A stretch of 64,000 nucleotides of DNA from an uncultured Candidatus Saccharibacteria bacterium (GTDB taxonomy: Bacteria > Patescibacteriota > Minisyncoccia > Phycocordibacterales > JACOZG01). The translations under genes and the position numbers were made by a program. Numbering within the stretch: the first letter of the stretch is position 1; each line of letters begins with the position of its first letter. The notes under the pieces are model-generated. The model did no database searches, was not told the origin of the DNA, and saw nothing but the letters and a program-made list of their open reading frames with translations. Positions 1 to 64,000 of this stretch are shown here, piece by piece. The stretch spans positions 68,579-132,578 of the forward strand of contig CAZYLF010000002.1 of NCBI GenBank assembly GCA_964648765.1. The letters are read 5' to 3'.

Positions 1-186
1 GAGAAGGGAGCCAAAGTGGAAAGCGCTGTGGCAATGGTGGTGACCAGGGAGTGCGTCATGATGTCGAAGCCCGACCTGGTGATTGACCGGCCGTTCGTGC
101 TGTGGATCCGTCGCCCCGGTTTGAGCCAACCATTCTTTGTGGGTTATTTTACAAAGGAAACCTGGAAAAAGCCGGAAAGTCTGTAG
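1..186 (+). CDS. Serpin (serine protease inhibitor), C-terminal fragment; 5' end lies outside the window
   Basis: Frame-1 translation ...EKGAKVESAVAMVV...LVIDRPFVLWIRRPGLSQPFFVGYFTKE*. It matches the serpin C-terminal signature (x-x-[DN]-[RK]-P-F-[LV]-[LF]-x-I). An RCL hinge-like E-x-G-x-x-x-A-A motif lies upstream. Stop TAG at 184-186. Confidence 0.5.
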   Translation, partial: EKGAKVESAVAMVVTRECVMMSKPDLVIDRPFVLWIRRPGLSQPFFVGYFTKETWKKPESL

Positions 187-220
187 ACGACTTTCCCTGG
201 AAGAAATAAATATCGAATCA

Positions 221-255
221 GCCCCCGACACTTTGTCGGGGGCTTCTTTTTGTTT
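221..255 (+). terminator. Rho-independent terminator after the serpin gene
   Basis: Hairpin gcccccgaca-cttt-gtcgggggc followed by ttctttttgttt. Confidence 0.6.
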
Positions 256-333
256 ATACGGTTGTGAATTTTACTATTGAATAAAAACTTGACATTATTA
301 TCATAATCTACTAAAATATAAACAGTTCGATAT

Positions 334-723
334 TTGAGATCTTGGGCCATTCTATGGAGAAAAAACATGTGGATGCAGATCTTATGGGTCGTTGTGGTCA
401 TCGCGATAATGGTCGGCTTGTTTATGTTAGTTCAAGGATTACACACTTTTCCTTTTAACAGACCGCCATTTCAAACTTTACGAAGAATAGGCTTTTGGAC
501 GATGGTATTTATGCCGTTATTCCTCAATATAGCTCTAGCCTTATTAGCAAGCGTAAAAATCACCAACATATGGGCCTTCTACATTGGGGCTCTTTGGTCA
601 GTAGCATGGATCTGTAGGCTCATTTTCATACTAATATCTGATTACATAGAAGTAATAAACTGGCGAAAAAAAATGGCCCGTTATAAAGCAGAAGCAGAAC
701 AAAAGAGAAAAACTGTCTCTTAA
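334..723 (+). CDS. Small hypothetical membrane protein, 3-4 predicted TM helices
   Basis: ORF of 129 aa, hydrophobic segments, own terminator at 737-770. No recognisable family. Confidence 0.4.
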   Translation: MRSWAILWRKNMWMQILWVVVVIAIMVGLFMLVQGLHTFPFNRPPFQTLRRIGFWTMVFMPLFLNIALALLASVKITNIWAFYIGALWSVAWICRLIFILISDYIEVINWRKKMARYKAEAEQKRKTVS

Positions 724-736
724 GCAACTATTTAGT

Positions 737-770
737 GCCCCCGACACCGCGTCGGGGGTTTTGTTTTTTT
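737..770 (+). terminator. Rho-independent terminator
   Basis: Hairpin gcccccgacac-cgc-gtcggggg followed by ttttgttttttt. The stem is nearly identical to the one at 221-243. Confidence 0.6.
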
Positions 771-835
771 AATAAAACGTGATAGTAATTAGTTAGGTTA
801 GTGAGTTTTTTTGAATCTTTTAAGGGAGGAAAACG

Positions 836-1165
836 GTGGCAAGTTACAGTCAAACTAAGGGTGATCATTACAATACCAACTGTCCGCATTGTGGTAAAAA
901 CAATTCCTATGTAACCCAGGGCGTAGCCGTAATATGTGGTGAAGTGAAGAGATTTCAAAAATCTTGCTTTTATTGTCGGCAGACCATTTTCTACCACGCT
1001 TCACATGAGATTATGGTGACGGCGTATGCAGTAGATCCTTTGCCAAATTCCGAGGGAGTTCAGAGGCTCCCATCATGCCCCAACTGCAATGCCCCTGATT
1101 ACAATGGTCTAGCTTGCTTGCACTGCGGCAGTAATCCTAAAATTGGACAAACAAAAGCAAACTGA
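836..1165 (+). CDS. Double zinc-ribbon protein with four CxxC pairs
   Basis: CPHCGKN...CFYCRQ...CPNCNAP...CLHCGSN. RBS GGGAGGAAAACGG before the GTG/ATG start. Confidence 0.5.
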   Translation: MASYSQTKGDHYNTNCPHCGKNNSYVTQGVAVICGEVKRFQKSCFYCRQTIFYHASHEIMVTAYAVDPLPNSEGVQRLPSCPNCNAPDYNGLACLHCGSNPKIGQTKAN

Positions 1166-1190
1166 AGAAACTCTTAAATAATTCCTGATT

Positions 1191-1222
1191 CACCCCCAGC
1201 ATTACGTTGGGGGTATTTTTTT
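1191..1222 (+). terminator. Rho-independent terminator
   Basis: Hairpin cccccagc-attac-gttggggg followed by tattttttt. Confidence 0.6.
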
Positions 1223-1254
1223 ATAAAAAAAGCCAGGGGTATACACACCCTGGC
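1223..1254 (-). terminator. Rho-independent terminator for the minus-strand speE-like operon, back-to-back with the plus terminator
   Basis: Minus strand reads gccagggtgtgtatacccctggc followed by ttttttt. Confidence 0.55.
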
Positions 1255-1276
1255 TAGTTGTTCCAAACTTTACTTT

Positions 1277-2959
1277 CTAATCGATTTGCCAACCCTGTTT
1301 GGTATAGAGTTGGAGTAGAACCGGATTCATCAAGGAATTAACTTCAGAGGATGCGGACGTTAAACGGTCACGGCCAAACTTTGTCCCAGACCTAAATACA
1401 TCCCCTGTGAGATAACGTGTCTCCACCAAACACTCAAAATGAGATGCTCGATGCAAAACCACTAATTGATCCTCAGGTCGAGTGAACAAAATCCATCCCC
1501 AGTCCCCAAATGACGGAACGTTATCGTGGTAAGGCAAGGTAGCCCAACCAGCCGCCTCCATTGTCCTTTGGATACAGAGGAACGCCTCCTTCGCATGGTA
1601 AGGCGATGTAGCTTGCGCCACAATCACCCCGCCCGGAGCTAAGCGCGCCCGGATCTTGAGGTAGAACTCTCGGCTATAAAGCTTTGCGAGTTCAATTGAG
1701 TTTGGATCAGGGAAGTCGATGATAATTACATCCCACTCCCCTCCCACTTCCTCCACAAAACGATCGGCATCGACGTTGTAAATCTGAACCTGGGTTAAAC
1801 GCTCCACTTTGGGTTTACCGTCGAGTCCAAATTCCTCCGTCTCATGCCAAACTATCCGAGCTGGCCCAGACTCCACCGCCTTAGGTTCATACACCTGAAC
1901 GCGGGCATCATCAAAAGCACCCTTATTCAGTTTCCGCAAAAGCGGATTCTCTTTGGCCAATTGAGTCATTCCTGGATCTAAATCAACCAAAGTCACCTCC
2001 TCAACATCAGGATACTTCAGCACCTCACGAAGCGCCAGACCATCACCTCCACCCAAAATGAGTACTGAGGAATGATTCTGGGAAACGGTCATCACAGGAT
2101 GCACTAATTGCTCGTGATAGACCGCCTCATCAACACTCGAAAACTGAAGATTACCATTTATAAACAATCGATAATCATCGAGTTTTTTGCCGTGAGTCAT
2201 AATGAGACGTTGGTATTTGGTTTGCTCAGCCAAAACAATCGGTTGATCGTAGAGTCGTTGTTCGAGTTTAGTGCTCCACACACGATTGTATTGATAGCCA
2301 ACCACAAGTAACACAGCACACAAAACAATCATGGCTCCGATCGATTTGCTCCGCCGCAAGTCACCACGACAAAGAAAAAATATGTAAGCAAGTATTGTGA
2401 TCACAATGATCGTACCCGCCACAATAAATCCAATCTCCGTCAGTGGAAATTTTGGCAAAAACCAGAACACCCAAATCATCGCGCCCACAAATGCACCGGC
2501 GTAATCCAGACTCAGGATATTGGCCAAGTTAATCCGCAACTCCGAAACGTAACGCGCACTAATGCGTGTCACGAGTGGAATCTCAAGACCAACCAAGAAG
2601 CCAATCGCCACCATAAATCCATACAGCACCAAAGAAAAATGATGCTCCAATAAACCGAAGGCGGCGTACGACGCAATCGGCGCAAAGCCGATCAAGAGCG
2701 CAACCACGATCTCAATAAGAAGAAACTGATCAATTAATCGATCCTCCCGTTTGAGAAACTTCTGCGCCCAAGCACCCACGCCCATCATGAACATCATCAC
2801 AGCAATTGTGATCGACATCTGCTCGATCGAGTTGCCTAAGATATATGTGGCCACCGCGCCAAGAATATACTCAGCAACTAAGCCACTACCACCAGTGATA
2901 AACATACACAAACCCAGCAGAAAGGCTGCCCGTCGGAACTTCCACTTGTTTTCTACCAT
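1277..2959 (-). CDS. speE: Polyamine aminopropyltransferase (spermidine synthase) fused to an N-terminal polytopic membrane domain
   Basis: C-terminal half carries LILGGGDGLALREVLKYPDVEEVTLVDLDPGM, the SpeE GGGDG SAM-binding core. N-terminal ~200 aa has multiple hydrophobic helices. Same architecture as mycobacterial membrane SpeE. Confidence 0.8.
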   Translation of the reverse strand: MVENKWKFRRAAFLLGLCMFITGGSGLVAEYILGAVATYILGNSIEQMSITIAVMMFMMGVGAWAQKFLKREDRLIDQFLLIEIVVALLIGFAPIASYAAFGLLEHHFSLVLYGFMVAIGFLVGLEIPLVTRISARYVSELRINLANILSLDYAGAFVGAMIWVFWFLPKFPLTEIGFIVAGTIIVITILAYIFFLCRGDLRRSKSIGAMIVLCAVLLVVGYQYNRVWSTKLEQRLYDQPIVLAEQTKYQRLIMTHGKKLDDYRLFINGNLQFSSVDEAVYHEQLVHPVMTVSQNHSSVLILGGGDGLALREVLKYPDVEEVTLVDLDPGMTQLAKENPLLRKLNKGAFDDARVQVYEPKAVESGPARIVWHETEEFGLDGKPKVERLTQVQIYNVDADRFVEEVGGEWDVIIIDFPDPNSIELAKLYSREFYLKIRARLAPGGVIVAQATSPYHAKEAFLCIQRTMEAAGWATLPYHDNVPSFGDWGWILFTRPEDQLVVLHRASHFECLVETRYLTGDVFRSGTKFGRDRLTSASSEVNSLMNPVLLQLYTKQGWQID

Positions 2960-3115
2960 CTTTCGGTCTCCTATTTAGGTTAACTTTTGGTCAAAATTCA
3001 CAAAGAACACCGCTATATTAATAGCATACTTCAATGAAAAAGTCAACAAAAAGGCCCTTCGACACGAAGTCGAAGGGCCAGGTAAAACGAAAGACCAAAT
3101 TCTAGCTTAATGCGG

Positions 3116-3967
3116 CTAGAGAACGCCGGCAGCCACAATAATTGCCACCACTATCATCGGTGCCACCAAAAGAAGAGCCGAAGCCGCATTCTTCTGTGTA
3201 ACCACTGCTCCACTCAGGGTTGTAGTTGGGAGGAAAAAATGATCCGCCAACCAAGTACACGCCCAAAGCAAAACAGCACCCACTCCTGCATACAAGCTAA
3301 ACGACATAATGTCTGCCGTCCAACCAGTGAATGGTCCAGTCAGACTGGCGCCGAGGATAATCCCCATACTCACCAGAAATCCACCGAAGACCACTCCCGC
3401 AGCTTGGTTTCCGTGACCCACCTGAAAGGCAGGATCAAAACCGAAACCATAAGAAGCCAAAGCGCTGATGATAACCAGCAACGCTTGACCAATAGCAAAG
3501 AACACAATCGCGCTACCCAACCCCCCACCATCTCCAGAAAAGGATCCGGCGGCGATCAATCCGGTAGCCACGTAACTACCCATCTCCACAATGCCGACTG
3601 CGATGTTATTCTCCTGCACCGCCTTGTTATTGTCGACACTATGCAAAATCAAATGGTCATTGATGTACGAGGAAATGGTCAAGAGTCCAATTACAATCAG
3701 ACCCTCAATGAACATATTCTGCACATCAAGCCAAAAGCTTTGCGACGCTCCACTCAAGGGGCCAGTTAGAGCAAAACCTAGACCCACAAGGAGTCCAACT
3801 TGCCGCAAACTGACCGCCATATTGCCCTTGTCTTCAATTTCCATTCGGTCATCGAATGGGGTCATTGCATCAGCCACCTTCTTCATCAGAAGAAGTTGTC
3901 CGAATGCAATCCCCAGCAAGACTACCGAACCCGAGATATGACCCAAATGAGTTGTCACAAAATCCAT
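3116..3967 (-). CDS. Membrane protein with repeated DUF350-like modules
   Basis: Internal repeat FDDRMEIEDKGNMAVSLRQVGLLVGLGFALTGPLSG versus DNNKAVQENNIAVGIVEMGSYVATGLIAAGSFSG, resembling the YjfL/DUF350 N-[IV]-A-V-G motif. Highly hydrophobic. Confidence 0.45.
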   Translation of the reverse strand: MDFVTTHLGHISGSVVLLGIAFGQLLLMKKVADAMTPFDDRMEIEDKGNMAVSLRQVGLLVGLGFALTGPLSGASQSFWLDVQNMFIEGLIVIGLLTISSYINDHLILHSVDNNKAVQENNIAVGIVEMGSYVATGLIAAGSFSGDGGGLGSAIVFFAIGQALLVIISALASYGFGFDPAFQVGHGNQAAGVVFGGFLVSMGIILGASLTGPFTGWTADIMSFSLYAGVGAVLLWACTWLADHFFLPTTTLSGAVVTQKNAASALLLVAPMIVVAIIVAAGVL

Positions 3968-4013
3968 TTGCTCAATCCTCCTTTTTTGAATTCTTCCTCA
4001 GTTTTGATAGCGA

Positions 4014-5666
4014 CTACTTGCCGCCACCACCAGGGCCACCACCACGACGGGCGGGTCCCGAACCACGAACAGAAGAGTCTGCTCTGCGGCCATTTGTCCC
4101 ACTACTCCCGGCCGTTTTCACTTCCCGGGCAACCTCTTTAAAGCCGCCCTGAGAAGCAAATTTACCCTGATTATATCGCCGAGATGAACGCACCGCACCG
4201 CTTGCGGTGCCGTAACGATTCTCCTCTCCGTCCCTTTCTCCGTAGTAATTTTTTGACCGGCCGCGATAATTGCTGTTCCAGTCATCCCACTCACTACGTC
4301 GGTAATAATGCGGCTGTCCGTCACCCAAGAGCATAGACATGAACCTATACTGTCCATACCATTCCCAAAAGCTATTGCCAGTCGCATCTTGTTTCCACGT
4401 GCCGTAACGTGCGTTACCCACTTGAGCCATCCCGGGAGGCGATGCTTCCTTAACTGCTTCGCTTTCGAAGCTGCCATAAGGCTTGGAGAGCAAAGCCATC
4501 CCAAGATTACCCCAATGACTGTCAAAGGTTCCAGCTGAAACTTCTTCCCAGTCACCTTCACTTTCTTTTTCATTTTTAATGAAAGTGTACTTGTGAAAAT
4601 ATTTTGGGGAAGTATCAACCAGATAGTATTCGGCATCGCCATGACTCGAGGATGGCCAATTTTCCTTTGGCTCAATCCCGAGAACATTCCACTTACCTTG
4701 ATCTATCTTAGTTGACAGGCCGCCCCAACCTCCGTAGCTGGCCACCAAACCGTCATCGGCCAGATCATCAAAGAAGTCAAAGACCTCCTCGCTAACCTGT
4801 CGCGGCTTGTAGTCATACTCCTTCTCAGTCGACCAGTCGGAACTCTCATCCCAACTAGTTCGACCAACAGTCACAAAGTAATCAGCGCGCATGTCGGCCA
4901 AAACTTTTGAATAGTCCTGGTACAGCTCACCAATTCCTTTTTCATACTCCGACGCTTGCTCACTGATAGTCGACGTTGCCGCCGCCACCAACTTGCAATT
5001 GTCTGCAAGCAACAACCAATCGGCATTTTTGCCTTTGGCCAGCTCGGCTTTAACGGTCGCTAAAGCCGTTGTGGCATCGCGACCTGTTTTTTGCACTGGG
5101 CTAAAGCGCTTCAAGATCTCATCCTTCTTGGGTTCATGATCCTTAAGCGCAGCCTCATGCTTAGTGAGAGACGTTTTAAGCCTCTCACTAATTTGCCTTA
5201 ACTCCTCCTCAGCTTTGGCTGCCCATTTGTCAGCACTGGCCTTAGCCTCAGAAATCAAAGCTACCCGCTCCCTAGGAACCTTGGCTTTGGTTGTCGCCTC
5301 CTTAATAGAGAGCTCAACTTGATCCAATTTTCCCTTCAACTTGGCGACATCATCACTATCATTGTTCTTGATGATTGCCGCCACGTCTTGATCAAAGATT
5401 TGACGTCCATGCTTGATCGCTTGATCAGCTTCAGCCAAAGTCCCCGACCACTTTTCTCGCTCGTCATAACGCTTGAGCTCAGCATAGTCTCCCGAAGCCA
5501 CCAGGGTTTTGTAACTCTGATTAGCATCATTGACCGCCGTCGTCGCTCTCGCCAAACTGTCTCCCACCAACTTCGCCTTCTCTTTGTCGGCTTTGGACAA
5601 GCCGCAGCCACCAAGAGAGAAAATGAGGAGAATCAGCGGCAATACCTGAAATTTCAATCGATTCAC
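4014..5666 (-). CDS. Lipoprotein, coiled-coil plus Trp/Tyr-rich domain, Gly/Arg-rich C-terminus
   Basis: Signal peptide with lipobox LIFSLGG-C. Long helical region rich in K/E/A. C-terminus ...RRGGGPGGGGK. Confidence 0.5.
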   Translation of the reverse strand: MNRLKFQVLPLILLIFSLGGCGLSKADKEKAKLVGDSLARATTAVNDANQSYKTLVASGDYAELKRYDEREKWSGTLAEADQAIKHGRQIFDQDVAAIIKNNDSDDVAKLKGKLDQVELSIKEATTKAKVPRERVALISEAKASADKWAAKAEEELRQISERLKTSLTKHEAALKDHEPKKDEILKRFSPVQKTGRDATTALATVKAELAKGKNADWLLLADNCKLVAAATSTISEQASEYEKGIGELYQDYSKVLADMRADYFVTVGRTSWDESSDWSTEKEYDYKPRQVSEEVFDFFDDLADDGLVASYGGWGGLSTKIDQGKWNVLGIEPKENWPSSSHGDAEYYLVDTSPKYFHKYTFIKNEKESEGDWEEVSAGTFDSHWGNLGMALLSKPYGSFESEAVKEASPPGMAQVGNARYGTWKQDATGNSFWEWYGQYRFMSMLLGDGQPHYYRRSEWDDWNSNYRGRSKNYYGERDGEENRYGTASGAVRSSRRYNQGKFASQGGFKEVAREVKTAGSSGTNGRRADSSVRGSGPARRGGGPGGGGK

Positions 5667-5671
5667 CTTTT

Positions 5672-6241
5672 CTAACTCCTTTCCGTTATTACTGTTGTTT
5701 CAGTGAAAACAATCGTGTTTTCATTTGGGTAAGAGTGAGCAGTTCTTGCGAACGCACCTCCACCTTGACGTGGACCAACATAAATCAATGTTTGAGGTAT
5801 CCACGGATCTTCCGACTTCTTAGGGAAGTCGTGACTCAAACCAATTTCACGAACAGAGTTCTTCGCGATCCCAATATCCAGTTGCAATTGCCCCAGTTTA
5901 TCAAGAGCCGAATCACCTGTTCTAACTTCGGAATCGAAGTTATAGGTTAGTCCACCCAAATCAAACTTCACCTGATCACGCGGAAGTGATTTAGCAACCA
6001 GCAATGGACGACCGCTAGTTGCTACATCCATGCAAGCAAACACTTCATTAAGAGCTTCGCCATCTGTGGTCGTAAAACGCAACACATGACTAGCCCCAAT
6101 GATTGCCGCTTGCACAAAGATCCCTCCACACCAACGTTCACGGACTTCGAGCAGATTAAACTGATCGAAATTCAGCGAGTCTTTACAAACCGTTAGGCGG
6201 AGTTCAACTGCAGATTGGTCGACATATACTGGTTCGCTCAT
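5672..6241 (-). CDS. Hypothetical protein in the speE-linked operon
   Basis: 189 aa ORF; 5-nt gaps to both neighbours. Confidence 0.45.
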   Translation of the reverse strand: MSEPVYVDQSAVELRLTVCKDSLNFDQFNLLEVRERWCGGIFVQAAIIGASHVLRFTTTDGEALNEVFACMDVATSGRPLLVAKSLPRDQVKFDLGGLTYNFDSEVRTGDSALDKLGQLQLDIGIAKNSVREIGLSHDFPKKSEDPWIPQTLIYVGPRQGGGAFARTAHSYPNENTIVFTETTVITERS

Positions 6242-6245
6242 ATCA

Positions 6246-6878
6246 CTATTTCTCCTCGTCGCCTGTAGCGATCACCTCAATTGACCGAACCGGTAGGCTA
6301 ACCGAAAGCCATGCCTCATAAGAATCTTCTTCACCCTCTTGCCACTCCTCAATGGTAAGATTTTCACCATCGCTTGCGGCAAACTCGTAGAAGTAGACCT
6401 TAATGGGCTTAGCATCAGCACTGCGCTTATACACCGCAGGCCAATCATCATCGTATTCGTAGACTTTCCGGTTCACCTTCAGTTCTTCACCAGCTTCACA
6501 GTACTCATCCAAATCCTCGGTGTCGACGGCGTTGCCATCTTCATCGATGATTTGGGTAGTTTTGACCTTACTTACGCTACGCCAGACCGTGACTTCATCA
6601 TCACGATCCCACTCAACGTAAATTGTCTCGCCAGTCAGAACATTAAACAGTGCCAGTTCAGTGGAAACAAAACTGAGCTTCTTCTTGAAGCTGTCATCCG
6701 TCTCCTGATATGTACTGACCTCTGTTACTTGGTACACCTGGCCAGAAAAGCGAATAAATCCGCCCTTCTTAACCGAGGTGATGTCGAAATTCGAACGCTC
6801 TGCTCGAGCAATCGGTTTCGTTAATGTCCGGATTGAACCAAATTGTCGATCCAGACGAGCTTTCGCTGTCACGTTCAT
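6246..6878 (-). CDS. Acidic hypothetical protein, possibly DUF4178-like
   Basis: 210 aa, D/E-rich C-terminal half. Its operon position is analogous to the small soluble proteins of mycobacterial speE clusters. The family assignment is from memory only. Confidence 0.4.
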   Translation of the reverse strand: MNVTAKARLDRQFGSIRTLTKPIARAERSNFDITSVKKGGFIRFSGQVYQVTEVSTYQETDDSFKKKLSFVSTELALFNVLTGETIYVEWDRDDEVTVWRSVSKVKTTQIIDEDGNAVDTEDLDEYCEAGEELKVNRKVYEYDDDWPAVYKRSADAKPIKVYFYEFAASDGENLTIEEWQEGEEDSYEAWLSVSLPVRSIEVIATGDEEK

Positions 6879-6930
6879 CAGAGCTCTCCTTTCTTTTCAA
6901 GATTTTAACTTGAAATGAGAAGTTTGATTT

Positions 6931-8088
6931 TTAAGAAGCAGCCGGCAACAACGCCGCTGCTTCGGGTTGATCTAGCGCTCCATATTGCGCCTTCACTTCC
7001 GGTTCCATTGCTCGGCTAAGTTCAGCCAATTTGGCTGAAACTTCCCGGGCTTGGGTCGTTCCCATCCTGATGGTATTTTCAACAGTACCGATGGTATTCA
7101 TCAGACTAGTGTGCGACTCTTCCAACTTGTCCAATGCAATCACTGGATTGTTGTAGAGGTCGCCGATTTCCACCGCCTGCGTTTCGAGCGCTTTCGCGTT
7201 TTCAACCATCATTGTTCCAAGAGTACCTTGGAACTCCTTGAGAGCATGTGCCACCCTTCTTTGGGTAGACAGAGCTTTATGAATGCGCAGACCATTCTGA
7301 AGAACACTTGGTCCTATCATAAGGGCGCTCTGCACTTGTTCATCGAGTAAGTTATTGGTCCGGAGTGCTTGCGTAATGGTAAGAGCAAACTGATTGTTTG
7401 CCTGTTCCATAGTACGCAAATCGCGAATGCGACGAGCCACCCGATCCAATTTACTGTCAAGCATTTTGATCTCAGTTTGGTCCGTTTCCGCCACCTTAAG
7501 AGCGCTCAAACGTTCCCAAACTAGCTCACCGACGTAAATCCACTTTTTGACTTCCAACTGACCGGAGTCAAGATCTTGGAATTGCTGGTGCATACCGATG
7601 GTTTGCTCCAACAACTGATCCTTTCCCGACCGTAAGCCGTCCAAAATAGTGGTAACATTGGTTTGCTCCGACTGCCAACGACCAGCAAAACGCCGGACGA
7701 TATGACGTCGAACCTTTGCCCCAAGCGGCAAATAACGAAACCACCAAGAATTGGTCAGGGAGTGGGGATTTAACTCCTCCATTACCGACCGAAGCTCAAG
7801 TAGCTTACTTGCCACAGGTGACTCTTCACCCTCAAAACTGCTTAAGAGCGACTGAGTACCGGCTCCAACTCGACGATTTACTTCTTCCATCTTTGTGATA
7901 GCTGAATGTCCAAACTTCCTCATAATATTGGAAACCTGGAATTCATCAGCTGCCCCGCCGATTTCGGTGGAAATAACCTCGGCATCCTGCCGAAGTGTAA
8001 TCTCCTTGGCATCATCAACGCCACGAGGACGCTTTGCAGCAATCACGGTGATTGCTTGGCTTTGCACATCATTGGGCATTTCACTCAT
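6931..8088 (-). CDS. All-helical protein, tentatively TelA/YaaN-like (toxic anion resistance family)
   Basis: 385 aa, the same size as TelA/YaaN. Predicted coiled-coil throughout. Preceded by an XpaC-like small TM protein, as in B. subtilis xpaC-yaaN. No diagnostic motif confirmed. Confidence 0.35.
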   Translation of the reverse strand: MSEMPNDVQSQAITVIAAKRPRGVDDAKEITLRQDAEVISTEIGGAADEFQVSNIMRKFGHSAITKMEEVNRRVGAGTQSLLSSFEGEESPVASKLLELRSVMEELNPHSLTNSWWFRYLPLGAKVRRHIVRRFAGRWQSEQTNVTTILDGLRSGKDQLLEQTIGMHQQFQDLDSGQLEVKKWIYVGELVWERLSALKVAETDQTEIKMLDSKLDRVARRIRDLRTMEQANNQFALTITQALRTNNLLDEQVQSALMIGPSVLQNGLRIHKALSTQRRVAHALKEFQGTLGTMMVENAKALETQAVEIGDLYNNPVIALDKLEESHTSLMNTIGTVENTIRMGTTQAREVSAKLAELSRAMEPEVKAQYGALDQPEAAALLPAAS

Positions 8089-8133
8089 TGTTTTTTCTCC
8101 TGTTTTAGACTTGTTCGCCTAGTTCACAATAAT

Positions 8134-8667
8134 TCAGACCGACAGAAATCGTGCCTTCATAAAGGCCGCTGCCGTATCAAATTCAGCCACCTGATCGCGT
8201 TCGACCAGGCCAGCAATCCGACCAAGCTCATTATCTAAGACATTAAGTGTTTCCAGCACCTCACTTTCCTTTGCTCGCTGATTTGCCAAAGGCAAATTAA
8301 GGAAAGGGTAGACGGTCTTTTCTGGCAAATAAACCCTGGCCAACTGATTTGCTGTCCAGGTTAGATCTTTACCAGCAAAGCGGCTGTTGAGTACTGGCAA
8401 CATCTCACGCAGTCGATCAATTACTGTTTCAACTACGCGGATGATATCTTGACTCAGACCAGCCTCTCGCACAGATAAATTTAAACGCGCCAGACCATCC
8501 AGCAATGGAGTCGGATCCTCTTGTGAGGCCGTCTCCCGTTTCGGGGAAACTTCCCCCACTGGGCCAGAGGTCGAACGTTTGAGCGGGGGCTTTGACCCCT
8601 TGATCGCCTGTCCAACCACATACACAATAACCCCAACAACAGCTAAACCAACAATCACTCCAACCAT
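8134..8667 (-). CDS. Small membrane-anchored protein, XpaC-like by position; first gene of the operon
   Basis: N-terminal TM MVGVIVGLAVVGVIVYVVG followed by a soluble domain. Confidence 0.35.
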   Translation of the reverse strand: MVGVIVGLAVVGVIVYVVGQAIKGSKPPLKRSTSGPVGEVSPKRETASQEDPTPLLDGLARLNLSVREAGLSQDIIRVVETVIDRLREMLPVLNSRFAGKDLTWTANQLARVYLPEKTVYPFLNLPLANQRAKESEVLETLNVLDNELGRIAGLVERDQVAEFDTAAAFMKARFLSV

Positions 8668-8786
8668 TTTTTTCTCCTTTCAAGAGAATTAGATTTTACT
8701 ACTTTTGTCTATTAAATTGACAAGGAACTGCCAGACGAACCTAGCATACTTATCATGTTTTGTCAACATTTTAGGCCTATTTTACG

Positions 8787-8814
8787 AAGAAAAAACCCGC
8801 ACTTGATGTGCGGG
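8787..8814 (-). terminator. Rho-independent terminator of the K+ channel gene
   Basis: Minus strand reads cccgcacatcaagtgcggg followed by tttttt. Confidence 0.6.
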
Positions 8815-8839
8815 TCGAAATAACCATATTATTAGCCAC

Positions 8840-9889
8840 TTAACTGACAAAAGAGGACCATTCTACTTGAGAATCAACTAATCGTTGATTTGCCAAATAA
8901 AATATCGACATTCCCCCTTTTACCAGACTGTCATTTCTGGGGTTAAGATCGACCTGGGCATTTGCTGACCAGTTCTGGGCCAAGCCAGTCACAATTGCAT
9001 CGTAACCTGTCTTGAAGCCGATGAATATTTGCCAAAATTTCACCTCTGAAACCCCATCAGGAATATTCATACGATACATAGTGGCATCTTGATCTTGATC
9101 ACTGGTCAAAAGCTGAAACACCCGACTTGAACCAGGATCTTGCATTGTCTGAACGATCATAGCCGAGGTCATTGAGGTAACCAGATCCACACTTTGATTG
9201 ACTCGGCGGAGCAAATTACCACTTTCTGAAGATCGGAAATAGGCAACCACATGAGCTTCTGGTGATGCTACTTGACTCACTGCAATTCCAATCGCCAAAG
9301 TGTGATCGTCATCACTACCATAAATCAAGATGACCCTGGCTCGTGATGCACATGCCTGCTCTAACACCTTCGATGAAATTAGATCTCCCTTCACAAAATC
9401 CACATGATCAGTGGCAAAAGGATTCTCCGGAGCAGTGGCTGAACACAAAACAATTGCTAATTTGCTCGTCTTAGGATCAGCCTTCAACTCTTTCACAATT
9501 TCTTCTGTTTTTCCGGGACGATATCCCATCAAGACAATGTGATTATTGAGCTTCAATTGAACCATGCCTTTTCTCCTTCTTTGAGAAAATTGAATGATGC
9601 TTTCGGCCATTTTTGTTAAAATGGCAGCAAAAAACCCGATACCGAAAAAGATGTCTACGGCACCAACTAGCCGCCCACCCAAAGTCGCAGGCGTGAAGTC
9701 ACCATAACCAACTGTTGCTACGGTGACAAGAAAATACCACCAGTAAACATCCGGACGAGAAATTGGACTACTTGGTTCAAAGTAAAGCATTAGCGACCAG
9801 CTAATGCCGAATAAAACCACAAGTCCGATTACGAGCACAGCCCAACTAATACGACTCAATACAAAGAGTGTTCTTTCGATTAGCCTCAT
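8840..9889 (-). CDS. Two-TM potassium channel with a C-terminal RCK/TrkA-N domain (MthK-like)
   Basis: Selectivity filter TVATVGYGD. RCK Rossmann region IVLMGYRPGKTEEIVKELK. Confidence 0.85.
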   Translation of the reverse strand: MRLIERTLFVLSRISWAVLVIGLVVLFGISWSLMLYFEPSSPISRPDVYWWYFLVTVATVGYGDFTPATLGGRLVGAVDIFFGIGFFAAILTKMAESIIQFSQRRRKGMVQLKLNNHIVLMGYRPGKTEEIVKELKADPKTSKLAIVLCSATAPENPFATDHVDFVKGDLISSKVLEQACASRARVILIYGSDDDHTLAIGIAVSQVASPEAHVVAYFRSSESGNLLRRVNQSVDLVTSMTSAMIVQTMQDPGSSRVFQLLTSDQDQDATMYRMNIPDGVSEVKFWQIFIGFKTGYDAIVTGLAQNWSANAQVDLNPRNDSLVKGGMSIFYLANQRLVDSQVEWSSFVS

Positions 9890-10063
9890 TAGTCCCTCCT
9901 TTCTTTAAATTTAGAGAACATTCCATTTCCGACAATACACTATTATGATAAATTGTCAATGGCACTAAATTAGTTCCAAATTAGTATCCCATAAACTTGC
10001 GGTGAGATAGGGTTGTAGTAGAATAACGGGGTATTTAAGCTTATAAAATTAAACAAAAAACAT

Positions 10064-10594
10064 ATGGAAGAAATAAATCAAGTTCAGGAAGGAGGGTCAA
10101 AAAAGGGTTTATACATCGTAATTGCCATCGTGGTGATTCTTGGAATTTGGTATTTTATGAGTGGTTCATCAAGCAATAATGCTGAAAACACAGTTGAAAA
10201 CGCTCTGGAGGGCGCGGTGGGAGGCTCAACCACCTTCTCAAACGAGGAGGGCACCGTAAACATTGGTGTAAACAAACTCCCCGACAATTGGCCGTCAGAT
10301 GCCCCAATTTACAAAAATGCCACTATTCAATATTCAGGATCATCTAATCCACAAACTGGCGAAAAAGGTTCAATGGTTGTGTTTATGACCACAGATAATG
10401 CTCAAAACGTAGTTGATTTTTATAAAGCAGAGCTAGCAAAAAATGGCTGGACAGTGGAACAAACTGCCTCAATTGGAGGTATGACGGTGTTGGGAGCTAA
10501 AAAGGATACTCGTAGCCTTGGGGCCCAAATTGCTGATGCTGGCGAAGGGCAAGTGAGTGTTTCTATCGGTATCTCAAGTCCAGACTTACAATAG
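10064..10594 (+). CDS. Hypothetical secreted or membrane-anchored protein
   Basis: N-terminal TM/signal anchor LYIVIAIVVILGIWYFM followed by a Gly/Ser-rich soluble domain. Confidence 0.45.
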   Translation: MEEINQVQEGGSKKGLYIVIAIVVILGIWYFMSGSSSNNAENTVENALEGAVGGSTTFSNEEGTVNIGVNKLPDNWPSDAPIYKNATIQYSGSSNPQTGEKGSMVVFMTTDNAQNVVDFYKAELAKNGWTVEQTASIGGMTVLGAKKDTRSLGAQIADAGEGQVSVSIGISSPDLQ

Positions 10595-10597
10595 TAA

Positions 10598-10822
10598 ATG
10601 TACGTTAAGGTTAACGTCACCCCGGATTCTAAACACGACACACTCCGCAAAGTAGGAGCAAATATTTTAGTAACAGTTAAAGATAAAGCTATCCGTAATT
10701 TGGCGAACAACAGGGCCAAAGAGTTAGTGGCCGGTCATTACGGAATCACAGCTAAACAAATAAGAATTGTGTCTGGTCACCGTTCGCCTTCAAAAATCTT
10801 CAGCATTGAAACCGACAAATAA
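10598..10822 (+). CDS. DUF167 / YggU (UPF0235) family protein
   Basis: 74 aa; VKVNVTPDSKHD...LVTVKDKAIRNLANNRAKELVAGHYGI...IRIVSGHRSPSKIFSI matches the YggU pattern. Confidence 0.55.
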   Translation: MYVKVNVTPDSKHDTLRKVGANILVTVKDKAIRNLANNRAKELVAGHYGITAKQIRIVSGHRSPSKIFSIETDK

Positions 10823-11387
10823 AAAATTAGCCGTTAAACTTCTAAAAACTGGCAAAGTGGGAGTAATCCCTACCGACACGCTTTATGGCCTAGTGGGCTC
10901 AGCCATGAATCCAAAAGTGGTGGAGAGAATTTATAAAATAAAGGGTCGTCATTACAAAAAACCTTTTATTGTTTTAATTGGTTCTGAACTTGAACTATTA
11001 AAGTTTGGGATAATCCTCACCAATCAACTTGAAGAAACCGTACACAAACTTTGGCCTGGCCCTGTCACTATAGTACTCCCCTCACCTTTAGTTAACTTTA
11101 GGTATCTTGATCGTGGCAAAAAAACCATCGCCTTCCGCTTGCCAACTGACGAACGCTTACAGAAATTTTTATTAGCCACAGGGCCGCTCGTGGCCCCAAG
11201 CGCAAACCCGGCTGGCAAATTACCCGCCTCAAACTATAAAGAGGCGCATGAGTATTTTGGTGATCAGGTAGACTTTTATTTGAGAGGTCCGGAACTACTT
11301 GGAGCGCCCTCAACTATTGTGGCAATACGGGATGGACAAGTGAAAATTGTACGCCAAGGTGTAGGTGTGATAAAGTTAGCAGAATAA
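10767..11387 (+). CDS. tsaC: L-threonylcarbamoyladenylate synthase (YrdC/Sua5 family). Start is uncertain; an in-frame TTG at 10806 would reduce the overlap with the upstream gene
   Basis: LLKTGKVGVIPTDTLYGLVGSAMNPKVVERIYKIKGRHYKKPFIVLIGS, the YrdC signature. Confidence 0.8.
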   Translation: MCLVTVRLQKSSALKPTNKKLAVKLLKTGKVGVIPTDTLYGLVGSAMNPKVVERIYKIKGRHYKKPFIVLIGSELELLKFGIILTNQLEETVHKLWPGPVTIVLPSPLVNFRYLDRGKKTIAFRLPTDERLQKFLLATGPLVAPSANPAGKLPASNYKEAHEYFGDQVDFYLRGPELLGAPSTIVAIRDGQVKIVRQGVGVIKLAE

Positions 11388-11401
11388 TTTAAATATAAAA
11401 T

Positions 11402-12148
11402 ATGAACGAAAATAAAACTAATTGGAGTATGCCAATCGCTATTGTATTGGCAGGAGCATTAATTGCTGGAGCACTTTATTTGAGAGGCGGAAGCGCCCCA
11501 GCAGGTGGACAAGCCGTGGCCACAAATAACTTAAAGAAAATTGAAAAGCTGAGCTCCTCAGACCACGTGCGCGGTACGTTAAAAGCTCCACTTAAAATTG
11601 TGGAGTACTCCGATTTAGAATGTCCATTTTGCAAAGCTTTTCATAAAGCAATGGAGAATGTTTTCATCAAACATAACAGCGCAAAGGTTGATAGCCTAGC
11701 TTGGGTTTATCGCCACTTCCCTCTTGATAGCATCCACCCCAAAGCCCGCAAAGAAGCTGAGGCAATAGAATGTGCAAACGAACTTGCTGGGCCAGAAGGT
11801 TTTTGGAATTTTACAGACAAGATTTTTGCTATCACTCCCTCAAACGATGGTCTTGATCCAGCTCAGTTGCCTGTTATTGCAGGGCAAATTGGTCTTGATA
11901 CCACTAGATTTAATGAATGTTTAGAGAGTGGCAGAATGGCAGATAAAATTGAAGCTGATTATCAAAATGGTTTAGAGATTGGCGTAGATGGCACACCCAC
12001 AGTGATCGTGGTGATGGAAGACGGCAAAATGTTTATGCCATTTAAAGAAGCGGTACCAAAAGACGCCAGCGAAGAAGTGAAAGCTCTCACCGCCGACGTC
12101 TTCTCTATCTATCAAGCCGAGATTGAAAAACTCCGCTCGGGGAACTAA
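11402..12148 (+). CDS. DsbA-family thiol:disulfide oxidoreductase, membrane-anchored
   Basis: N-terminal TM. Thioredoxin active site LECPFCKAF. Confidence 0.75.
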   Translation: MNENKTNWSMPIAIVLAGALIAGALYLRGGSAPAGGQAVATNNLKKIEKLSSSDHVRGTLKAPLKIVEYSDLECPFCKAFHKAMENVFIKHNSAKVDSLAWVYRHFPLDSIHPKARKEAEAIECANELAGPEGFWNFTDKIFAITPSNDGLDPAQLPVIAGQIGLDTTRFNECLESGRMADKIEADYQNGLEIGVDGTPTVIVVMEDGKMFMPFKEAVPKDASEEVKALTADVFSIYQAEIEKLRSGN

Positions 12149-12149
12149 A

Positions 12150-13355
12150 CTAGTACCCCATTAGTTTTTTAACTTTGTCGTTTTGGCGGATTTTTTCGTG
12201 AGCTTTGGCCTCAATTTGGCGAATACGTTCGCGAGTCACACCAAACTCTTTACCCACCTCTTCAAGCGTGCGCATCACACCATCGGTTAAACCGTGACGC
12301 ATTTCTAAAATCCGGCGCTCTTTAGGTGAGAGGTCAGAAAGAATCTCCTGAATTTGATCGTGCAAAATCCGGCGTGAGGATTCCTCACTCGGTGAAGCAA
12401 TTTTATTATCCGCAATAAATTCTCCTAAAGTTGATTTTTCTTCTTCAGAATTTGTCGGCTTATCTAGCGAGGCGGTGCTTTGATCAATCTTTTCAATCAC
12501 GTGCACCTTCTCTACCTCCACGCCCATCTCAGTGGCAATCTCAGTTGGCAATGGCTCTCGGCCAAGATCTTGGATCAAGCGACGTACTACTTGTTTATAT
12601 TTAGCAATTGTTTCCACCATGTGCACGGGGATACGGATAGTACGTGATTGATCAGCGAGCGCGCGAGTTACCGCCTGACGGATCCACCAAGTAGCATAGG
12701 TTGAGAATTTATAACCACGAGTGTAATCAAATTTATCTACAGCTTTAAAGAGCCCAAGATTCCCCTCTTGAATCAAGTCTAGCAAGGTGAGGTTAGAACT
12801 TCGGCCCATATATTTTTTGGCAATAGAAACTACTAAACGTAAGTTAGCATTGGCGAGAGCCTTTTTAGCCTCCTCATCTCCAGTTAAGATTTTTTTAGCT
12901 AAATCAATTTCTTCTGACGCATGAATGAGCCGATGTTTACCGATTTCTTTAAGATACATCTGCACTGAGTCCATACCACTTCCGGCATAACGCGTGACCT
13001 TTGTTTTACCAGCCACCACCACATCATCCGCTTCATCAAGCAATCCAGTATCTTCTAAAATATCAATACTAATTTTATCAAATCGGTCATAGAGTTCGTC
13101 TAAAAAGAGAATATCATTCTCGATAAGTGGGAATTCTTTAAGAATTTCCGCATAGGTCACAAAACCACGCTGCCGGCCTTTAGCCAGAAGATGGGATAAC
13201 TTTTTTTCGATAGCAGGCTTATTTTTTACTGGTTTAACCTTAACAACTTTTTGCGCTTTTTTTACAACCTTTTTGGGTTTTTTGACTTTTGGCTTTTTAG
13301 GTGTTGATTTCTTTATTACCTTGACCTTTTTGGCTGTTTTCTTTTTTTTATTCAT
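12150..13355 (-). CDS. rpoD: RNA polymerase sigma-70 factor RpoD with a Lys-rich N-terminal tail
   Basis: Region 2: [41 protein letters not shown]. Region 4: [30 protein letters not shown]. Start overlaps the dnaG stop (TAATG). Confidence 0.95.
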
Positions 13356-15082
13356 TATCTGAGATTATTGATTTCGCGTGAGATATCTTGGCATTTTTTT
13401 AACCATTTGTCTATTGATGGATTATCGCCAGATGACTCCGCGGCTTTTAATTGCCGAAGACTTTCGGTTAATTCTTCTTTCAAACTTTCGATGTCTAATT
13501 GATGTAAAAGATCCTTGAACTCTGCTTCCAAGCGATCACTACCGCCATAGGAAATCTCGGATTCAAGAATCAACTTTTCTTTAAGTGTCGTCCAGTTAAC
13601 TGGAAGCGAAGCACCAAAAAAAGGATGATTTTTAAAACGTTCTCTGGTTTCGGCCAAAGGCAGAGTGCTTAATTTAAGCAACTCCTGCCAAAAAATTAAA
13701 CCGATGACCTTCTCTTCTAAACGCTCCCGTCTCGTATGCTTGCGTGGCTCATCCGGCGCGGGCGCAGCTCGTGCCGGTGACACTTCACGAAGTTGATTGG
13801 GGAGCTTAACTTTAAGTTCGGCCACATCTTGGGCTACCACGTTTTCTGGTAGGCCTAGGTTATCTGCTACCTTACTTACAAAAATTGATTCATCAATTTT
13901 TGAACTCATCACCGCCAAAAATGGGTAGAGTTCTTTTTGAAATAAATGCGCACGCTTTCTTCTGTCTGGCTCAATCTTGGTGTATGAGTTTAAGTAAAAG
14001 TCTATTACTTGTCTTGACTCCTTTACTGCTCGTAGCCACTCATTAGCATCTTTATGCGCAAGGTCAGCCGGGTCCACCCCTGGTGGCAATTCAGCAACTT
14101 TAACCTCAAAGCCTTCAGCCAAAGCCATCATCACCACTCGCCGGCCCGCATTTAATCCGGCAGAATCTGGATCAAACGCCGCTACAATATTATTAGTAAG
14201 ACGTTTAATTAGGTTTAGATGCTCACGAGAGAACGCCGTACCCGATACTGCCACTGCTTGCTTTAGTCCTACCTGGTGAGACATTACAAGGTCAAATTGC
14301 CCTTCCACAAGCACCACATAATCCGCCCGCTTGATGGCCATCCGCGCCTTATCATAACCAAAGAGCAAACGAGATTTGCCATAAAGCAAGGTTTCAGGAG
14401 AGTTTACATATTTAGCGGTATCACTTTTTGCGTCTCCAAAGATTCTACCCGAAAATCCCACTGGTCGGCCCGAAGAGTCGTTGATAGGGAACATGATTCG
14501 CGAGCGGAAACGGTCATAATATTTTAAGCGACTCACCTCCTTAGTGCTCTTAATCGTAAGGCCAGCTTTTTCAGCAAGCTCCAGCGCATAACCTTTTTTT
14601 ACTAAATAATCACAAAGATCTTGCCAGTCTGCCGGAGCAAAGCCGATTTGGAATTCCTTAATCGTCTCTTCTTTTACTCCTCTGCTTGTTAGATAATTTT
14701 TAGCGTCAAGATTTTCAGAAAGTTTTTGTGAGTAAAATCTTACCGCCTCGGCCACCACCTCGTAAAGTTTTTCTTTTTCACTTGCGTCGGATCCCTGAAA
14801 CGGCTCAAGCTCTACTCCCGCACGTTCGGCCAAAACTTTTAATGCCCCCATAAAATCCAGACCCTCAATTTCTTCGACAAAAGTTAAAATGTCACCACCC
14901 TTACTACAACCAAAACAGTGGAAGGTGTCTCGACTTGGGGAAACAAAAAAGGATGGGGATTTTTCGTTATGGAAGGGGCAGCAAGCACGGAAGTTTGCAC
15001 CAGCTTTTTCAAGCTTAATATAAGAGCTAACGACTTCTACTATATTAAGTCGGGATTTTATTTTCTCGACTGATGATGACAT
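13355..15082 (-). CDS. dnaG: DNA primase DnaG
   Basis: CHC2 zinc finger [36 protein letters not shown] motif [11 protein letters not shown]. Confidence 0.95.
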
Positions 15083-15086
15083 TGAT

Positions 15087-18000
15087 TTATGCCTGCTCTT
15101 TTACCTCTTTGTCCTCATATTCGTGACGTTTGAGGCCGGTCCCGGCAGGGATCAAACGGCCAATAATCACGTTCTCCTTTAACCCGCGGAGGCGATCTAA
15201 ACCGCCACGCACCGCAGTTTTAATAAGGGTACGAGTTGATTGTTGGAAGGACACTGAGGCTAAGAAGCTACCAGAATTTAATGCCACTTCAGAAATACCG
15301 AGGATTGTATCTTCAACCAAAGCACCGGCACCACCCAACTTTTTGGCTTCAGCATTTGACTCAGCTAAGTCCACGGCTTCTACCACTTCACCAATTTCAA
15401 AGTTGGTGTCACCAGGATTTTTAACTCGCTTACGAGAGAACATTTGTTTGATGATGATCTCTAAGTGCTTACGAGAGATCGAAGCGCCTTGCAGTTCATA
15501 AATTTTATTAATCTCGCTGATCACATATTCTTCTGCGGCACTGCGTCCAGCCAAATTAAAGAGTTCTGCCAAACTAAGTGGTCCATCAGTAAGCACTTGC
15601 CCTTTCTTAATATTCTCACCCTTTTTCACCAAGCAAGTTCGAGTAGGTACCGTTGTAAATTCCACCGTTCCGCCAGTTTTGGATCCAGCTAGTTCATCAG
15701 CTAAAACTTCAATCATCATTTCCTTTTCACCAACTTTTATTTCAGTCACTGTGCCATCACAAGTAGAGATCACACCATTATTTTTAGGAATCCGACGTTC
15801 AAAGATTTCTTCAACTCGTGGCAAACCTCCTACGATGTCTCCACCAGTGTCCACACCTCCAGAGTGCTTAGTTCTCATTGTTAGCTGAGTACCAGGCTCA
15901 CCAATAGCTTGAGCAGCCACAATACCCACCGCCTCACCAATCTCTACGAGTGGGCCACGTCCGAGGTCTGCACCATAACACGCTTGGCAAATACCCGGTG
16001 AAGACTCACAAGTAAGCACCGTGCGTACTGCGACTTCTTCAATCCCTAAAGTATCAATCATCGCCGCTTCATCACGAGTTAAGAGATGGCCTTTTTTGAA
16101 GATTACTTTATTTTGTTTGTCTTTCAAATCTTTTGAAAGCACGCGACCGCGGATAATATTAGCAATGCCAGTTTCAAGTTGTGAGACGTTGGCGCGAGTG
16201 AGCACCTTGCCCTCTTTGTTTCCGCAATCAGCCTCACGCACCACCACTTCCTGCGCCACGTTTACCAAACGCTGCGTTAAGTAACCAGCTTTAGCGGTGT
16301 TAAGAGCGGTGTCAGTAAGAGTTTTACGCGAACCGTGAGTGGTGATGAAGTATTCAATCGGTGAAAGTCCCTCTTTGTACGATGGGATAATTGGGAAGTC
16401 GATCAAACGGCCAGCTGGGTTAATAATTAAACCTTTCATTCCGGCCATCTGCGACACCTGACTAATAGATCCTCGAGCACCAGAGGTAAGCATGTAACTC
16501 ACCGAACCATTGGCTTGCAAAGTTCCTGGCAACATCTTTTCAATTTTAGCTTTGGCTCCAATCCAAATTTTGGTACTCATTTTATAACGCTCATCTTTTG
16601 AAAGTAAGCCGTCATTATATTTTTCTTCAAGGTCTCTTGATTCAGCTTTAGCGTCGTCCACAATTTTATTCTTCTCTTCAGGCACCATCACATCATCAAT
16701 ACCCCAAGTTACGCCTGAGCGAGTAGCAAATCGGAAACCGAAGCTCTTCATCTTGTCCAAAATGTTAGGCAGGTCAGCGATACCGTATCTAGAGATAAGG
16801 TCATCAAGAATTCTGTTTACCTCCTTACCATTTACCTCTTTATTAATAAAATTAAAACCTTCAGGCAAAGTCTCGTTGAAAAGGAGACGACCCACCGATG
16901 TTTCAATATAATTTTCAGACTCGTGAGCTTTATACTTTTCCACGCCATGGGGCACAGCCAACTTAATCTTGGCTCGGAGATCTACGATCTTGTAAGCTTC
17001 AGCGGCAATAGCTTCAAGTGGGCTTGCAAACACTTTACCCTCGCCCGTTGCTCCAGGGATGATGGAAGTAACCCAAAAACATCCAAGTACAATATCAAGA
17101 CGGAGTGACACAATTGGATTGCCGTTTCCTGGCTTCAAAATATTTCTGTGAGCAGCAATAATCCGATCTGCCTCCTTTTGCGCAGGTTCAGATAATGGCA
17201 CGTGCACGGCCATTTGGTCACCATCGAAGTCAGCGTTAAAGGCCGCACAAACTAGTGGATGCACTTGGATAGCGCTACCCTCAATTAAGATTGGACGGAA
17301 TGCTTGAATACCCAAACGGTGAAGAGTTGGAGCACGGTTTAAGAGTACATATTTATCTTTAATAACATCTTCCAAAATTTCCCAAACCTCTGGAATCTTT
17401 TCATCAATTAAACGGCCAGCACCACGCACGTTGAAGGCCAGCTCATCACGAAGAATTCGAGAAATAATAAATGGTCGGAAAAGTTCCAAAGCCATATGCT
17501 TTGGCAAACCACATTCAGAAATTTTTAAGTGCGGACCAACCACAATTACAGAGCGACCAGAATAGTCCACGCGCTTACCAAGCAAGTTTTGGCGGAAGCG
17601 ACCTTGTTTACCCTTTAAGCTATCTGAGAGAGATTTAAGTGGACGACGTTGAGCTTGGCTCATGGCGCCAGCGCTTGAAGAACGACGAATTGAGTTGTCG
17701 ATAAGTGCATCAACCGCTTCTTGCAAAATACGCTTTTCGTTACGCAAAATTACTTCAGGAGCTGAGAGCTCTTTGAGCTTACGTAAACGATTGTTGCGGT
17801 TAATTACTCGACGATAAAGATCGTTCACATCGCTTGTGGCATGGCGACCACCCTCAAGCGCCACCATTGGGCGAAGATCTGGAGGGATAACAGGCACCAC
17901 AGTCATAAACATCCACTCTGGGCGCACACCAGCGCGCTTCATGGATTTAATTAAATTAAAACGCTTTTGAACTTTGATTTTTTCAAGCCCAGTTACTTTA

Positions 18001-18722
18001 TCTAAAGTCCCACCAATTTCTTCAAGCATTTTATCGAGATCTGCTTTAACACAGAAATCATAAATTGCCTCAGCGCCAATTTCTGCATCAAAAACCATTC
18101 CGTACTTAAGCGAGAGTTTATGGTAAGTTACCTCATCAAGCACTTTGCCTGGAGCCAAAGCAAGCAAACTCTTTTTAGCATTTAAAAACGCTTCTTTAAG
18201 ATGATCCTGACTGCGTTCATCCTTCAAACTTTTGATTCGAGTTTTGTATTCGCTGTCTAAATCTTTGAGCATCTTGGCGCGATCATCCTCGTGCACTTTG
18301 GTAACAATGTAACCAGCAAAATAAATTACCTTTTCCAAATCTGCTACCGAAAGGCCCAAGAAAAGTCCAATACGAGATGGAATACCGCGTAAAAACCAAA
18401 TGTGCGCTACTGGGCTCGCGAGTTCAATGTGGCCCATGCGCTCACGACGCACAATTGAGCGAGTTACCTCCACTCCACAGCGTTCACAAATAATATCTTT
18501 ATAACGAATTCGGCGATACTTACCACAATAACATTCGTAATCCTTTTCAGGACCGAAAATTCGCTCGTCGAAAAGACCGCCACGTTCGCTACGGCCTGTG
18601 CGGTAGTTAATGGTTTCAGCGCGCATGATCTCGCCGTAAGACCACTCCTTAATTCGCTCGGGTGAAGCCAATTTGAGCGAGATAGCATTGAAGTCTACTT
18701 TTTCTGCTGGTTTTTTGTTCAT
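15087..18722 (-). CDS. rpoC: DNA-directed RNA polymerase subunit beta'
   Basis: [16 protein letters not shown] catalytic motif. Zn-binding [23 protein letters not shown]. 1211 aa. Confidence 0.97.
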
Positions 18723-18740
18723 GATGTGAGTTTTTATTAA

Positions 18741-21700
18741 TTAAACTTTTTTAAGCTCAACATCGAGCGCCAAGCCGCGGAGCTCATTTAACATTACATT
18801 AAATGAAGCCGGTAGATTTGGCGGTCTGATTGGTTCACCTTTAATAATCGAGTCGAAAGCTTGTGAGCGTCCTACAATGTCGTCTGATTTAATCGTGAGC
18901 ATTTCTTGCAAGGTATAAGCGGCCCCGTAACCCTCAAGCGCCCACACTTCCATTTCTCCAAAGCGCTGACCTCCGCGTTGGGCCTTACCACCAAGAGGTT
19001 GCTGGGTAATGAGCGAGTACGGACCAATTGAACGCATGTGGATTTTATCTTCCACCATGTGGTCAAGCTTAAGCATATACATATATCCAATGGCGATATC
19101 TTGCTCAAAAGATTCTCCAGTGAGACCATCAAAGAGTTGGACCTTACCAGTTTCTGGCACGCCGGCCTTCTTTAATTCCTGCTTAATTTCTTGATCGGTC
19201 ACACCCATAAATGGCGGAGTAATAGCCTGATAACCGAGCTCATGAGCGGCCATACCTAAATGCATTTCAAAAATCTGACCTAAGTTCATACGACTTGGCA
19301 CGCCAAGCGGAGTAAGAATGATATCGATTGGGCGACCATCGGCGGTGTAAGGCATATCTTCTTCTGGCAAAATTCTGGAGATTACACCTTTGTTACCGTG
19401 GCGTCCGCAAAGTTTGTCTCCTACTGAAACGTTACGCACTTCAGCCACTTCCACATGAATTGACTTGGTGATTCCGGATTCTAGTTTGTTGCCAGCATCG
19501 CGAGAGAAAACTTTAACTCCAACCACTTTACCCTTTTTACCATTTGGCATTCGCTTTGAAGTATCTTTAACGTCACGAGCTTTTTCTCCAAAGATTGATC
19601 GGAGTAAACGCTCTTCAGGAGTTAATTCTGTTTCACCTTTTGGTGTAATTTTACCAACCAAAATATCGTTAGGCGAAACTTCAGCCCCGATTTGCACAAT
19701 ACCCTCTTCATCTAAGTTACGGAGTTTGGCCTCACCTACGTTTGGAATATCGTGTGTGGTTACCTCTGGTCCGAGTTTAGTATCACGAACATTAGTTTTG
19801 AATTCTTCAATATAAACACTTGAGAAAATATTATTTTTTACGAGACGCTCAGAAATAATAATCGCGTCCTCGTAGTTAGCACCGCGCCAAGACATGAAGG
19901 CCACAAGCACGTTTTGTCCAATCGCCATTTGGCCCTCTTTAGTTGAGGAAGTGTCGGCGAGCACTTGACCCTTTTTCACCTTATCACCCACGAGCACAAT
20001 TGGCCGATGATGGAAAACTCCATTCTCGTTGGTCTTCATATAGTTGAGCAAACGATACTCGTCCATCTCATCTTTATCGTTCTTTACCACCACATGACGG
20101 CCATCTACCGCCGTTACAGTGCCGGCAGTTTTAGCCACCACCAAACGTCCAGAGTCGCGGGCCACCTTCTCTTCCATACCGGTAGCCACAAGAGGAAATT
20201 GAGGTTGCAAGCATGGCACGGCTTGTTTTTGCATGTTCGATCCCATCAACGCGCGGTTAGCATCATCGTGTTCCAAAAATGGAATAAGTGACGTGCCGAT
20301 TGAGTAAGCTTGGTAAGGCGCTACATCAATATAGGTAACATCATTTGCTTCAGCGAGTCCTGGCTTACCAGAAAAACGTACCTCAATTTTACCTTCTGGT
20401 AATTTTAGTTTTTCATCATACTTCACGCCACCGTGAGCGATGTTGTGTTGTTCTTCTTCTAACGCATTTAAATACACAACCTCATCAGTGATCTGACGAT
20501 TTTTAACTTTTCGGTAAGGAGTCTCGATTACTCCAAACTCATTTACGCGAGCATAATTTGATAAGTGCAAAATTAAACCAATGTTTGGACCTTCAGGAGT
20601 GTGGATAGGACAAACCCGACCATAATGTGATGGGTGCACGTCACGCACTTCAAGACCTGAACGCTTACGTGTAAGACCGCCCGGTCCGAGAGCTGAAAGT
20701 GTGCGCAAATGTTCCACCTCGCCCAGAATGTTTTTCTGGTTCATGAACTGTGAGAGTTGGTTGGTGGTGAAGAATTCTTTAAGCCGAGCCTGAAGTGGTC
20801 GTGGGCTGATCACTTGGATTGGCAAAGTGGTGCTGGTATCCACGGTCGACATCCGATCTTGGATGTTGCGACGCATTTGGATCATACCCACGCGGAGTTT
20901 TTGTTGGAGCATTTCTCCCACGCAACGCACGCGGCGTAAACCTAAGTGGTCAATATCATCACCCACCGCATCTTTGGTGTTGTTGAGTGTAATAATATGA
21001 CTAGTAATTTTAACAAGGTCATCAAAAGTTAGTGTGCGACCCTCGCTTACTTGATCCTCAAGAGCAATTAAATCAGAGGTTTTGGTAAAACGTTTATCCA
21101 AACCCAAACGACCCACCACAGAAAGGTCATAGCGCTCACGGCTAAAGAGATTAGTGATAAATTCACGAGCTGAAGCCACAGTTTCAAGATCGCTGTCGCG
21201 GAGACGTTTATAAATTTCCAAATAACAGTCGTCTACAGACTCCACATGGTCTTTGGCGAGAGAATTTTTAATATAATTTACCTCACTTGGCACGCCTTCA
21301 AATAGTTTAGCGATGTCTTCATTGGTGATCTTTTTGCCTTCAATGTCAGCAAAAACTTTTAAAAGAAAACTGACAGGGAACTTGCGCTTGCGGTCGATAC
21401 GTACATATACAATGTCGTCACCCTCAGTCTCAATCTCAATCCAAGCACCGCCTGAAGGGATAATTTTAGCGCCGAAGTATCTGCGTCCGCGGAGTTCCGC
21501 TTCAGTGAAAAATACGCCATAACTACGAGCGAGCTGTGGTACCACCACGCGCTCGTTACCATTAATAATGAAGGTGCCGTGGCCCGTCATCACCGGAAAA
21601 TCAGCAAGAAAAACTTCTTGCTCCTTTTCAACATTTAAAATTTTATTTTTGAGCAACACTTTAACCCGAAGTGGTGTCTCATACGAAAGCTGATTAACGA

Positions 21701-21917
21701 TGGCGTAATGCTCATCGTATTTTGGCTTATCGATCTCAAAACCATTGAAAGCCAACTCAAACTTCTTTTCTGAATAGTCCTTAATTGGCGAAAACTCTTT
21801 AAACAACTCCTTTAGACCCTTGGTCACCAACCACTCATACGAGTCACGCTGAGTCTTGATGACATCAGGCATGGCAAGCAACGACTCACGATGTTTGGAA
21901 AAGTATTTTTTATTCAT
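18741..21917 (-). CDS. rpoB: DNA-directed RNA polymerase subunit beta
   Basis: 1058 aa. Conserved rif-cluster-like and C-terminal blocks ([27 protein letters not shown]). Confidence 0.97.
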   Translation of the reverse strand: [1058 protein letters not shown]

Positions 21918-22048
21918 TGAAAAAATAAGCTACCCACTTAAAAAATGGGTAAAAAGCTTAGGGTTTTAACTTATTTATAAATTGGTCTAATAAACTAAAA
22001 AACCTAATAAAATAAGCCAGCCGTAACACAATCGGGCGTATTACAGAG

Positions 22049-22076
22049 AGTATAATCATTTCACGCGAGTTGTCAA
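22049..22076 (-). promoter_or_regulatory. Sigma-70-type promoter for the rpoB-rpoC-dnaG-rpoD operon
   Basis: Minus strand reads TTGACA, a 16-nt spacer, then TATACT. Leader of about 130 nt to the rpoB ATG. Confidence 0.45.
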
Positions 22077-22123
22077 ATTTAGACCTGTCAAGATGTGGAT
22101 AATTTCATTTTTAGCCCTGAAAT

Positions 22124-22154
22124 GAAAAACGCCGTCAGGTCTCGTGACGGCGTT
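22124..22154 (-). terminator. Terminator of the 116-aa gene
   Basis: 10-bp stem aacgccgtca/tgacggcgtt followed by a short T-run on the minus strand. Confidence 0.45.
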
Positions 22155-22176
22155 TACTAATCGGCGATCAATTTGT

Positions 22177-22527
22177 TCATTTTTCGTATCCTTTCAAAAT
22201 CAAACGGGTTTCGATGAGTTCGGCAGCTTGGAGTCCGATCCTTCGCAAAATTTCTCGATTGGCGCCCCATGTTTTTGCACCAAAATAAATAAACATGAGA
22301 TCAAGATCCGAGGGACTGTCCCCAAGCAACGCTCGCCAAGCTTCTTCCACTCCGCGATCATCCAAGCTCTCGTCAAACAAATGACGACAAAGTGATGAAT
22401 GATCGTGTTTGGCCAGAGACTCAGTTGTCTCCTTCACCATCAATGACGCATGGTGAATTTCTTCTTCAAGTGCGTTCACTCGACGACACGAAAAGAAGTA
22501 CTCCGTCATCCGATTCTCACTCCCCAT
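22177..22527 (-). CDS. Hypothetical small protein
   Basis: 116 aa ORF with its own terminator downstream. Confidence 0.4.
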   Translation of the reverse strand: MGSENRMTEYFFSCRRVNALEEEIHHASLMVKETTESLAKHDHSSLCRHLFDESLDDRGVEEAWRALLGDSPSDLDLMFIYFGAKTWGANREILRRIGLQAAELIETRLILKGYEK

Positions 22528-22607
22528 TAGAACCCCTTTCTTAAAAAAGAACCGGCGATTTCTAAAAATTATCCTATCATACTTAGTATAAAAAGTAAAG
22601 GGGTGGA

Positions 22608-22641
22608 ATAAAAAAACACGCGGATCCGTAGGAACCGCGTG
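22608..22641 (-). terminator. Terminator of the 194-aa gene
   Basis: Minus strand reads cacgcggttcctacggatccgcgtg followed by ttttttt. Confidence 0.55.
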
Positions 22642-22671
22642 CGTGATTTTGGTTGTTGTTTATGATGGCTA

Positions 22672-23256
22672 CTACAGTAGCGTCTCCACGTCAGGATAGG
22701 ATGGAACAATGCGTAGGGCACTGTAATCCGCGTCCATAATCTTGCAGTGATCATGACCTTGCCGCTTAACTTCTAAGCCAGGTGGCACAATCACATTAAA
22801 GGCCCGACTACCGCAAGTTCCCTCTAAAATCGTGAATGATCCTTGGGCCACAAGAAATTCTTCTTGTGGCATTGCGTAGTCATACGGATGAGTTATCCTA
22901 CCGCCACGCTTCAGATATTCTCGGAGCCAGTCAGCGTATTCTTTCACCGTTGCCTGCCTGGCTAGGCCGATTTTGATTAGATTGTCTTTTTGGACATAAT
23001 CACCTCCGGCGCGGAAGGGATTTCTAATCATTTCCCGCTCCATTCTCCGCGGCGGTGGCGTCTGTTTCTTATTACCAGACACAAGTGCCAAAATGGCGAT
23101 AACTGGCACCCCAACAAAGAGCGTCCAAAACATCGTGTAGCCCAGCCACTTAGGTGCTCCGGCTGCCGCCAAGACAACTAAACTGCCAAATGAGCCGAAC
23201 AGCCAGACGACAAGAAACAGTAATGGGGTTGGTATCGACTTCGACGAACTTTCCAT
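22672..23256 (-). CDS. Hypothetical membrane-anchored protein
   Basis: Two N-terminal TM helices followed by a soluble domain. Confidence 0.45.
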   Translation of the reverse strand: MESSSKSIPTPLLFLVVWLFGSFGSLVVLAAAGAPKWLGYTMFWTLFVGVPVIAILALVSGNKKQTPPPRRMEREMIRNPFRAGGDYVQKDNLIKIGLARQATVKEYADWLREYLKRGGRITHPYDYAMPQEEFLVAQGSFTILEGTCGSRAFNVIVPPGLEVKRQGHDHCKIMDADYSALRIVPSYPDVETLL

Positions 23257-23404
23257 CTTCGCTTACCTCCTTAGGTTAGAGTTATTTAAAAGTCCAAGTT
23301 TTAAAGAGATTTCAATCTCTCAAACTTCTACCCAAGATTATACACATTTACCGTCACCTGTCAAGGATTACATGCCACTTGTGTATTGAGGACTTATCAG
23401 CGAT

Positions 23405-24325
23405 TTACCAACTACCACTAGAGCCACCACCGCCTGAGGAACCGCCGCCAAATCCTCCTCCCCCACCGCCGCCACCTGACCATCCACCAAATCCTCCGCC
23501 ACCTATCCACCAAGGTGGTTTAGTCCCATTGTTCTTGCTTTTACGAAAAGTCCGAGAGACTAAAAAATCAAAAAGAAAACCAAACAAAGTTAAAAATAAA
23601 GCAAACAAAGCCACTGAAAGAGTAGGTTCAAAATATAAAACTAAGGCGCCCAACACACCTCCAAGCACTCCCCCTAACCACCATGATTTTGATCTGGCTA
23701 AAATACTAATTAAGAATACTGGAATGAACAATAATAATTCAGCGAGTCCAAAAAACATAACAACAATCATCCCAGCATAATAATCAAGACTTGATTTATT
23801 ATTATCAGCAATTGGCTGTTCACCAGATGTGACAAGATTGTTAAGCGCATGAAACCCCAATTTTAGACCTTCACCAAAATTACCCGCTTTAAATTGCGGG
23901 ATAAAATAGTTATCAATAATTTTTTTACTTGCCAAGTCAGTGACCACCGGCTCAAGACCATAACCTACCTCAATTCTTACTTCGCGATCATCTTTAGCAA
24001 CTAAAATTAAGAGTCCATTATCATCTTTGGCTTTACCAATTCCCCAAGTGTTAAAAATTTGTTCTGCCACCTCTTCAACTGTGTAATCATTGAGCGTGGA
24101 AATCGTAACAATCGCCACCTCAACCCCTGTCTGACTTTCAAGCTCCGTAATCTGGCTCTCAAGCAAAGCTTCGTCGTCACTTGTTAATAAATCAGCATTG
24201 TCAGTGACATAATTTGAAGTCGTCTCAGGCAAGCCAAATAAAGATAAGTTAAACGCACCAGCAAAACCCGCACTCGCGGTTAAAACAGAAAGAGAAAATA
24301 TTAGGCTAAGAAGGATCTTTTTCAA
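23405..24325 (-). CDS. TPM-domain protein (YgcG/TLP18.3-like) with C-terminal TM and Gly-rich tail
   Basis: Signal peptide. TPM core YVTDNADLLTSDDEALLESQITELESQTGVEVAIVTISTL...GLLILVAKDDREVRIEVGYGLE. Tail GGGGFGGWSGGGGGGGGFGGGSSGGGG. Confidence 0.8.
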   Translation of the reverse strand: MKKILLSLIFSLSVLTASAGFAGAFNLSLFGLPETTSNYVTDNADLLTSDDEALLESQITELESQTGVEVAIVTISTLNDYTVEEVAEQIFNTWGIGKAKDDNGLLILVAKDDREVRIEVGYGLEPVVTDLASKKIIDNYFIPQFKAGNFGEGLKLGFHALNNLVTSGEQPIADNNKSSLDYYAGMIVVMFFGLAELLLFIPVFLISILARSKSWWLGGVLGGVLGALVLYFEPTLSVALFALFLTLFGFLFDFLVSRTFRKSKNNGTKPPWWIGGGGFGGWSGGGGGGGGFGGGSSGGGGSSGSW

Positions 24326-24881
24326 GATCGAGATTTACGGCTGGAGCAACTTCTGAACCTTCCACTGCATCAAAGTATGAGCGTTCCTCAAACCCAGTTA
24401 AGCTGGCAACTAAACTTGAAGGAACTCTTTTAACCATTAAGTTATAAACTCGTACTTCTTCATTGTAACGTCGGCGTTCCACACTTACGCGATTCTCTGT
24501 GCCCTCAAGTTGAGTCATTAGCGAGGTCACTGCTTCCACTGACCTAAGTGCTGGATAATTTTCTACAATTACTAACAAGCGGCCCAAAGCAGATTCCACT
24601 TGTGTGGCGGCGGCGGCCTTTTCATCCACACTTTGAGCACCGGCATATCTGGTGCGAGCATCGGCAATAGCAGTGAAAACTTCTTGCTCTTGGGTCAAAA
24701 TCCCCTTCACTGAAGCCACAAGATTTGGCACCAAATCAAACCGTCGTTGATATTGTGTCTCCACTTGCGCCCACTGGGTATCAATATTTTCATTGCCAGA
24801 AACTAAACGGTTATAAACGCTAAACCCATAAAAACCAAACACCACCACGATTATTAAGATAATGAGTAAAAGTTTTTTCAT
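24306..24881 (-). CDS. lemA: LemA family protein
   Basis: N-terminal TM then NRLVSGNENIDTQWAQVETQYQRRFDLVPNLV...ADARTRYAGA. Forms the canonical lemA-TPM pair. Confidence 0.85.
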   Translation of the reverse strand: MKKLLLIILIIVVVFGFYGFSVYNRLVSGNENIDTQWAQVETQYQRRFDLVPNLVASVKGILTQEQEVFTAIADARTRYAGAQSVDEKAAAATQVESALGRLLVIVENYPALRSVEAVTSLMTQLEGTENRVSVERRRYNEEVRVYNLMVKRVPSSLVASLTGFEERSYFDAVEGSEVAPAVNLDLEKDPS

Positions 24882-24910
24882 AAAATTTATTTAGTTATTA
24901 ACTTTTCAGA

Positions 24911-25570
24911 TTATAAACTTTCTTCTGACTTTTTCAACTTTTCTTGCCGCCACTCTTCAATATTTTTGTGATTGCCAGAGAGAAGAACTTTGGGTACGCG
25001 ATATTTTTTCTTTTTATAAATTAAAACTTCTGGGCGAGTGTAAACTTCCGGACTTGCTGTCCGAGATTCTTCAAGCGACTCAAGCTTACCAAGCACGCCA
25101 GGGATCTGACGCGCCACCGCGTCCATCACCACGAGCGCCGGCAATTCACCGCCTGTTAAAACATAAGGACCGATCGAGATTTCTTCAGCCCTTAAAATCT
25201 TCCCAACTCGGGCATCCAAACCTTCATACCTTCCGGCGATTAAAATAATATCTTTTTCTTTTGCCAATTTAGCTGCCATCTCATTATCAAACTGTTTCCC
25301 CGATGGCGAAAAAATAATAATTTTGGGCTTTTTAGCTAATTTTTTTGTTACCTTCTCCACAGCTTTAAGAAGCGGCTCAGCACGGAGAACCATGCCCGGT
25401 CCACCAGCATATGGTCTATCATCTGGCCGCTCGTGCTGCCTCAGCAAAAAATCAAAGACGTTTATCGCTTTGATTTTAAGCTTACCTATTTTGATCGCTC
25501 GACCGATTATGGAACTTTTTAGATACGAGTCGAGAGAATCAGGAAAAAGTGTAACAACGTGAAAGTTCAA
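24911..25570 (-). CDS. trmD: tRNA (guanine37-N1)-methyltransferase
   Basis: MNFHVVTLFPDSLDSYLKSSIIGRA...RPYAGGPGMVLRAEPL. Confidence 0.9.
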   Translation of the reverse strand: MNFHVVTLFPDSLDSYLKSSIIGRAIKIGKLKIKAINVFDFLLRQHERPDDRPYAGGPGMVLRAEPLLKAVEKVTKKLAKKPKIIIFSPSGKQFDNEMAAKLAKEKDIILIAGRYEGLDARVGKILRAEEISIGPYVLTGGELPALVVMDAVARQIPGVLGKLESLEESRTASPEVYTRPEVLIYKKKKYRVPKVLLSGNHKNIEEWRQEKLKKSEESL

Positions 25571-25571
25571 A

Positions 25572-25889
25572 TTAGTTCTTGAGGTCCTCCATCACTTGGT
25601 CTACAGAATCGCTGGTACTCACTCTCTCGCGACCACCTTCTGGTTCATTAATTTTCAAATTTACGCGAGCATTATTCTTCATTCCTACCACGCGGAGTAA
25701 GGTGCGGATGGCTTTGGCAGTATTACCTTGGCGACCAATGATCTTACCCATGTCAGCTGGGTTAACGTCTAGAGTCATGAGCACGCCCATCTCATCTACT
25801 TTGCGATTGATCTTCACATCGCTCGGATTATCAACTAAAGATTTAACTACATAATCAAGAAACTCTTGATCGAGAAGCTTTTCAGTCAT
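25572..25889 (-). CDS. khpA: KH-domain RNA-binding protein (YlqC/KhpA, UPF0109)
   Basis: VGMKNNARVNLKI...GKIIGRQGNTAKAIRTLL KH GxxG motif. Classic position between rpsP and trmD. Confidence 0.7.
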   Translation of the reverse strand: MTEKLLDQEFLDYVVKSLVDNPSDVKINRKVDEMGVLMTLDVNPADMGKIIGRQGNTAKAIRTLLRVVGMKNNARVNLKINEPEGGRERVSTSDSVDQVMEDLKN

Positions 25890-25935
25890 ATTATCAATTA
25901 TCTAAACTTACTAGTAATGAGAGGACAGTCGCGAC

Positions 25936-26304
25936 TTATTTTTCTGTCTCTGCTCCAGTTAATTGTACCTCGGCTGGAACCGGAGCGTCAACAACTTTTT
26001 CAACTACTGGCTCAACTGGTTTAACCGGCTTTGGTCCGAGCACATTAATTTTTTTACCTGTGGTAACTTTTTTATCGATCAATAAATTGTGCACTGTGGG
26101 TGTGGCTTGAGCACCATGAGAGAGCCAATGCTTAACGCGTTCAACCTTGAGATTGGTTAAACCTCCACGGCCTTTGCGTGGATCGTAAGCAGCAAGGAGT
26201 TCATTGAACTTACCGCTTTTAGTGCTGTTTTGAGAATCGGTAGCCACAAGCCGAAATACCGGTTCATGCTTCCTACCAATCCGCTGTAACCTTAACTTAA
26301 TCAT
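25936..26304 (-). CDS. rpsP: 30S ribosomal protein S16 with a Lys/Pro/Val-rich C-terminal extension
   Basis: MIKLRLQRIGRKHEPVFRLVATDSQNSTKSGKFNELLAAYDPRKG. Internal ATG at 26304 chosen over the longer ORF-track start. Confidence 0.9.
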   Translation of the reverse strand: MIKLRLQRIGRKHEPVFRLVATDSQNSTKSGKFNELLAAYDPRKGRGGLTNLKVERVKHWLSHGAQATPTVHNLLIDKKVTTGKKINVLGPKPVKPVEPVVEKVVDAPVPAEVQLTGAETEK

Positions 26305-26337
26305 GGGGCTAAAATTAGCATAGCTAACTAAAAAAGG

Positions 26338-26379
26338 CAAGAAAAAAGCCCCGCTCACCTTGTGAAAGGTTCGCGGGGC
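26338..26379 (-). terminator. Rho-independent terminator of the GHKL-ATPase operon, immediately upstream of the rpsP start
   Basis: Minus strand reads gccccgcgaacctttcacaaggtgagcggggc followed by ttttttc. Confidence 0.55.
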
Positions 26380-26405
26380 AAATACTACATGATACGCTGT
26401 GCAGA

Positions 26406-28139
26406 TTAGCCGAACACTTTTTTGGGCAACTTTTGTTTACCCTTAGCCGTCGTCGGTTTTCTTGCACCCTTCGCATCGCTATTCAGAATAAGAAAGACCT
26501 CTGCCTGGATCAAACGATCAAAGGCTCGTTTCAGAACCATTCGATCACCCGGCAAGAGAGAGTAAAGGGTGAGGACCTGAATCGCCACAAATTGCTGAAA
26601 GCGTGTGAGGGCCGCATCGCTACGTTCATCACAAGCCACAAACAATTCGTTGGCGATGTTATAGGTTAGGAGCCCAGTCTGATCATCAAAGCTCCAGACC
26701 TCAGAAGCCAACAAACGCTGGTAGTCAAACTGAAGTCCAAGACTGTTTGACTTAACAATCGTACGCTTGGTACCACGGCCACCAAAAACCGAAAGTGGGA
26801 TATGATCTGGACGCTCCTTCTCACCGGGGCCACTCGGCCCTCGACCACCACTAGGTGAATTAGGGGTTTTACCCTTATCATCACCTACCGCAAGAGAGGT
26901 CTCGGATTGCTCGCCCTTGACCTTCTTTTCTGGCACATCAGCATGATTGACACCAACACTGCCAAACTTAAGCCCCTTAACCACTCCAAGAAGATGGGCT
27001 TGCTTCGGATCACCGAAGAGCTTCTCCAGCAAACTCATGGCACGAGTGCCAATATCTTGCCAGCGAGTACTCTTCTTGGCCTGCTTTACTTCCGAATAAA
27101 GCACCTCGCCCCAACGCTTCCACCACTCTTCAATGGCAACAGCAAAGGAAATCCAGGCGTCGTCCTTGGCAAAGGAATTACGGTCTGCTAAGAGCGTAAC
27201 CTTTTCCGCCAAAATCTCACCTTCAAAGAATCCAGAATTCAAAGCATCAATGATCTCTTCATCCAACTGCCCCTCAAGCGACCGCAAAAAATAGAACATC
27301 GGAAAACGGAAGTCATTACCGAGGACACCGGTTACGATTTTCCCCTTGCGATCCTTCGGGACAAAGAGGGTGAACTTTACTCGACCCGCAAGTGAATTGC
27401 TAACCACGCGCTCTTCGAGCGGAGTTCCGTTGAAGATTGGTGCGCTCACATTGAGACGCTCCTCCTTCTTGCCATCTGGGCGCACCACAATCACATTAAC
27501 CTTAACGCGATTGCGACGCATCGTCACTCGAAAACGGTCTTGAATTGCATGCACCAGATTATCAATGGAGATAGCGCTGATCGAATCATCTTTGACAAAA
27601 CCATCAAGTGCCATCTCAGAACGCCATTCGAGCCTCTGGCCAGTCTTGCTATTGACGTTACCAAAAACCAGATCCCGTCGCTCCTCCATCGGAACCGACA
27701 GGCGGTCGCGACTTGCGATCAATTTAGCACTGTCAAACACCCATTGATAGTACGGGGTCTTCTGCCCTACCGGGCAGGAGGTAAAGGTGTGCTGTCGGCA
27801 TTTGCCAACTGGGCTCACCAGACCAATACCAAACTGACCAAGCGCATCCTTACCTTTGCGGTTGGGGTCAGCAATCGTCCGAAGAGCAGCGTTAAACTGC
27901 TCCTCTGTCGTACCGTTCCCATTGTCGCGCACCGTCAACCGACGAGTCGCAAAGTTGACATAAATGTCAACACGCGTGGCTTGAACATCGGTATCAATTG
28001 CGTTCTGCACCAACTCAAGGATGGTGTCAAAAAGTGTCGGGTAACGACCCGCCAAATGACCGAGAATTGCCCCCATATTGAAACCAAGGGGCACAAATTT
28101 CGGCGACGGATTAACAGTGGCACTACTTGCCATGACCAT
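26406..28139 (-). CDS. GHKL-superfamily ATPase of the MORC/HtpG/MutL-like (HATPase_c_3-type) group; the C-terminal ~380 aa is unassigned
   Basis: Bergerat motifs: N-box ILELVQNAIDT, G1 box VRDNGNGT, G2 box GQFGIGLVSPVGK. 577 aa. 17-nt overlap with the upstream HTH gene. Confidence 0.7.
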   Translation of the reverse strand: MVMASSATVNPSPKFVPLGFNMGAILGHLAGRYPTLFDTILELVQNAIDTDVQATRVDIYVNFATRRLTVRDNGNGTTEEQFNAALRTIADPNRKGKDALGQFGIGLVSPVGKCRQHTFTSCPVGQKTPYYQWVFDSAKLIASRDRLSVPMEERRDLVFGNVNSKTGQRLEWRSEMALDGFVKDDSISAISIDNLVHAIQDRFRVTMRRNRVKVNVIVVRPDGKKEERLNVSAPIFNGTPLEERVVSNSLAGRVKFTLFVPKDRKGKIVTGVLGNDFRFPMFYFLRSLEGQLDEEIIDALNSGFFEGEILAEKVTLLADRNSFAKDDAWISFAVAIEEWWKRWGEVLYSEVKQAKKSTRWQDIGTRAMSLLEKLFGDPKQAHLLGVVKGLKFGSVGVNHADVPEKKVKGEQSETSLAVGDDKGKTPNSPSGGRGPSGPGEKERPDHIPLSVFGGRGTKRTIVKSNSLGLQFDYQRLLASEVWSFDDQTGLLTYNIANELFVACDERSDAALTRFQQFVAIQVLTLYSLLPGDRMVLKRAFDRLIQAEVFLILNSDAKGARKPTTAKGKQKLPKKVFG

Positions 28140-28938
28140 TCTCCTTCTCTTTCTGTTTCAGCTCATCACAGTAGGACTCCGTGGCCCGTTCACCGCAAAG
28201 AGCATTCAAAACTATCGAACAATCTGCAATGGAGTGACCACTTCTTTCACAAAGCGAACGCAAGAAACGTCGCTCAGCGGGAGTATATTGCTCAGTTACC
28301 ACCTGGCTTGCCAAGCGATGAACGGCTGACACAATATCAACCAAAGTTAACACTACAGCACTGCGCGCTTCTGAATTTTCTGCACTGTTTTGCGTATCTT
28401 GTTTGTGCTGAGGCGATGGTTTGGAGCCTTCGAGTTCAGCATCATCCATAATAACTGCAATCTCTTTTTTCCAGTGACTCATCAGCTCATGATTTCTTGA
28501 CCGCAGCCGAGCGTTGATTTCTTCCATGATCGAAAGCTTATCGGGCGATAATGGTGAATCCCCATTAATCATCCGGTAAACGGTAGATTCATTTAAATTG
28601 AACTGCCTCACCAACTCAGAGGTCGAAACCAACCCAAGGGCGACGTTGGAGAAAAGTTCCCTAACTTCACTACCCGATCGCTCTCGCTCCAACTGATGAT
28701 AACCGGCCAACTCAAGAAAAAGCTTCAGTTTAGGCGAGACCTTCTGAAGCTCAAACTTGTCGTCCCTACTACCACGAAACCAACGTCTCATGGTTGATTC
28801 ATCAACTTCGAGTAGATTCTCAATGCGCTTGCGCACATTAAAAAGACCGTCTGTCTCGTTTCTTTTTTGAACAATATCTCTCAAAAATGCTGAGAAGCAT
28901 TCGGATGTTGTTCCACGAAATCTTACCTTGTTTGGCAT
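28123..28938 (-). CDS. HTH-domain protein co-operonic with the GHKL ATPase
   Basis: Helix-turn-helix-like segments ...LEVDESTMRRWFRG... and ...LVRQFNLNESTVYRMINGD... Acidic/basic C-terminal half. Confidence 0.5.
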   Translation of the reverse strand: MPNKVRFRGTTSECFSAFLRDIVQKRNETDGLFNVRKRIENLLEVDESTMRRWFRGSRDDKFELQKVSPKLKLFLELAGYHQLERERSGSEVRELFSNVALGLVSTSELVRQFNLNESTVYRMINGDSPLSPDKLSIMEEINARLRSRNHELMSHWKKEIAVIMDDAELEGSKPSPQHKQDTQNSAENSEARSAVVLTLVDIVSAVHRLASQVVTEQYTPAERRFLRSLCERSGHSIADCSIVLNALCGERATESYCDELKQKEKENGHGK

Positions 28939-29201
28939 TGTTCCCCCTTTCTGTTTCTGATTTCTATTGGTTTAGCAAAACCCGCTCTCAAGCCTCCAGC
29001 AAAGAGCATGATATTTCCGAGTTCAACCATTTGTCTTCTCTCGGGTTCACCATCCCCTTGCCAGTTGGATATCGAAAAAGTAACACTGTCACCTTCATCA
29101 ATTCCCAACTCAACAGCTTGATCATCAAGCACCGGCCAAGTCACGGCATAGCGACTATCGCTAGGCCCAGTAACTAAAGCCACCTCTGCTTTGATTACCA
29201 C
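28923..29201 (-). CDS. Small protein, possibly a SpoVT/AbrB-type swapped-hairpin domain; first gene of the island operon
   Basis: GTG start with RBS AAGGAGGAG. Segment RYAVTWPVLDDQAVELGIDEGDSVTFSIS resembles the AbrB/MazE V-x-I-P-x-x-x-R-x-x-L-G-I-x-x-G-D pattern. Confidence 0.35.
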   Translation of the reverse strand: MVIKAEVALVTGPSDSRYAVTWPVLDDQAVELGIDEGDSVTFSISNWQGDGEPERRQMVELGNIMLFAGGLRAGFAKPIEIRNRKGEQCQTR

Positions 29202-29312
29202 ATCTCTCCTCCTTTCTAATTCTTATTCTGAAAAGTTTTCAAAGACCATCCCCATCCACCCAATGTGGATTTCTAAGTACTTAACTATCATGTTAAAGTA
29301 ATAAAGTCAATT

Positions 29313-29341
29313 CTTGACAAGGGTTTCAATAGATGCATAAT
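29313..29341 (+). promoter_or_regulatory. Sigma-70-like promoter for the divergent plus-strand gene pair
   Basis: TTGACA, 16-17 nt, then cATAATg. Confidence 0.4.
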
Positions 29342-29403
29342 GTCCAACAGTTAAGCAAGGTTCTTTGGAAAGTTAGGAGGTGGTTTATCTGGATGAAGTT
29401 GTA

Positions 29404-29682
29404 ATGGCGATGGTAAAAAAGATTGTATCAAAGCCAGAACGTGGACCGCCGTACGCGGTGGCCAAAGCCGTTGGGATTAAGGGTTCAATAACCTTTAGGT
29501 TAACTCCCCCAGTGTGGTGTGATGACTCACCCCCAGAGGAAGGGGTTGCCGTCCGACTCACAAAACTTAAAAAGTTAGAGCGCGGATGGCGAGCAATGTC
29601 TGGACGGTTGTGGAAGCCGTCAGACGAAATTAAGCAGGGCCAAGAGCCCAAGCAGTCGGCTAAGCCGACAAGGAGCAAGTAG
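29404..29682 (+). CDS. Hypothetical small basic protein; start uncertain (the ORF track begins at GTG 29380 inside the RBS)
   Basis: RBS AGGAGGTG at 29375-29382. ORF ends TAG and overlaps the next GTG start by 1 nt. Confidence 0.35.
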   Translation: MAMVKKIVSKPERGPPYAVAKAVGIKGSITFRLTPPVWCDDSPPEEGVAVRLTKLKKLERGWRAMSGRLWKPSDEIKQGQEPKQSAKPTRSK

Positions 29683-30248
29683 TGAATAAACACGAGGTAA
29701 CGAAATTGCTGCTGAATCAATTTGGTGAAAATTGCAAACAGCTCGAAAAGCTGTGGCAAAACGCGATGAAGATGGTTAACGTTGAGCGAGAAAGGCTCAA
29801 CAAAATACACGGCGAGAAACTGGTCGACGCTCTGTTCAACACCCTTGGGATTACCCTCCCACCCATGTCGACCAAGAAAAAGGTAAAGGTGCCCAATGAG
29901 GACCAAAACCAAGCAAAGATGGCCAAAAAGTCCGCTGTCACCGTAACGCCCAAGAAGAAAAAGCGGCCGACGCCGAAGTATGATTTGCCTTACAACCAGT
30001 TGCGTGACCACGTATTGCAGTGGCTCACAGAAAATCCACCCCAGGATCAATTCACCAGTAAACAAGCCGTTGAGATCATGAGGATACGTCTCGGCAGCAA
30101 CTCATTTGATTCAGGGCACGTTTCTTTGGCACTCTTACATCTCACTGGCGTCAAACATATCGGTAGGCTGAGTCAGAATGGTGGGCCCCAAATCAACGTC
30201 TACCAGTTGACTGGCGAACAGATTGAAAAAAAGAAAGCCGGAAAGTAA
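29682..30248 (+). CDS. Hypothetical protein with a Lys-rich central linker
   Basis: GTG start with AAGGAG RBS. 188 aa. Followed by a strong terminator. Confidence 0.45.
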   Translation: MNKHEVTKLLLNQFGENCKQLEKLWQNAMKMVNVERERLNKIHGEKLVDALFNTLGITLPPMSTKKKVKVPNEDQNQAKMAKKSAVTVTPKKKKRPTPKYDLPYNQLRDHVLQWLTENPPQDQFTSKQAVEIMRIRLGSNSFDSGHVSLALLHLTGVKHIGRLSQNGGPQINVYQLTGEQIEKKKAGK

Positions 30249-30274
30249 CAACTTTCTGGCCGTTTCAAACCCCG

Positions 30275-30312
30275 CCCCCCAGTGCCAATGTGCGCTGGGG
30301 GGATTTTTTTAT
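30275..30312 (+). terminator. Rho-independent terminator closing the island on the plus strand
   Basis: Hairpin ccccccag-tgccaatgtgcg-ctgggggg followed by atttttttatt. Confidence 0.6.
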
Positions 30313-30341
30313 TTAAATACAAGCGTGCTATAGTGATAAAT

Positions 30342-32273
30342 ATGAATGAAATTGAGGGGATACTGAAAGTATCAATGAAAGGCACTGGGTATGTGGATTT
30401 GCCTGGTGAAGAAACTAAGCGAAAAAATAAACGAGAAGCCGCTGAAATTGATCCGAACTTTTTAAACGCCGGAATGAACGGCGACAAAGTGCGCGTGATG
30501 CTCCATCCGCGCAAAGGTGATAAACCTCAAACTGGTGAGGTGGTGGCGATTTTAGAACGCGCCAAAATGGAGTATGTGGGCGTGATTGAAGAAGAAAATG
30601 GTTTCTTCTTTCTTGTGCCGGACGATAAGCGTTTATATAAAGATATTTTAATTGCGAGTAACAAACTGGCGGGTGGTAAAGCGGGCGATAAAGTTTTAGC
30701 CAAAATTACCAAATGGGAAGATCCTAAAAAAGAACCGATTGGTGAAGTGGTTGAAGTGATCGGCAAACCGGGCGAACACGATGTGGAAATGCGCGCCATT
30801 GTGCTTGACCGCGGTTTTCGTCCACCCTTCAAGCCAGAGGTTGAGGCAGAGGCAGCCACACTTAAAGCTGGCTCAGAAGCTGACCTCGCAAGCGAAGCTA
30901 AAATCCGTAAAGATTTCCGCAAAACTCTCACCTTCACCATTGACCCAGTTGACGCTAAAGACTTCGACGACGCAATCTCGTTTAAAGATTTAGGAAATGA
31001 TAAATATGAAATCGGAGTGCACATTGCCGACGTGTCGCATTATGTGCGCCCCGGCACTAAACTAGATGAAGAGGCTCGCCACCGCGCCACGTCTATTTAT
31101 TTAGTAGACCGAACAATTCCAATGTTACCGGAGATTCTCTCCAACGAACTTTGCAGTTTGCGACCTAATGAAGACAAACTCACCTTCTCCGCTGTTTTTA
31201 CAATTGATAAAAATGGCAATATTAGCGACAAATGGTTTGGACGCACCATCATCCACTCCGCGCGCCGCTTTACTTATGAGGAAGTTCAGAAAATTTTAGA
31301 TGATAAAAAAGGCGATCATTATGAGGAATTAAAGACCGTTAATGAGCTGGCAGAAAAGTTAAGAAAGGGGCGTTTTGCGGATGGAGCTATTGCGTTTGAA
31401 AAAGATGAAGTTAAATTTATTTTAGACGGCGCTGGCAAACCAGTAGATGTGTACCGCAAAGTGCGCACCGCTTCACACTTATTGGTAGAAGATTTTATGT
31501 TGCTAGCCAATAAAGAAGTGGCGAGCTACGTGTCGACATTGGTGAAGAATCAAGCGGGCAACTTTGTGTACCGCATTCATGATTTGCCCGACAGTGACCG
31601 CTTAATGGAACTATCAAATTATCTGGCGCCGTTAGGTTACCATTTAAAGCTTAAAGATGGCCGAATTGATTCTGGCGATTTTAATAAATTTTTAGAAACT
31701 ATCAAAGGCAAGCCTGAAGAATACTTGATCCAAACCGCCGCCGTGCGCACTATGGCTAAAGCCGTGTACTCTATGAACAATATCGGCCACTACGGTTTAG
31801 CCTTTACTCATTACACTCACTTCACCTCCCCTATTCGTCGTTACCCTGACGTGATGGTGCACCGCTTACTCGACATTTATTTAAAAAAGGAAACACCACC
31901 ACCCTCAATGCTCACCGATTACGGCGAGTTATGTATTTATGGTTCACGCATGGAGGGCGAGGCTTCAGAAGCGGAGCGCGAAAGTATTAAATATAAACAA
32001 GTGGAATATTTGCAAGGTGGCGTGGGCAAAACCTTTAAAGCCACGATCTCCGGTATCGCCAAATGGGGAATTTATGTAGCAGAGGAGAAAACCGAAGCCG
32101 ACGGAGTCATCAGACTCTCTGAGATGAAGGATGACTTTTACATGTTAGAAGAGGATGGGATTTCTTTAGTGGGGAAATCTTCTGGCAAACGTTATCGCTT
32201 AGGCGACAAAGTTAACGTTAAACTAATTAAAGCCGATATTAAGGAGCGTCAACTCGACTTCATATTTGTTTAA
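30342..32273 (+). CDS. rnr: Ribonuclease R (RNB family 3'-5' exoribonuclease with C-terminal S1 domain)
   Basis: RNB motifs DFDDAISF, IADVSHYV, HYGLAFTHYTHFTSPIRRYPDVMVHR. S1-like C-terminus. Start set at MNEIEG because the longer ORF overlaps the terminator hairpin. Confidence 0.9.
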   Translation: MNEIEGILKVSMKGTGYVDLPGEETKRKNKREAAEIDPNFLNAGMNGDKVRVMLHPRKGDKPQTGEVVAILERAKMEYVGVIEEENGFFFLVPDDKRLYKDILIASNKLAGGKAGDKVLAKITKWEDPKKEPIGEVVEVIGKPGEHDVEMRAIVLDRGFRPPFKPEVEAEAATLKAGSEADLASEAKIRKDFRKTLTFTIDPVDAKDFDDAISFKDLGNDKYEIGVHIADVSHYVRPGTKLDEEARHRATSIYLVDRTIPMLPEILSNELCSLRPNEDKLTFSAVFTIDKNGNISDKWFGRTIIHSARRFTYEEVQKILDDKKGDHYEELKTVNELAEKLRKGRFADGAIAFEKDEVKFILDGAGKPVDVYRKVRTASHLLVEDFMLLANKEVASYVSTLVKNQAGNFVYRIHDLPDSDRLMELSNYLAPLGYHLKLKDGRIDSGDFNKFLETIKGKPEEYLIQTAAVRTMAKAVYSMNNIGHYGLAFTHYTHFTSPIRRYPDVMVHRLLDIYLKKETPPPSMLTDYGELCIYGSRMEGEASEAERESIKYKQVEYLQGGVGKTFKATISGIAKWGIYVAEEKTEADGVIRLSEMKDDFYMLEEDGISLVGKSSGKRYRLGDKVNVKLIKADIKERQLDFIFV

Positions 32274-32276
32274 AAG

Positions 32277-32438
32277 ATGCTTGTACTAATTCTGAAAGTT
32301 ACGATTATTCTTTTATTCCTCTCCACTTTCTCTTGTTTTTACTTTTGGACGTGGAAGTTTATCGTGCCATTTTTCTCCTCCCTACTTTTGCTTGGCGCCG
32401 TTTTCGGCGTACACCATTTGTCGGATATGCTTACTTAA
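32277..32438 (+). CDS. Possible 53-aa two-TM micro-protein immediately after rnr
   Basis: ATG 3 nt after the rnr stop. Highly hydrophobic (LVLILKVTIILLFLSTFSCFYFW...LLLLGAVFGV). Below the ORF-track size cutoff. Confidence 0.25.
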   Translation: MLVLILKVTIILLFLSTFSCFYFWTWKFIVPFFSSLLLLGAVFGVHHLSDMLT

Positions 32439-32691
32439 AATATCCTTCGGCTTTAAGTAAGCTAGTTTTCTCGGCCTGCCCGCCACGATTGTAAGCGCCA
32501 ATTTTGCCATCACTTCTGACCACACGATGACACGGCACACTTTTATCAAAATTCCCTTTCATAATATTCCCCACTGCTCGCGCCGCACCAGGTGAGCCGG
32601 CCATTTCCGCCACTTGTTTGTAGGTTAGAACTTCACCCTTCGGAATCTTCTTCACAATATCCTGCACTCGAGATTTAAAAGTGGACTTCAT
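32431..32691 (-). CDS. Stand-alone methylated-DNA-protein-cysteine methyltransferase C-terminal (DNA-binding/active-site) domain
   Basis: Active-site VPCHRVV plus GAYNRGG and HTH-like KQVAEMAGSPGAARAVG. Only 86 aa. Confidence 0.7.
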   Translation of the reverse strand: MKSTFKSRVQDIVKKIPKGEVLTYKQVAEMAGSPGAARAVGNIMKGNFDKSVPCHRVVRSDGKIGAYNRGGQAEKTSLLKAEGYFK

Positions 32692-32820
32692 AATTCAAAT
32701 ATAACAAAAAGCGATTCTTTTCCAAAACATCTTAATGAAATTACGACCGTTGAGACAGTAAGATATTAAATGAAAATAAAAAACCGCCGGAGACGAGATT
32801 GCTTTCTCGTTCCGGCAGAG

Positions 32821-33216
32821 TTACTCATTACGAGTAGAGTTCTTGGCGACCATTCTGATTTGTTCCAAAGTGAGAGAGCCGAGGCGTTTGTATAAATCGA
32901 GCAACTCTCCAAATTCTGGTTCCTCAATTTTCTCCAGCTTTGCCTCCACTATAGATCCAAGTAGCGGGAGGATATTCAACCCAGTGCGATTTTCCTGCGG
33001 CGTTTCTTTTTTTAGTAAGTCCTCCATCTCCTTAACTGTTACGCCGTAAGCTTTAGCAATCTTGGGCATATTACTTGAGTTGGGATAGTACTTCCCATTT
33101 TCCCAACTCGAAACGCTAGCCTGTTTTGATCCTATTTCCCTCGTAACATCCTCCTGTTTTTTACCTAACTCCTTCCTTTTTTTCCTCAGAAAATCACCGA
33201 GGTCTTTCTTAGACAT
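32821..33216 (-). CDS. XRE-family HTH transcriptional regulator
   Basis: GKKQEDVTREIGSKQASVSSWENGKYYPNSSNMPKIAKAYGVTVKEM. Confidence 0.75.
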   Translation of the reverse strand: MSKKDLGDFLRKKRKELGKKQEDVTREIGSKQASVSSWENGKYYPNSSNMPKIAKAYGVTVKEMEDLLKKETPQENRTGLNILPLLGSIVEAKLEKIEEPEFGELLDLYKRLGSLTLEQIRMVAKNSTRNE

Positions 33217-33311
33217 ATCATTTCTCCCTTATCATTTTCTGAAATTTGGTCTTTACCCAGTCCTTCTTCTTAACTATCATTAAAGATTGCTCAAGTCAAG
33301 CAGATAAAAAT

Positions 33312-35528
33312 TTACTTGGCATACACAGTCGCGTCGTCGAATTTGATGGAGAGTAAGCGTGACACGCCATCTGAGCCCATCGTCACACCGTAAATCACCG
33401 AGGCGCGACTCATGGTCTCGCGATTGTGAGTAATCAAAATTAATTGGGAATGCTTAGCTAAATTCTCAATCATGTCGCCATACTTACGCGAGTTGGCTTC
33501 ATCAAGCGCGGCGTCCGTTTCGTCTAAAATTAAAAATGGTGGCGGGTTCACCTGCGACATGGCGAAAAGTAACGCGATGGAAGTAAGTGCGCGTTCGCCA
33601 CCCGAGAGCATCTCAAGCGCGTGAACTTTTTTACGTGGCAGATTAACTTTTATCTCTATGCCAGATTTAGTTTCTGTTTCTTCACCAATCGCCATTAAAT
33701 TTGGGATATCTTCACCGCCCTCCTCCATCTCATTTTTTCTTTTGCTCTTTGGCTCAGCGATCGCCTTCAACTGCGCCTCACCACCGCCAAACATTAGTGA
33801 AAAATATTTTTGAAAGTTTATATTAATTTTTTCCAAACCAGTTTGGAATTCTTTATCAATCCGTTCTCGCAATTCATTAATCACCGTCTCAAGTGATGTG
33901 CGGCTCGCCGCCAAATCTGTTAGCTCTTTGGTTAAAAATTCATCCCTCGCCTCCACTTGCTTGTGCTCCGTAAGCACACCGCTTGAATCCACGCCCATGT
34001 CCTCAAGTCTTATCTTTAACTTTTCTATTGCTCGCAAACGCGCAATTTGTTCCTCGCGAGATTCTTCATTTACCTCACTCGGAATTTCCGCCTCATTAAA
34101 ATTTAAAATTTCTTGATCCACCAACACCTGACCCTCGGTCAGTTCTTTTTTAAAAGCATTTTCTTCCAACCTTAATTTATCATCCCGACTTTGCCATAAA
34201 GCCATATGCGAGTCGCTCTCCCGACGGCGCGCTAAGAGCTCATAACTCTCCCGATCTGCTTCCCTGGCCTCATTCATCTTTGACTCTAACTCGATATTTA
34301 TTTGCGCTTCTCTGTTGAGATATTCCTTCTCCTCATTTTTTATTTCACCAATTTTTGATTCCAGTTCATTTTGATCAGATTTAAGTTTCGTTAACTCCTT
34401 GTCTCTCGCCTCAGCCTCATCGTCATTAGATTCTTTTGTTAACTTTTGCCAAAAGTTTTTAATTAAATCTTTAATTTTTTGCCAAGCGCCTTCGGTGGCC
34501 AATCTCTCAATTTCGTCAGTCAAAGTCGCCACCTGATCGCGCGACAAGTAACCACCCTCAACCTCTTTGGGTAGCTTTACTTCAGACTTAAATTGGATCA
34601 AGCCTTCAAGCCGCCCGAGCTGGCGTTCTGAATCTGCTAATTGCTCTCGGCATGCTCTTAAATTAGTTTGGATCTGTCCCAACTCTTTCCGTAAATTACC
34701 CAGCAAATCTTGGTTTGGGTTAGTAACAGAACTTATACTTTTTAATTTTTGCTCTAGATATTTTTTGTCACTTTCTAACTTAGTTTTCTCACTATCAAGT
34801 AAGGCACGAGAATCTTTTAAATACTTGTCTTCAATTTTTAAGTATATTAAATACAGTCTTTTTAATTCAAAGCGTAAATCGTCCGCCTTTTTAATTTTCT
34901 CTACTTCACGGCGCAAAAATTTAAGGTGCGGAGCAATTTCTCGCCTGAGCGATTCCACTTGTTTAATATTTTCTTCAGTTTTCTCTAACTTTTTTTCACT
35001 CTCACTAATCTTCCATTGATAAAGTCGGAGGCCTAGGGCATCTTCCACCATGGTTCGCCGAGAGGCAATATCAGTATTTAAAATTCTATCTGCTTCACCT
35101 TGGCGAATAATTGTGTGCCCTGAGGCACCAAGTGAACCACCAGCCAAAAGTTCCACCACATCCCGCAAACGTACCTCACTGCCGTTAATTGTGTACACGT
35201 TTGTACCATCGCGGTGCACCTCGCGACCAATCGTAAGTTCCGGAAAGTCGACATTAAACTTCCGATCATGGTTATCGAATGTTAGCGTCACTCCGGCGCG
35301 ATTTACTTTACTCTGATTCCCAGCTCCATTAAAAATTAAATCTTCACCCCTCTTACCGCGCAGTGATTTAAGCGACTGCTCACCAAGCGCCCAGCGGAAA
35401 GCTTCCGCCACATTCGACTTGCCCGAACCATTTGGCCCCACCACCGCGGTTACCGGTGCATCGAAAGTTAAAACCGTTTTTTTATTAAAAGATTTAAAGC
35501 CAGAAAGTGTTAACTCTTTAAGCCGCAT
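33312..35528 (-). CDS. smc: SMC-family chromosome segregation ATPase, short form (738 aa)
   Basis: Walker A GPNGSGKSNV. Long coiled coils. ABC signature LSGGERALTSIALLFAM. Walker B FLILDETDAALD. Confidence 0.8.
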   Translation of the reverse strand: MRLKELTLSGFKSFNKKTVLTFDAPVTAVVGPNGSGKSNVAEAFRWALGEQSLKSLRGKRGEDLIFNGAGNQSKVNRAGVTLTFDNHDRKFNVDFPELTIGREVHRDGTNVYTINGSEVRLRDVVELLAGGSLGASGHTIIRQGEADRILNTDIASRRTMVEDALGLRLYQWKISESEKKLEKTEENIKQVESLRREIAPHLKFLRREVEKIKKADDLRFELKRLYLIYLKIEDKYLKDSRALLDSEKTKLESDKKYLEQKLKSISSVTNPNQDLLGNLRKELGQIQTNLRACREQLADSERQLGRLEGLIQFKSEVKLPKEVEGGYLSRDQVATLTDEIERLATEGAWQKIKDLIKNFWQKLTKESNDDEAEARDKELTKLKSDQNELESKIGEIKNEEKEYLNREAQINIELESKMNEAREADRESYELLARRRESDSHMALWQSRDDKLRLEENAFKKELTEGQVLVDQEILNFNEAEIPSEVNEESREEQIARLRAIEKLKIRLEDMGVDSSGVLTEHKQVEARDEFLTKELTDLAASRTSLETVINELRERIDKEFQTGLEKININFQKYFSLMFGGGEAQLKAIAEPKSKRKNEMEEGGEDIPNLMAIGEETETKSGIEIKVNLPRKKVHALEMLSGGERALTSIALLFAMSQVNPPPFLILDETDAALDEANSRKYGDMIENLAKHSQLILITHNRETMSRASVIYGVTMGSDGVSRLLSIKFDDATVYAK

Positions 35529-35532
35529 GAGT

Positions 35533-36234
35533 TTACTTTTTCCATCCTTTTATTTCTAAACCACTTCGAGCTGCCTCTTGTTCAGCTTCTTGTTTTGAAG
35601 GCCCACTGCCCTCCGCCACCAAATCATTATTTATATAAACTCCCACCACAAAAGTTTTATTGTGATCCGGACCAGTTTGCTTGATCACCTCATAACGAGG
35701 AGTAGTGCCGGCCACCTCTTGTGACTTTTCTTGAAAAAAACTTTTAGCATCTTGCCACAGTGCCCCTTTAATTATTTCGGTTAATCGAGGGAAGAGAGTT
35801 CGGCGCACAAAGCTCTCGGCTTCAGCATAACCTTGATCTAAATATATTGAACCAATAATAGATTCGTAAGTGTCGGCCAATATCACCTGCCTTGCTCGGC
35901 CAGTATCCCGCGCCTCACCTTTTGAGAGTAAGAGGAAATCGTTAACGCCAAGTTCCTCAGCCACCTTGCCGAGCTCCACCGTGTTTACCATTGCCGCGCG
36001 ATACACCGTGAGCGCGCCCTCATTCGCATCGCTATATTGTTTGTATAAATGGTCACTGACCAAAAGTTCAAGTACGGCATCGCCTAAAAATTCTAAACGC
36101 TCGTTGTGCGCAATATCGGCACTTTTGTTTTCATTTAAATATGAACGGTGAGTTAACGCCTGTTTTAAATAATTGATGTCTTTAAACTTAACACCTAAAA
36201 TCGCTTCCAAATTTTGCCAATTACTTTCGCTCAT
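35533..36234 (-). CDS. rnc: Ribonuclease III
   Basis: ERLEFLGDAVLELLVSDHLY signature. C-terminal dsRBD. Confidence 0.92.
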   Translation of the reverse strand: MSESNWQNLEAILGVKFKDINYLKQALTHRSYLNENKSADIAHNERLEFLGDAVLELLVSDHLYKQYSDANEGALTVYRAAMVNTVELGKVAEELGVNDFLLLSKGEARDTGRARQVILADTYESIIGSIYLDQGYAEAESFVRRTLFPRLTEIIKGALWQDAKSFFQEKSQEVAGTTPRYEVIKQTGPDHNKTFVVGVYINNDLVAEGSGPSKQEAEQEAARSGLEIKGWKK

Positions 36235-36238
36235 GAAA

Positions 36239-37150
36239 TTATTGATTACCCTTATCCAATAAAACCTTTACTGCCTTAGTAACGATGGGCACAATATCGT
36301 CATACATTCGTAAATCTGGGATCTCCTCAAGTGGAAACCATTTTGCATCATTCAAACCTTCTTGTTTGGTGAGCTTCAGTTGTTTTTTGTCTTTGGCCTC
36401 TGCTAAATAATAGTGAACTTGCTTGCGAATTTTGCCCTTTTCTGGATGTGAGGCTACGTACTCATTTTTACCAATATCTTTTTTAATTTCAATATCTAAA
36501 GAAATTTCTTCTTTAACTTCTTTGGCAGTGCCTTCTTCAGTATTCATCCCCTCTTCAATATGACCTTTTGAAAGCGTCCAGTATCCAAACATATCGTGTA
36601 CTAGCGCGAGCTCTAATTTGTCTCCATCGCGAGAGTAAACTACAGCACCACCTAACTTTTCAACTGGCATTTGTTCATATGGCACGTCATTTACTCGGCG
36701 CTTTTTGGCTGGCACTTCATCCTTACCAGGCTCGCCAAGTTCTTTATAAATTGTGCCGAGCACACCGTTTACAAATCTACCACTATTTTCTCCACCAAAA
36801 GTTTTAGCTAGTTCGATAGCTTCATTTATTGCCACGCGCGCTGGCACCTCTTTACGATCCGCAAAAAGGAGCTCATAAAGTCCGAGCCGTAGTACGTTGC
36901 GATCCACATAAGCTATCTTTTCAATCGGCCAATCTGGGGCCGCCTTTTCAATAATAGAGTCTAATTTGTCTTGCTTACCCACAATGCCATCTACCAAATC
37001 ATCCACAAAATCCGACTCGTCTATACCGGGAGCAAACTCCTCAATGTTACGTTTAACTATCGACCGAAGGGTCGAATTGTTCATGCCACAGAAATCCCAC
37101 TCAAAGAGGGACTGCATAGCAATGCTCCGCGATAGGTGCCGGTTGGCCAT
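36239..37150 (-). CDS. nusB: Transcription antitermination factor NusB fused to a C-terminal NUDIX hydrolase domain
   Basis: NusB: RSIAMQSLFEWDF...VDRNVLRLGLYELLF...AINEAIELAKTFGGENSGRFVNGVLG. NUDIX box: SKGHIEEGMNTEEGTAKEVKEEISL. Confidence 0.8.
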   Translation of the reverse strand: MANRHLSRSIAMQSLFEWDFCGMNNSTLRSIVKRNIEEFAPGIDESDFVDDLVDGIVGKQDKLDSIIEKAAPDWPIEKIAYVDRNVLRLGLYELLFADRKEVPARVAINEAIELAKTFGGENSGRFVNGVLGTIYKELGEPGKDEVPAKKRRVNDVPYEQMPVEKLGGAVVYSRDGDKLELALVHDMFGYWTLSKGHIEEGMNTEEGTAKEVKEEISLDIEIKKDIGKNEYVASHPEKGKIRKQVHYYLAEAKDKKQLKLTKQEGLNDAKWFPLEEIPDLRMYDDIVPIVTKAVKVLLDKGNQ

Positions 37151-37171
37151 ATTTAATTTTTATAAATGTTC

Positions 37172-37390
37172 TTACTTTGAAGACGCTTTGGCCTTCTTTG
37201 CCTTCTTATCTAATTTGGCAAGCACGTTTATGACCTCTCGGCCACGGTAAGTTCCGCAATTCAGACAAACCCGATGCATCAGATGCATTTCACTGCATTT
37301 GGCGCACTTTAAAAGCCGCGGGGCTTTAAGCGCGTGATGACTCCGCCTGTTGGCGGTATGGGATCGGGTATGACGCATTCGTACAACCAT
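37172..37390 (-). CDS. rpmF: 50S ribosomal protein L32
   Basis: [20 protein letters not shown]...[25 protein letters not shown]. Confidence 0.9.
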
Positions 37391-37429
37391 AGTGCTTTTG
37401 AGTATAACCTAAGCCACAAAAAAAGGCAA

Positions 37430-38077
37430 TTACAAATAGCTTTTTCGGTGGATTACTGAGATTCCGAGCTTTTTAATCGCTTTGTAATGGGCTTTTATGC
37501 CGTAGCCTTTATGAACTTCAAAACCGTAACCTGGGTACCTTTTCGCTAAATTTACCATTGTTCTATCGCGGGTTACTTTAGCCACGATGGATGCCAAGGA
37601 AATAATTGGCTCACTTTCATCACCCTTTATTATAGTTTTTTGATTTACAAATTCCGGTGGCGCCTTTAAACTACCATCTAACAAAATCTCGACTGAATCG
37701 GGATCTGCTTTTAACTTTTTTAAACAATTACTAATTCCAATTTTAATCGCCTTCACAATCCCCTGTTTATCAATCACTTTTTCACTCACTAACGCCACGG
37801 CAAAATTTAAATTCCCTTGCTTTTTTTCTTCCTTTAAAAATTCAAACCACACCTCTCTCTGCTTTTCACTCAACTTTTTTGAATCCTTCAATTTCGGCAA
37901 ATTCCCGAAGTTCGACTTCCAAAATTTTGGAGTGTGGTGTAATTTTAAAATTATCACCGCTCCCACTGCCACGGGTCCAGCTAATGGTCCTCTGCCAGCT
38001 TCATCGATACCTATGATCATTTCCCTAGAGTGTGCCAATGTATTCACCTTGATTTGGGAAATCAGCCCGGTAATCAT
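37430..38077 (-). CDS. rnhB: Ribonuclease HII
   Basis: IIGIDEAGRGPLAGPVAVGAVI active-site motif. Confidence 0.9.
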   Translation of the reverse strand: MITGLISQIKVNTLAHSREMIIGIDEAGRGPLAGPVAVGAVIILKLHHTPKFWKSNFGNLPKLKDSKKLSEKQREVWFEFLKEEKKQGNLNFAVALVSEKVIDKQGIVKAIKIGISNCLKKLKADPDSVEILLDGSLKAPPEFVNQKTIIKGDESEPIISLASIVAKVTRDRTMVNLAKRYPGYGFEVHKGYGIKAHYKAIKKLGISVIHRKSYL

Positions 38078-38483
38078 TTAGTAACTTTTGAGTTAACTTA
38101 GCCGGAAACAGATTGGTTGGCAGATTATCTAGCGGGAGCCAGGTTAGCCACTTTTTATCTCCATCTTCTGGGTCAAGCATTTTTTCCAATTCTTCAAACT
38201 TATTTATCTCACCTAAAACAAAAAACTCAACACTATGTTCATCCTTTTCAGGTAATATAAAATCTCTGACATATAGAATCTTGTTAAAATCAAAAGTAGT
38301 ACCATCGCCACACTCCTCTTTTACTTCTCTTCTGCAACAATCAGCAAGGGTCTCACCATACTCCAACTTTCCTCCAATATAATAATAGTAATCCCCAACC
38401 GAGTCATACGTTACAAGTAATTTATCATTTTTTATCACCACCAATCGAGCTCTCACTTTTATAGCATTTTCCTTTTTATCCAT
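38025..38483 (-). CDS. NUDIX hydrolase
   Basis: NUDIX box GGKLEYGETLADCCRREVKEECG. Overlaps the rnhB start by about 50 nt. Confidence 0.7.
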   Translation of the reverse strand: MDKKENAIKVRARLVVIKNDKLLVTYDSVGDYYYYIGGKLEYGETLADCCRREVKEECGDGTTFDFNKILYVRDFILPEKDEHSVEFFVLGEINKFEELEKMLDPEDGDKKWLTWLPLDNLPTNLFPAKLTQKLLNDYRADFPNQGEYIGTL

Positions 38484-38559
38484 ACTTTTTATTTTATCAT
38501 CTCACAAAAAAAGCGCGATCTGACAAACAGATCGCGTATAATTAGGAATCTGTCAAATT

Positions 38560-38590
38560 TTGGGGAGGTGGGAATTAGTCTGCTATAATT
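38560..38590 (+). promoter_or_regulatory. Putative promoter for dnaE; a -10 TATAAT lies 5 nt upstream of the ATG, suggesting a near-leaderless transcript
   Basis: tgcTATAATttgccATG. A weak -35 TTGGGG sits 18 nt upstream. Confidence 0.3.
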
Positions 38591-38595
38591 TGCCC

Positions 38596-41500
38596 ATGTC
38601 GTTCGTCCATCTCCACAATCACTCCAATTACTCGCTGCTCGACGGTTTGAGTCGTTTGGACGAGATGGTGGCTAAGGCCAAAAAGTTGGGCATGCCGGCG
38701 CTCGCCCTCACCGATCACGGCAACCTCTATGGCGCGATTGAGTTTTATAAAGCTTGTGAAAAAGCCGGTATCAAACCGATCATCGGTGTGGAAGCTTACG
38801 TAGCCATGCGCACACGATTCGACAAAGAACCAAACGTCGACAGTCGGCGCTATCACCTAACTTTGCTCGCCAAAAATAAAGTTGGTTATCAAAATCTCCT
38901 GCGCATGGTTAGCGCCTCATATCTTGAAGGCTTTTATTACAAACCACGGATGGATAAGGATTTACTCCGCGCGCATAGTGAGGGAATTATTTGTCTCTCC
39001 GGTTGCATGGGCTCGGAACTTGGTCGCACCTTGTGGGCTCGTGATTTAGATAAAGCCAAAGCAGTAATTAAAGAACATCAAGAAATCTTCGGCGTGGAAA
39101 ATTATTATTTAGAAATAATGCACCACCCGAAAATTGAACGGCAAATGGAGATTAAAGAAGCCACCATTAAACTAGCGCGCGAATTAAACATCCCGCTCGT
39201 GGCCACCCAAGACGCGCATTATCTAGAACCTGAAGATGCTAAAGCTCACGACACTTTAGTGGCCATACAAACTCAAGCCACCGATGAAGATAAAAGGTTT
39301 TCTAATCAAATGGAAGACTTCTCATTTATCACACCCGAACAAGCGATGGAATATTTTAAGGACACGCCGGAGGCCATTGAAAACACTGTAAAAATCGCCG
39401 AGCGCTGTGAGCTTAAACTGGAATTGGGTAAATGGGTTTTTCCAAATTATCCAAAAATTGAAGGTTCAAATTATGAGGATATGCTCCGCGCTGATGCTCG
39501 CGCCAAACTTAAAAAATATTTAGAAAAGTATCCAGAGAAAAATACTGAGGCCACCAAACGCCTTGAGCACGAGCTCGACGTCATCACCACCAAAGGTTAC
39601 TCGCCTTACTTCCTCGTGGTCGCCGACTTAATTAATCACGCACATAGCGTCGGAATTTTTACCAACACCAGAGGTTCCGCCGCTGGATCTTTCACCTCTT
39701 TCCTTTTGGGAATCACCGGCGTGGATCCGCTAATTTATGAATTGCCTTTTGAACGCTTCCTCACTAAAGATCGTCCATCACCGCCCGATATTGATATGGA
39801 CTTCGCCGATAAACGTCGAGACGAGATTTTGGATTATGCGCGCGCTAAGTATGGCCACAATCATGTGGCCCAAATTGGAACCTTCGGCTCGATGATGGCA
39901 AAAGGCGCCGTGCGCGATGTGGCGCGAGCGCTTGGTCACCCATATTCTGTTGGTGATCGCTTATCAAACTGGATTCCGCTCGGCTCACAAGGCTTCCCCA
40001 TGACGATCGACAAAGCGCTAGAAATAACCCCCGAACTCAAAGATTCTTATGAAAAAGAAGCCGACACAAAAATAATTCTTGATCTGGCTAAAAGGATTGA
40101 GGGTGGCGCGCGGCACATCTCGGTGCACGCGGCCGGTGTGGTGATCTCGCCCACGCCGCTCACCGACTACGCGCCGATCCAGCTTGATCCGAAAGGCGGC
40201 AAAATTATTACCCAGTATGACATGTATTCAATTGAGGAAGCCGGCTTGCTCAAGTTCGACTTCCTCGGTATTCGTAACCTCTCCATTCTTGAAGACGCCG
40301 TACGCTTGGTGCAGAAAATTTTAAATATTAAAGTTGATATTAACGACATTTCACTTGATGACGCCAAGACTTTTGAAATGCTCGCGCGTGGTGAGACCAT
40401 GGGTCTCTTCCAACTTAACGGCGCGGGCATGACGCGTTGGCTTAAGGAGTTGAAGCCGTCACGGATCCACGACATCAACGCCATGGTGGCGCTCTATCGC
40501 CCAGGCCCAATGGAATCGATCCCGGATTATATTGAGCGTAAACACAATCCCGACAAAATTCGTTATCTTGATAAACGTCTAAAAACGATTCTCGATCAAT
40601 CTTACGGCGTGATCACCTACCAAGACGACGTCATGTTAATCTCCATCCACATTGCTGGTTACTCGTGGGTGGAAGCCGACAAACTCCGCAAGGCGATGGG
40701 TAAAAAAATTCCGAAAGAAATGGAAGAGCAAAAAGAAAAGTTACTGAAAGGCTTCGTCGCCAATGGTTTGAACGAAAAGAAGGCGCAACAATTGTGGCAC
40801 TTAATCGAACCCTTCGCCGCTTACGGATTTAACAAAGCGCATGCGGCGAGCTACGGTAAAGTGGCGTATCAAACGGCCTACATGAAGGCCAATTATCCCA
40901 CAGAATATATGACGGCTGTGCTCACCGCGGAGTCAGGCGATGTGGAAGAAATCTCGCGGATAATCGAGGAGTGTAAACGGATGAAAATTCCGGTACTCTC
41001 ACCAGATGTTAATGAAAGTTTTGGCGACTTCACCGTAGTAAAAGGCGAACAAGATTCAATCAGATTTGGTTTATTTACGATTAAAAACTTAGGTACAGAA
41101 ATTGCTGAAGCAATCGTGCAGGAACGAAAAAAAGCTGGAAGATTTATTTCATTTGCTAACTTTCTCGATCGAGTTAAACATAAAAATTTAAATAAAAAAT
41201 CACTAGAGTCGCTGATTAAAGCCGGCGCGATGGATAGTTTAAACGAAGAGCGTGGAAAATTAATTGCCAATATGGATGAGGCGCTCTCCTACAATCGTGA
41301 AGCTGGTTCTGCCAATTCCAATCAAGATTCCTTATTCGGCCTGATGAGTGATAAATCAACAATTCCAATTTTGAAATTAAAAGACGCCCCCACCGCCACC
41401 GCCACGGAAAAGTTGGCTTGGGAAAAGGAATTACTTGGCCTCTATCTCTCCGGTCATCCGCTCGATAAATTCCGCGACAAGTTTGAGAAGACGGAAAATA

Positions 41501-41778
41501 CAATTACTAAAGCTAAAACTTTAAAAGACGGTTCAGGCGTTGTGATTGCTGGGTTAGTGGAAGAAGCCAAAGTAATAAATACTAAAAAGGGTGATCGCAT
41601 GGCCTTTGTGCGCCTCGCCGACTTCACCGATAAAATCGAGTGCGTCGTCTTCTCCCGCGTCTTCGTCGCCCACAGAGATCTCATCCTCCCCGAAAAGTGC
41701 CTCGCCATCCGCGGCAAAATCTCTTACCGCAACAACGAACCAAGCATTATTGTAGAAAGTTTGAAGGAGTTGAGTTAA
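38596..41778 (+). CDS. dnaE: DNA polymerase III alpha subunit (DnaE-type, compact)
   Basis: PHP domain MSFVHLHNHSNYSLLDG...LALTDHGNLYGAIEFY. Polymerase core and OB fold follow. 1060 aa from ATG 38596. Confidence 0.93.
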   Translation: MSFVHLHNHSNYSLLDGLSRLDEMVAKAKKLGMPALALTDHGNLYGAIEFYKACEKAGIKPIIGVEAYVAMRTRFDKEPNVDSRRYHLTLLAKNKVGYQNLLRMVSASYLEGFYYKPRMDKDLLRAHSEGIICLSGCMGSELGRTLWARDLDKAKAVIKEHQEIFGVENYYLEIMHHPKIERQMEIKEATIKLARELNIPLVATQDAHYLEPEDAKAHDTLVAIQTQATDEDKRFSNQMEDFSFITPEQAMEYFKDTPEAIENTVKIAERCELKLELGKWVFPNYPKIEGSNYEDMLRADARAKLKKYLEKYPEKNTEATKRLEHELDVITTKGYSPYFLVVADLINHAHSVGIFTNTRGSAAGSFTSFLLGITGVDPLIYELPFERFLTKDRPSPPDIDMDFADKRRDEILDYARAKYGHNHVAQIGTFGSMMAKGAVRDVARALGHPYSVGDRLSNWIPLGSQGFPMTIDKALEITPELKDSYEKEADTKIILDLAKRIEGGARHISVHAAGVVISPTPLTDYAPIQLDPKGGKIITQYDMYSIEEAGLLKFDFLGIRNLSILEDAVRLVQKILNIKVDINDISLDDAKTFEMLARGETMGLFQLNGAGMTRWLKELKPSRIHDINAMVALYRPGPMESIPDYIERKHNPDKIRYLDKRLKTILDQSYGVITYQDDVMLISIHIAGYSWVEADKLRKAMGKKIPKEMEEQKEKLLKGFVANGLNEKKAQQLWHLIEPFAAYGFNKAHAASYGKVAYQTAYMKANYPTEYMTAVLTAESGDVEEISRIIEECKRMKIPVLSPDVNESFGDFTVVKGEQDSIRFGLFTIKNLGTEIAEAIVQERKKAGRFISFANFLDRVKHKNLNKKSLESLIKAGAMDSLNEERGKLIANMDEALSYNREAGSANSNQDSLFGLMSDKSTIPILKLKDAPTATATEKLAWEKELLGLYLSGHPLDKFRDKFEKTENTITKAKTLKDGSGVVIAGLVEEAKVINTKKGDRMAFVRLADFTDKIECVVFSRVFVAHRDLILPEKCLAIRGKISYRNNEPSIIVESLKELS

Positions 41779-41779
41779 A

Positions 41780-41821
41780 CAAAAAAGCCGGGAGCTGGAA
41801 GATAAATTCCAAACTCCCGGC
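41780..41821 (-). terminator. Terminator for the minus-strand 183-aa gene; its hairpin could also pause dnaE transcripts
   Basis: gccgggag...ctcccggc stem. T-run only on the minus strand. Confidence 0.5.
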
Positions 41822-41842
41822 CGCAACATTTAATGCGATGAT

Positions 41843-42394
41843 CTACTCCAGATCTTCTTCCGGAACAATCATGTGATTCTTATCAGAAGTATCTGATATC
41901 GGCACATAGCCGAGAGGCACCTTCCCCAACATCTCATCTCGTACATACACCAAACCCAGCGTCTTGTGACGAGCACATTTCCCTGCCAGATAATTGCCCC
42001 AAATTAATGAACGGATACCGCGAATCGCGAGTGGATCCCTTTTCCGCAGAGCGCCGGCAAAGCTATCGTAGTTGATATAGTCCATCACTTCGACTAACCC
42101 ACAGGACACTTTAACCCGGCAACTGGGTGGGACAAATACCATAAACTGAGCCCCTTGCGGACTGCTGTGATGAACTAAACCAAAGTTATCTACAGCAAAA
42201 ACGAGAGTAAAGTCACCGTGCCTTCTGTAGCCGATTGATTGATCAATGCCGAGCAAAGTCTCTAGCCCGCTCATAGAAACCCACAACAGTCCGTCAACTA
42301 CTATCATTGACGGCACTTGGTTCGGCGGCAGATTAGCCACCACCTTACAATTTTGGATACCTTGGACAGTTGCGTTCATCGCAGACCTCCTCAC
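41843..42394 (-). CDS. Hypothetical protein
   Basis: 183 aa ORF. No recognisable motifs. Region appears GC-richer than the flanks. Confidence 0.4.
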   Translation of the reverse strand: MRRSAMNATVQGIQNCKVVANLPPNQVPSMIVVDGLLWVSMSGLETLLGIDQSIGYRRHGDFTLVFAVDNFGLVHHSSPQGAQFMVFVPPSCRVKVSCGLVEVMDYINYDSFAGALRKRDPLAIRGIRSLIWGNYLAGKCARHKTLGLVYVRDEMLGKVPLGYVPISDTSDKNHMIVPEEDLE

Positions 42395-42555
42395 TCAAAG
42401 ACCCTCGCGGCCCGGGGGACACCCTTGACCACATAGTCAACTACTACAATTCGTTGACCAAACTGCTCGCTATTTTACATACATAAAGCAAGATGTCAAG
42501 ATTGCTCAACATAATAAAAGAGCGGGACGGAAAATGAATTCCGCCCCGGCAAATA

Positions 42556-42855
42556 TTACTTACTGTTGTCACTACCGTAGATTTCTTCAAGAAGCTCGGC
42601 ACCGAGACAGTCGTCGTCATCCTCAAAAAAGATCATTTCTTCGACAGTCTCCTTTTCACGGTGGTCTTCAGTGGCAATCTCAGGTGGTGGAATACCAGAC
42701 ACTACCGGTGCCAATTTGTCTTTTCCGCAGTTGCCACAGAACTTCCATTCTCGACCCTCACTATTCCAGCCACACTGGGAACAAAAGAGGATTTGTGGAC
42801 TTTTAGGCTTACCCGGCCGATTGTACATAAACTCATGCAATTGATAGATGTCCAT
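42556..42855 (-). CDS. Zinc-ribbon protein with an acidic C-terminal tail
   Basis: CSQCGWN...CGNCGK followed by a D/E-rich tail. Confidence 0.45.
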   Translation of the reverse strand: MDIYQLHEFMYNRPGKPKSPQILFCSQCGWNSEGREWKFCGNCGKDKLAPVVSGIPPPEIATEDHREKETVEEMIFFEDDDDCLGAELLEEIYGSDNSK

Positions 42856-42963
42856 TCAGCACCTCCCTCAATTTTTTCATTTCACAATTCCACCTTAAAT
42901 ATACTCAGTTTTATTATCCATGTCAACCATTCGTAATTTTAAAATTTCTGCTATGATTTACGA

Positions 42964-44208
42964 ATGCAAGAAAAAGAGGAGGAGAAAAAGCTGGCCGAGG
43001 ATGATCATAGGAGGATTGGAGCAGAATTGGGTCTGTTCACCTTTTCTGACACCGTTGGAAAGGGGTTACCTCTTTGGACACCAAAAGGGACAACAATTCG
43101 CCGGATACTCGAGCGCTTTATTGTCGACGAAGAAATTCGCCGTGGTTACCAGCATGTTTATACACCTGACATCGCCAAAATAGATTTATTTAAAAAGTCT
43201 GGCCACTATCCATATTACAAGGATTCGATGTACGCCCCGATCAAAATTGATGAAGAAGAGTTTATGCTCCGCCCCATGACCTGCCCACACCACTTTGAAC
43301 TCTATTTATCTAAGCCTCATAGCTACCGCGAGTTGCCAGTTCGGATTGCTGAAATGGGTAAACTCTACCGTTATGAACTTTCCGGCGTGCTCACTGGTCT
43401 CACTCGCACTCGCTCCTTCTGCTTATCTGATGCCCATGTGATCTGTGCTAATCCTGAACAAGCTAAATCAGAGATTGAGCGCGCCCTCTCGCTTATCTTC
43501 TTCATGACCGAAAAATTTGGCTTAAAATCTGGTGAAGACTTTTCATATCGCCTTTCTTTAGGCAACCGCAAAGATGATAAAAAATATTACAAAGACGACG
43601 CCGCCTGGGATGAAGCCGAATCAATTCTCCGTGAAGTTCTAAAAGGTCAAGATGTGCCATTCACTGAAGCGGAAGATGAGGCCGCCTTCTACGGACCCAA
43701 AATTGATATCCAGATGAAGGATGCTCGAGGCAAAGAAGATACGGCCTTCACCGTGCAATACGACTTCGTAATGCCGAAGCGCTTTAATCTTACTTACATT
43801 GATTCTGATGGTCAAACCAAAGAGACGGTGGTGGTACATCGTTCTTCAGTTGGATCACTTGAACGGATCATCGCCTTCTTGATTGAAAAGTATAAAGGCG
43901 CCTTTCCGGTGTGGCTTGCGCCCGTGCAGGTGGCGGTGATTCCGATTGCGGAGGCGCATCAAGAATTTGCTAAAAAAGCTTTTGAAGAATTAAAACAAGT
44001 AAACATCCGCGCCGAAATTAATTTAGATAACGAAACCTTGGGTAAAAAAATCCGCGGTGCTAAGCTCCAAAAGATTCCCTATTTAATAATCATTGGCGAT
44101 AAAGAAGTGACGGCGAATGCCCTCACCGTCGAATCCCGCGACGGCGAAAAGTTAGAAAATATCTCTGTGGGAGATTTAGTAAAAAAGATTCAAGACGCCA
44201 ACAAATAA
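42964..44208 (+). CDS. thrS: Threonyl-tRNA synthetase, catalytic core plus anticodon-binding domain only (no N-terminal TGS/editing domains)
   Basis: Begins at the class-II core (DHRRIGAELGLF...), has motif 2/3 regions and a C-terminal anticodon-binding domain. 414 aa versus about 640 for canonical ThrRS. Confidence 0.88.
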   Translation: MQEKEEEKKLAEDDHRRIGAELGLFTFSDTVGKGLPLWTPKGTTIRRILERFIVDEEIRRGYQHVYTPDIAKIDLFKKSGHYPYYKDSMYAPIKIDEEEFMLRPMTCPHHFELYLSKPHSYRELPVRIAEMGKLYRYELSGVLTGLTRTRSFCLSDAHVICANPEQAKSEIERALSLIFFMTEKFGLKSGEDFSYRLSLGNRKDDKKYYKDDAAWDEAESILREVLKGQDVPFTEAEDEAAFYGPKIDIQMKDARGKEDTAFTVQYDFVMPKRFNLTYIDSDGQTKETVVVHRSSVGSLERIIAFLIEKYKGAFPVWLAPVQVAVIPIAEAHQEFAKKAFEELKQVNIRAEINLDNETLGKKIRGAKLQKIPYLIIIGDKEVTANALTVESRDGEKLENISVGDLVKKIQDANK

Positions 44209-44245
44209 AAAAACCGCTGAATCTCATAAGGGAGAGACTCAGCGG
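44207..44245 (-). terminator. Rho-independent terminator on the minus strand, overlapping the thrS stop
   Basis: Minus strand reads ccgctgagtctc-tcccttat-gagattcagcgg followed by ttttttt. Confidence 0.6.
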
Positions 44246-44430
44246 CTACGTGTTTGGGGCTTTCTGGTATCTGTCGGTGATCCCGAAAGTCGAGATCCTT
44301 ACCGCGGTCTTGCGTTAACAAGAGAGTGGTCCGAGAGGAAACAGTACCCTTATTTACTCGAGAGTTCCACCTAAACCCTAACACGTGGCCTGTACGCTAG
44401 GCGCAAGACTTCTGCGCTTCGGTCAGGTTT
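44246..44430 (-). ncRNA. Candidate small RNA of about 190-220 nt, class unassigned, bounded by its own promoter and terminator
   Basis: No ORF of 60 aa or more on either strand. A consensus promoter lies upstream and a strong terminator downstream. Several internal hairpins, e.g. gcgcagaagtcttgcgc. Confidence 0.3.
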
Positions 44431-44433
44431 CTA

Positions 44434-44463
44434 CATACTATACTACTTAGTTTAATTTGTCAA
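44434..44463 (-). promoter_or_regulatory. Sigma-70-like promoter overlapping the gyrB stop codon
   Basis: Minus strand reads TTGACA, a 17-nt spacer, then TAGTAT (alternatively TATAGT with a 15-nt spacer). Confidence 0.4.
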
Positions 44464-46490
44464 ACATCCAAGTTGGCCATCTTGGCGTGGGTTTGGATGA
44501 AGATTTTACGAGGTTCAACTTCTGAACCCATAAGCACGGTGAAGGTTTTGTCGGCTTCCGAAGCCTCTTTAATATCCACACGTTTAAGTACGCGCTTCTC
44601 TGGATCCATGGTTGTCTCCCAAAGTTCTTCTGGATTCATTTCTCCAAGACCTTTATAACGCTGCACAGAAACTTTAGCTACCTTAACTTCTGCCTCGGGC
44701 ACGTCCGTTTCAGTCTCCCTTTCAATTAAATCTTCTGGCTTGCCACCCAAACGTTTAACGATTTTATTTTTATCGTCTTCAGAGAATGAATAAACAATTT
44801 CTTTACCCTTTTTAATTTTGAAAAGTGGTGGTTGCGCAATGTATAAATATCCGCCGGAAATAATGGTGGGGAAATGACGATAGAAAAGAGTGAGAAGAAG
44901 CGTGCGGATGTGCGCGCCGTCCACGTCGGCATCAGTGGCGATAATAATTTTGTGATAGCGCAATTCTCCAAGGTCAAAGTTCTCACCAATTGACGTACCA
45001 AGAGCGATAATCAAGGACTTAATTTCTTTAAATGCGAGCATTTTATCGAGCCGCGCACGTTCAACGTTTAAAATTTTACCTTTAAGTGGCAAGATGGCTT
45101 GCGTGCGACGATCACGACCTTGCTTAGACGAGCCACCGGCTGAATCTCCCTCAACGATAAAAAGTTCTGCTTCCTCGGCCTTTTTAGTTTGGCAATCCGC
45201 GAGTTTACCTGGCAACATTAAACCTTCAAGTGCGCCTTTACGTAAGATAGAATCTTTAGCCGCTTTAGCTGCCTTGCGCGCGCGCAGTGCAATAATCACT
45301 TTATTTACAATTGCTCGCGCGTCTTCAGGATTCTCTTCTAAAAAGAGTGAGAGAGAATCACTAAAGGCCGTCTCCACCGCACCACGCACTTCAACGTTGC
45401 CGAGTTTAGCTTTAGTTTGACCCTCAAATTGTGGGTTACGAAGTTTAACCGAGATTACAGCCGTGATACCCTCGCGCACATCGTCGCCAGTGAAGGCGCC
45501 GTCGGCATCTTTAGCCATATTATTCTTCTTAGCGTAATCATTTAAGCCACGAGTGAGCGCTGTGCGGAAACCGGTTAAGTGTGTGCCACCTTCGGGCGTG
45601 ATGGTGTTGTTGGTGTAAGTAATTTCGCGAGCAATAATGTCGTCGATGTATTGGAAAGCAATTTCAATATTAATTTCATTTACCTCCTTCTCCGCGTAGA
45701 AAACATTTTTATGTCCCGGCTTCTCATTTTGGTTTAAGAAGCGCACGAGCGACAAAAGTCCACCTTCAAAGTAAAATGTTTTAGAAGGTAAAGGTAAATC
45801 CAATTCTCTTAAATATAAAACTTTTTCAGCCTCAATTTTGCCGGTGTAACCACGGGCATCAATGGCGCGAACTCTTAATTTTTTAACTAAATAGGCTTGG
45901 CCTCGGAGATGATTGGTGATCCTATTAAAATCGTAAATTAAATCTGAGAAGATCTGGGCGTCAGGTTTAAAGGTGATCACCGTGCCGTGCTCTTTAGTCT
46001 TGCCGATTTGTTTAACATTTGCCTTCTTTTTACCACGAGCAAATTCTTGAAAGTGAATTCCACCTTCACGATACACATGAGCTTGTAACCACTCAGAAAG
46101 CGCGTTCACCACCGATGCTCCCACACCGTGGAGACCACCGGAAATTTTATACCCCTCACCTTCAAACTTTCCACCTGCGTGGAGCACCGTGAGCACTGTC
46201 TCGAGTGCCGAGACTCCAGTCTTTTTATGTATCGTCACGGGGATACCGGCGCCGTTGTCGGCTACGCGGATCACATCACCAGGCAAAATTGCCACCTCGA
46301 TTTCATCACACGAACCGTTCATCGCCTCATCGCGTGAGTTGTCGAAAATTTCTACGAGCAAGTGATGGAGGCCATCAGTGCCTGTGGAGCCAATATACAT
46401 ACCTGGGCGCTTACGCACCGGTTCTAGGCCCTCAAGGACTACGATATCTTCAGCGTCGTATTTACGTTGTTTAGGGCTCTCTTTAGGCAT
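44460..46490 (-). CDS. gyrB: DNA gyrase subunit B
   Basis: GHKL N-domain LHAGGKFEGEGYKISGGLHGVGASVVNALS. TOPRIM EGDSAGGS...PLKGKILNVE. Ends ...ANLDV-TGA. Confidence 0.96.
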   Translation of the reverse strand: MPKESPKQRKYDAEDIVVLEGLEPVRKRPGMYIGSTGTDGLHHLLVEIFDNSRDEAMNGSCDEIEVAILPGDVIRVADNGAGIPVTIHKKTGVSALETVLTVLHAGGKFEGEGYKISGGLHGVGASVVNALSEWLQAHVYREGGIHFQEFARGKKKANVKQIGKTKEHGTVITFKPDAQIFSDLIYDFNRITNHLRGQAYLVKKLRVRAIDARGYTGKIEAEKVLYLRELDLPLPSKTFYFEGGLLSLVRFLNQNEKPGHKNVFYAEKEVNEINIEIAFQYIDDIIAREITYTNNTITPEGGTHLTGFRTALTRGLNDYAKKNNMAKDADGAFTGDDVREGITAVISVKLRNPQFEGQTKAKLGNVEVRGAVETAFSDSLSLFLEENPEDARAIVNKVIIALRARKAAKAAKDSILRKGALEGLMLPGKLADCQTKKAEEAELFIVEGDSAGGSSKQGRDRRTQAILPLKGKILNVERARLDKMLAFKEIKSLIIALGTSIGENFDLGELRYHKIIIATDADVDGAHIRTLLLTLFYRHFPTIISGGYLYIAQPPLFKIKKGKEIVYSFSEDDKNKIVKRLGGKPEDLIERETETDVPEAEVKVAKVSVQRYKGLGEMNPEELWETTMDPEKRVLKRVDIKEASEADKTFTVLMGSEVEPRKIFIQTHAKMANLDV

Positions 46491-46557
46491 GTTTTATACG
46501 ATCAGTGTAGCATAAAGTGGGTAGCAAATCTACTCTATTTCTGATATATTTGGGCGT

Positions 46558-47688
46558 ATGGAAATCGACATAAATTCTCCTGAAGAGGCTAAGTTGCGAG
46601 CCAAGCTAGCCGAGCGCAAAGATGCTGAGGCGCGACGCATGGAGCGATTTCTCGCTATGCCCGATCTCGCTCGTACGCCCGGTAGTCCGCTGCATGAAGT
46701 GGTAAGTCGCGCGCTCAAAGTTGAGGGGTTGAAGGACTTCGATATTATTAAAATCCCCGAGATCGTCCCCTCTTCCGTTACCTTCGACCTCTTCAACATG
46801 CCGCCGGGTCATCCAGCTCGCAGTAAGTCCGACACTTATTATGTAGACGACGATCACATCCTGCGCACTCACGACACCGTGATGTGGTACTACTATTTAA
46901 ATCATCCCGAGACTAAAAAGAAAATTGAGAATAAAGAAAATTTAGGTGTAATTTGTTACGGCAAAGTTTATCGCAAAGATGAAATTGATCGCCGCCACAT
47001 GAACGTCTTTCACCAATTCGGCGGGTTATTTTTAGTCCCTGATGATAAGCAAACTATTAAACCTGAAGATTTAAAATCTGTGCTTTCTGACGTGGCCAAG
47101 GCGATCTTCGGTGATAAAGTTAACTTTAGATTTTACGATCACAACTTCCCCTACACTGATCCGAGCTTCGAGATGGAAGCAGAAATTAATGGTCAGTGGA
47201 TTGAGATGCTCGGTTCCGGTTTACCTCGCAAAAGTGTGTTAGAAAACTTCGGTTTAACCGGTTACAACGGTTGGGCCTTCGGCTTCGGCCTTGAGCGCTT
47301 AGCAATTTCTAGTATGAGTTTGCCCGACATTCGCCTACTTTGGTCTGATGATGAGCGCGTAAAAAAACAACTTAAGTTGGGGCAAAAATTCCAAGAAGTT
47401 TCTAAATTCCCACCCATCACCCGCGACATCTCCTTCATTGTGCCCAACACCTTCGTGGTCAACGACTACTTCGATCTCATCCGCGAACTCGGCGGTGACT
47501 TAGTGGAAGAAGTAACTTTACTTGATAAATACGAAAACGCTGCCAAATTCGGCGAAGGTAAATTAAGCTACACTTACCGCATCATCTATCGCTCCATCGA
47601 GCGCACTCTCACCACCGACGAAATCGAACCCATCCAAAACCAAATCATCACCGAAACAAAAAAACAGTTCGTCGCGGAGATTAGGTAA
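46558..47688 (+). CDS. pheS: Phenylalanyl-tRNA synthetase alpha-type catalytic subunit with a C-terminal FDX-ACB-like anticodon-binding domain (monomeric, mitochondrial-type architecture)
   Basis: Class-II motifs including FNMPPGHPARSKSDTYYV and GWAFGFGLERLAI. C-terminal ~100 aa (FPPITRDISFIVPNTF...LSYTYRIIYRSIERTLT) resembles the FDX-ACB domain normally found in PheT. Confidence 0.85.
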   Translation: MEIDINSPEEAKLRAKLAERKDAEARRMERFLAMPDLARTPGSPLHEVVSRALKVEGLKDFDIIKIPEIVPSSVTFDLFNMPPGHPARSKSDTYYVDDDHILRTHDTVMWYYYLNHPETKKKIENKENLGVICYGKVYRKDEIDRRHMNVFHQFGGLFLVPDDKQTIKPEDLKSVLSDVAKAIFGDKVNFRFYDHNFPYTDPSFEMEAEINGQWIEMLGSGLPRKSVLENFGLTGYNGWAFGFGLERLAISSMSLPDIRLLWSDDERVKKQLKLGQKFQEVSKFPPITRDISFIVPNTFVVNDYFDLIRELGGDLVEEVTLLDKYENAAKFGEGKLSYTYRIIYRSIERTLTTDEIEPIQNQIITETKKQFVAEIR

Positions 47689-47689
47689 A

Positions 47690-48439
47690 TTATTTCTTGA
47701 TCGCAAAAAAAACTTTATCCAATAGAATACTTTTGACATACTTCCAATCAAAACCATTTTGCTTTAGGAGCTTCTCGTTCTCATCATCAGTAAACACTAA
47801 GTTGGGTTCTTCATCTCTTAAATAATGTTTAGTCCATTCAACGAATAAGTCTGGTCTATTGTGCTTCGTATAAAACAGGGATAAATCAAATAAGATTTGA
47901 GCTAAATCCTTTATTCTTTGATCTCCAGTATTCCCCAGTTTTTCCAATACTGCAAATACTCCGTGTGGTTTTAGAATTCTACTGACCTGCTCATAAATAA
48001 CCGCTCGCTTAACCGGTGGAAAATTATGTAACACCCATGCAGTGTAAACAGCATCGACCGATTCATCAGGGATAGTTTTTATAACTTCCTCAATGTCACC
48101 AACTTTCTTTTCATAATTATAAGACTCAAGATAAGCATCGGCGCGACTTAATAATTCCTTATCAAATTCATTCAGAATAAATTTTGCTTTTGGAAATTCT
48201 TTCGCCACTAATTTCGTGGTAAATCCATACCCTGCCCCAATATCAAGAAAAATGAGTGAAGACCCCCCATTTATACTTTCCTTAAAATGACTCTTAAGAG
48301 ATTCCGAAATGGTTTGTTGTAATTTACCGTGAGAAGGAAATACTTTTCCGAAAAGGTCATATTCTTCAACAAGAGTATCTGAGAAATTGTTTGTTTTCAT
48401 AAATTTTATTTTATTTTCCAGCATTCCATAATTCTTCAA
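47690..48439 (-). CDS. Class I SAM-dependent methyltransferase
   Basis: Motif I FLDIGAGYGFTT. Acidic motif II FILNEFD. Confidence 0.7.
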   Translation of the reverse strand: MKNYGMLENKIKFMKTNNFSDTLVEEYDLFGKVFPSHGKLQQTISESLKSHFKESINGGSSLIFLDIGAGYGFTTKLVAKEFPKAKFILNEFDKELLSRADAYLESYNYEKKVGDIEEVIKTIPDESVDAVYTAWVLHNFPPVKRAVIYEQVSRILKPHGVFAVLEKLGNTGDQRIKDLAQILFDLSLFYTKHNRPDLFVEWTKHYLRDEEPNLVFTDDENEKLLKQNGFDWKYVKSILLDKVFFAIKK

Positions 48440-49541
48440 AAAACCTCATATAAGAATCAGCGATTGATTGATTTTTAACCTGGATTATGGTTGGCTCTTC
48501 TTCAAAGATTTGAGTAATAACAGTATCGCCAAAAACATTGTAATTAGCCGGATTTTGAATACTCCTCGGCATGCTTCTAAATTGGTTTAACTCAGGGTAC
48601 TCCTTTGCCAACCTTCGATCGGTTTCGCCTTGATCATAAGTAACCATTTTCCAAATTATCCGCTTTTTAATTCTTAATTCTTCATAGTGTTTATAGAACT
48701 CGCCCATCGGAGCAAACCAAGCGTCGCCGACTGCTCCGGCAACATGAATAGTTGACCCCTCCGGCAATCTCCTTATTAAACCTAAATGATATGCCTGGAA
48801 TTGTTCTCGCCCCTTAAACACCTCAATAGATTCATCGCGCCTGGCAATGTCTAAAATGAAAGATTTAATTTCTGGATTTTCTTGTCCAGAGAAAAACTGA
48901 ACAGTATTTTGGTCTTGTAAGATAGACCCATTTTTGAGAAAAATAATTCTATCAGCAACCGACATAGCAAATGACATGTGGTGAGTCACAATAATCATTG
49001 TATAACCGTCTTTTGCTAATGCTCGAATAAGATCAAGCACGCTTTTCGTAAGTTCAGGATCAAGGGCAGAGGTAATTTCGTCTAAAAGAAGAACTTTCGG
49101 TTTAACCATAACGGCGCGCAAAAGTGCGACTCGTTGTCTTTGCCCTCCAGAAAGTTCCGCTGGATAATTATTTGAATATTCACTCAGACCAAAGCGTGTT
49201 AGCAGATTCTCTGCTTCTTCTTTAATGGCTTTTCCCTGACTTTTTGATTTTAATTTTGGTGCAAGTGTGAGATTTTGTAAAATTGTTAAGTGTGGCCAAA
49301 GCGTATATTCTTGTGATACATAACTAGCTAACTCATCTTTATCAACTCCCAATACTCCTTCATCTAAAGAGATAAGCCCCGCAAGAACTCGAAGTAAGGT
49401 GCTTTTGCCAGATCCACTTTGCCCTAGAACGCAGACGATTTCGCCCTGAGAAACAGTGAAAGAGACATTCTTTATGCCACGAAAATTACCGCGATCTGTA
49501 TACTTTACTGTTGCATTGTTTATTTTAAGCATACACAGCAA
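48411..49541 (-). CDS. ABC transporter ATP-binding protein with a ~130-aa C-terminal extension
   Basis: Walker A GQSGSGKST. Signature LSGGQRQRVAL. Walker B LLLDEITSALD. Extra C-terminal domain of unknown type. Confidence 0.85.
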   Translation of the reverse strand: MLCMLKINNATVKYTDRGNFRGIKNVSFTVSQGEIVCVLGQSGSGKSTLLRVLAGLISLDEGVLGVDKDELASYVSQEYTLWPHLTILQNLTLAPKLKSKSQGKAIKEEAENLLTRFGLSEYSNNYPAELSGGQRQRVALLRAVMVKPKVLLLDEITSALDPELTKSVLDLIRALAKDGYTMIIVTHHMSFAMSVADRIIFLKNGSILQDQNTVQFFSGQENPEIKSFILDIARRDESIEVFKGREQFQAYHLGLIRRLPEGSTIHVAGAVGDAWFAPMGEFYKHYEELRIKKRIIWKMVTYDQGETDRRLAKEYPELNQFRSMPRSIQNPANYNVFGDTVITQIFEEEPTIIQVKNQSIADSYMRFFEELWNAGK

Positions 49542-50178
49542 TATATTTCTTTTGTAATCGAGAAATTAGTAAATGTAGAGGTGATAAAATTATTAGGAAG
49601 AATATCACCAATAAAGAGTAAATCTCAACGGGCTTATAGATCATAGCGTTTATGGTTTGAGCCGTTCTAAATAACTCAGGGACAGAGATAAGACTAGCAA
49701 ACAAAGTGTATTCAAGCATCGAAGCCTGATTGAGTAAGAGTTGTGGCAAAGTCCTTCTGACCAATAAAGGTAGCTCAATATGTTGCACAACTTGGTTTTT
49801 AGACATTCCCAGAGTTACCCCTGCCTCGCGGTATGATTTGGGAAGTAACTCTAGTTCAACAGTAACCACATTTGCCGTTGCGATAATATTAATAATTCCC
49901 AAAGCAATCACTGTGGTCCAAAATGGATTTATTACAATTCCCAACAACCCTTGTAATGGGTAATGTAACCAAAATAGAAACACGAGCACAGGAATAACTT
50001 TTGTCACAAAACGTAAAATTTTAATTATTTTACCCACTTCCGGATTGTACCTTCCACCAATAACACCAATAAGAGTTCCAAGTGGAACTCCAATTAATAT
50101 TATAAGACCGAGAAGTTCTAATGTGGTCAAAAAACCTTCTAGGAACAAGTAATGATATTGAATCAAAACCTGTATCAT
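49525..50178 (-). CDS. Amino-acid ABC transporter permease (HisM/GlnP-like)
   Basis: Five or more TM helices. EAA-like loop SYREAGVTLGMSKNQVVQHIELP. Confidence 0.8.
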   Translation of the reverse strand: MIQVLIQYHYLFLEGFLTTLELLGLIILIGVPLGTLIGVIGGRYNPEVGKIIKILRFVTKVIPVLVFLFWLHYPLQGLLGIVINPFWTTVIALGIINIIATANVVTVELELLPKSYREAGVTLGMSKNQVVQHIELPLLVRRTLPQLLLNQASMLEYTLFASLISVPELFRTAQTINAMIYKPVEIYSLLVIFFLIILSPLHLLISRLQKKYIAVYA

Positions 50179-50186
50179 AATTTATT

Positions 50187-51014
50187 TTATTTGTTCAGAG
50201 AGTAGTCTCCACTCACATTATACTTTTCTAAAACTTTTGCTGTTACCCCTTCATTAATGAGTTCTCTTATTGCGACATTCCACATTGAGACCATAGATTC
50301 TTGACCACGGGCAAAAGCAAAGCTATTGCCAAACTTACGAATAGGAGTATCCCCAACTCTCACAATCTTCCCAGGATTTGTCTTTAAGAAATCGTTTGCC
50401 CCTGAAGGCTCAACGAAGGTTATATCCGCCTTGCCATTAATTATATTTAAGAATATTTCAGCGTATGAAGAAGTTTGGGGCAATGAATTTATTTTCGCTA
50501 ATGGATAATCTTCACTAGCAATAAATTGTGCCATCTCACCATCAAGCGCACTGATTGAATATTGATCAGAATTTAACGACTGAAGATTCCCAAAAAACCT
50601 ATTATCTCCAGTTTTAACGTATGGATAGACCACACTATCCATCGGAGCAATCGTGAAAACAGCTTCCCGTGCACGAGCCGAATTTGGCCACATTTGTGTG
50701 CCTAAAATATCGTATCTTTTTGTTTTAAGGCCTTCAATTGCTGAACCCCAACCTACCTCCTCCACCCAATTTGTTTTTAAATTTAATTTTTTAGCAGCCG
50801 CTTCTACGAGATCATATGAGATACCAGACAGTTGACTCGTAGCTTGATCCTTAAATAAAAGTGGTGGGTAAACAATGTAACCAATTCGAATTTCCCCCAT
50901 ATTAATAACTTTATCCGCAACTGATTGTGAACTGTTTTGTTTCATCGCTGAGAAACTAATAATTAGAGCCACTATCGCAATTAAACCGACAATTATACTT
51001 CCGTAACTTCTCAT
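50187..51014 (-). CDS. ABC transporter substrate-binding protein, family 3 (polar amino acid type)
   Basis: Signal anchor, periplasmic-binding fold. Completes the SBP-permease-ATPase operon. Confidence 0.7.
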   Translation of the reverse strand: MRSYGSIIVGLIAIVALIISFSAMKQNSSQSVADKVINMGEIRIGYIVYPPLLFKDQATSQLSGISYDLVEAAAKKLNLKTNWVEEVGWGSAIEGLKTKRYDILGTQMWPNSARAREAVFTIAPMDSVVYPYVKTGDNRFFGNLQSLNSDQYSISALDGEMAQFIASEDYPLAKINSLPQTSSYAEIFLNIINGKADITFVEPSGANDFLKTNPGKIVRVGDTPIRKFGNSFAFARGQESMVSMWNVAIRELINEGVTAKVLEKYNVSGDYSLNK

Positions 51015-51160
51015 ATTTTTATATAAAAGCTAATAATCTTGAATTATACTACATCCCCCTTTCATGAGCTAATCACCCATCGCCGAAACCAAAAAACAAT
51101 TCACCGCGGAGGTTAGATAAACGTTGGTTTTTGAAGCCTAAATGTAAGGCTATTTTATCA

Positions 51161-51189
51161 TTGACATACAAGTATTTTGGGTGTATAAT
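51161..51189 (+). promoter_or_regulatory. Consensus sigma-70 promoter
   Basis: TTGACA, an exactly 17-nt spacer, then TATAAT. RBS GGAGG about 8 nt before ATG 51248. Confidence 0.55.
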
Positions 51190-51247
51190 TATAAGAGTTG
51201 AATTGTTCTTCGTAATGTAAATCTTTGACCCTGAAAGGAGGTCCAAA

Positions 51248-51901
51248 ATGTCTTCGAATCAAAAGAAGATGCTTGCGGACTCCCTTTTCGGAGTCCAGAT
51301 CATCTGCACCTTAGTGTGGGGCGTCAGTCAGTGCTATCGCATGATGACAACCGCACAGGGTGTAAGTGTAAGTTGGTTCGTTTGCTGGGAAGTATTTCTC
51401 GTCCTCAATCTGGTTTTGTGTGTCCGAGCTCATCGGAACCAACCAAGTCGAGTAACTCTTCAGACCATCACTAGCTACGTATTGTGGACCATTGTTGCCA
51501 CACTATGCTTGATAGTTATGGTATGGAAAGGGACTGGTGAGTGGAATGAGCGAGATACCTGGACGATGATACTTGCGGCCGTTGGTATCGCCGCAACACT
51601 CATTGTTGCCCACAACAGACAGCTAACGATTGCTGACCCAATTGTGAAAGGTTATCTGGCGCTTTTCTTCAAGGCTGTTCCGCAACTAGCATTCGCATAT
51701 AACATGCTGGTGTTGGGCGGAGACGGTTTGGCAGGAATGACGGTGATAGCCGGACACATCACGGTTTCTACCCGGATTGGCCAGCTTTGGTTTTCGATCA
51801 AAGAGGCTGGTTGGGATCGCAATCGAATTGGTTCAGCTATCAGCGAAGTAGGAAATGAATTGAGCTGGATAATCGCAACGATCGTCTGGCTCGCAGTATA
51901 A
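51248..51901 (+). CDS. Hypothetical polytopic membrane protein
   Basis: 217 aa with about 6 TM helices. Confidence 0.5.
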   Translation: MSSNQKKMLADSLFGVQIICTLVWGVSQCYRMMTTAQGVSVSWFVCWEVFLVLNLVLCVRAHRNQPSRVTLQTITSYVLWTIVATLCLIVMVWKGTGEWNERDTWTMILAAVGIAATLIVAHNRQLTIADPIVKGYLALFFKAVPQLAFAYNMLVLGGDGLAGMTVIAGHITVSTRIGQLWFSIKEAGWDRNRIGSAISEVGNELSWIIATIVWLAV

Positions 51902-51963
51902 AAGAGGCCTAGTCTACCAAGACAAAGGCCTCTTTCTTTTTTGCCTAAAATTTTCTACAAAAC

Positions 51964-52039
51964 TGGAGCCGGTGGTCGGGCTTGAACCGACGACCTACGG
52001 TTTACAAAACCGTTGCTCTACCAACTGAGCTACACCGGC
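51964..52039 (-). tRNA. tRNA-Thr (anticodon UGU), CCA encoded
   Basis: Minus strand reads GCCGGTG-TA-GCTCAGTTGGTAGAGC-A-ACGGT-TTTGTAA-ACCGT-AGGTC-GTCGG-TTCAAGC-CCGAC-CACCGGC-T-CCA. All four stems pair. Anticodon loop U-U-UGU-A-A. Confidence 0.9.
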
Positions 52040-52482
52040 AAATTTTATCTACGCATCAATTCTCCCCGGCCCTGTTTGATCTCTGAAATTTTTAATCTCA
52101 GTAAGAAAAAAGGATGCCTTACCCGCCTCCGGCGTCTGCCGTCTTCCATTATGCACCGAATGAATCATTTTACTAAACCTTTGATCAATACGGGCAATTG
52201 AAAGGTGAAAGAAAAGAAAAACCTTTCGACTTAAAACTAAAAAGTAAAAATAAAATAATCGAGAAATTGTCCTAAATCCCAAATTTACTTTGATTGTAAA
52301 AGAATCGATTTTTCTCCTCAGAGCATCCATCAATAATGGATTACAAGCCTCCCCCATTTGCCCCTTACGCACACAATTTATCTGACACCAAATCAAACCG
52401 ATAGTCATTAGGCTTGAGACAATCGTGAGCGCTATTAAAATGATAGTGGTAATCATATTAGCCCCAAACCCTTGGGGCAAGG

Positions 52483-52938
52483 CTATGCCAAAGCGTCGAT
52501 GCGGACAAATTGTCCCACCTCAATACGCTCACCAAATTTGTGCACCGCAGCCTTCACCATATCTGCCACAGTTGAGTCCGGATTCTTAATGAATGGTTCA
52601 GCCAAAAATGATTCTACATTTTCTGGCGCTGTGGCTGCCACCTGCATGGCGAGATCTTCTGCTAAAGCCTTAAATTCTGCATTCTTGGCCACAAAGTCTG
52701 TCTCTGACCGAAGCAAAAGCATTGTACCGATCTGACCACCATTGTGCAGATAGGTGGCCACTGTGCCCGCACCTAAAGTACGGTCAGATTTTTTGCCTGC
52801 CACCGAGTCGCCTTTGGCGTGCAAGAGTTCAATAGCTTTAGCTAAATCACCTCCAGCGTCCTCCAAGGCTTGTTTACAATGTCCGAAGGATAGGCCCGTT
52901 TGATCTCTTAATTCTTTGATCCCCTTAGCGTCTATCAT
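52483..52938 (-). CDS. tsf: Elongation factor Ts, very short form (151 aa)
   Basis: N-terminal UBA-like domain IKELRDQTGLSFGHCKQALEDAGGDLAKAIELL. Core begins TDFVAKNAEF. Lacks the duplicated dimerisation subdomain. Confidence 0.8.
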   Translation of the reverse strand: MIDAKGIKELRDQTGLSFGHCKQALEDAGGDLAKAIELLHAKGDSVAGKKSDRTLGAGTVATYLHNGGQIGTMLLLRSETDFVAKNAEFKALAEDLAMQVAATAPENVESFLAEPFIKNPDSTVADMVKAAVHKFGERIEVGQFVRIDALA

Positions 52939-52949
52939 AATATTTTAAA

Positions 52950-53708
52950 TTATTTAACTTCTTCTACCTCTTTTTCTTTTTGTACTTCTTTGGCCACAAC
53001 TGCTGCCGCTTTGCCAGCCTGGTAAGACTTCATCAATTCTTCGAGTAAAAATTTAATCCCTTTCATTGCGCTGTCGTTTACCACAATTGGATAGGCAATC
53101 TGACTAATATCGCAATCAGTACCAGACAAGCTGATGACCGGAATCTTCATTTTAGTAGCTTCGGCAACGGCAATCTCTTCAGCTTTTGAGTCCACTACAA
53201 GCACAGCATCAGGAAGACGCGTGAGTAAGGAGATCTTAGAGAAATAGCGTTCGAGTTTAGCGATCTCACGATCATAAAGGAGTTTTTCTTTTTTAGTATG
53301 ACCTTCAAAGCCACCGGTTTTACGCTTTTCTGTTAGTTCCTGCAAACGAGTTATTCGCTTTTTAATTTCAGGGTAGTTGGTGAGTGTGCCACCAATCCAA
53401 CGATTAATAACGTAAGGTAAAGCTAAACGCTCACCTAGGGACTCCACCGCGGCTCGTGCCTCAGCTTTAGAACCCACCATTAAGACCATTTTATTTTCAC
53501 TACCGAGTTTGTGTAAAAATTCTCCAGCAGTTTTAAGAGACTCTGAGGCCTTTCCGAGGTCAATAATCGTGCCTCGGTTCTTAAACCCGAAGATAAAACT
53601 CTTTACTGAAGGGTGACGGCGTGAGCGCGAGAAGCCGTAATGAGCCCCGACCTTAAAAAGGTCTTGGATTATGCTATCGCTCCCCGACTTAACTCCTGTT
53701 TTATTCAT
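52950..53708 (-). CDS. rpsB: 30S ribosomal protein S2
   Basis: VGAHYGFSRSRRHPSVKSFIFGFKNRGTIIDL...INRWIGGTLTN. Forms the rpsB-tsf operon. Confidence 0.93.
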   Translation of the reverse strand: MNKTGVKSGSDSIIQDLFKVGAHYGFSRSRRHPSVKSFIFGFKNRGTIIDLGKASESLKTAGEFLHKLGSENKMVLMVGSKAEARAAVESLGERLALPYVINRWIGGTLTNYPEIKKRITRLQELTEKRKTGGFEGHTKKEKLLYDREIAKLERYFSKISLLTRLPDAVLVVDSKAEEIAVAEATKMKIPVISLSGTDCDISQIAYPIVVNDSAMKGIKFLLEELMKSYQAGKAAAVVAKEVQKEKEVEEVK

Positions 53709-53743
53709 CCCGCTACTATAGCAAATAGCCTATAAATTGGCAA

Positions 53744-55486
53744 TTACTGAGGCTCGAAAGTTAGTGGTTGATATTGGAATTCAATATACTTATCATAGGT
53801 CCCACTATCACCACAAACTCCAACCCTAACGCCATACGGTGAATTATCTTTTATTTCAATAAGCTTAACGGGTACCATAATCGAAAAATCAGCCGTATCT
53901 GACATATTTCCGCCAATCACAGTACCTTTAGGAGCTAAGGTAACGCTGCTGATACTCACTCCACCATTTGCGTCTGTGTAATCACAAGTTTTATCAGAGT
54001 TATCATCATTATTGAAATAACATCTAACAAGTTGCTCAATAGGTGTAGCTGGCAAAACAGTACCTGAGGCATGAGTTGGCGAATGATCTTTATTTAACCC
54101 CTTATCTGTAACTTTAGAGATAACTTCCTTGACACAGAAGGTTAACGGTTCATCCGTATTATTACTAATTTTGACAGATGGAGACCTTACCGATAGACCA
54201 GAATTGTGAGAATCGATTTTGATTATACTTGAACTAACACCCAGTGTGTTAGCGTCAATCGGAGGTGGTGTAAGTGTTGGCCAAAAGGTAGCAGAAACTG
54301 ATCGATTTTGATTCATATTCACATTACAAGTTGCAGTTCCACCTGTTGGATCACAGCCAGGCACATCACCTGTCCAACCCTTAAACGAACTTCCTGACGC
54401 CGGAACTGCTGTTAAGGTAACGAGAGTATTTGAAGCATAATCATCCTCACATGATCCAACATTTGAATTACAATTAATATCACCGGATGGGTCATTAGGA
54501 ACTTCCCCAGTTGAAGTAACTACCCCATCACCATTAATATTTAAAGATAATTCTTTGGTCGGACTTGCGGCCGTCACATCTACCGAGCAAATTGCGTGGC
54601 CATATTGGGTATTTGGCTGGAGAGTTGAATCAAAAACCTCAACGTCTAAAGTAACCTTGCCATCAGATGGCAAAACACTTGGCTCTAATGTTGTAAAACT
54701 TTGGGCATAAGTTATTGGATTACCAGACTCAAAAGGTATAATAGCGCCTGCAACATTAACTCGGTAAAACATCCCACTTAAAGAACTATAATTACCAGTC
54801 ACCGTAAGATTCCAAGTTATGTCATTTGGCCCACTGCCAAGTATTGCAGGATTGGGAGTACCGCTACAACTCACATTTAGGCTATCAACTAAAACGCAAC
54901 CTTGAGCCGGTAAGCCACTATCGCCTGGGCAAAAATCAATCCACCCAATCACATCTCCCCCCCACGCTTCACCATATAATGAATTAGGAAAAGATTGGCC
55001 CGGGCTAGAACCAACGGCAACACCGTAACTCTGCGGTTCTGTTTGATCACTAGACATCTTAATCCACCCATCCCAACCGCCAAGTTGAATATTGCTTTTA
55101 AGCGCCCCTGAACATCCACTTAAAAACACGGAGCAAGCTCTTGCCCAGCCCGTTACTGGACTACCAGTTATTGGCCCAGTAATTTTTGTTGAATGCTGTG
55201 CAAGATTAGCAGGATAATTCGGTGGTGCAGGATACGGCCCAGGTGGGTCTAATCGGATCCAACCAATATTGTTGTTCCAAGCATAACCAAGAATATTACC
55301 AGTGGCGGTTTCAAGTCGGACTCTATTTGGCCATGAGCCAAAAGCTATCCAGCCCACATTTGAACTCCAAGCCCAACCTGAGATATTTTGAACTTGTGGT
55401 GGTGTTTGTGCGTAGGATGTAAAGTTGCCACTAAACCACCCGCACACTACAAAAACTAATATTAGAGCAATTATAGACTTCCTCAT
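53744..55486 (-). CDS. Secreted repeat protein with a GW-rich module and an InlB B-repeat-like domain
   Basis: Signal peptide. GWAWSSNVGWIAFGSWP...GYAWNNNIGWIRLDPPGPYP...GWARACSVFLSGCSG...GWDGWIKM. Domain TLVTLTAVPASGSSFKGWTGD...NVNMNQNRSVSATF. Confidence 0.6.
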   Translation of the reverse strand: MRKSIIALILVFVVCGWFSGNFTSYAQTPPQVQNISGWAWSSNVGWIAFGSWPNRVRLETATGNILGYAWNNNIGWIRLDPPGPYPAPPNYPANLAQHSTKITGPITGSPVTGWARACSVFLSGCSGALKSNIQLGGWDGWIKMSSDQTEPQSYGVAVGSSPGQSFPNSLYGEAWGGDVIGWIDFCPGDSGLPAQGCVLVDSLNVSCSGTPNPAILGSGPNDITWNLTVTGNYSSLSGMFYRVNVAGAIIPFESGNPITYAQSFTTLEPSVLPSDGKVTLDVEVFDSTLQPNTQYGHAICSVDVTAASPTKELSLNINGDGVVTSTGEVPNDPSGDINCNSNVGSCEDDYASNTLVTLTAVPASGSSFKGWTGDVPGCDPTGGTATCNVNMNQNRSVSATFWPTLTPPPIDANTLGVSSSIIKIDSHNSGLSVRSPSVKISNNTDEPLTFCVKEVISKVTDKGLNKDHSPTHASGTVLPATPIEQLVRCYFNNDDNSDKTCDYTDANGGVSISSVTLAPKGTVIGGNMSDTADFSIMVPVKLIEIKDNSPYGVRVGVCGDSGTYDKYIEFQYQPLTFEPQ

Positions 55487-58400
55487 TTACAATCATCAGG
55501 ATTACCTTCACAAATACCTGGAAAATTAACTAAGAGATTGCTTTTCTTGACGTTATTTGGATGAGTCGCAGTTTCATTACACACATACACCTTGAGATCA
55601 TATGGGCTGGCAAGCTCAATATCAGCAAGACATGTTGATTGATAGATATGAATATTAACTTGACTAGAACTACCAGCATTTACAGTGCCTGATGGCCCCG
55701 CAATATCATTACTTGGAGTACATATTTGTAAACCATTTCCATCACTAGTTTTAAAATCACAAACTGGATGAGAAACTTGACCACAACCAGAATCATTTAT
55801 AATAGTCTGCATAGATTTTCCGAAATAATCAGGATCTTGGTCTCTGGAAACAATTGAGCTAATACAAAACTTTGCATTAGATGTGTCATCATTAAAGATC
55901 CTAAGGGCAGCAAATTGTGGATCAGTTGATGTAATTTGAGTTGTGGCTGAAACTCTGAAATTGATTCCGCTTGCCGTGGTCTGACCAAAAGTAGCGATTA
56001 CGTCTTTTACACCATCCACATTTACAGTACAAGTATTACCACTACAAGCTGAACCTGCTCCCGACCAAGTAACACTCCTATTTAATCCTGCTGGATTTGC
56101 AGTAAGTGTGACACTTGTCGTGGCTGTGTAAGTTTTGGAACAACTTGCAGTACAATTAGTTCCGAGTCCAGTTACGTACTCTCCAGGATTTTCACCAGCC
56201 ACATCTAGATTTAGAATAAATCTTTTAAACGTAGCTGTAACTGTTTTATCTGAATTCAGTGTGCCTAGATTACAAAGAATTCCTGGTCCACTACATCCTC
56301 CACCGCTCCATCCGGTAAACACGGTTGGCGACAAAGTTGAAACAGATGGTACGGAAAGTACCACACTTGTGCCAGCAGGGTAAGATTTCGTACAGCCGGA
56401 AGCGCCATTTGTTAGACAACTTATTCCAGTACCATTCGTCACTTGACCGTTTGTCACGCCATCCAATTCTTGCAGATTGACTGTCACAGTATAATTCGTT
56501 CCCCCGCCACATGGTGGAGAAGAGCAACCACCGTCATCAAGGTCGAATTTCCCTATTGATGTTTGAATCCCATTATTTTTAGTAAATATAAATGTTTGGG
56601 TGTCACAAGCGCCGGTAGTGGCTGTGCCACAAGCAGAACCGGTCCACGGACTAACAAACTTGCTACCCGAAACAGGATTACCAGTTACTGTAATAACAGT
56701 ACCTAGATCATACATATAACAACCCGCTACCTGTGGAGCACATGGAGAACCTACTGGTGACACCGCAATATTTCCATCTCCAGTACCAATCTTGATGGTA
56801 CTAAATTGATATTTCTGAACATCAAATCTGGCAATTGCCAAATCTAAAGAACCACTTTTAGGAAATGTGAACGACGCAGTATTGCAGGAACCAACCGTGG
56901 CATTACTACAAGCGACTCCAGTCCAAGGAGAAATAAACTTACTACCTGAGCTTGGGTTGGCAGTAACGGTTACCAAAGTTCCAGCTGTGTACCTATAACA
57001 ACTAGGAGATGGGGTTGCGCACGGTAAACCTGCTGGTGACACACTAATTGAACCTGTACCAGTGCTTTGTGGGCTAATCACTGTCCTTAATTCAAAAGTA
57101 GGAAGAGGTTGGGTCACAGGAGGTAAATTTGTACAGTGAGTACCCCCAGCTTCATCACAAAAACTTACCCAACCAAGATTATTTGATCCCCAAGCATAAC
57201 CCACAAGATTGCGTGCACCAGAGGTTGCATCTACCTTAACTGCTACACCGTTTGACCAGGTTCCGTTCATTTTGATCCAACCATCCCATTCCCCACGTAG
57301 AGCCACATGACGCATATTACCCATACAACCAGTTACAAATACCGAACACGCCCGTGCCCAACCTTCAATTTTTTGATTTGGAGTTACACCAGTAAGACGA
57401 GAACTGTAAGGTGGGGTATTAGAATCAGGGTAGGGCCCTGAAGGATCAAATTCTATCCAACCAATATTCGGTCCCCAAGCGAAACCATTTAAATTATTGT
57501 TATTGTTTTCATCAACTTTTACCCCGTACTCATCAAAGAATGAAGTAGAGTTGGCTGGTCCGAAATAAATCCAACCCATTCCAGAACTCCAAGCCCAACC
57601 TGTTAACCTATCTGTACCAGTAGAATGATAATTTCCATAATTGTTAGTGATAGTGAACATCCCACTGCGACCTGGTGCAATATCTAAAGCTCCAATATTT
57701 GCCGTGTCTAATTCATAATAATAATTACCAGTTGGAACAGTGGGAACAAGGCTGGCATAATGCCCATCATTTACTCCCAAAGAAAACGGTGCTTGTTGAG
57801 GAATTCCCTGTTCAGTAAAAAGTTGAGCTGAGATACTTTGCGTGGCTGGAACTATTGATGGGGCATTCCATCTGACTGAATTTATAGGTAATGGCGAGAC
57901 ACCGGTACGCCAAATTTCACCTGATTGTGGAAAACTAACGCTAATCTTTAGCGATGCAATTTTAATCTTTCCAAGATAGTCACATGTGATTGGTACGATG
58001 CCCGACACGGGTAGAGCACAAACTTGTATGTCATAGTCACCGCTTGGATAACCACCCGCTTGAGCTAAACTTTGCGGTATTGTAATTGTAAAATGATCAT
58101 TGAATGAAATTGGTGTGGGAGTAAAATCGTGGAATATAGCTGGTTGCGGAACACTATTAAATGATTGATGGAGGGTAACGGTAAACCGACTAGTATTTGG
58201 AATATTATTGTTATTCCAATTAACCAAATAATTTTGACTGATATAAAGTGGTAATGTACTTGGAGAACTTGTTGGACTAGTAATACTTATACTTGGTGCA
58301 CCACTGCCAACAATATTAAACACTCCGCTCTCTCCACTTGAATTTGGACGACCAAAAGCTGAGCTCAAACGATACTTGTAGGCACCTGGAGCATTTGGCA

Positions 58401-60027
58401 CCGGATTAACTACATAATTCCCCGCACTAGGATTGGTATTAGGGATATCACGCACTGTGGCTACCACCTGTCCAGTGCTCGCATTTAATCTTTCAAGATT
58501 CAACTTTTCTGTGGTTGGCAAATTGTTGCTCCAGGCCACAACTTGGTTTGAACCTGCTGGCCAATTTGCACCAGCTAGTGGTGAGGTGAAATTGATATTA
58601 TAAGTTGGCGCTGTGTACGGCACCACATCAAACACACCACTTTTGGCCACTTGAACTAGTACACCAGAAACAAGATTCACTGGGGCAACTTCAAAATAAT
58701 ATTTACCGGCAGTAATATCGCTTGGCAAAATTTGGATGCTCTGATTGCTATCATTTGGACTAGTAACTTGTAGTATTTGAGTGCCAGCCGAGCTCCAGGT
58801 ATTAAACTTCATTAATCGGACATTCATTTGTGTGTTTGCGAGAATATCGGGCGTTGTTTGCCAAGTCACATTTACAAAATCTCCACCCATAAATTGGCTT
58901 GAATTATATTGACTTTGGCCAGATGGTGGCCACTGGTCCCCGCCCAAAGGAGCAGTTACTGTAGCATTATAAATACTAGGATTTACCATCTTGATAGTCA
59001 CCGGTGACACGACTTTGGCACCTGTAAACACTCCTGGTGCAGAAATTTCTCTGACCTCTAAAGTGTAATCACCCGTTGGAATATTTTGTAAAGTAGAAAT
59101 CTGTGGCACAACCCCATAACAAGTGCCATTTGCGGCAACACCACTTGATCCAGCAAGATAGGTGTTAGCGGTAGCGGTTTTTCGTATAACATAAGCCTCA
59201 ACGTTTCTTGTTGGGTTAACACCAATACAACCGATTGTTGCTGGCGAAGCTGTATTATTCCAAAAAGTTGTCCCTGTACTCCCGTCATATGGAGCACTTA
59301 AAGTAATATTACTTGGAGCAACAATAGTAAATGGTGGGGTAAATCCTGTTATGGTGTAACTGCCATAACTACGATAAAGCTCGAGCTGGAATTGCCCTCC
59401 TCCCCATGCGTTAGCGGGAACTGGGATCGTCATTGATCCAGTATTGGGAACATTTGATCCTTGGGCCACCGATAGACCAGTTGTTAAACTATAGAGTTTC
59501 CAATTAAGAGTAAAACTTGAAGAAACATTGGGAGAAGTCCAGGTGACGTTGGCTGAAGTCCCTGCCGTCCACTGCGTTGAAGAACTGGGATTAGAGATGT
59601 TAATCAAGCGAGCGCTGGCCGTTGGCGCCACAGTAATCACTGGAGTTTGGCTTTCATAAAGTGTCCCAGGCAAACCATACCTTAAACGAAGAAAATACTT
59701 CCCTGGCATAATCACCCCAGGAGAATTAAAAAGTGGTGGGACAGTGTAAGTAAAACTTTTAGGATCTGGATTTGGTTGAGAAAAATCGCTAAAAATAGTG
59801 TACTGAAGGGAAGGGAAATCTTTATTAACTAAATATGCCCGATTGGGTGATGTCGAAATATTTGGGCTAGACCAACTCACAGTGTAAGTTTGGCCAGGCT
59901 GCCAAGTTGTATCAGATGATGGTGAAGTAAACGTTGCTGCGAGTGGCGTCTGAGCTTGGGTTAAAGAAAACAAACCAAAAAATACTACGAGACTAACTCC
60001 GGAAGATAATAATATTTTTTTTAACAT
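55483..60027 (-). CDS. Giant (1514 aa) secreted surface protein: N-terminal tandem ~100-aa beta modules, GW-rich module, tandem InlB B-repeat-like domains, Cys-rich C-terminus
   Basis: Signal peptide. Repeats xFTSPxxxxxWxxGxxxxVxW occur at least 5 times. GWAWSSGMGWIYFGP...GFAWGPNIGWIEFDPSGPYP...GWARACSVFVTGCMG...EWDGWIKM. Repeated TVTANPSSGSKFISPWTG..C...F units. Confidence 0.65.
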   Translation of the reverse strand: MLKKILLSSGVSLVVFFGLFSLTQAQTPLAATFTSPSSDTTWQPGQTYTVSWSSPNISTSPNRAYLVNKDFPSLQYTIFSDFSQPNPDPKSFTYTVPPLFNSPGVIMPGKYFLRLRYGLPGTLYESQTPVITVAPTASARLINISNPSSSTQWTAGTSANVTWTSPNVSSSFTLNWKLYSLTTGLSVAQGSNVPNTGSMTIPVPANAWGGGQFQLELYRSYGSYTITGFTPPFTIVAPSNITLSAPYDGSTGTTFWNNTASPATIGCIGVNPTRNVEAYVIRKTATANTYLAGSSGVAANGTCYGVVPQISTLQNIPTGDYTLEVREISAPGVFTGAKVVSPVTIKMVNPSIYNATVTAPLGGDQWPPSGQSQYNSSQFMGGDFVNVTWQTTPDILANTQMNVRLMKFNTWSSAGTQILQVTSPNDSNQSIQILPSDITAGKYYFEVAPVNLVSGVLVQVAKSGVFDVVPYTAPTYNINFTSPLAGANWPAGSNQVVAWSNNLPTTEKLNLERLNASTGQVVATVRDIPNTNPSAGNYVVNPVPNAPGAYKYRLSSAFGRPNSSGESGVFNIVGSGAPSISITSPTSSPSTLPLYISQNYLVNWNNNNIPNTSRFTVTLHQSFNSVPQPAIFHDFTPTPISFNDHFTITIPQSLAQAGGYPSGDYDIQVCALPVSGIVPITCDYLGKIKIASLKISVSFPQSGEIWRTGVSPLPINSVRWNAPSIVPATQSISAQLFTEQGIPQQAPFSLGVNDGHYASLVPTVPTGNYYYELDTANIGALDIAPGRSGMFTITNNYGNYHSTGTDRLTGWAWSSGMGWIYFGPANSTSFFDEYGVKVDENNNNNLNGFAWGPNIGWIEFDPSGPYPDSNTPPYSSRLTGVTPNQKIEGWARACSVFVTGCMGNMRHVALRGEWDGWIKMNGTWSNGVAVKVDATSGARNLVGYAWGSNNLGWVSFCDEAGGTHCTNLPPVTQPLPTFELRTVISPQSTGTGSISVSPAGLPCATPSPSCYRYTAGTLVTVTANPSSGSKFISPWTGVACSNATVGSCNTASFTFPKSGSLDLAIARFDVQKYQFSTIKIGTGDGNIAVSPVGSPCAPQVAGCYMYDLGTVITVTGNPVSGSKFVSPWTGSACGTATTGACDTQTFIFTKNNGIQTSIGKFDLDDGGCSSPPCGGGTNYTVTVNLQELDGVTNGQVTNGTGISCLTNGASGCTKSYPAGTSVVLSVPSVSTLSPTVFTGWSGGGCSGPGILCNLGTLNSDKTVTATFKRFILNLDVAGENPGEYVTGLGTNCTASCSKTYTATTSVTLTANPAGLNRSVTWSGAGSACSGNTCTVNVDGVKDVIATFGQTTASGINFRVSATTQITSTDPQFAALRIFNDDTSNAKFCISSIVSRDQDPDYFGKSMQTIINDSGCGQVSHPVCDFKTSDGNGLQICTPSNDIAGPSGTVNAGSSSQVNIHIYQSTCLADIELASPYDLKVYVCNETATHPNNVKKSNLLVNFPGICEGNPDDCK

Positions 60028-60030
60028 TTT

Positions 60031-61344
60031 CTATTTGAAACAAATTGCCTCACAGGTCGCTCCACGGTATTGGAGCACCCAGGGTTTGGTGGCGCCAGCA
60101 GCCATAGAAGTTCCAGGATCTAATATTACTTTGCATAACCCTGGGCCAACCTGGGCATCATCTGGTATATCTTGCACACCAGTTAAGAAGCATAACTTAG
60201 CGTTTATAAAAAATTCCTGTGGAAGAGTGTCGATGCTGCCAGTATCAGAATGTGTCTGTGAATAAACCGTAAAAGTATCGCCGATCGGCAAGCTTTTCCA
60301 CTCCGCATTCCCGGAAGTGTCTTTTGATGCTAGAACCTTACCAACTCCAGGTGTGCCACCACCAATTCTAATATTGTTATTGACATCCAGATCACTCCCA
60401 ACAAGCAGACCACCACTAAAAGTTCCCTTGCCGACTGAATTCATGGTCAGGCCCTCATTGTCATTATCACCAGAAATCCAATGGCCGTTTAGATTAAGTG
60501 TCTGTAGGGCAACATGATTCCCTAAATTATCTGGTTGGGTTCCACCTGTACCTCCAGCGTTATCGATAGCACATTGCCAACCTGAACCCGTATTTTTAAG
60601 AATATAGTTAGTGGGGCAAGTTTTGAGAGATAGAATTGGATTTGATTGAGTGCCCGATAAAATTAAGCCGTCACCAGCACCCACACTCACACTACTACCA
60701 GTAGCAGTACCACAAACCCAAGCCGAGCCATTCCACTGTAGAACTTGGTTGAGGCCGCAATTACTTGGTGGCTGGAATCCTCCGCCTCCACCACCCGAAT
60801 TAGTATCAGTATTTAGAATAACAAGGGTTTCCTCTGTGGTTCCGTCGCCGTCGACATCCCTCATACTCCTCACAAATCCAATTGGCCCACCAGAGTCCAG
60901 CATTAAGTTACCTTTAGAGTTCGTTGGGCTCATTGAAGTTAATTGGCCAGTACCAAAATTAGCCAACTCTTTAAAAATAATTTTTTTATAACCTCCCAAA
61001 TCTGCTGCCTTCGTACAATTATTACCATCCTTATCACAGTAATCAGTGGCACCAACTTTACCCTCAACATCTAAGAGAAGGTTAGGGCTGGGGGTTTCGT
61101 TGGCAGCACCACCTACTACCATGCCAGTGAGAGCGCGGAAGAGGCCGAGGATGCTTAAGCCACCATCTTTGATTTGGGGAGTAGCTGATGAGTCGATAGG
61201 TGGATTACAGCCTGGGTAGCCATCTGGGCACAGTGGGGCTTGGCCACTGCCTGGTGGGGGGTTATAGGCGGCGTGGGTGGGAGTAATGGAGAAAATTAAA
61301 ACGCTAAGTAAAATAAAGAAAGAAGTAACAATTAACTTTGCCAT
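60031..61344 (-). CDS. Secreted Gly/Asn/Thr-rich protein with paired-Cys motifs (adhesin or fibre-like)
   Basis: Signal peptide MAKLIVTSFFILLSVLIFSITPTHA. Motifs C-x5-L-x-W-N-G-S-x-W-x-C. First gene of the three-gene secreted-protein operon. Confidence 0.55.
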   Translation of the reverse strand: MAKLIVTSFFILLSVLIFSITPTHAAYNPPPGSGQAPLCPDGYPGCNPPIDSSATPQIKDGGLSILGLFRALTGMVVGGAANETPSPNLLLDVEGKVGATDYCDKDGNNCTKAADLGGYKKIIFKELANFGTGQLTSMSPTNSKGNLMLDSGGPIGFVRSMRDVDGDGTTEETLVILNTDTNSGGGGGGFQPPSNCGLNQVLQWNGSAWVCGTATGSSVSVGAGDGLILSGTQSNPILSLKTCPTNYILKNTGSGWQCAIDNAGGTGGTQPDNLGNHVALQTLNLNGHWISGDNDNEGLTMNSVGKGTFSGGLLVGSDLDVNNNIRIGGGTPGVGKVLASKDTSGNAEWKSLPIGDTFTVYSQTHSDTGSIDTLPQEFFINAKLCFLTGVQDIPDDAQVGPGLCKVILDPGTSMAAGATKPWVLQYRGATCEAICFK

Positions 61345-61395
61345 ATATTTAGTTTTATTCTCTAAATAATAGCAAACAAAACTTAACTTATCTTA

Positions 61396-62373
61396 TTACT
61401 TATCCACATTAAGTGGCTTTGGTACCAACTTTTCTTTCAAAGTTGCCACGATCTCACCAATTTCACCTTGAAAAATTTTAGGTAAGTTATGCCAATTCTC
61501 TTTTATTCGATGATCGGTGAGACGATCTTGGGCAAAGTTGTAAGTGCGGATTTTCTCCGAGCGATCAGCGGTGCCAATTTGCTCTTTACGCTTCACGCTA
61601 TCGCTCGCACTTGCACGCTCTTTTTCTATCTCCTCAAGTTTACCAGCCAAAATCAACATGGCCTTCTCTTTGTTTCTGCCCTGACTACGCTCACTCTGGC
61701 AACGCACCACAATCCCTGAAGGTTTATGTAAAACTCTCACAGCTGTTTCCACTTTGTTCACATTTTGCCCCCCTGCTCCACCAGAGCGCGTGGTAGTAAT
61801 TTCTAAATCATTTGGATTAATTTGAATTTCACTAACTTCTCTAATCGGCATGATCGCCACTGAAACAGTACTAGTATGAACTCTCCCCTGCTTCTCCGTG
61901 GCCGGAATCCGCTGCACTCGATGCACACCAGTTTCAAAACGTAAATCACTGTAAGCCCCCTCACCTGCCACTTCAAATGAGGCATCTTTAAAACCACCCA
62001 TCGTGGACTCCGATTTATCTACTAAAGTGTAAGTCCACCCCTTTAAAGTGGCGTAACGTTCATACATCTCCGATAGTTCAGTAGCAAAAAGTGAAGCTTC
62101 ATCACCACCAGCGCCAGCGCGAATTTCTAAAATCAATGCTGTTGGGTCCCCCTCGTCGAGAGAATCCTTATTTGTAATTGACTCCATCTGCTTCACCAGC
62201 TCCGCTTTCTCTGCTTCAAGTTTTGCCACCTCATCACTTACCATTGTTTTAAGTGACGGATCCGATTCATCTTTATTCAAGTCTAAAACACCTTGGATAT
62301 CTAAATCCAACTTATCGTACACACTCATCAAATAGGAAGTTTTATGATTTTTTCTCCAGGCTTCGAGATTCAT
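61396..62373 (-). CDS. prfA: Peptide chain release factor 1
   Basis: GGQ motif [19 protein letters not shown]1-type PxT tripeptide [17 protein letters not shown] (not the RF2 SPF). No internal frameshift site. Confidence 0.85.
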
Positions 62374-62376
62374 TAT

Positions 62377-62682
62377 CTAAGCAACATTTGCTGCTTCACT
62401 TTCTTCAACTTTTTCTTCTTTTTCTGCGCGAACTTTTTTAGGGGCTTTTTTAGGAATCGCACTTGACTTCTCACGGCGATTTTTAAACTTCTCTACACGG
62501 CCAGCGCTATCAATAACCTTTTCGTTACCCGAAAAGAATGGGTGACAATTACTGCAAATTTCAATTTCTAATTTTTCTTTAGTTGAACCCACAGTAAAAG
62601 AGGCGCCACAAGCGCAAATAACCTTTGCTTCAGGGTAAAATTTTGGGTGAATATCCTTTTTCATAGTAGCCAAAACTAACAT
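62377..62682 (-). CDS. rpmE: 50S ribosomal protein L31 with a Lys/Glu-rich C-terminal extension
   Basis: [46 protein letters not shown]. Confidence 0.9.
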
Positions 62683-62686
62683 TTAT

Positions 62687-63994
62687 TTAACTATTTTGCA
62701 ACACGTTGATCATATTCTCTTGGATATCAGCCGCTTTTTGCATTACCTGGTCACCATAAAAGGCGTTTGACTGTTTAAACCAATTTCCCCCCGCATAATA
62801 GCGTAAGGCCGCCTCGCGCTCGGCTGTGTAACCGCCACGCGCCGCGCCCAGGTCACGTAAAAAGAGGGCGGAGGCGGTAAATGCGTGTTCCGGTTCCCAA
62901 GGATTGGCCGCAGTTTTGCCAAGCAAACTAGCTACCTTTGGCGCGTAACTTTCCCAAGTTGTAGGGATAAATTGTGACGGTCCCATTGCCCCACCCCAGC
63001 CATTGCCCCACGGGCAAGAAAGCGGCATTAATTCCGGATCCAAACCAAGAGCTTTGGTAATACGTAAATAAGCAGATTGATCATCACGTGATGACTTCCC
63101 CGCGGCCTTATCTTGTGGCCCGGGCATAATCAACTTCCAATGTTTGGCTGGTGGATCAATTGGACGATTACAGGTGCCCACATTTTCACCCAAATTAGTT
63201 TCTTGTTTTAAAATCGCCAAGAGGAAGGCAGGTCGAACCCCGGTTTTAGCAAAAGCTTGGTTGGCATACTTAAGCGCTGTGCCAAACGGAATAGCGGCTG
63301 TGTCGCGAAGTGCAAAAAGTGCGGTTCTGATCTCTGCCGCTCGTCTTTGCCGGGCCTGAAGCACGGTATTGTAAGCCACCTCTTGAGATTTACTCATCGC
63401 TAAAAGATTTTTCTTTTCTGCTTCTTTGGTAGCAATCAATCTCCTCTCAACTTCAATTGCTTTTTGAGCATCAATCTCAGCTTTTTGACGACCCTCTAAA
63501 CCTACCCGCTCCTTTTCTGTTGTTGTTTTATTTTCCCTCATCTCCTGAAAAGATTGGTGGATAGAACCTTGCACAAACTCGAGTTCATCCACCCCAGATG
63601 AAATTGTGGAAAATTGGTCTTTTGAAAGCACTGCCTCCACTAAAGAGATCGAGTCAAACTCTCTAGTTTTACGTAAAAGTTCTGCTAGCGACTTCTTCTC
63701 TTCTTCAATTTTTTCTTCTAAAGTTTTGATTGCGGCTTTCTTTTTATTAATATCCCCACCAAGTTGTTCAATATTAATTTGCTTAGCCTTAATATTTAAT
63801 TTGGCCCGCTCAATTTGCGCAGTGAGAATCGCTACATCTCGGCCAATACTTGCCGTTTCCGCTTGTTTAGTTTGAAGAAGGATCGACTGGATCTGAATCT
63901 GCCTCTCCACATCTTTTAATTCAGCCTCCAAGACGGCCTTTTTAGCTTGCGCCACATCTGTTTGTGCCTCCACGTAAGTAAACGAGGTAGCCAA
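62687..63994 (-). CDS. Coiled-coil protein with a C-terminal lysozyme-like/lytic-transglycosylase-like domain; may extend beyond the window at the N-terminus
   Basis: About 230 aa of heptad-like K/E/A/L-rich coiled coil, then AILKQETNLGEN...GAMGPSQFIPTTWESY, which resembles an SLT/GH23 catalytic Glu region. Confidence 0.4.
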   Translation of the reverse strand: MATSFTYVEAQTDVAQAKKAVLEAELKDVERQIQIQSILLQTKQAETASIGRDVAILTAQIERAKLNIKAKQINIEQLGGDINKKKAAIKTLEEKIEEEKKSLAELLRKTREFDSISLVEAVLSKDQFSTISSGVDELEFVQGSIHQSFQEMRENKTTTEKERVGLEGRQKAEIDAQKAIEVERRLIATKEAEKKNLLAMSKSQEVAYNTVLQARQRRAAEIRTALFALRDTAAIPFGTALKYANQAFAKTGVRPAFLLAILKQETNLGENVGTCNRPIDPPAKHWKLIMPGPQDKAAGKSSRDDQSAYLRITKALGLDPELMPLSCPWGNGWGGAMGPSQFIPTTWESYAPKVASLLGKTAANPWEPEHAFTASALFLRDLGAARGGYTAEREAALRYYAGGNWFKQSNAFYGDQVMQKAADIQENMINVLQNS

Positions 63995-64000
63995 AAGTAC

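Follow-up and report, generated by a model that had tools for sequence, protein, structure and literature searches.

The minus-strand gene cluster at 1277-8667 of the window (the whole stretch of 64,000 nucleotides that was analysed) represents one copy of a gene module that is conserved, mobile and associated with the envelope. The invariant core of the module is formed by a 7TM-anchored SpeE-like enzyme, an 8TM DUF350/YjfL protein, a surface lipoprotein and a cytoplasmic DUF4178 protein; the window copy adds a DUF2617 protein (as in Rv2597-2601), an RCK-gated K+ channel and a dyad of the proteins g1 and TelA. We infer that the module carries out aminopropyl transfer at the membrane in connection with stress. 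Its host, which has a reduced genome as supposed earlier, is a CPR bacterium of the Paceibacteria type, and a tiny-genome organism of this kind carries here an apparently horizontally acquired envelope module with a membrane-anchored polyamine-type enzyme at its centre. A probability of about 0.6 is assigned to this reading as a whole, i.e. the module copy, the proposed membrane aminopropyl-transfer mechanism and the horizontal origin.

The ORF check of the window placed all seven minus-strand genes, from 8667 down to 1277, at the positions given by a previous sequence-only reading of this DNA and showed them to be genuine genes. The intergenic gaps from g1 to speE are, in order, 45, 52, 4, 5, 46 and 156 nt, and each gene of the cluster is preceded by a strong Shine-Dalgarno site. 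Five of the seven are confirmed by profile (TelA, DUF4178, DUF2617, double DUF350 and the 7TM-fused aminopropyltransferase); g1 and the lipoprotein g5 are homologous to proteins at equivalent positions in other clusters. The list of envelope genes proposed earlier thus stands for TelA, DUF350, DUF4178 and the TM-fused SpeE, while its XpaC-like label does not.

The last gene (1277..2959) encodes a 7TM-fused polyamine aminopropyltransferase of the PRK03612 type, matching NCBIfam NF002956/PRK03612 with 600 bits (cut-off 472) and Spermine_synth with 116 bits; the match to the MFS_SpdSyn model is marginal (44.5 bits, cut-off 40). Its N-terminus contains seven hydrophobic segments, in agreement with the membrane fusion claimed before. 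Alignment to solved aminopropyltransferases demonstrates an intact catalytic signature, and Y281, H282, GGGDG, D328 and D415-x-P-D-P show 100% conservation across the 68 homologs aligned; residues 357-397 form an insertion of ~40 aa. By the positive-inside rule, the catalytic domain would lie on the outer side of the membrane in 68/68 homologs. This location is hard to reconcile with the cytoplasmic dcSAM pool and with AdoMetDC, which is signal-less. The AdoMetDC gene adjoins 11/37 long-type and 26/46 short-type clusters, and the enzyme is therefore tied to dcSAM. Since no AdoMetDC gene is found within the 64-kb window, a source of this donor in the host is only putative.

The DUF350 (YjfL family) membrane protein (3116..3967) has eight hydrophobic segments, and its multi-repeat nature was recognized correctly from the sequence: PF03994 matches it in two copies (138 bits, cut-off 26, E 3e-40). 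The 550-aa protein g5 (4014..5666) is indeed a surface lipoprotein: its lipobox (LGGC, Cys21) is followed by an N-terminal coiled-coil region, a conserved beta-rich C-terminal domain (~355-500) and a Gly/Arg-rich tail. No Pfam family was found for g5 by profile search, and the suggested DUF4247 identity was rejected, as 0/9 members match. The C-terminal domain is common to the Shewanella "Ctha_1186" lipoprotein, and in tblastn residues ~375-520 match short-type loci including Shewanella. The lipobox of g5 is a proper one, whereas gammaproteobacterial homologs have a signal anchor instead. The DUF2617 protein (5672..6241, 189 aa) matches PF10936 with 62 bits (cut-off 22, E 1e-16), and D8, H52, E66, H169 and E174 are invariant in the alignment; the family was predicted to be an enzymatic beta-sandwich by Ravi et al. 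(PMC11237479). The acidic 210-aa protein noted previously (6246..6878, pI 4.45) is cytoplasmic and belongs to DUF4178 (PF13785, 37 bits, cut-off 25, E 3e-9).

The 5' end of the cluster is occupied by g1 (8134..8667, 177 aa), in which a TM anchor (residues 2-18) is joined through a variable linker to a conserved cytoplasmic helical domain of ~120 aa, and by a soluble, all-helical TelA-family protein with a long helical hairpin (6931..8088, 385 aa; PF05816, 125 bits, cut-off 30). In the Pfam profile search g1 is covered by no family, and its own family is small (184 representative clusters). The name XpaC-like has no sequence support: PF10112 is matched by 6/98 family members at E >= 0.004, and the match spans the TM segment only, which is the level of TM-driven noise. 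Accompanying TelA in 30/32 TelA-containing clusters, g1 is its partner. The pair lies directly upstream of DUF4178, in the slot taken by DUF2170-PspA in a Shewanella locus (L079). Homology between the two pairs is undetectable (hhalign probability <=1%), and neither structural nor sequence likeness was found between TelA and PspA; a PspA-equivalent role is suggested for TelA only by its position. A variant with g1 and TelA in place of the usual PspA stress protein is apparently absent from the literature searched. It is not special to this genome, and no other form is as common among the long-lipoprotein clusters. In Firmicutes, TelA and a small TM partner are envelope-stress genes (PMC12791056, PMC6811118).

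The sequence-only reading omitted the K+ channel gene (8840..9889, minus strand), although this gene belongs to the system and is conserved in it. Its product combines a TVGYGD filter and two TM helices with an RCK/TrkA_N domain in the cytoplasm (Pfam Ion_trans_2 and TrkA_N). Such a channel adjoins 14/37 long-type and 27/46 short-type clusters, and at locus L089 a Kch protein, 59% identical, is encoded directly upstream of g1-TelA. The gene appears to be a separate transcription unit, with a promoter-like TTGACA-16-TATTGT (9932-9959) just upstream and a terminator-like hairpin with a T-run at its end (8794..8816, minus strand, dG -16.1 kcal/mol, z -4.85), the equivalent of which is carried by L089.

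The seven genes were described as one operon ending at a single terminator at 1223-1254. A hairpin with a T7 run does close the speE unit (1224..1255, minus strand, dG -16 kcal/mol, z -3.5), back to back with the plus-strand terminator of the convergent gene (1192-1214). The strongest of the three hairpins, however, is an internal terminator-like one at the DUF350/speE junction (3053..3079, minus strand; 11 bp, 8 GC, T-run; dG -23.4 kcal/mol, z -6.2), and a hairpin with a T-run occupies the equivalent junction in a Paceibacterota locus (L033). It is followed by a promoter-like element upstream of speE, TTGACT-N10-AGTATGCTA (3016..3046, minus strand), which can be parsed as TTGACT-17-TATTAA with extended -10 TGC. 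A related element, TTGACA-N10-AGTATGCTA, was found by the same motif scan upstream of g1 (8736..8766, minus strand; TTGACA-17-TAGGTT, extended -10 TGC), where L089 has TTGACA-N12-TATGCTA. The shared motif has two perfect sites in 64 kb, only before g1 and speE, and 0.2 sites would be expected in the window even at <=2 mismatches. Both elements were left uncalled by the consensus promoter scan, in which they failed the -10 criterion, the one before g1 because its -10 hexamer is weak. Judging from these signals, the cluster is probably not one operon, and there appear to be three units: the K+ channel gene, g1-TelA-DUF4178-DUF2617-lipoprotein-DUF350, and speE. As the promoter-like motif is common to the g1 and speE units, these are probably co-regulated. 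The internal hairpin could also be an attenuator with read-through, which would restore a seven-gene operon.

In the census, clusters were counted as long-type (37 after de-duplication) or short-type (46). Among the 37 long-type clusters g1 is present in 33, TelA in 32, DUF4178 in 35 and DUF350 in all 37; the exact gene set of the window recurs in 7 further loci. Gene order is kept in other genomes, the neighbourhood being conserved in Oleispira-like, Pleionea and Kangiellaceae genomes as well as in 80 genome loci and 80 metagenome loci, and the module is present on an Alteromonas megaplasmid. The GC content of the cluster genes is 0.485 against 0.432 +/- 0.037 in 45 other genes (Mann-Whitney p = 2e-4), with GC3 of 0.48 against 0.40. 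The GC-richness ascribed to the whole 1-9.9 kb block holds for 1277-8667 but not for the K+ channel gene (0.433) or the 1-1277 flank, which are not elevated. In addition, the cluster lies at a synteny break relative to one relative with 93% identical RpoB. The GC excess and the synteny break are consistent with horizontal gain, and the block appears to have been acquired in this way. As evidence for it the GC excess is modest and is seen elsewhere in the window too, where a few other genes match the cluster; it is possible that the synteny break reflects loss in the single relative compared.

The core DUF4178-DUF2617-lipoprotein-DUF350-TM-SpeE has been described as a module by Ravi et al. 2024 (PMC11237479), together with its PspA and M. 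tuberculosis variants (text and supplement). In line with the earlier reading, no established function for it was found in the literature searched. In the mechanism that we propose, the membrane enzyme would use decarboxylated SAM to aminopropylate an amine acceptor at the membrane, which may be either a polyamine bound for the surface or a non-polyamine envelope component. DUF350 and the lipoprotein would serve as the membrane and surface components, and TelA with its anchor g1 as a cytoplasmic, membrane-peripheral part with a stress-sensing or stabilising task, in the role that PspA has elsewhere. The K+ channel would link the process to ion or charge balance, and the outcome would be an envelope that is more cationic or more stable under membrane stress.

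Another function compatible with the same genes is polyamine and cation homeostasis or transport, in which ordinary spermidine is made and is exported or displayed at the surface, polyamine and K+ are carried across the membrane by the 7TM domain, DUF350 and the channel, and TelA/g1 act as regulators instead of membrane-stress effectors. Ravi et al. call the TM domain transporter-like (PMC11237479). The recurrence of the channel in the clusters, the weak MFS_SpdSyn match and the canonical residues of the catalytic pocket also fit this function. Related fusions studied by Li et al. 2019, however, reportedly failed to complement an E. coli speE mutant, and their carriers are said to be without spermidine. 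The sequences do not separate this function from the mechanism proposed above, the two differing solely in what accepts the aminopropyl group and in what TelA does; we consider it unlikely, though worth keeping in mind. It is distinctly improbable that the gene is an ordinary spermidine speE beside unrelated envelope genes with no functional module. Its own promoter-like element, the strong hairpin separating it from the other genes and the catalytic signature of bona fide polyamine aminopropyltransferases would suit such an arrangement, but nearly every one of the 74 species-level genome loci, and many metagenome loci, have SpeE, DUF350 and the lipoprotein side by side, across several phyla. 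In Proteobacteria hardly any DNA separates DUF350 from speE, one motif precedes both units in the window, and the linkage is published (PMC11237479).

The annotation of TelA, whose PF05816 score is far over the cut-off and whose homologs are named "toxic anion resistance protein" or "YaaN involved in tellurite resistance", invites the view that the cluster is a tellurite or toxic-anion resistance determinant. This is highly unlikely: KilA/TelB and TerB/C/D/Z, which partner established tellurite determinants, were not found among the cluster proteins by profile search, TelA sits inside a polyamine-type module that has links to AdoMetDC, and tellurite phenotypes of Firmicute TelA mutants are mild and accompanied by envelope-antibiotic ones. 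A decaying or silent acquired island, functionless in its host, is likewise highly unlikely. The block has an atypical composition, the close relative does not have it at the syntenic site, and no AdoMetDC gene accompanies it in the window; yet all eight ORFs are intact with strong Shine-Dalgarno sites, the catalytic and family-invariant residues are kept, the lipoprotein has gained its proper lipobox, the units have host-like terminators and promoter-like elements at their borders, and nine kb of dead weight are unlikely to last in a ~1 Mb genome. An anti-phage defence island is scarcely conceivable. It would agree with a mobile, sporadically distributed accessory block, with the match of SpeE to the PADLOC model mad2 (E 7e-18) and with a weak ProA match of g5, but the mad2 match covers the generic SAM-dependent fold only, no PADLOC model is matched by any other cluster protein, and no nuclease, ATPase or other typical defence domain was found in the Pfam profile search.

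Membrane-fused SpdSyn-like proteins described by Li et al. 2019 reportedly share with the window enzyme a membrane domain joined to an aminopropyltransferase domain and clustering with DUF350; they are often beside class 1b AdoMetDC. Linked to AdoMetDC and DUF350, they reportedly make no spermidine and probably aminopropylate another substrate, a non-polyamine acceptor having been proposed. The window enzyme differs in being of the PRK03612 7TM type and in lacking an AdoMetDC gene nearby in the window. In the Firmicute xpaC-telA (yaaN) pair, as here, a TelA-family gene directly follows that of a small protein that is anchored by an N-terminal TM segment and has a helical domain in the cytoplasm, and the pair is tied to cell-envelope stress and to resistance to cationic and lipopeptide antibiotics; g1 differs in not matching the XpaC family beyond the noise described above. 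The Firmicute pair is not known to be embedded in a SpeE/DUF350 module.

The kinship to PspA-linked polyamine clusters supposed earlier is borne out by the groups of Ravi et al. 2024 (PMC11237479). E. coli yjfIJKLMC (group 3) shares DUF350/YjfL, a helical membrane-stress protein, a K+ channel and polyamine-related chemistry, but has a 4TM DUF350 and no SpeE fusion; its PspA (YjfJ) with DUF2170, ATP-grasp glutathionylspermidine-synthetase-like ligase, DUF1190 and DUF2491 were not found in the window by profile search. The Shewanella oneidensis SO_3765-type operon (group 2, PspA-CesT/Tir) has a lipoprotein (Ctha_1186 and low-complexity tail), 8TM DUF350, TM-fused SpeE, DUF4178, a nearby K+ channel and a two-gene dyad directly upstream of DUF4178. 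Its dyad, however, is DUF2170-PspA, its lipoprotein (~330 aa) is without the N-terminal coiled-coil half, DUF2617 is missing and the gene order is permuted. M. tuberculosis Rv2597-Rv2601, the dyad-less DUF2617 variant, has the identical core order, as the sequence-only reading had anticipated (PMC11237479 supplement): DUF4178, DUF2617, secreted protein or lipoprotein, DUF350/YjfL and TM-fused Spermine_synth, likewise without PspA and without an adjacent AdoMetDC. Compared with it, the window DUF4178 protein is without a TM segment, the lipoprotein is not DUF4247 but has a C-terminal domain of the Ctha_1186 type and is extended at its N-terminus by a long coiled-coil region, and the g1-TelA dyad and the K+ channel are added.

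The seven minus-strand open reading frames proposed for the cluster in the sequence-only reading are all present. They encode, in the direction of transcription, a 177-aa protein (g1, 8134..8667), TelA (6931..8088), a DUF4178 protein (6246..6878), a DUF2617 protein (5672..6241), a 550-aa lipoprotein (g5, 4014..5666), a DUF350 protein (3116..3967) and the aminopropyltransferase SpeE (1277..2959). The gaps between them are 45, 52, 4, 5, 46 and 156 nt, and a strong Shine-Dalgarno site is found at all seven genes. Five of the seven proteins score above curated profile cut-offs: TelA (PF05816, 125.4 bits against a cut-off of 30, profile positions 17-328 of 332 covered), the DUF4178 protein (PF13785, 37.4 bits against 25), the DUF2617 protein (PF10936, 61.6 bits against 22.3, with invariant D/H/E/H/E residues), the DUF350 protein (PF03994, 138 bits, E = 3e-40, with two domains and eight hydrophobic segments) and SpeE (PF01564, 116 bits). 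SpeE also scores 600 bits, against an equivalog cut-off of 472, with NF002956/PRK03612, the already curated NCBIfam family of membrane-fused polyamine aminopropyltransferases. The lipoprotein g5 carries the lipobox LGGC and a Gly/Arg-rich tail, and is predicted to lie outside. Its C-terminal part (residues ~375-520) matches the lipoproteins of loci with a short g5 (short type), including two from Shewanella (L079 and L081; L-numbers denote the genome, plasmid or metagenome loci compared with the window) with E ~1e-8. [quoted passage not shown] No Pfam family was found for g1 or g5, and no solved-structure relatives for TelA, g1 or g5. The DUF4247 identity suggested earlier for the lipoprotein has to be abandoned, as PF14042 gave no match at E <= 10 in g5 or in eight of its homologs. 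With this and a few other exceptions the earlier observation is largely correct, and the kind of module was recognized rightly.

The conservation of the cluster was examined by scanning genomes (one per species) with a g5 profile and metagenomes with a SpeE profile, the loci being annotated with HMMs built in this analysis. The clusters with a long g5 (long type, 37 after de-duplication at 90% SpeE identity) all contain DUF350, and nearly all contain DUF4178 (35), g1 (33) and TelA (32, a count that takes in the divergent TelA of two Campylobacterota loci, namely the 417-418-aa ORFs of L007 and L025). A K+ channel is present in 14, DUF2617 in 12 and AdoMetDC, the enzyme making decarboxylated SAM (dcSAM), in 11 of them. 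The short-g5 class (46 genome loci, Shewanella among them) has neither g1 nor TelA; it matches the PspA type already described in print. The full set seen in the window (g1, TelA, DUF4178, DUF2617, g5, DUF350, SpeE) recurs in seven other independent loci with GC contents from 0.35 to 0.65: Longimicrobiales L019, Arcobacter L007, Campylobacterota L025 and the metagenomic L100, L104, L110 and L111. In marine Gammaproteobacteria, home of the nearest TelA homologs (40-47% identity), the genes stand in the order g1-like, TelA, DUF4178, g5-like, DUF350 (283 aa), TM-SpeE, K+ channel, AdoMetDC. The proteins found there in the g1 and g5 positions are homologs of those in the window (26-36% and 28-30% identity, respectively, with many invariant columns). 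The 600-kb plasmid pAMCP48-600 of Alteromonas mediterranea (L086, NZ_CP018025.1 198751-205409) carries the whole TelA-type module with speD in a permuted order (SpeE, SpeD, 169-aa protein, TelA, DUF4178, 510-aa protein, DUF350), which is direct evidence that mobile replicons carry it. The neighbours of the module on this plasmid are a DNA cytosine methyltransferase gene and many hypothetical genes. The clusters in a Polaribacter MAG (L032, Bacteroidota) and a Paracoccaceae MAG (L026, Alphaproteobacteria) agree with the Kangiella and gammaproteobacterial ones (L024, L029) in architecture and almost so in HMM scores, which suggests recent transfer or mis-binned contigs.

The catalytic domain of SpeE aligns to solved aminopropyltransferases and keeps the YHE..HP, GGGDG, VDLD and DFPDP motifs, which vary little (97-100% conservation) among 68 TM-fused homologs from the two classes; judged by these motifs, the catalytic site is intact. 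A Cys pair aligned to positions 539 and 547 of the window SpeE occurs in ~71% of the long-type homologs and is absent from the window protein. The N-terminal part forms seven hydrophobic segments, and the same seven are conserved in the 68 homologs (L005-L084), with no eighth segment (SpeE residues 1-245 region). The N-terminus together with loops 2-3, 4-5 and 6-7 carries on average 10.2 Lys+Arg, against 1.9 in loops 1-2, 3-4 and 5-6, and this bias is seen in 68 of 68 proteins. Since the positive-inside rule thus puts the N-terminus inside, the catalytic domain behind TM7 would be outside. A cytoplasmic donor would not fit such a location, unless it is brought across by the membrane domain or DUF350 or one of the segments is re-entrant. 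The enzyme is tied to dcSAM by the AdoMetDC gene that is frequently adjacent in relatives (class-1b-sized and devoid of a signal peptide); no AdoMetDC gene was found in the 64-kb window. Adjacent AdoMetDC and DUF2617 appear to be mutually exclusive: none of the 12 DUF2617 clusters, nor the window, has the former, compared with 11 of 25 clusters without DUF2617 (Fisher p = 0.007, a value that ignores phylogeny, the DUF2617-less clusters being nearly all gammaproteobacterial).

The gene of g1 is located 45 nt upstream of telA. The protein has one N-terminal TM helix (2-18), a K/R-rich stretch behind it and a helical C-terminal domain. The predicted orientation is N-out/C-in, so that the helical domain is predicted to be cytoplasmic, alongside TelA. 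The g1 family is a small one of its own, with 184 representative clusters among 1.84 billion proteins; a word-indexed homology search with g1 returned the query alone, and its single-sequence structure model has a pLDDT of 57. XpaC likewise has an N-terminal TM anchor, a helical cytoplasmic domain and a gene immediately upstream of telA, and in Firmicutes xpaC and telA together form an envelope-stress unit (PMC12791056, PMC6811118). The likeness is one of architecture and position, and naming g1 XpaC-like, as was done at first, is unsupported by sequence: PF10112 does not match the window protein and matches 3 of 24 and 6 of 98 family members (best E 0.003-0.004, best score 18.7 bits vs 29.8), a rate equal to that of obviously TM-driven families. 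The match of the family consensus spans the TM segment only and is gone once this segment is removed.

Other arrangements around TelA were also met. In Bacillus sp. N5-665 a 277-aa TM-anchored DUF3974 protein (L085 3982-4815, E = 6e-76) is encoded behind a TelA paralog and not in front of it. Besides XpaC and g1 this makes three types of small TM-anchored helical partners encoded beside TelA-family genes. The replicon in question, NZ_CP093325.1 (L085, L090, L091; PLSDB 'Bacillus sp. N5-665 plasmid p1'), is 5.5 Mb long, carries dnaA, dnaN, gyrB, gyrA, rRNA operons and other core genes, and is a chromosome filed as a plasmid; xpaC-yaaN is absent from its canonical site there, between the rRNA operon and yaaO-tmk. 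In two loci, Paceibacterota L033 and Desulfatibacillum L005, TelA is absent and another ORF lies directly upstream of g1 (348 aa, L033 1528-2574 (-), and 522 aa, L005 6350-7918 (+)). Neither ORF is recognisable as a divergent TelA by hhalign (<=1%), and they may be further alternatives for the TelA slot.

It was assumed previously that all seven genes end at a single terminator. There is indeed a terminator at 1224-1255 (dG -16 kcal/mol, z -3.5), but it is not the sole one, and a single-operon structure is unsupported. The strongest hairpin of the region (3053-3079; 11 bp followed by a T-run, dG -23.4, z -6.2) lies between DUF350 and speE, and a third one (8794-8816, dG -16.1) ends the K+ channel gene (Kch, 8840..9889 (-)). 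Directly after each of the hairpins 8794-8816 and 3053-3079 stands the element TTGACW-N10-AGTATGCTA, which can be read as a candidate -35 box separated by 17 nt from an extended -10 (TGC-TAnnnT). Without mismatch it occurs at exactly two sites in 64 kb, both behind these hairpins, while the chance expectation is 0.2 sites even at two mismatches. A consensus promoter scan calls neither element, the -10 hexamers being too weak. The sole further near-match (two mismatches) is TTTACT-N10-AGTATGATA at 22575-22599 (-), upstream of a 116-aa gene (22177-22527). A 2.8-kb metagenomic fragment with the nearest relatives (L089; Kch 59%, g1 40% and TelA 57% identical) shows the same layout in the Kch-g1 spacer, with a hairpin followed by TTGACA-N12-TATGCTA, the spacer being otherwise diverged. 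Between DUF350 and speE of the Paceibacterota cluster L033 there are likewise a promoter-like element and a hairpin with a T-run; in the clusters of Proteobacteria these two genes are almost contiguous. On the strength of the hairpins, the repeated motif and the layouts of L089 and L033, we infer three putative transcription units: Kch; g1-TelA-DUF4178-DUF2617-g5-DUF350; and speE. The latter two are probably co-regulated, as the shared element would suggest, and transcription may read through the hairpin that separates them. This split layout is absent from the literature searched.

The window also encodes short RpoB, RpoC and SMC as well as DnaG, sigma-70 and DnaE. In homology search RpoB is 70-79% identical to proteins of Patescibacteria, Paceibacterota, Vogelbacteria and Nomurabacteria MAGs; the CPR host is thereby borne out and is of Paceibacteria type. 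In a relative whose RpoB is 93% identical, the order RpoB-RpoC-DnaG-sigma70-DsbA-Sua5-74aa is the same as in the window; two genes for peptidase M14 then follow, in place of the window's 176-aa gene and Kch-to-SpeE block. The 176-aa protein (10064-10594 (+)) has an N-terminal TM/signal segment and no family; its gene is divergent from Kch, lies at the synteny break and is in no module of the other loci examined. The best relatives of the cluster proteins share only 33-53% identity with them and are spread over several lineages. Desulfatibacillum, Longimicrobiales and Arcobacter provide those of SpeE, g5, DUF4178 and DUF2617, Paceibacterota L033 those of Kch and DUF350, and Gammaproteobacteria and the fragment L089 those of TelA. 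For the window TelA nothing closer than 57% exists in 5.8 billion clusters. Closer metagenomic relatives were found neither for TelA (single-sequence scan) nor, above 50% identity, for SpeE (profile scan).

The block had appeared GC-richer by eye. This holds for g1 to speE (0.485 vs 0.432 +/- 0.037 in 45 other genes, p = 2e-4; GC3 0.48 vs 0.40), a few other genes of the window being equally GC-rich, and fails for Kch and the left flank. Horizontal gain that was not recent is the most economical reading, as judged from one relative and a modest compositional signal. Several other parts of the window deviate in composition as well. A second GC-rich patch at 26406-30065 (gene GC 0.49-0.50, GC3 0.52), which includes a gene for a 577-aa HATPase_c_3 protein, may be another acquired block. 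Four consecutive minus-strand genes at 47690-51014 are markedly low in GC (0.34-0.39, GC3 ~0.30 vs a window mean of 0.43). Three large minus-strand genes at 53744-61344 (580, 1514 and 437 aa) have GC2 of 0.49-0.53 and GC3 of 0.28-0.38, compared with GC2 ~0.37 in other genes, which suggests compositionally biased, possibly surface, proteins.

With the membership, composition and conservation of the module, the linkage of its relatives to AdoMetDC and a K+ channel and the predicted localisation of its parts established, its most likely working is as follows. The membrane enzyme would aminopropylate an acceptor at the membrane, and DUF350 and the lipoprotein would be its partners in the membrane and on the surface. 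TelA-g1 would take the part that PspA-DUF2170 has elsewhere, as a cytoplasmic stress arm, the K+ channel would link the process to ion balance, and the net effect would be envelope stabilisation or charge modification. Li et al. in 2019 reportedly showed that related fusions make no spermidine. A similar general proposal was made for the PspA forms by Ravi et al. (PMC11237479). The most far-reaching version joins three statements: TelA-g1 is a non-homologous functional replacement of PspA-DUF2170 in an envelope aminopropylation machine, the catalytic domain of 7TM-SpeE faces outward, and clusters of the DUF2617 type handle the donor without a linked AdoMetDC. As a conjunction it is tentative, and we give it about one chance in five. 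If it is true, the long-obscure TelA family provides the cytoplasmic stress arm of an envelope-modifying system; aminopropyl transfer, given an outward domain, would take place on the cell surface beside the lipoprotein, so that delivery of the donor would fall to the membrane domain or DUF350; and in clusters of the DUF2617 type (CPR, Desulfatibacillum, Campylobacterota, Mtb) the donor would be acquired or handled with no AdoMetDC linked.

The intact aminopropyltransferase site might also be taken for plain spermidine synthesis next to genes unrelated to it. This reading is poorly supported: the same neighbours recur throughout the census. The name of TelA would speak for a tellurite-resistance determinant (kilA-telA-telB or the ter operon), and this too finds poor support, TelB/KilA and TerB/C/D/Z being absent among the nine proteins scanned. 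Acquired origin could be compatible with a silent island or with a defence island; the former is poorly supported beside intact catalytic motifs and ribosome-binding sites, and the latter, equally poorly supported, was rejected. A polyamine/K+ transport or homeostasis system would make use of the same enzyme and channel, and it differs from envelope aminopropylation only in the acceptor and in the role of TelA.

The core module is widespread, being found in M. tuberculosis, Shewanella, many marine Gammaproteobacteria, sulfate reducers and the present CPR bacterium, and where PspA is replaced in it, TelA with a membrane anchor of its own is the most frequent substitute. Two poorly understood envelope-stress proteins are thereby joined to the same machine, and TelA gains a concrete, testable context besides 'tellurite resistance'. 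Paceibacteria-type CPR genomes are of ~1 Mb. That ~9 kb is kept for the module in such a genome suggests that it confers something valuable on this organism, whose membrane is thought to depend on its host. Culturable carriers are Pleionea, Neptuniibacter, Desulfatibacillum and the Alteromonas megaplasmid, and two specific hypotheses are open to experiment: that the catalytic domain lies outside, which is the topology puzzle, and that DUF2617 and an adjacent AdoMetDC gene exclude each other.

As for known systems, the core module is already known; in the literature searched there is no description of its TelA-g1 form, of how prevalent this form is or of its occurrence in a CPR genome. TelA is not mentioned in PMC11237479 or its supplement, and no paper in the library searched links TelA to the module. 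All four features of the module of Ravi et al. are present in the window: 7TM-Spermine_synth, an adjacent 8TM YjfL/DUF350, a lipoprotein and DUF4178. E. coli yjfIJKLMC, also invoked in the sequence-only reading, includes an ATP-grasp GspS-like ligase, DUF2491, DUF1190 and PspA/DUF2170, none of which is in the window cluster. The DUF2170 (CesT/Tir)-PspA dyad of the Shewanella type is missing there too: a Pfam scan gave no PspA_IM30 or DUF2170 match in the cluster, and hhalign probabilities for TelA against PspA and g1 against DUF2170 are <=0.2%. Nevertheless, in the Shewanella locus L079 (g5-short, DUF350, SpeE, DUF2170, PspA, DUF4178-like, small ORF, Kch), as in the window, a two-gene pair lies directly upstream of DUF4178, and one of its members is a soluble helical protein. 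A dyad-less variant, type M. tuberculosis Rv2597-2601, is described as TM+DUF4178, DUF2617, SIG+DUF4247, YjfL, TM+Spermine_synth (PMC11237479). The secreted protein/lipoprotein of that cluster is a DUF4247 one, in contrast to g5. The core order in the window is exactly that of M. tuberculosis, with DUF2617 between DUF4178 and the lipoprotein in both, and since this order is identical the mycobacterial parallel drawn at first sight was correct.

Follow-up and report, generated by a model that had tools for sequence, protein, structure and literature searches.

Restriction-modification-type systems include GHKL ATPases of the prokaryotic MORC and paraMORC1-5 families (Iyer, Abhiman & Aravind 2008, PMC2292703). 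Members of these families are defined either by an operonic setting with SF-II helicases, methylases and endonucleases or by carrying a nuclease or TIR domain as a fusion (PMC2292703). The CapK-CapS pair precedes an immune operon; CapK is small, resembles anti-sigma kinases and lacks a transducer, and CapS is a STAS-domain repressor (PMC13373217). Mza (MzaB), Tiamat (TmtA) and GHKL-Shedu (VcSduA, PMC12137116) are compact accessory modules driven by a GHKL ATPase. The cassette described here is likewise such a module. It is found at different places in tiny genomes of the candidate phyla radiation (CPR), matches no named system and is a credible, though unproven, candidate for a new conflict or DNA-control module of Patescibacteria.

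The window is the whole stretch of DNA that was analysed, 64,000 nucleotides from an uncultured Candidatus Saccharibacteria bacterium. Within it, five intact open reading frames lie between two terminators and are arranged as two divergent operons with back-to-back promoters. The features are as follows.

26338..26379, minus strand: intrinsic terminator of the ATPase operon (fold of 26325-26405)
26406..28139, minus strand: clamp-type GHKL ATPase, 577 aa (motifs, Pfam HATPase_c_3, S5-like transducer)
28123..28938, minus strand: partner protein, 271 aa (XRE HTH by profile; conserved C-terminal domain)
28923..29201, minus strand: SML92, 92 aa, first gene of the ATPase operon (orphan family)
29202..29379, no strand: divergent control region (promoter scan, sequence, alignment with relative L001)
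29255-29269: palindrome TCCAC-CCAAT-GTGGA, just downstream of the minus-strand -10
29310-29305 and 29290-29282, minus strand: predicted promoter, -35 TTGACT, 17-nt spacer and extended -10 TGATAGTTA (by eye)
29314-29319 and 29336-29341, plus strand: promoter, TTGACA and CATAAT (promoter scan)
29380..29682, plus strand: SML100, 100 aa, first gene of the divergent operon (paralogue of SML92; start codon uncertain)
29682..30248, plus strand: BAS, basic 188-aa accessory protein (1-nt overlap of its start with the SML100 stop)
30275..30312, plus strand: intrinsic terminator of the divergent operon, 11-bp stem with 9 GC pairs, then AUUUUUUU

All five open reading frames of the original prediction are present (26406-30248). 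The overlaps within the ATPase operon, predicted at 16-17 nt, are 16 nt and 17 nt; with the ATG start of a 575-aa database copy of the ATPase (P0001), the latter would shrink to 11 nt. The cassette had been described as self-contained, with private promoters and terminators, and this description is supported. In the predicted minus-strand terminator, a U-run comes after GCCCCGC...GCGGGGC (-25.4 kcal/mol, z -3.0), and the fold has a 7-bp GC-rich outer stem and an inner stem; the terminator scan listed a weaker version of it. The U-tract of this terminator shares bases with a possible rpsP promoter (TTGCCT-17-TAATTT with an upstream TG, by eye). The plus-strand terminator, also predicted, has a U-run after its stem (-24.7 kcal/mol, z -3.0). 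A promoter-like site is found where the divergent promoter had been placed (29314-29341), with a 16-nt spacer and 11 of 12 matches. The two -35 boxes together form an inverted repeat, GTCAA-TTC-TTGAC (29306-29318). Judged from its sequence, the palindrome is a candidate operator. Both -35 boxes, the palindrome arms and the 5' leader are conserved relative to L001, while flanking coding DNA is only 60-79% identical.

The 577-aa protein belongs to the GHKL superfamily and is of the HATPase_c_3 (MORC-MutL-Hsp90) type. Membership is defined by the motifs ExxxNxxD, DxGxG and GxxGxG together with a Pfam score over the gathering cutoff. The three Bergerat motifs originally read from the sequence (ELVQNAIDT, DNGNGT and GQFGIGL) are present and conserved across 38 homologues, and the suggested comparison with PF13589 (HATPase_c_3) gives 49.4 bits against a gathering cutoff of 25 (E=6e-13). 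The active-site residues are intact and family-conserved (E42, N46, D49; D72, G74, G76; G101, G104, G106). The GHKL domain (residues ~20-180) is followed by an S5-like transducer (~190-320), the arrangement of the GHKL + S5 'clamp' class (MutL, MORC, GyrB and Hsp90). Long helices (327-388), a disordered Gly/Pro/Ser linker (421-448) and an alpha/beta domain (449-553) complete the protein. An S5 fold or a nuclease domain had been envisaged in the C-terminal 380 residues; the S5-like transducer is present and a nuclease fold is absent from the remainder. Invariant residues of the family cluster in the GHKL and transducer part. Consensus H497 and E516, otherwise nearly invariant, are N and Q in the window ATPase and in its closest relative, P0002.

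A named anti-phage system is recognised by component proteins that match system models over their full length. PADLOC and NCBIfam give only weak N-terminal GHKL matches, in agreement with the earlier statement that the locus matches no named defence system. In PADLOC-DB v2, the ATPase matches Mza, Tiamat and other models only in the N-terminal GHKL domain, at E 8e-5 or weaker. The partner has HTH-level matches only, and the small and basic proteins have none. No recognisable effector domain and no known toxin domain are found in the five proteins. Unlike the MORC and paraMORC systems, the cassette has no helicase, methylase, nuclease or TIR domains in its ATPase, shows no enrichment of helicases, methylases or endonucleases among 138 neighbours, and has an XRE HTH protein as partner. 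MORC sensu stricto, defined by the Morc6_S5 signature and by linkage to SF-II helicase or restriction-modification genes, is rejected, with no Morc6_S5 match at E<=1 and no such enrichment among the neighbours. The paraMORC1-5 families are rejected also: the cassette has neither a restriction-modification operon nor a C-terminal RE-fold, TIR or HxH fusion.

The 271-aa partner is assigned by sequence profile to the XRE / Cro-C1 HTH class, which is defined by a five-helix lambda-repressor-like HTH. The XRE/Cro-C1-type HTH lies at residues ~35-70, and a second, weaker HTH at ~100-130 contains NESTVYRMINGD, the segment in which an HTH had originally been recognised; that recognition is borne out. 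In a search of the PDB, the family profile matches 3op9 (E=3e-4) and the P22 C2 repressor (E=0.009; residues ~25-70), with weak matches to HigA-2. There is also a weak match to an Xre-like-HTH antitoxin (E=0.09). Family members individually match Pfam HTH_17, HTH_31, HTH_3, HTH_23 and HTH_26; the window partner alone falls below the Pfam cutoffs. The C-terminal part consists of a variable linker and a conserved helical domain with the motif ...SDxFTxxxRxxLR...LCSExAR. The partner gene is directly upstream of the ATPase gene in nearly all loci and adjoins or overlaps it in ~40 loci. The two proteins co-evolve (mirror-tree r=0.78, Mantel 0/2000).

The cassette shares with CapK-CapS the pairing of a GHKL-superfamily protein with a DNA-binding repressor whose gene lies beside it. 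By analogy, CapK-CapS could serve as a model of how a GHKL protein controls a transcription factor. The cassette differs in that its ATPase is of the 577-aa clamp type, its partner is XRE-type and it controls no downstream operon.

The ATPase profile retrieves ~450 clusters (50% identity) at E<=1e-30, and those with a labelled source come almost entirely from Patescibacteria MAGs. Across 185,579 species representatives, the family is present at only 34 loci. These sites differ between genomes and are mostly housekeeping loci. The module thus behaves as an accessory, being rare, patchy and found at varying sites. The only close relative has the block at the same site; its island proteins share 56-76% identity with those of the window, against 91-97% for the flanking proteins. 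Relative to this genome, the dN of the island exceeds that of the flanking genes by a factor of 3-9, and dN/dS is 0.11-0.36, below 1. The cassette evolves fast but under constraint. These dN/dS values, together with homologues elsewhere, identify its open reading frames as real genes.

We tentatively favour an autoregulated, non-nucleolytic, DNA-directed clamp ATPase that acts as a conflict module. Its conserved core would be a two-protein machine, composed of a clamp-type GHKL ATPase without a nuclease domain and the XRE-type HTH partner. The partner would bind DNA, either at its own operator or at a foreign or aberrant target, and its C-terminal domain may recruit or gate the ATPase. [quoted passage not shown] ATP-driven N-terminal closure could then clamp, compact or remodel DNA or DNA-protein complexes, in the manner of MutL, MORC and Hsp90. 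The outcome would be non-nucleolytic, with invading DNA silenced or blocked or growth arrested, and the module would therefore be of the conflict (defence) type. SML92, SML100 and BAS may be optional DNA-binding or regulatory subunits, and they probably act at the shared promoter region.

Eukaryotic MORC proteins are recruited by sequence-specific DNA-binding factors and offer a functional analogy only. They have in common with the cassette a DNA-binding adaptor and a GHKL + S5 clamp without a nuclease, and by this analogy the output would be compaction or silencing. The cassette lacks CW and chromatin-reader domains.

SML92 and SML100 are paralogues, as judged from BLASTP and HMM relationships. 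About half of the loci have an upstream small gene homologous to SML92. Its family shares the stretch ...SITFSL..W....P.kGQVV.L.....GWRA..., and SML92 has no Pfam, PHROG or PDB sequence match. The original reading of this protein as SpoVT/AbrB/MazE-like is unsupported. The swapped-hairpin SpoVT/AbrB/MazE family is defined by a PF04014 match and a conserved [VI]x[IL]P...LG[IL]..GD loop-hinge motif; none of 20 members of the 92-aa family matches Pfam, PF04014 included, at E<=1. The motif spacing had also been given wrongly, with three residues rather than the actual eight between P and LGI. Neither the P nor the G-D positions are conserved in the family, and eight residues are deleted in the paralogue.

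SML100 homologues occupy the same divergent position in L001/L002 and L004/L005. BAS has a helical N-terminus, a Lys/Arg-rich linker and a conserved ~80-aa C-terminal domain that looks, by eye, like a winged helix. It has no Pfam or PDB sequence match. BAS homologues are divergent from the ATPase operon in L004/5, L008, L011 and L012, and a 90-aa remnant is present in L001/2. The divergent unit belongs to the module because the 188-aa protein recurs as an accessory in other loci. The case is stronger than first guessed, given the paralogy of the 100-aa and 92-aa proteins and the repetition of the whole five-gene layout in L005, at an unrelated locus.

The coupling of small first genes to larger downstream genes, seen at the translational level in both operons, would also fit an addiction (toxin-antitoxin-like) module. 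In such a module the XRE partner, the small first-gene proteins or both would neutralise and repress a toxic ATPase or BAS, and the cassette would be kept since its loss is harmful, without a defence role. XRE HTH proteins are common antitoxins, and the antitoxin and HigA-2 matches of the partner, the sporadic distribution at varying loci and the fast but constrained evolution are consistent with this reading. However, the proteins have no known toxin fold, and clamp ATPases of 577 aa are not among the known toxin types. About half of the loci lack the small proteins and most lack BAS, so neither can be an essential antidote. The size of the partner is that of a two-domain regulator plus an interaction domain. 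An addiction module is unlikely.

A lineage-specific housekeeping or stress function is improbable as well. The ATPase would then be a divergent Hsp90-like chaperone or a MutL-like repair matchmaker with its own transcription factor. Its best Foldseek matches are full-length Hsp90s, though the TM-score is only ~0.4, and its C-terminal domain resembles that of HtpG. Among sequence profiles, the MutL N-terminal domain matches best (E=5e-8). The housekeeping neighbours, often of chromosome maintenance, and the shared site in the close relative also agree with this function. Against it, the HtpG and MutL equivalog scores are 17-28 bits, with cutoffs of 180-750. HtpG/Hsp90 proteins are defined by an equivalog HMM score spanning the N, M and C domains; the ATPase scores 17.4 and 28 bits where the cutoffs are 371 and 455, and it does so in the N-terminus only. 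MutL proteins are defined by the TIGR00585/PRK00095 equivalog score and a C-terminal dimerisation/endonuclease domain. Here TIGR00585 gives 23 bits (cutoff 180), and no MutL C-terminal fold, endonuclease motif or dimerisation domain is matched. The cassette also lacks the MutS or MutH context of MutL. Unlike Hsp90/HtpG, the ATPase is operonic with DNA-binding proteins, not co-chaperones, and it is patchy and fast-evolving, with the raised dN relative to flanking housekeeping genes and an unconserved locus.

The favoured conflict module had originally been called a mobile defence or stress module inserted into conserved rpsP-rnr synteny. The insertion is unsupported. The rpsP-khpA-trmD genes form a normal operon, and the adjacency of rnr to them is not conserved: in 80 metagenome loci with RNase R 41-50% identical, none has rpsP, khpA, trmD or SMC within 8 kb of rnr. 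The term itself is unproven; the loci vary and evolution is fast, yet there are no mobility genes, no defence-island context and no relatives among phage or plasmid records, and the immediate neighbours are housekeeping genes. Only the differing loci in distant genomes suggest that the cassette may be mobile. An integrative mobile element or genomic island is rejected, with no integrase or transposase, flanking repeats or empty site found (the one close relative has the site occupied) and the nearest tRNA 22 kb away. A remnant or cargo of an unrecognised CPR mobile element (a phage or plasmid immunity, partition or replication-control region, with the divergent promoters and XRE protein as a cI/Cro-like switch and the ATPase acting on element DNA) would suit the promoter-palindrome-HTH layout, the slightly raised GC, the differing loci and a ParB_N-like gene in L127, but it is very unlikely given the clean terminators on both sides without att-like repeats, the absence of adjoining integrase, replication, structural or transfer genes in 38 loci and the absence of relatives in IMG/VR, INPHARED and PLSDB, where CPR elements are poorly sampled.

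The neighbours of the module are often chromosome-maintenance genes, and the ParB_N-like gene of L127 lies downstream of it. The island had been judged higher in GC than its flanks, and it is (0.48, with 0.436 in the remainder), but values as high occur in 6% of stretches of the same size across the 64 kb. The GC of the ATPase gene is 0.50.

The cassette between rpsP and rnr contains five ORFs, all of which were found where the original prediction had placed them:

26406-28139, minus strand: GHKL ATPase gene, 577 aa
28123-28938, minus strand: HTH partner gene, 271 aa
28923-29201, minus strand: small-protein gene SML92, 92 aa
29380-29682, plus strand: divergent small-protein gene SML100, 100 aa
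29682-30248, plus strand: divergent basic-protein gene, 188 aa

Overlaps are 16 and 17 nt among the minus-strand genes and 1 nt between the two plus-strand genes. The two terminators proposed to bound the cassette are both convincing on folding, each with a z-score of -3.0. The minus-strand terminator is formed by GCCCCGC...GCGGGGC followed by UUUUUUCUUGCCUUUUUU (-25.4 kcal/mol), and the plus-strand terminator by an 11-bp stem with nine GC pairs followed by AUUUUUUU. The plus-strand promoter is near-consensus (TTGACA-16-CATAAT, 29314-29341), and the sequence reads as a separate putative promoter for the minus-strand operon (TTGACT-17-TGATAGTTA). The -35 boxes of these divergent promoters adjoin back to back and form an inverted repeat (GTCAA-TTC-TTGAC), and directly downstream of the minus-strand -10 is a palindrome (TCCAC-CCAAT-GTGGA, 29255-29269). 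The promoters, inverted repeat and palindrome are kept in the one close relative despite coding-DNA identity of only 60-79%. The true start codon of SML100 is uncertain because its listed GTG start directly follows an AGGAGG Shine-Dalgarno with no spacer (29373-29382). Among its homologues, the starts chosen by gene callers differ between locus L001 and loci L002 and L003, all from the close relative. The GC content of the island is raised as suspected (0.48 vs. 0.436) but unexceptional, being matched in 6% of equal-sized windows of the same 64 kb. Positions 1400-8000 have a GC content of 0.47-0.49, equal to that of the island.

The predicted GHKL identity of the 577-aa protein is borne out by a passing match to Pfam HATPase_c_3 (E=6e-13), which covers residues 38-136 only. 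The protein falls far short of all curated full-length models (HtpG, MutL, MzaB, TopoVI-B and histidine kinases). A canonical HtpG, MutL or GyrB is ruled out by the HMM cutoffs, and GyrB itself is encoded outside the island:

44460-46490: canonical GyrB, separate gene

In an alignment of 38 ATPase homologues, the Bergerat motifs and the transducer residues K95, C114, D184, E306-G307-E308 and R320 show no or almost no variation. G468 and N494 are the only invariant positions of the C-terminal third. At residues 497 and 516, in the C-terminal domain, the window protein and the relative with 76% identity carry N and Q in place of the H (FNIRHP) and E (LQExVAI) that at least 90% of the family has. 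Besides the GHKL domain, the AlphaFold model (pLDDT 84.8) shows a transducer rich in beta structure, a pair of long helices, a disordered Gly/Pro/Ser linker (421-448) and, at the C-terminus, a compact alpha/beta domain. In Foldseek, full-length Hsp90s are preferred (E ~3e-15, 440-480 aligned columns, TM ~0.4). By sequence profile, the PDB entry that matches best is the MutL N-terminal domain (E=5e-8), over only about 60 residues. We conclude that the protein is a clamp-type GHKL+S5 ATPase in a family of its own. Its C-terminus is probably structural, serving dimerisation or partner binding.

The profile of the partner family matches XRE/Cro-C1 HTH structures in the PDB over residues ~25-70 (3op9, E=3e-4; P22 C2, E=0.009). 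A second HTH at ~86-157 has weaker profile matches to Aca2, DBP48 and the cyanase N-domain, and single family members match HTH_17, HTH_31, HTH_3 and HTH_23. Conservation in the partner is highest in a helical segment of the C-terminus (SDxFTxxxRxxLR...F.LSN.L.RLCSExAR). Across 33 loci, the ATPase and partner correlate strongly in pairwise identity (r=0.78, Mantel 0/2000). Kinship with MADS is rejected, as mad1 matches occur in five of 35 partners at the HTH level only (E>=0.002) and the ATPase has no mad match. A word-indexed search with the 271-aa partner alone returns itself and one relative, and the locus-based HMM survey was used for partner homologues instead. At 464-493 aa, the partner encoded in locus L127 (1915-3396) is about double the usual length; a typical small protein precedes it and a basic ParB_N-like protein follows. 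In the two loci with the most divergent ATPases (L042, 5471-5983; L043, 2869-3378), the upstream ORF of 170 aa has no match to the partner HMM and may be either a partner that has diverged or another kind of partner.

SML92 and SML100 are paralogues that share the pattern ...SITF.L..W....P..G..V.L.....GWRA... SML92 had been described as AbrB/MazE-like. This assignment fails because only the window protein and its closest relative have the AbrB-like loop; none of the 20 family members tested has a match in Pfam, PHROGs or PDB sequences. All 19 database relatives of the small family are stand-alone proteins of 78-121 aa. The 188-aa basic family is an orphan with no match in a profile search against the PDB, and its C-terminus is a putative winged helix only on a reading of the residue pattern. 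In the close relative, the basic-protein homologue is reduced to a remnant of 90 aa that has lost its N-terminal half and the final part of the C-terminal domain (L001, 5993-6265; L002, 804-1076). The rest of the module is intact there, so the basic protein is dispensable or decaying. The three partner families in the module are orphans.

The ATPase family comprises 454 clusters (50% identity) at E<=1e-30 in an exhaustive profile search, compared with only 39 relatives in a word-indexed search. The best 150 of the 454 clusters are mostly full-length, at ~520-630 aa. A scan of one genome per species found 34 ATPase loci, nearly all in MAGs labelled Saccharibacteria, Paceibacterota, Parcubacteria, Microgenomates or 'Patescibacteria group'. 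Module-bearing MAGs labelled Gammaproteobacteria, Thermotogae or Acidobacteriaceae also occur (L028, L030, L032, L033, L036, L023 and L038), and these labels could reflect mislabelled bins or a wider host range. Gene order was surveyed with one HMM per island protein against all ORFs of the fetched loci. With two exceptions among the assessable loci, the partner gene is directly upstream of the ATPase gene, and the two usually overlap or are separated by at most a few tens of bases. About half of the loci have a small-protein gene ahead of the partner gene. Divergent genes for the 188-aa basic protein are present in the window, L004/5, L008, L011 and L012, with the 90-aa remnant in L001/2; a second small paralogue accompanies the basic protein in the window, L001/2 and L004/5. 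The full five-gene layout is repeated in L005 between topA and parB, where the ATPase is only 42% identical to that of the window.

No named defence system was matched in PADLOC, as the original prediction had suspected; the ATPase matches over its N-terminal GHKL region only. The likeness to the ATPases of Mza, Tiamat and GHKL-Shedu (PMC12137116) is likewise confined to that region. The architecture of CapK/CapS (PMC13373217) differs from that of the module, which rules out this identity. The signature of MORC and paraMORC systems is absent from the module, as is their setting of helicases, methylases and nucleases, and its ATPase is below the HMM cutoffs for MutL and HtpG. Full-text searches of the literature found no description of a GHKL, XRE and small-protein cassette, or of this ATPase family in Patescibacteria. 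The module is real, recurrent and apparently undescribed, a variant on the GHKL-ATPase conflict or DNA-transaction theme whose function is putative.

Proteins flanking the island are 91-97% identical to those of the close relative. Within the island, identity is 76% for the ATPase, 74% for SML92, 61% for the partner and 56% for SML100, and the basic protein is degraded. Values of dN (0.18-0.39 in the island vs. 0.02-0.055 in the flanks) and dN/dS (0.11-0.36 vs. 0.04-0.06) indicate that the island genes are functional and several-fold faster-evolving than their neighbours, with rapid evolution and old allelic replacement inseparable because dS is near saturation.

The best-supported reading of the mechanism, by analogy, is a DNA-directed clamp machine. 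The XRE partner would bind DNA and would recruit or gate the ATPase through its conserved, co-evolving C-terminal domain. The ATPase would be a dimer and act as a GHKL clamp, closing when ATP is bound. ATP-driven clamp closure is a property of MutL, MORC, type II topoisomerases and Hsp90. In its working, the module may be most like MutL or MORC-type matchmaker or clamp ATPases, while belonging to neither. None of the module proteins is recognisable as a nuclease, protease, NADase or membrane effector, so the output would be entrapment, compaction or remodelling, not cleavage. The missing effector is the main puzzle of the module.

An accessory conflict role, in defence or silencing, is tentatively favoured because the module is patchily distributed, varies in locus and evolves fast under constraint. 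Such a system would reveal restraint of foreign DNA without cutting and provide a bacterial model for adaptor-directed GHKL clamps. To our knowledge, every described prokaryotic MORC-like system comes with nucleases, helicases and methylases; this compact, recurrent cassette has an engine of the MutL/MORC/Hsp90 class without them. In a somewhat unlikely, more specific form, a sequence-reading XRE adaptor would load the MORC/MutL-like clamp on invading (or self) DNA and inactivate that DNA through entrapment or compaction driven by ATP. This nuclease-free immunity or silencing would apparently be specific to Patescibacteria with their reduced genomes, and the duplicated new small-protein family heading both operons would be its switch. 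The eukaryotic parallel would be MORC silencing directed by adaptors.

The conserved back-to-back promoters, the palindrome and four predicted DNA-binding proteins argue for tight autoregulation. A TA-like addiction module is an unlikely rival reading. A lineage-specific chaperone, repair or regulatory function is about equally unlikely. A regulatory or addiction module would still add at least four unannotated protein families, including ~450 ATPase clusters (50% identity). Patescibacteria live as episymbionts, are abundant and mostly uncultured, and have very small genomes; we know of few of their accessory gene modules that have been characterised.

The original prediction took the island to be a mobile insertion that splits a conserved rpsP-rnr pair. 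This synteny was not recovered: rpsP, khpA, trmD or SMC lies within 8 kb in none of 80 RNase R loci (41-50% identical). No empty site was found: in metagenomes, the RNase R scan reached no relative above 50% identity and none with rpsP nearby, and an exact KhpA look-up returned island-bearing contigs only. The block is at the same place in the only close relative (L001-L003) and in every contig with an identical KhpA. No flanking direct repeats (att), nearby tRNA or Rfam elements were found around the island, and no relatives occur on phage or plasmid records in IMG/VR, INPHARED or PLSDB. Cargo of an unsampled CPR mobile element is a very unlikely reading. The probability left over from the conflict role and these three rivals goes to 'something else'.

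In 38 loci, the 138 genes closest to the module have ordinary housekeeping roles; they include EF-G, aminoacyl-tRNA synthetases, P-type ATPases, ClpB-like AAA proteins, RNase III and ParB, with no enrichment of integrases, transposases or R-M genes. A defence-island setting is rejected on these neighbours; the few PADLOC matches are mostly generic ATPase, helicase and ParB look-alikes. The module is repeatedly beside chromosome-maintenance genes, which may be a mere effect of gene-dense CPR genomes:

window 33312-35528: SMC
L004 3456-5651 and 10155-11162: TopA and ParB
L127 5689-11339: ParB_N-like protein with DnaA and DnaN
L126 7819-10967: DnaG with RpoD

Between rnr and SMC (32431-33216, minus strand), the window encodes an 86-aa MGMT-like DNA_binding_1 protein and a 131-aa HTH_3 XRE protein. 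Both genes are absent from L001, which makes this a second small indel right beside the island. A proline-rich 133-aa ORF (23379-23780, plus strand) is almost certainly not a gene. It is antisense to the Gly-rich tail of a 306-aa membrane-associated protein (23405-24325, minus strand) that is encoded beside LemA.

Follow-up and report, generated by a model that had tools for sequence, protein, structure and literature searches.

The stretch between gyrB and thrS carries an RNA structure that is under purifying selection, and the minus strand is the functional one. The stretch is probably a discrete, compactly folded non-coding RNA gene of about 225 nt that lies outside the described families, and for which we propose a mode of transcription, a fold and a function in trans. 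The predicted RNA occupies positions 44206-44430 (minus strand) of the window, the whole 64,000-nucleotide stretch of DNA that was analyzed, and the prediction draws on the sequence, the alifold structure and a covariance-model match of 218 bits. The initial annotation, which was made from the sequence, had suggested a novel sRNA. A conserved, covarying fold in a second lineage and the lack of a matching Rfam family at E<=10 agree with that suggestion, and our verdict is a new, narrowly distributed sRNA family.

Selection on RNA structure between gyrB and thrS

A homologue of the RNA was found at the same site in a groundwater lineage (contigs L084, L085 and L099) whose GyrB is 92% identical. 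The two RNAs are 72% identical over 227 aligned columns, compared with 45% at gyrB four-fold degenerate sites, and they share invariant runs of 16, 12, 10, 9, 9 and 9 nt. The minimum free energy z-score is -4.3 for the window sequence and -4.1 for the homologue. Across the 86 proposed pairs, 97.6% of cells hold a standard pair. Sixteen pairs have changed on both sides and still pair, a number that falls to 0-2 when the partners are slid by 1-3 columns and that was reached in 0/500 shuffles; the covariation draws on two lineages and one population variant, whose sequences also served to derive the structure.

It had been claimed that the stretch contains no ORF on either strand. This is not literally true, as a 64-aa GTG ORF is present on the minus strand (44190-44384). 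Its frame is lost in the homologue, where indels of 1, 1, 1, 1, 3, 8 and 8 nt shift it and place homologous blocks in different frames. No RBS and start codon were found in a conserved position for this ORF, it has no Pfam match, and a phmmer search of 1.84 billion proteins returned only repeat-protein artefacts. Substitutions are compensatory in the stems and show no codon-position periodicity. Conservation above the neutral level, the 16 compensatory pairs and the frame-breaking indels together indicate a selected RNA structure. Thus conservation, compensatory changes and the lack of a conserved frame, the marks of a structured non-coding RNA under selection, were all observed. Conservation and covariation in relatives were also what the initial annotation had made its RNA depend on, and the 72% identity and 16 double-changed pairs in the L084 lineage supply them.

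The functional strand was assigned from the G-U pairs, the -35 hexamer and the U-tract. On the minus strand 96% of pairing is kept with 17 G-U pairs, compared with 87% on the other strand. Folding energy is alike on both strands (z -4.3 and -4.2) and is uninformative in this respect.

Read on the minus strand, TTGACA, a 17-nt spacer and TAGTAT come before a stretch of about 225 nt, which finishes with the terminator hairpin and U7. The promoter scan placed the -35 hexamer TTGACA at 44458-44463, where it overlaps the gyrB stop codon TGA (44460-44462), and the -10 hexamer TAGTAT at 44435-44440, 17 nt from the -35. The pair matches the consensus at 10/12 positions. Matches of this quality arise by chance about once per 900 nt, and one was observed here compared with 1.1 expected in shuffles. 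Taken alone, the promoter match is no more than chance; the stretch as a whole, with its z-score of -4.3 and its conservation and covariation in a second lineage, exceeds chance.

The -35 TTGACA is identical in the homologue lineage (L084/L085). The hexamer at 17-nt spacing there is TAGGGT instead of TAGTAT, so that only the TAnnnT positions are kept. TTGACA is present in both RNA-bearing lineages and is missing from the sister lineage L081-L083, in which the gyrB stop codon is TAG and whose contigs show no RNA after gyrB. Of the traits expected of an independently transcribed sRNA gene, the terminator is clear and covaries, the -35 is conserved and the -10 is kept in part only.

The 5' end of the RNA is predicted to lie 5-8 nt past the -10 hexamer and the 3' end inside the U-tract. 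Because the terminator scan found no terminator between gyrB and the RNA, the RNA would also be transcribed as the tail of the gyrB message, and the same stretch of about 225 nt would double as the 3' untranslated end of the gyrB transcript. No sense gene lies downstream of the RNA; only the convergent thrS follows.

Proposed fold of the RNA and its terminator

In the alifold consensus the RNA begins with a 5' hairpin and ends with the terminator hairpin; between them lies a multi-helix core, which a 13-bp long-range helix closes. All elements are described here on the minus strand. The 5' hairpin H1 (44389-44427) is formed by CCUGACCGAAGCGCAG, the loop AAGUC and UUGCGCCUAGCGUACAGG. It has 15 pairs, one of which changed on both sides and two on one side, and its 5' arm sits inside the 16-nt invariant run AAACCUGACCGAAGCG. 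The long-range helix P2 pairs its 5' arm (44373-44386) with its 3' arm (44248-44262); three of its 13 pairs changed on both sides, and the helix is seen in the consensus fold, in the covariation and as inverted repeat I1. The block UUAGGUGGA (44366-44374) is an invariant run between the lineages. Two partners are open to its GGUGG, a local one and CCRCU at about 44325-44329. The alternative GGUGG/CCACU pairing has a probability of 0.6-0.75 in the window sequence, which prefers it, and of 0 in L084.

The L-hairpin (44343-44359) has a 5-bp stem, in which two pairs changed on both sides, and an invariant 8-nt loop AAUAAGGG at 44347-44354. It is followed by the 5' strand of the junction core, GUUUCYUCUCGGACCRCUC (44324-44342), with the invariant run UCUCGGACC. 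This strand pairs with the 3' strand of the core, RCCGRYAGAUACCAGAAA (44261-44278), which contains the 12-nt invariant run AGAUACCAGAAA, and with CCGCGG (44302-44307), which the alignment and the consensus fold mark as an invariant part of the junction. Two variable hairpins, both 8 nt longer in the homologue, extend from the core: V1 (44308-44323), with two pairs changed on both sides, and V2 (44279-44297), with 4/6 pairs so changed. Conservation within the RNA is lowest in these apical hairpins. The H1 tip and V1 are complementary over 8 nt (repeat I8), a match that is lost in L084 and was treated as chance.

The terminator scan identified an intrinsic terminator hairpin at 44213-44246, with a stem of 13-14 bp that includes seven G-C pairs and an invariant 8-nt loop UCCCUUAU (44226-44233). 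Four of the stem pairs changed on both sides and four on one side. The hairpin is followed by T7 A T3, and the U-tract, U7 A (44205-44212), covers the thrS stop codon (44206-44208) in antisense. Predicted stability is -23.9 kcal/mol in the window and -18.1 kcal/mol in the homologue. Folds truncated before the 3' arm of the terminator contained no conserved competing antiterminator.

All the sequence features named in the initial annotation were recovered where it had placed them: the TTGACA/TAGTAT pair with its 17-nt spacer, the G+C-rich hairpin with its U-run, for which the stem proved to be 13-14 bp long, and the local hairpin gcgcagaagtcttgcgc, which is the tip of the longer hairpin H1. The further idea that the terminator also serves thrS from the other direction was not supported. 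The plus strand after the hairpin reads ACGTGTTT, and no plus-strand terminator is called by the scan. The homologue has 117 nt extra between the hairpin and thrS.

The terminator loop contains CCCUUAU (44226-44232), a perfect 7-nt complement of AUAAGGG (44347-44353) in the loop of the L-hairpin (inverted repeat I11). The invariant loops AAUAAGGG and UCCCUUAU are thus candidates for a 7-bp kissing contact. The duplex energy is -7.8 kcal/mol; both loops are invariant in both lineages and their stems covary. A survey of 213 terminators from about 1.2 Mb of related DNA found such a loop match only in this RNA and in one case made of A and T only; the shuffled control gave one. Since the junction helices and the kissing loop are invariant, they are backed by conservation and complementarity only, with no covariation.

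Known families and distribution

The window was searched with the 4227 covariance models of Rfam 15, at the gathering threshold and then at E<=10. At the gathering threshold the whole window gave only a tRNA elsewhere. At E<=10, 44100-44560 gave only a chance match of a microRNA model to the terminator hairpin (E 4.2, 15 bits compared with a gathering score of 80), and positions 8050-8480 of L084 gave only a chance match of a snoRNA model outside the RNA. ARAGORN found no gene in 43900-44800. The stretch had earlier been judged not to be SRP RNA, tmRNA, RNase P RNA or a T-box, and these searches of both homologues lead to the same view.

Among the contigs of GyrB and ThrRS relatives, L086-88 are identical copies of the window genome and L084/L085/L099 form the one further RNA-bearing lineage. 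Two lineages are without the RNA at the gyrB site, one comprising L081-83 with L090-94 and the other L089. The sister lineage with 93% identical GyrB apparently lacks the RNA at this site, and an orphan protein gene (a 260-aa ORF) appears there instead. For this ORF and for the orphan neighboring ORFs, Pfam and PADLOC gave no match and PHROG no informative one. The thrS gene of L084 is a replacement, an allele that is 54% identical, and a spacer of 117 nt has been inserted there, with the RNA retained.

In 80 other GTDB Paceibacterota gyrB loci no homologue was found by nhmmer, by blastn, by co-occurring conserved blocks, or by the covariance model R1, which was searched within 6 kb of gyrB. 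Rfam models found only tRNAs in the 11 of these loci to which they were applied. Elsewhere in the Paceibacterota the gyrB-thrS spacer is short and holds a hairpin only; relatives have spacers of 6-120 nt. One exact-pattern scan of JGI metagenomes (ATAAGGGN{2,9}GTTTCNTCTCGGACC) returned three chance matches inside ORFs and no covariance-model hit, and four viral exact-pattern scans were empty or gave a single chance match, in coding DNA rich in G+C; the exact 21-base pattern is insensitive to distant relatives, and what the scans show is limited to the rarity of near relatives in the collections searched.

Placement 3' of gyrB, which had been put forward as a check on the RNA, is therefore conserved within one genus-level clade and is not seen beyond it. 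The gene appears to be accessory rather than universal, known from this one Paceibacterota clade only. As read from the contigs, the narrow range and the apparent replacement in the sister lineage show an RNA that would be dispensable or mobile.

Proposed role, alternatives and comparison with known systems

The gene would be transcribed from a sigma-70-type promoter whose -35 lies over the gyrB stop codon, and a second transcript would arise as the tail of the gyrB message. Both would stop at the intrinsic terminator that belongs to the RNA, a strong and constitutive one. The 5' hairpin would be followed by the core closed by the 13-bp long-range helix, which would hold the invariant junction and two expendable peripheral hairpins, and then by the terminator hairpin. 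The terminator loop probably kisses the loop of the internal hairpin, locking the RNA into one globular shape. The architecture suggests that the RNA may act in trans as a folded particle, and that the invariant junction and loops may serve to bind a partner, for which a protein is the likeliest candidate and another RNA a possible one. With no sense gene downstream and no competing antiterminator, it does not appear to be a riboswitch leader. More generally, a cis regulator or a simple linear-seed antisense RNA seems unlikely.

The stretch could instead be purely a cis element of the gyrB mRNA, a long structured 3' UTR and terminator without a function of its own, in which the promoter-like hexamers are incidental. 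We consider this unlikely, with some weight still to be given to it. Transcripts of gyrB must run through the RNA, as no terminator intervenes. The gyrB coding sequence dictates part of the -35, L084 has a degenerate -10, and the promoter match is at chance level; the short, hairpin-only spacers of other Paceibacterota fit the same view. However, a terminator needs only about 40 nt and a further 190 nt are conserved here. These invariant blocks of 9-16 nt, the covarying long-range helix and four covarying hairpins are not what a terminator calls for, relatives manage gyrB with spacers of 6-120 nt, and TTGACA co-occurs with the RNA.

A base-pairing sRNA is a still more doubtful reading. The C-rich terminator loop UCCCUUAU would be a seed for purine-rich ribosome binding sites such as AUAAGGGA, and the AAUAAGGG loop would mask the seed. 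The likeness is drawn from the UCCC-loop RNAs of Firmicutes, and the loop is indeed invariant over a covarying stem. In addition, UCUCCCUUAU is complementary over 10 nt to AUAAGGGAGA, and the AUG of a gene for a 131-aa helix-turn-helix protein (32821-33216, minus strand) follows AUAAGGGAGA at a distance of 8 nt. In two-strand sequence of 128 kb, about 0.1 matches of 10 nt would be expected, but many seeds were tried, and the stem bases that take part in this match are not the same in L084. The window contains ATAAGGG 9 times compared with 7.8 expected, which is no enrichment, and a seed RNA has no need of an invariant multi-helix junction. Whole-RNA duplexfold against 5' regions was uninformative, giving unrealistically long duplexes and no shared top target.

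It is very improbable that the RNA is a riboswitch-like or T-box-like sensor of tRNA-Thr that controls read-through antisense into the convergent thrS. The order of elements is the reverse of that in a T-box, the terminator is very stable with no conserved antiterminator, and no T-box, cobalamin or other riboswitch model matched at E<=10. Points that drew attention to a sensor are that the RNA adjoins thrS and that the invariant AGGUGGAAC resembles the T-box core GGUGGNAC. The UGGA of AGGUGGAAC could pair with the UCCA-3' end of the tRNA-Thr in the window (U73, encoded CCA), and the invariant ACCA within GAUACCAGAAA could be read as a Thr codon plus a purine, but 4-nt matches of this kind are expected by chance. 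A terminator-hairpin loop that kisses a loop of the sensor domain is also reminiscent of L5-L13 in cobalamin riboswitches. The retention of the RNA in L084 through the exchange of thrS and the insertion of the spacer is a further argument against a sensor. A T-box leader was rejected on convergence with thrS, the lack of an antiterminator in truncated folds and the lack of an Rfam T-box match, and a riboswitch was rejected on the lack of a downstream sense gene and a -23.9 kcal/mol terminator with no competing structure.

A highly divergent 6S, SRP, RNase P RNA or tmRNA that the Rfam models miss in Patescibacteria is scarcely credible. Patescibacterial sequences are divergent, and about 225 nt is within the range of 6S or large SRP RNA. 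Against this, no Rfam model matched either homologue at E<=10, the R1 search of the 80 other loci was empty, and a sister lineage with 93% identical GyrB is apparently without the RNA at the site. The exact 21-base core occurs only in one clade, and the one metagenome pattern scan gave no true match. The earlier description of the RNA as possibly 6S-like is not supported by the fold: H1 and the terminator are separate, covarying hairpins at the two ends with no 5'/3' closing stem, and the center is multi-branched, not a rod with a bubble. SRP RNA was rejected for want of a model match at E<=10 in either homologue and because the V1 and V2 apical hairpins are the least conserved parts; tmRNA because ARAGORN (43900-44800) and Rfam found none; and RNase P RNA because no model matched at E<=10. 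Bacterial RNase P RNAs are longer than about 225 nt. That the stretch is a small protein gene, or the degenerate coding remnant that the initial annotation named as a refutation, has a negligible chance of being correct, since against the 64-aa GTG ORF stand the frame broken in L084, the lack of Pfam matches or genuine protein relatives, and the compensatory substitutions.

The folded RNA gene acting in trans is thus the preferred reading. A more ambitious form of it, which we regard as speculative, is that the RNA is the founding member of a new tertiary-structured class in Patescibacteria. The invariant junction would then provide an active site or a pocket for binding, and the loop-loop contact made by the terminator hairpin would belong to the fold itself. 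Such an RNA would, for example, act in trans as a sensor or a decoy, with tRNA-Thr or the adjoining N-terminally truncated ThrRS as its target, or it would be a small ribozyme or a ribonucleoprotein scaffold.

Because Patescibacteria have very small genomes with little spare DNA, a conserved 225-nt RNA gene is probably there for a reason. We found no literature report of lineage-specific or Patescibacteria-specific structured non-coding RNAs. The RNA is a testable object: its fold covaries, its junction is invariant, and a 7-bp loop-loop contact is predicted in which the terminator loop takes part. Further members, if found, could make it a new RNA family for use in annotation and open a way to study RNA-based regulation in organisms that do not grow in culture on their own. 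At present it is a well-supported, narrowly distributed orphan that merits deposit as a candidate family and is not yet a surprise for the field.

Several known systems share features with this RNA. As in a T-box leader, an aminoacyl-tRNA synthetase gene is near, the GGUGGAAC block resembles the T-box core, and an intrinsic terminator lies at the end. In contrast to a T-box, the RNA is on the opposite strand and convergent with thrS, and about 140 nt separate its GGUGGA block from the terminator downstream, the block forming no antiterminator. Cobalamin riboswitches use the L5-L13 kissing loop for regulation, and here too a 3' hairpin loop is complementary to a loop inside a folded domain; the present RNA differs in having no model match, no downstream sense gene and no antiterminator, and its contact is proposed from complementarity only. 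It resembles 6S RNA in size range and in having its own terminator and, by prediction, its own promoter. It differs from 6S RNA in its separate end hairpins, with no closing stem, central bubble or Rfam 6S match.

DapZ of Salmonella and MicL of E. coli are sRNAs embedded at the 3' end of an upstream gene, with their own promoter in or at the end of that gene. The arrangement after gyrB is similar, with a predicted promoter that overlaps the end of the upstream coding sequence, a terminator common with the mRNA and two origins of the transcript. DapZ, MicL and their like work through a short, Hfq-dependent seed, and little of their structure is conserved, whereas here there is a large covarying fold with an invariant junction. 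The raiA-motif RNA is an orphan structured RNA of about 200 nt that is represented in Rfam. Unlike it, the gyrB-thrS RNA matches no Rfam model and has a far narrower range, two lineages of one Paceibacterota clade. The two are alike in size and, by prediction for the present RNA, as stand-alone units, with multiple helices, long-range or pseudoknot-type contacts, a conserved junction and variable peripheral hairpins.

Conservation and structure of the gyrB-thrS RNA

The genes gyrB (44460-46490, minus strand; 676 aa; NCBIfam DNA gyrase subunit B, 903 bits) and thrS (42964-44208, plus strand; 414 aa) are convergent. Their 251-nt spacer contains a predicted non-coding RNA of the minus strand (44206-44430). 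The Hainich groundwater lineage (contigs L084 and L085, Logan contig L099), whose GyrB, DnaE and PheRS are 92%, 91% and 91% identical to those of the window, has a clear homologue at the same site. Over 227 aligned columns the RNAs of the window and L084 are 72% identical, with invariant runs of 16, 12, 10, 9, 9 and 9 nt, versus 45% at four-fold degenerate sites of gyrB. RNAalifold predicted 86 pairs, 16 of which have changed on both sides with pairing kept, in a comparison of two lineages only and with the structure derived from the sequences on which it is tested. An explicit count found 97.6% of cells paired. Double-changed pairs fell to 0–2 when the 3' partners were slid by 1–3 columns, and 0/500 shuffles reached the observed pairing values. 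The double changes lie in the tip of H1 (1), P2 (3), the L-hairpin (2), V1 (2), V2 (4) and the terminator (4), and L084 and L085 differ by more compensating changes in the terminator. The initial annotation had asked for such conservation and covariation in relatives, and the stretch is likely a genuine functional structured RNA.

The promoter hexamers, 17-nt spacer and GC-rich hairpin with a U-run described by that annotation are all present on the minus strand. The -35 hexamer TTGACA (44463-44458) overlaps the gyrB TGA and is followed at 17 nt by the -10 hexamer TAGTAT (44440-44435). About 190 nt further, the terminator hairpin (44246-44213, minus; 13–14 bp, 7 G-C pairs, 8-nt loop) precedes T7; it is strong, with a stability of -23.9 and -18.1 kcal/mol in the two homologues. 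Since shuffled sequence yields one promoter-like site per 900 nt, the hexamers by themselves prove nothing. The promoter is partly conserved: TTGACA is the same in both lineages, and L084 has TAGGGT at 17-nt spacing, a hexamer not listed by a promoter scan of L084. The window stretch folds better than 200/200 shuffles (z = -4.3), and the complementary strand folds equally well (z = -4.2). Read on the minus strand, the structure keeps 96% pairing, 17 of the pairs being G-U; read on the plus strand, it keeps 87%. This difference, the -35 hexamer and the U-tract assign the RNA to the minus strand. The suggestion that the hairpin also terminates thrS is unsupported, because it is followed on the plus strand by ACGTGTTT and the scan reports no terminator there.

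Predicted fold and loop complementarity

In the consensus fold of the window and L084 (all features minus strand), the 5' hairpin H1 (44427-44389) is followed by P2, a 13-bp long-range helix (44386-44373 with 44262-44248) that closes the central domain. The invariant block UUAGGUGGA (44374-44366) precedes the L-hairpin (44359-44343), whose loop AAUAAGGG is invariant. The junction is also invariant (GUUUCYUCUCGGACCRCUC + CCGCGG + RCCGRYAGAUACCAGAAA). Two peripheral hairpins, V1 (44323-44308) and V2 (44297-44279), covary and are each 8 nt longer in L084. The terminator loop (within 44246-44213) carries invariant UCCCUUAU. Among alternative pairings, GGUGG/CCRCU is favoured in the window sequence and CCRC/GCGG in L084.

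AUAAGGG in the L-hairpin loop (44353-44347) is exactly complementary over 7 nt to CCCUUAU in the terminator loop (44232-44226; inverted repeat I11). Neither loop varies, whereas the stems that carry them covary. A screen of 213 terminator-like hairpins from ~1.2 Mb of related DNA, for loops complementary over 7 nt to the loop of a hairpin further upstream, retained just two, this RNA and an A/T-only case, with one in the shuffled control. On this rarity, and on complementarity and invariance rather than covariation, we propose a kissing-loop contact between the two hairpins. The H1 tip (GUCUUGCG) and V1 (CGCAAGAC) also share 8 nt of perfect complementarity (44402-44409/44307-44314), which is probably due to chance since it is not kept in L084.

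Distribution and the neighbouring genes

The window GyrB has its best genome matches, none above 76% identity, in uncultivated Patescibacteria/Paceibacterota (Vogel-, Nomura- and Yonathbacteria), and just two GyrB clusters closer than 77% turned up in protein searches. Conserved placement of the RNA 3' of gyrB is seen in the Hainich groundwater lineage. In none of 80 species-level Paceibacterota genomes did nhmmer, blastn, conserved-block co-occurrence or a covariance model detect a homologue within 6 kb of gyrB. Many of these genomes share the convergent gyrB-thrS arrangement, with a spacer of just 6–120 nt. In Logan, copies of the window's own genome show no differences from it. One exact-pattern scan of JGI metagenomes and four of viral contigs gave chance matches only, and such patterns reach close relatives only.

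A sister lineage (L081-L083, L090-L094) has GyrB 93% identical to that of the window. Every gyrB contig stops 25 nt past a TAG stop codon and lacks TTGACA. At the position of the RNA all thrS contigs have a 260-aa orphan gene (L090:4314-5096, minus) with its own near-consensus TTGACT-18-TATAAT promoter and no Pfam, PADLOC or PHROG match. On both sides these contigs, from many samples, end at identical bases, and the gyrB-side and thrS-side ends form an inverted repeat (AAGAAAATGGAGCA/TGCTCCAAATTCTT). The two sets of ends probably lie next to each other, separated by a hairpin at which the assembly graph broke, in which case the RNA is probably missing from the sister lineage and apparently replaceable. 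L089, a further ThrRS relative, has no RNA beside thrS.

The ThrRS proteins of the two RNA-bearing lineages (window 42964-44208, L084:8457-9689) are 54% identical, and the flanking GyrB, DnaE and PheRS 91–92%. This difference indicates that a distant allele replaced thrS in place, with one recombination boundary at or just past the RNA terminator. The window ThrRS is a short form without N-terminal domains, matching only positions 164–563 of the ThrRS model (TIGR00418). Between the RNA terminator and thrS, L084 has a second conserved non-coding element of ~117 nt, element 2 (8340-8456), containing CCACACCATGG...GACCACCATTT.... It forms the entire gyrB-thrS spacer of L001 (4214-4330; nhmmer E ~2e-4), is absent from the window and has no Rfam match. 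Element 2 may belong to the 3' end of thrS or be a further small RNA.

On the other side of gyrB lies the gene for a 376-aa single-chain PheRS (46558-47688, plus), whose best models are mitochondrial-type pheS and 'PheS-related SrmL'; the C-terminal region of pheT (PheRS beta subunit) is also matched. The 67-nt divergent pheS-gyrB spacer (46491-46557; L084:5934-6000) is ~85% identical (57/67 columns), far above the 45% of four-fold sites, and presumably holds two promoters or leaders under tight constraint. Between dnaE and thrS are two minus-strand orphan ORFs of 183 aa (41843-42394) and 99 aa (42556-42855) with no family match; L084 has just one 60-aa call there, marking another variable spot. 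The sole tRNA of the 64-kb window is tRNA-Thr(UGU) (51964-52039, minus), with U73 and a genomically encoded CCA end.

Possible modes of action

The RNA would be freed as a discrete molecule of ~225 nt from two sources, the promoter at the gyrB stop codon and read-through from gyrB, which is without another terminator. No sense gene lies downstream. The invariant junction, the expendable covarying peripheral hairpins and the loop-loop lock suggest an RNA that works by its three-dimensional shape and binds a partner, an architecture that by analogy fits shape-acting RNAs rather than linear-seed antisense RNAs. We therefore lean towards a trans-acting, partner-binding folded RNA acting as a discrete particle. 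A protein is a tentative candidate for the partner.

A purely cis-acting 3' element of gyrB is unlikely, as it hardly explains 190 nt of additional conserved structure, a structure that relatives manage without. Base pairing through a UCCC-type loop is more doubtful still. It would draw on AUAAGGGAGA (33223-33232, minus), a ribosome-binding site perfectly complementary over 10 nt to UCUCCCUUAU of the terminator-loop region, but this single match, in the window, is near chance expectation. AUAAGGGAGA sits 8 nt upstream of the start codon (AUG) of a 131-aa helix-turn-helix gene (32821-33216, minus).

A sensor resembling a T-box or riboswitch, which would drive antisense transcription into thrS, is very improbable. 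The GGUGGAAC block and the UCCA end of the window tRNA-Thr are suggestive though short; against them, the order of elements is wrong, no model matches, folds with the terminator 3' arm withheld gave no conserved competing antiterminator, and the RNA persists in L084 although its thrS is the 54%-identical allele. A disguised housekeeping RNA is scarcely credible. Rfam 15 gave no family at gathering thresholds. At E≤10 the terminator hairpin of the window RNA hit a microRNA model by chance, with nothing else for this RNA and likewise no family for the L084 homologue; ARAGORN found no tRNA-like or tmRNA gene in the region. The RNA thus stays unassigned, as first annotated. The sequence and structure features that define SRP RNA, tmRNA, RNase P RNA and T-boxes are lacking, in agreement with that annotation, as are those of riboswitches and of 6S RNA, which it had suggested. 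A small protein gene can practically be dismissed: a 64-aa GTG ORF (44190-44384, minus) does cross the stretch, contrary to the claim of no ORF on either strand, but indels of 1, 1, 3, 1, 8, 8 and 1 nt put its conserved blocks in different frames in L084, it has no Pfam match, and the sole phmmer hits among 1.84 billion representative proteins were multi-stretch artefacts in long repeat proteins, which also argues against a degenerate coding remnant.

Judged by conservation and covariation, the gyrB-thrS RNA is a new family of bacterial structured small RNAs, known from just two lineages of one clade. Its significance would rise sharply if wider searches revealed a larger family or a linked protein, and also if the junction were found to bind tRNA-Thr, ThrRS or a ligand. 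In layout the gyrB-thrS RNA resembles those small RNAs that lie within the 3' end of a gene and have a promoter of their own, without being a member. Its architecture recalls the raiA-motif RNA and other orphan structured RNAs, to which it likewise does not belong.

Follow-up and report, generated by a model that had tools for sequence, protein, structure and literature searches.

A probable single-chain phenylalanyl-tRNA synthetase of mitochondrial architecture encoded by a Patescibacteria bacterium

The window analysed here, a 64-kb stretch of DNA taken as a whole, encodes a phenylalanyl-tRNA synthetase (PheRS) of 376 aa that is a bacterial representative of the mitochondrial-type, single-chain PheRS. 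In our judgement this protein is probably the housekeeping PheRS of a Patescibacteria (CPR, Paceibacteria-type) bacterium, kept in the single-chain mitochondrial format. The textbook view holds that (alpha-beta)2 is the universal form of bacterial PheRS and that the single-chain form is an organellar oddity. In the full-text literature that was searched, which leaves out many papers in subscription journals, no bacterial single-chain PheRS is described; the sequences of such enzymes are abundant in public databases. On our data, single-chain PheRS serves as the housekeeping enzyme of a very large bacterial radiation, and it is also carried by huge phages and giant viruses. The enzyme is therefore of relevance to the origin of mitochondrial PheRS and to the extent of aminoacyl-tRNA proofreading loss that is tolerable in a free-standing genome. 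The coordinates of the gene, its domains and its neighbours are given in Table 1.

Table 1. The single-chain PheRS gene, its domains and its neighbours (positions in the 64-kb window)
Feature	Position	Strand	Basis
Single-chain PheRS gene, complete	46558..47688	+	376 aa + stop; two-domain Pfam architecture
N-terminal helical segment, aa 1-57	46558..46728	+	no PF02912 match; predicted helices
Class IIc (PheS-type) catalytic core, aa 58-271	46729..47370	+	PF01409 tRNA-synt_2d, E=2.9e-50
Inter-domain linker, aa 272-281	47371..47400	+	gap between the two Pfam envelopes
FDX-ACB (ferredoxin-fold anticodon-binding) domain, aa 282-376	47401..47685	+	PF03147, E=2.5e-24, model 1-94/94
gyrB, divergently transcribed upstream neighbour	44460-46490		
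SAM methyltransferase, downstream neighbour	47690-48439	-	
ABC-transporter ATPase, downstream	48411-49541	-	

In the ORF list the gene runs from an ATG to a stop codon, and a protein found on public contigs of up to 222,593 bp (P0001) is 100% identical to its product. The original prediction, made from the letters of the window, had described a PheS core fused to an FDX-ACB domain and had named two Pfam profiles by which this could be checked. Both profiles match within the same ORF, PF01409 and, over its full length, PF03147, so that an FDX-ACB domain is clearly present, and the E-values (Table 1) put both matches far outside chance. The class-II motifs that the prediction had quoted, GHPAR and GWAFGFGLERL, were located within the PF01409 core, where PPGHPARSKSD occupies aa 82-92 and GWAFGFGLERL, which is motif 3, occupies aa 238-248. 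The core also contains motif 2 (GKVYRKDEIDRRHMNVFHQ) and the FPYT strand of the Phe pocket, and FPPITRDISFIVPNTF begins at aa 283. The C-terminal domain additionally matches TIGR00472 (pheT_bact) at positions 691-798 of 798; judged by sequence, its homologues are bacterial PheT domain B8 and the domain at the C terminus of mitochondrial PheRS (mtPheRS). Residues 270-286 are without regular secondary structure in the AlphaFold model, and the linker at aa 272-281 would act as a hinge, if the comparison of PDB 3CMQ with 3TUP applies to this protein.

The N terminus is markedly shorter than that of canonical PheS. Pfam returned no match in the 376-aa protein to PF02912, the N-terminal domain of PheS, or to PF03483, the B3_4 editing module. 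In BLASTP, residue 5 of the PheRS aligns with approximately residue 60 of E. coli PheS, and the N-terminal segment pairs with E. coli PheS residues about 59-118 only. As the alignment opens there, some 55-60 N-terminal coiled-coil residues are absent, and the long coiled coil is lacking just as had been predicted. The AlphaFold model places helices at residues 8-19, 23-33 and 44-53, all with pLDDT >90, and this segment of 57 residues is a short remnant in place of the ~100-aa coiled-coil tRNA-binding arm of canonical PheS.

Residues expected of an active enzyme are preserved throughout the family. Across 81 diverse homologues, H85, R88, R103, R139, H147, F151, Q153, E216, G219, G221, G242 and R247 are invariant, R139 and R247 being the arginines of motifs 2 and 3. 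The FHQ triplet, T200 and A240 are, like these two arginines, invariant or nearly so among homologues. In BLASTP, T200 and A240 fall opposite Thr251 and Ala294, the residues of Phe specificity in E. coli PheS (E. coli PheS numbering is off by one in this alignment, which leaves out the initiator Met). We take it from the E. coli pheS specificity mutants that Thr251 and Ala294 determine the size of the phenylalanine pocket. Because catalytic and specificity residues are both conserved, we infer that the 376-aa protein is a functional, Phe-specific synthetase. Neither the 64-kb window nor any of 60 related loci yielded a tRNA-Phe gene in tRNA scans.

The original prediction had called the enzyme mitochondrial-type, and this description is supported by a PDB sequence search, by per-domain scores and by the predicted fold. 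When the PDB was searched with the whole protein, human mtPheRS was matched with an E-value of about 5e-59 and the best bacterial PheS with one of about 1e-30. Scored by itself, the core reaches 129 bits against mtPheRS and 110 bits against the best bacterial PheS; the corresponding values for the FDX-ACB domain are 66.8 bits with human mtPheRS and no more than 42.3 bits with any bacterial PheT chain. Since each domain alone scores nearer to mtPheRS, the preference is not due to the extra domain. An AlphaFold2 model built from 81 homologues (pLDDT 96.0, pTM 0.91) finds its best full-length Foldseek matches in closed human mtPheRS (5mgw, TMq 0.82 and rmsd 2.4 A; 3cmq, TMq 0.80). The open, tRNA-bound 3tup gives a lower TMq of 0.60, and bacterial PheS chains superpose on the core only. 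The predicted three-dimensional arrangement of the two domains is thus that of mtPheRS, with the proviso that 3CMQ was probably among the AlphaFold training data, and the closed conformation of the model may be an echo of training on 3CMQ.

Curated family models give a more mixed picture. The protein scores 223.9 bits against TIGR00469 (pheS_mito; cut-off 258.35), 155.5 bits against TIGR00468 (bacterial PheS; cut-off 237.45) and 222.4 bits against NF051887 ('PheS-related mystery ligase SrmL'; cut-off 300). These scores lie under all of the curated cut-offs, which accounts for the 'hypothetical protein' labels in NCBI. A 57%-identical relative (P0121) passes TIGR00469 at 264.3 bits. In a scan of 10 diverse cluster representatives, six passed this model and all 10 fell short of the SrmL cut-off. 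The protein does not fit a canonical bacterial PheS: it falls short of the TIGR00468 cut-off, it carries no PF02912 domain and no pheT adjoins it. The mitochondrial label holds for sequence similarity, architecture and predicted fold; it does not extend to membership in TIGR00469, and the protein belongs to a well-supported bacterial clade of its own rather than to the eukaryotic one.

Homologues are numerous. A protein database search returned more than 6,500 of them, and the best 120 share the two-domain architecture at ~375 aa. The closest homologues (72-100% identical, ~375 aa, the same two domains) come from Patescibacteria/CPR metagenome bins assigned to Giovannonibacteria, Paceibacterota, Nomurabacteria, Doudnabacteria and Liptonbacteria. 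They are called 'hypothetical protein' by NCBI, where named, and 'PheRS alpha chain' by JGI. In species-representative genomes, with one genome per GTDB species, there are at least 557 matching stretches. The best 80 of these at least 557 loci are labelled Patescibacteria almost throughout, and include Yanofsky-, Zambryski-, Taylor-, Jorgensen-, Harrison- and Kaiserbacteria as well as one closed 808-kb chromosome. Only 211 clusters match at E<=1e-30 among 1.84 billion 50%-identity cluster representatives, and the full-length matches listed among these 211 cover both domains of the query.

In a neighbour-joining (NJ) tree of the core, one clade unites the CPR sequences with a small number of further bacterial proteins, namely a core-only paralogue from a non-CPR bacterium, a divergent form of 456 aa and a protein of an Oligoflexia MAG. 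This clade is recovered in 96/100 bootstraps and is separate from eukaryote-type and viral sequences. The phylogeny that had been proposed as a check thus groups CPR PheRS outside the eukaryote-type sequences. As far as these sequences tell, CPR PheRS is mitochondrial-like in design, yet a distinct bacterial lineage. The root of the NJ tree is E. coli PheS alone and is not reliable, and the eukaryote/virus group is monophyletic in no NJ tree; for these reasons we make no claim on the direction of transfer.

More distant homologues were observed alongside these. A divergent homologue (P0131) contains 13 in-frame TGA codons, several of which sit at invariant or nearly invariant glycine columns of the family. 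TGA at glycine columns indicates genetic code 25 and hence a CPR host of the Gracilibacteria/Absconditabacteria type. Another single-chain PheRS (P0279) lies on a 340-kb phage-like contig. A scan of viral sequences with this single protein gave no matches, and an alignment-based scan found 45 IMG/VR loci that carry single-chain PheRS, many of them on contigs of 200-536 kb and several in giant-virus bins.

The gene lies among housekeeping genes. Pfam searches of 20 larger ORFs of the window identified rpoB, rpoC, dnaG, rpoD, dnaE, an SMC-like gene, RNase R, thrS, gyrB and a release factor. The methyltransferase and the ABC transporter that had been predicted 3' of the gene on the opposite strand were both found there. 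gyrB adjoins the PheRS gene in 57 of 80 related loci, and the block dnaE-thrS-gyrB-PheRS is retained in a relative with 75% identity (L002). Median identity to the query across 80 genomes is 64% for PheRS, 61.5% for GyrB and 43.8% for ThrRS; PheRS is conserved at the level of GyrB, in the manner of a housekeeping protein. A promoter and terminator scan around the PheRS gene found nothing over shuffled expectation. The neighbouring ThrRS is only 414 aa long, has the catalytic and anticodon-binding Pfam domains only and matches TIGR00418 from model position 164 on. This domain content and late start describe a ThrRS without TGS and editing domains; with two adjoining synthetases that lack an editing module, the lineage may have lost proofreading more widely.

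pheS and pheT usually adjoin. When the 64-kb window was searched by tblastn for PheT, with the E. coli sequence of NC_000913.3 as query, the sole match was the FDX-ACB part of this PheRS (E. coli PheT aa 696-794 against window 47386-47685, E=4e-7), which agrees with the original statement that no pheT stands next to the gene. E. coli PheS, used in the same way, has no match in the window besides this PheRS gene. Pfam found no B3_4, B5 or tRNA_bind proteins among the 20 larger ORFs of the window, and in 80 genomes (~1.2 Mb) the E. coli PheT query detected by tblastn no B3_4, B5 or B6/7 (catalytic-like) PheT segments within 10 kb of the gene.

Published marker counts bear on the rest of the genome. 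Nelson & Stegen 2015 (PMC4508563, Tables S1 and S2) counted Pfam markers in 17 Parcubacteria genomes. tRNA-synt_2d was present in 17/17, with one match in 15 genomes and two in 2, and FDX-ACB was present in 16/17, single each time and labelled 'pheT' by the authors. If these 17 genomes carry the fused type, as do all relatives seen in this analysis, a fused PheS-type protein beside the usual PheT should give two FDX-ACB matches, although the count is blind to a beta-like protein without B2 and B8. Because PheRS activity is indispensable, a single tRNA-synt_2d protein must be the catalytic chain of the cell's PheRS. The 202 core ortholog families of the same study include pheS (16/17) and have no row for pheT or COG0072. 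For the absence of pheT this table is weak evidence, since rows for alaS, ileS, proS and glyS are likewise missing. A beta subunit is retained in other CPR lineages, from which Mukai et al. 2017 (PMC5370408) reported PheRS-beta proteins without a B2 domain.

A candidate companion gene was found in some relatives. In 11 of 80 related loci, the PheRS gene is immediately preceded by a same-strand ORF of ~135 aa, from which 1-111 bp separate it. The product consists of a lone tRNA_bind OB-fold domain (PF01588, E about 1e-16) and is 34-44% identical to domain B2 of E. coli PheT; among NCBIfam models it fits PheT best, at positions 41-151 (110.8 bits), and after that the YtpR tRNA-binding family. 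The family to which it belongs has ~1,300 members, the best 120 of which are all 98-162 aa long, and JGI names these proteins 'PheRS beta chain'. Several members share contigs or adjacent locus tags with single-chain PheRS (e.g. KW788_00320/00325). Neither tblastn nor the family HMM found a B2-like ORF in this 64-kb window. The companion protein may help some members of the family in trans by binding tRNA; given its presence upstream in 11/80 loci, a strict one-component system may not hold for every part of the family.

From the window and the neighbourhoods of 80 relatives, we strongly infer that this protein is the sole PheRS of the cell and acts as a monomer, and we think it likely that the single-chain PheRS works without a beta-type partner. 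The principal alternative is that it is an alpha-like catalytic subunit that needs a partner encoded elsewhere, either a trimmed beta subunit (B1, B3/4, B5, B6/7, no B8) or a B2-like protein; a domain would then have been rearranged between subunits and the beta subunit retained. The confinement of our pheT search to the window and gene neighbourhoods leaves room for this arrangement, and the B2-less PheRS-beta proteins reported in CPR (PMC5370408), the PheT-B2-like ORF directly upstream in 11/80 relatives and the ~1,300-strong family that shares contigs and adjacent locus tags with PheRS all lend it something. We nevertheless hold it to be improbable. The 80 genomes have no B3_4, B5 or catalytic-like PheT segment within 10 kb, the B2-like ORF is absent from this window by tblastn and HMM, the N-terminal coiled coil of the (alpha-beta)2 enzyme is missing and the predicted full-length fold is that of the self-sufficient human enzyme; the lack of COG0072 from the published Parcubacteria core points the same way as weak evidence.

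Less probable still is a PheS-derived paralogue with another job, SrmL-like, in a genome whose ordinary pheS and pheT would lie at another locus. The protein scores about as well against NF051887 as against the mitochondrial PheRS model (222.4 and 223.9 bits), and two-domain or core-only relatives do occur in non-CPR bacteria with presumably normal PheRS (Oligoflexia P0124, P0128). This reading is very unlikely given that the SrmL cut-off of 300 is missed by this protein and by 10/10 diverse relatives, that the Phe-specificity residues are kept, that conservation is at the GyrB level with synteny to housekeeping genes preserved, and that 15 of 17 Parcubacteria genomes have one tRNA-synt_2d protein, which must provide the essential PheRS activity. 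That the gene was acquired recently by horizontal transfer from a eukaryote, a giant virus or a phage, or belongs to a contaminant binned in error, might be suspected from the occurrence of single-chain PheRS on huge-phage and giant-virus contigs and in eukaryotic organelles. We rejected eukaryotic contamination and recent transfer, to which we assign a negligible probability: the gene is embedded among bacterial housekeeping genes on a 222-kb contig, dozens of species have the same neighbourhood, the bacterial clade (96/100 NJ bootstraps) stands apart from eukaryotic and viral sequences, and viral homologues are only 32-41% identical.

The reading of the protein as a self-contained housekeeping PheRS leads to a simple mechanism. 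The class-II PheS module would activate Phe with ATP and move it to A76 of tRNA-Phe, and the ferredoxin-fold domain would recognise the GAA anticodon. The resting state would, as in human mtPheRS, be closed, with the anticodon-binding domain packed against the catalytic domain. On tRNA binding, the C-terminal domain may swing open about linker aa 272-281, as the pair 3CMQ/3TUP suggests, and in this open state it would get to the GAA anticodon with the acceptor end in the active site. As there is no B3/B4 editing domain, Tyr-tRNA-Phe would not be edited in cis, and accuracy would have to rest on the synthetic site.

A wider proposal, which we put forward tentatively and regard as unlikely on present evidence, is that single-chain PheRS is the ancestral PheRS of most Patescibacteria and the only one they have, and that the organellar and viral forms descend from this lineage or from a shared mobile gene pool. 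Were this true, mitochondrial PheRS would have been acquired ready-made rather than fused in early eukaryotes from an alphaproteobacterial alpha-beta enzyme, and a whole bacterial radiation would do without cis-editing of Tyr-tRNA-Phe in translation. The neighbouring ThrRS, itself without an editing domain, suggests a loss of editing that reaches past PheRS. There are also practical consequences for annotation: NCBI mostly labels the proteins 'hypothetical', JGI gives the name 'PheRS beta chain' to a 135-aa B2-like fragment and completeness marker sets count FDX-ACB as 'pheT'. A naturally minimal PheRS of about 345-376 aa could also be of use for synthetic translation systems.

Among known systems, the canonical bacterial (alpha-beta)2 PheRS of E. 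coli and T. thermophilus has a homologous core, with 31% identity between E. coli PheS and the 376-aa PheRS, and E. coli PheS has motifs 2 and 3 and the equivalents Thr251/Ala294 in common with it. The two differ in how domains are distributed: B8 ends PheT in the canonical enzyme, whereas here it is joined to the alpha-type chain, and PheT domains B1-B7, including the B3/B4 editing site, were not found near this gene. The protein stays under the curated cut-offs of both canonical models, TIGR00468 and TIGR00472. The match to SrmL (NF051887), for which we found no paper in the full-text literature, spans both domains (aa 47-366 vs model 19-345/349). The PheRS of huge phages and giant viruses, met in IMG/VR and ENA contigs, has the same two-domain architecture at about 340-400 aa, but is only 32-41% identical to CPR PheRS and falls with eukaryote-type sequences in the NJ tree; the viral copies presumably play an auxiliary part rather than being the only PheRS of a cell. 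The closest parallel in design is the mtPheRS of human and yeast (FARS2; TIGR00469), likewise a single chain with a PheS core and a C-terminal FDX-ACB domain, and likewise lacking the coiled coil and the editing domain. Identity to mtPheRS is only 31-32%, and the bacterial protein is shorter, at 376 aa vs 405-415 aa in crystallised human mtPheRS; the match to the human enzyme falls into two separate segments, a pattern indicative of an insertion that the 376-aa PheRS lacks. Unlike mtPheRS, the bacterial enzyme is encoded by a bacterial chromosome and appears to serve all cellular translation.

In 11 of the 80 related genomes, which are the best species-representative matches to the single-chain PheRS, a stand-alone ORF with a tRNA_bind domain resembling PheT-B2, the tRNA-binding OB-fold of the bacterial PheRS beta subunit, lies immediately 5' of the PheRS gene and on the same strand. 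In most cases the encoded protein is about 135 aa long; it belongs to a family of approximately 1,300 members, which carry the JGI label 'PheRS beta chain'. We found no such ORF in the 64-kb window.

Relatives of the single-chain PheRS also occur outside the CPR and in viruses. Huge-phage and giant-virus contigs carry single-chain PheRS genes with 32-41% identity to the query; the longest IMG/VR contig reaches 1.47 Mb, and several more exceed 500 kb. The two cellular relatives outside the CPR, a two-domain protein (L008) and a core-only paralogue (L010) whose host bacterium also has two-component and glycoside-hydrolase genes, presumably coexist with a normal PheRS in their hosts. Within the Parcubacteria, the groundwater MAG JACQLT01 has two single-chain copies on separate contigs, 1 and 3 (L022 and L037, with 69% and 68% identity to the query, respectively), which may reflect a true duplication or a mixed bin. 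In the divergent homologue P0131, several of the in-frame TGA codons, rendered as Trp in the database translation, align at invariant or nearly invariant glycines of the PheRS family. The codon alignment thus indicates that this locus uses genetic code 25, pointing to a CPR host of the Gracilibacteria/Absconditabacteria type.

Features of the window and of loci carrying homologues of the single-chain PheRS
Feature	Position	Strand	Remarks
SMC_N-family protein	window 33312-35528	-	only 738 aa
Threonyl-tRNA synthetase	window 42964-44208	+	414 aa; TIGR00418 match and Pfam domains
FDX-ACB part of PheRS gene	window 47401-47685	+	
tRNA-Thr(TGT)	window 51964-52039	-	sole tRNA in window
Two adjoining large ORFs	window 53744-60027	-	580 and 1,514 aa; InlB B-repeat-like and Kre9/KNH Ig-like domains
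tRNA_bind (PheT-B2-like) ORF	L021:9588-9992	same as PheRS	example locus
Other loci with this ORF	L018, L019, L020, L025, L027, L030, L048, L057, L061, L075		
Single-chain PheRS	L006:10001-11047		340-kb phage-like contig
Single-chain PheRS	L094-L138		45 IMG/VR contigs
P0131, divergent homologue	L012:9463-10833		456 aa; 13 in-frame TGA codons
Two-domain PheRS relative	L008:10001-11245		414 aa; Oligoflexia MAG
Core-only PheRS paralogue	L010:10001-11197		398 aa; without FDX-ACB

The threonyl-tRNA synthetase near the PheRS gene is short. Its TIGR00418 match covers model positions 164 to 563 and its only domains are tRNA-synt_2b and HGTP_anticodon, so it lacks the N-terminal TGS and editing domains; a 413-aa counterpart occupies the equivalent position in L002, a 75%-identical relative. 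In many relatives, the 10-kb flanks of the PheRS gene likewise contain a tRNA-Thr(TGT) or else a tRNA-Met/Asp cluster, and a tRNA scan found no tRNA-Phe in the window or in such flanks across 60 related loci. The two adjoining large ORFs may encode surface proteins. Bacterial SMC proteins are usually about 1,100-1,200 aa long, the length against which the SMC_N-family protein is to be read.

In the Parcubacteria completeness markers, FDX-ACB is scored as 'pheT' and tRNA-synt_2d as 'pheS' (PMC4508563 Table S2); this 'pheT' marker corresponds to the FDX-ACB domain in the window. Where the PheS core and FDX-ACB are fused, one protein meets both markers, and a missing beta subunit is thereby overlooked.
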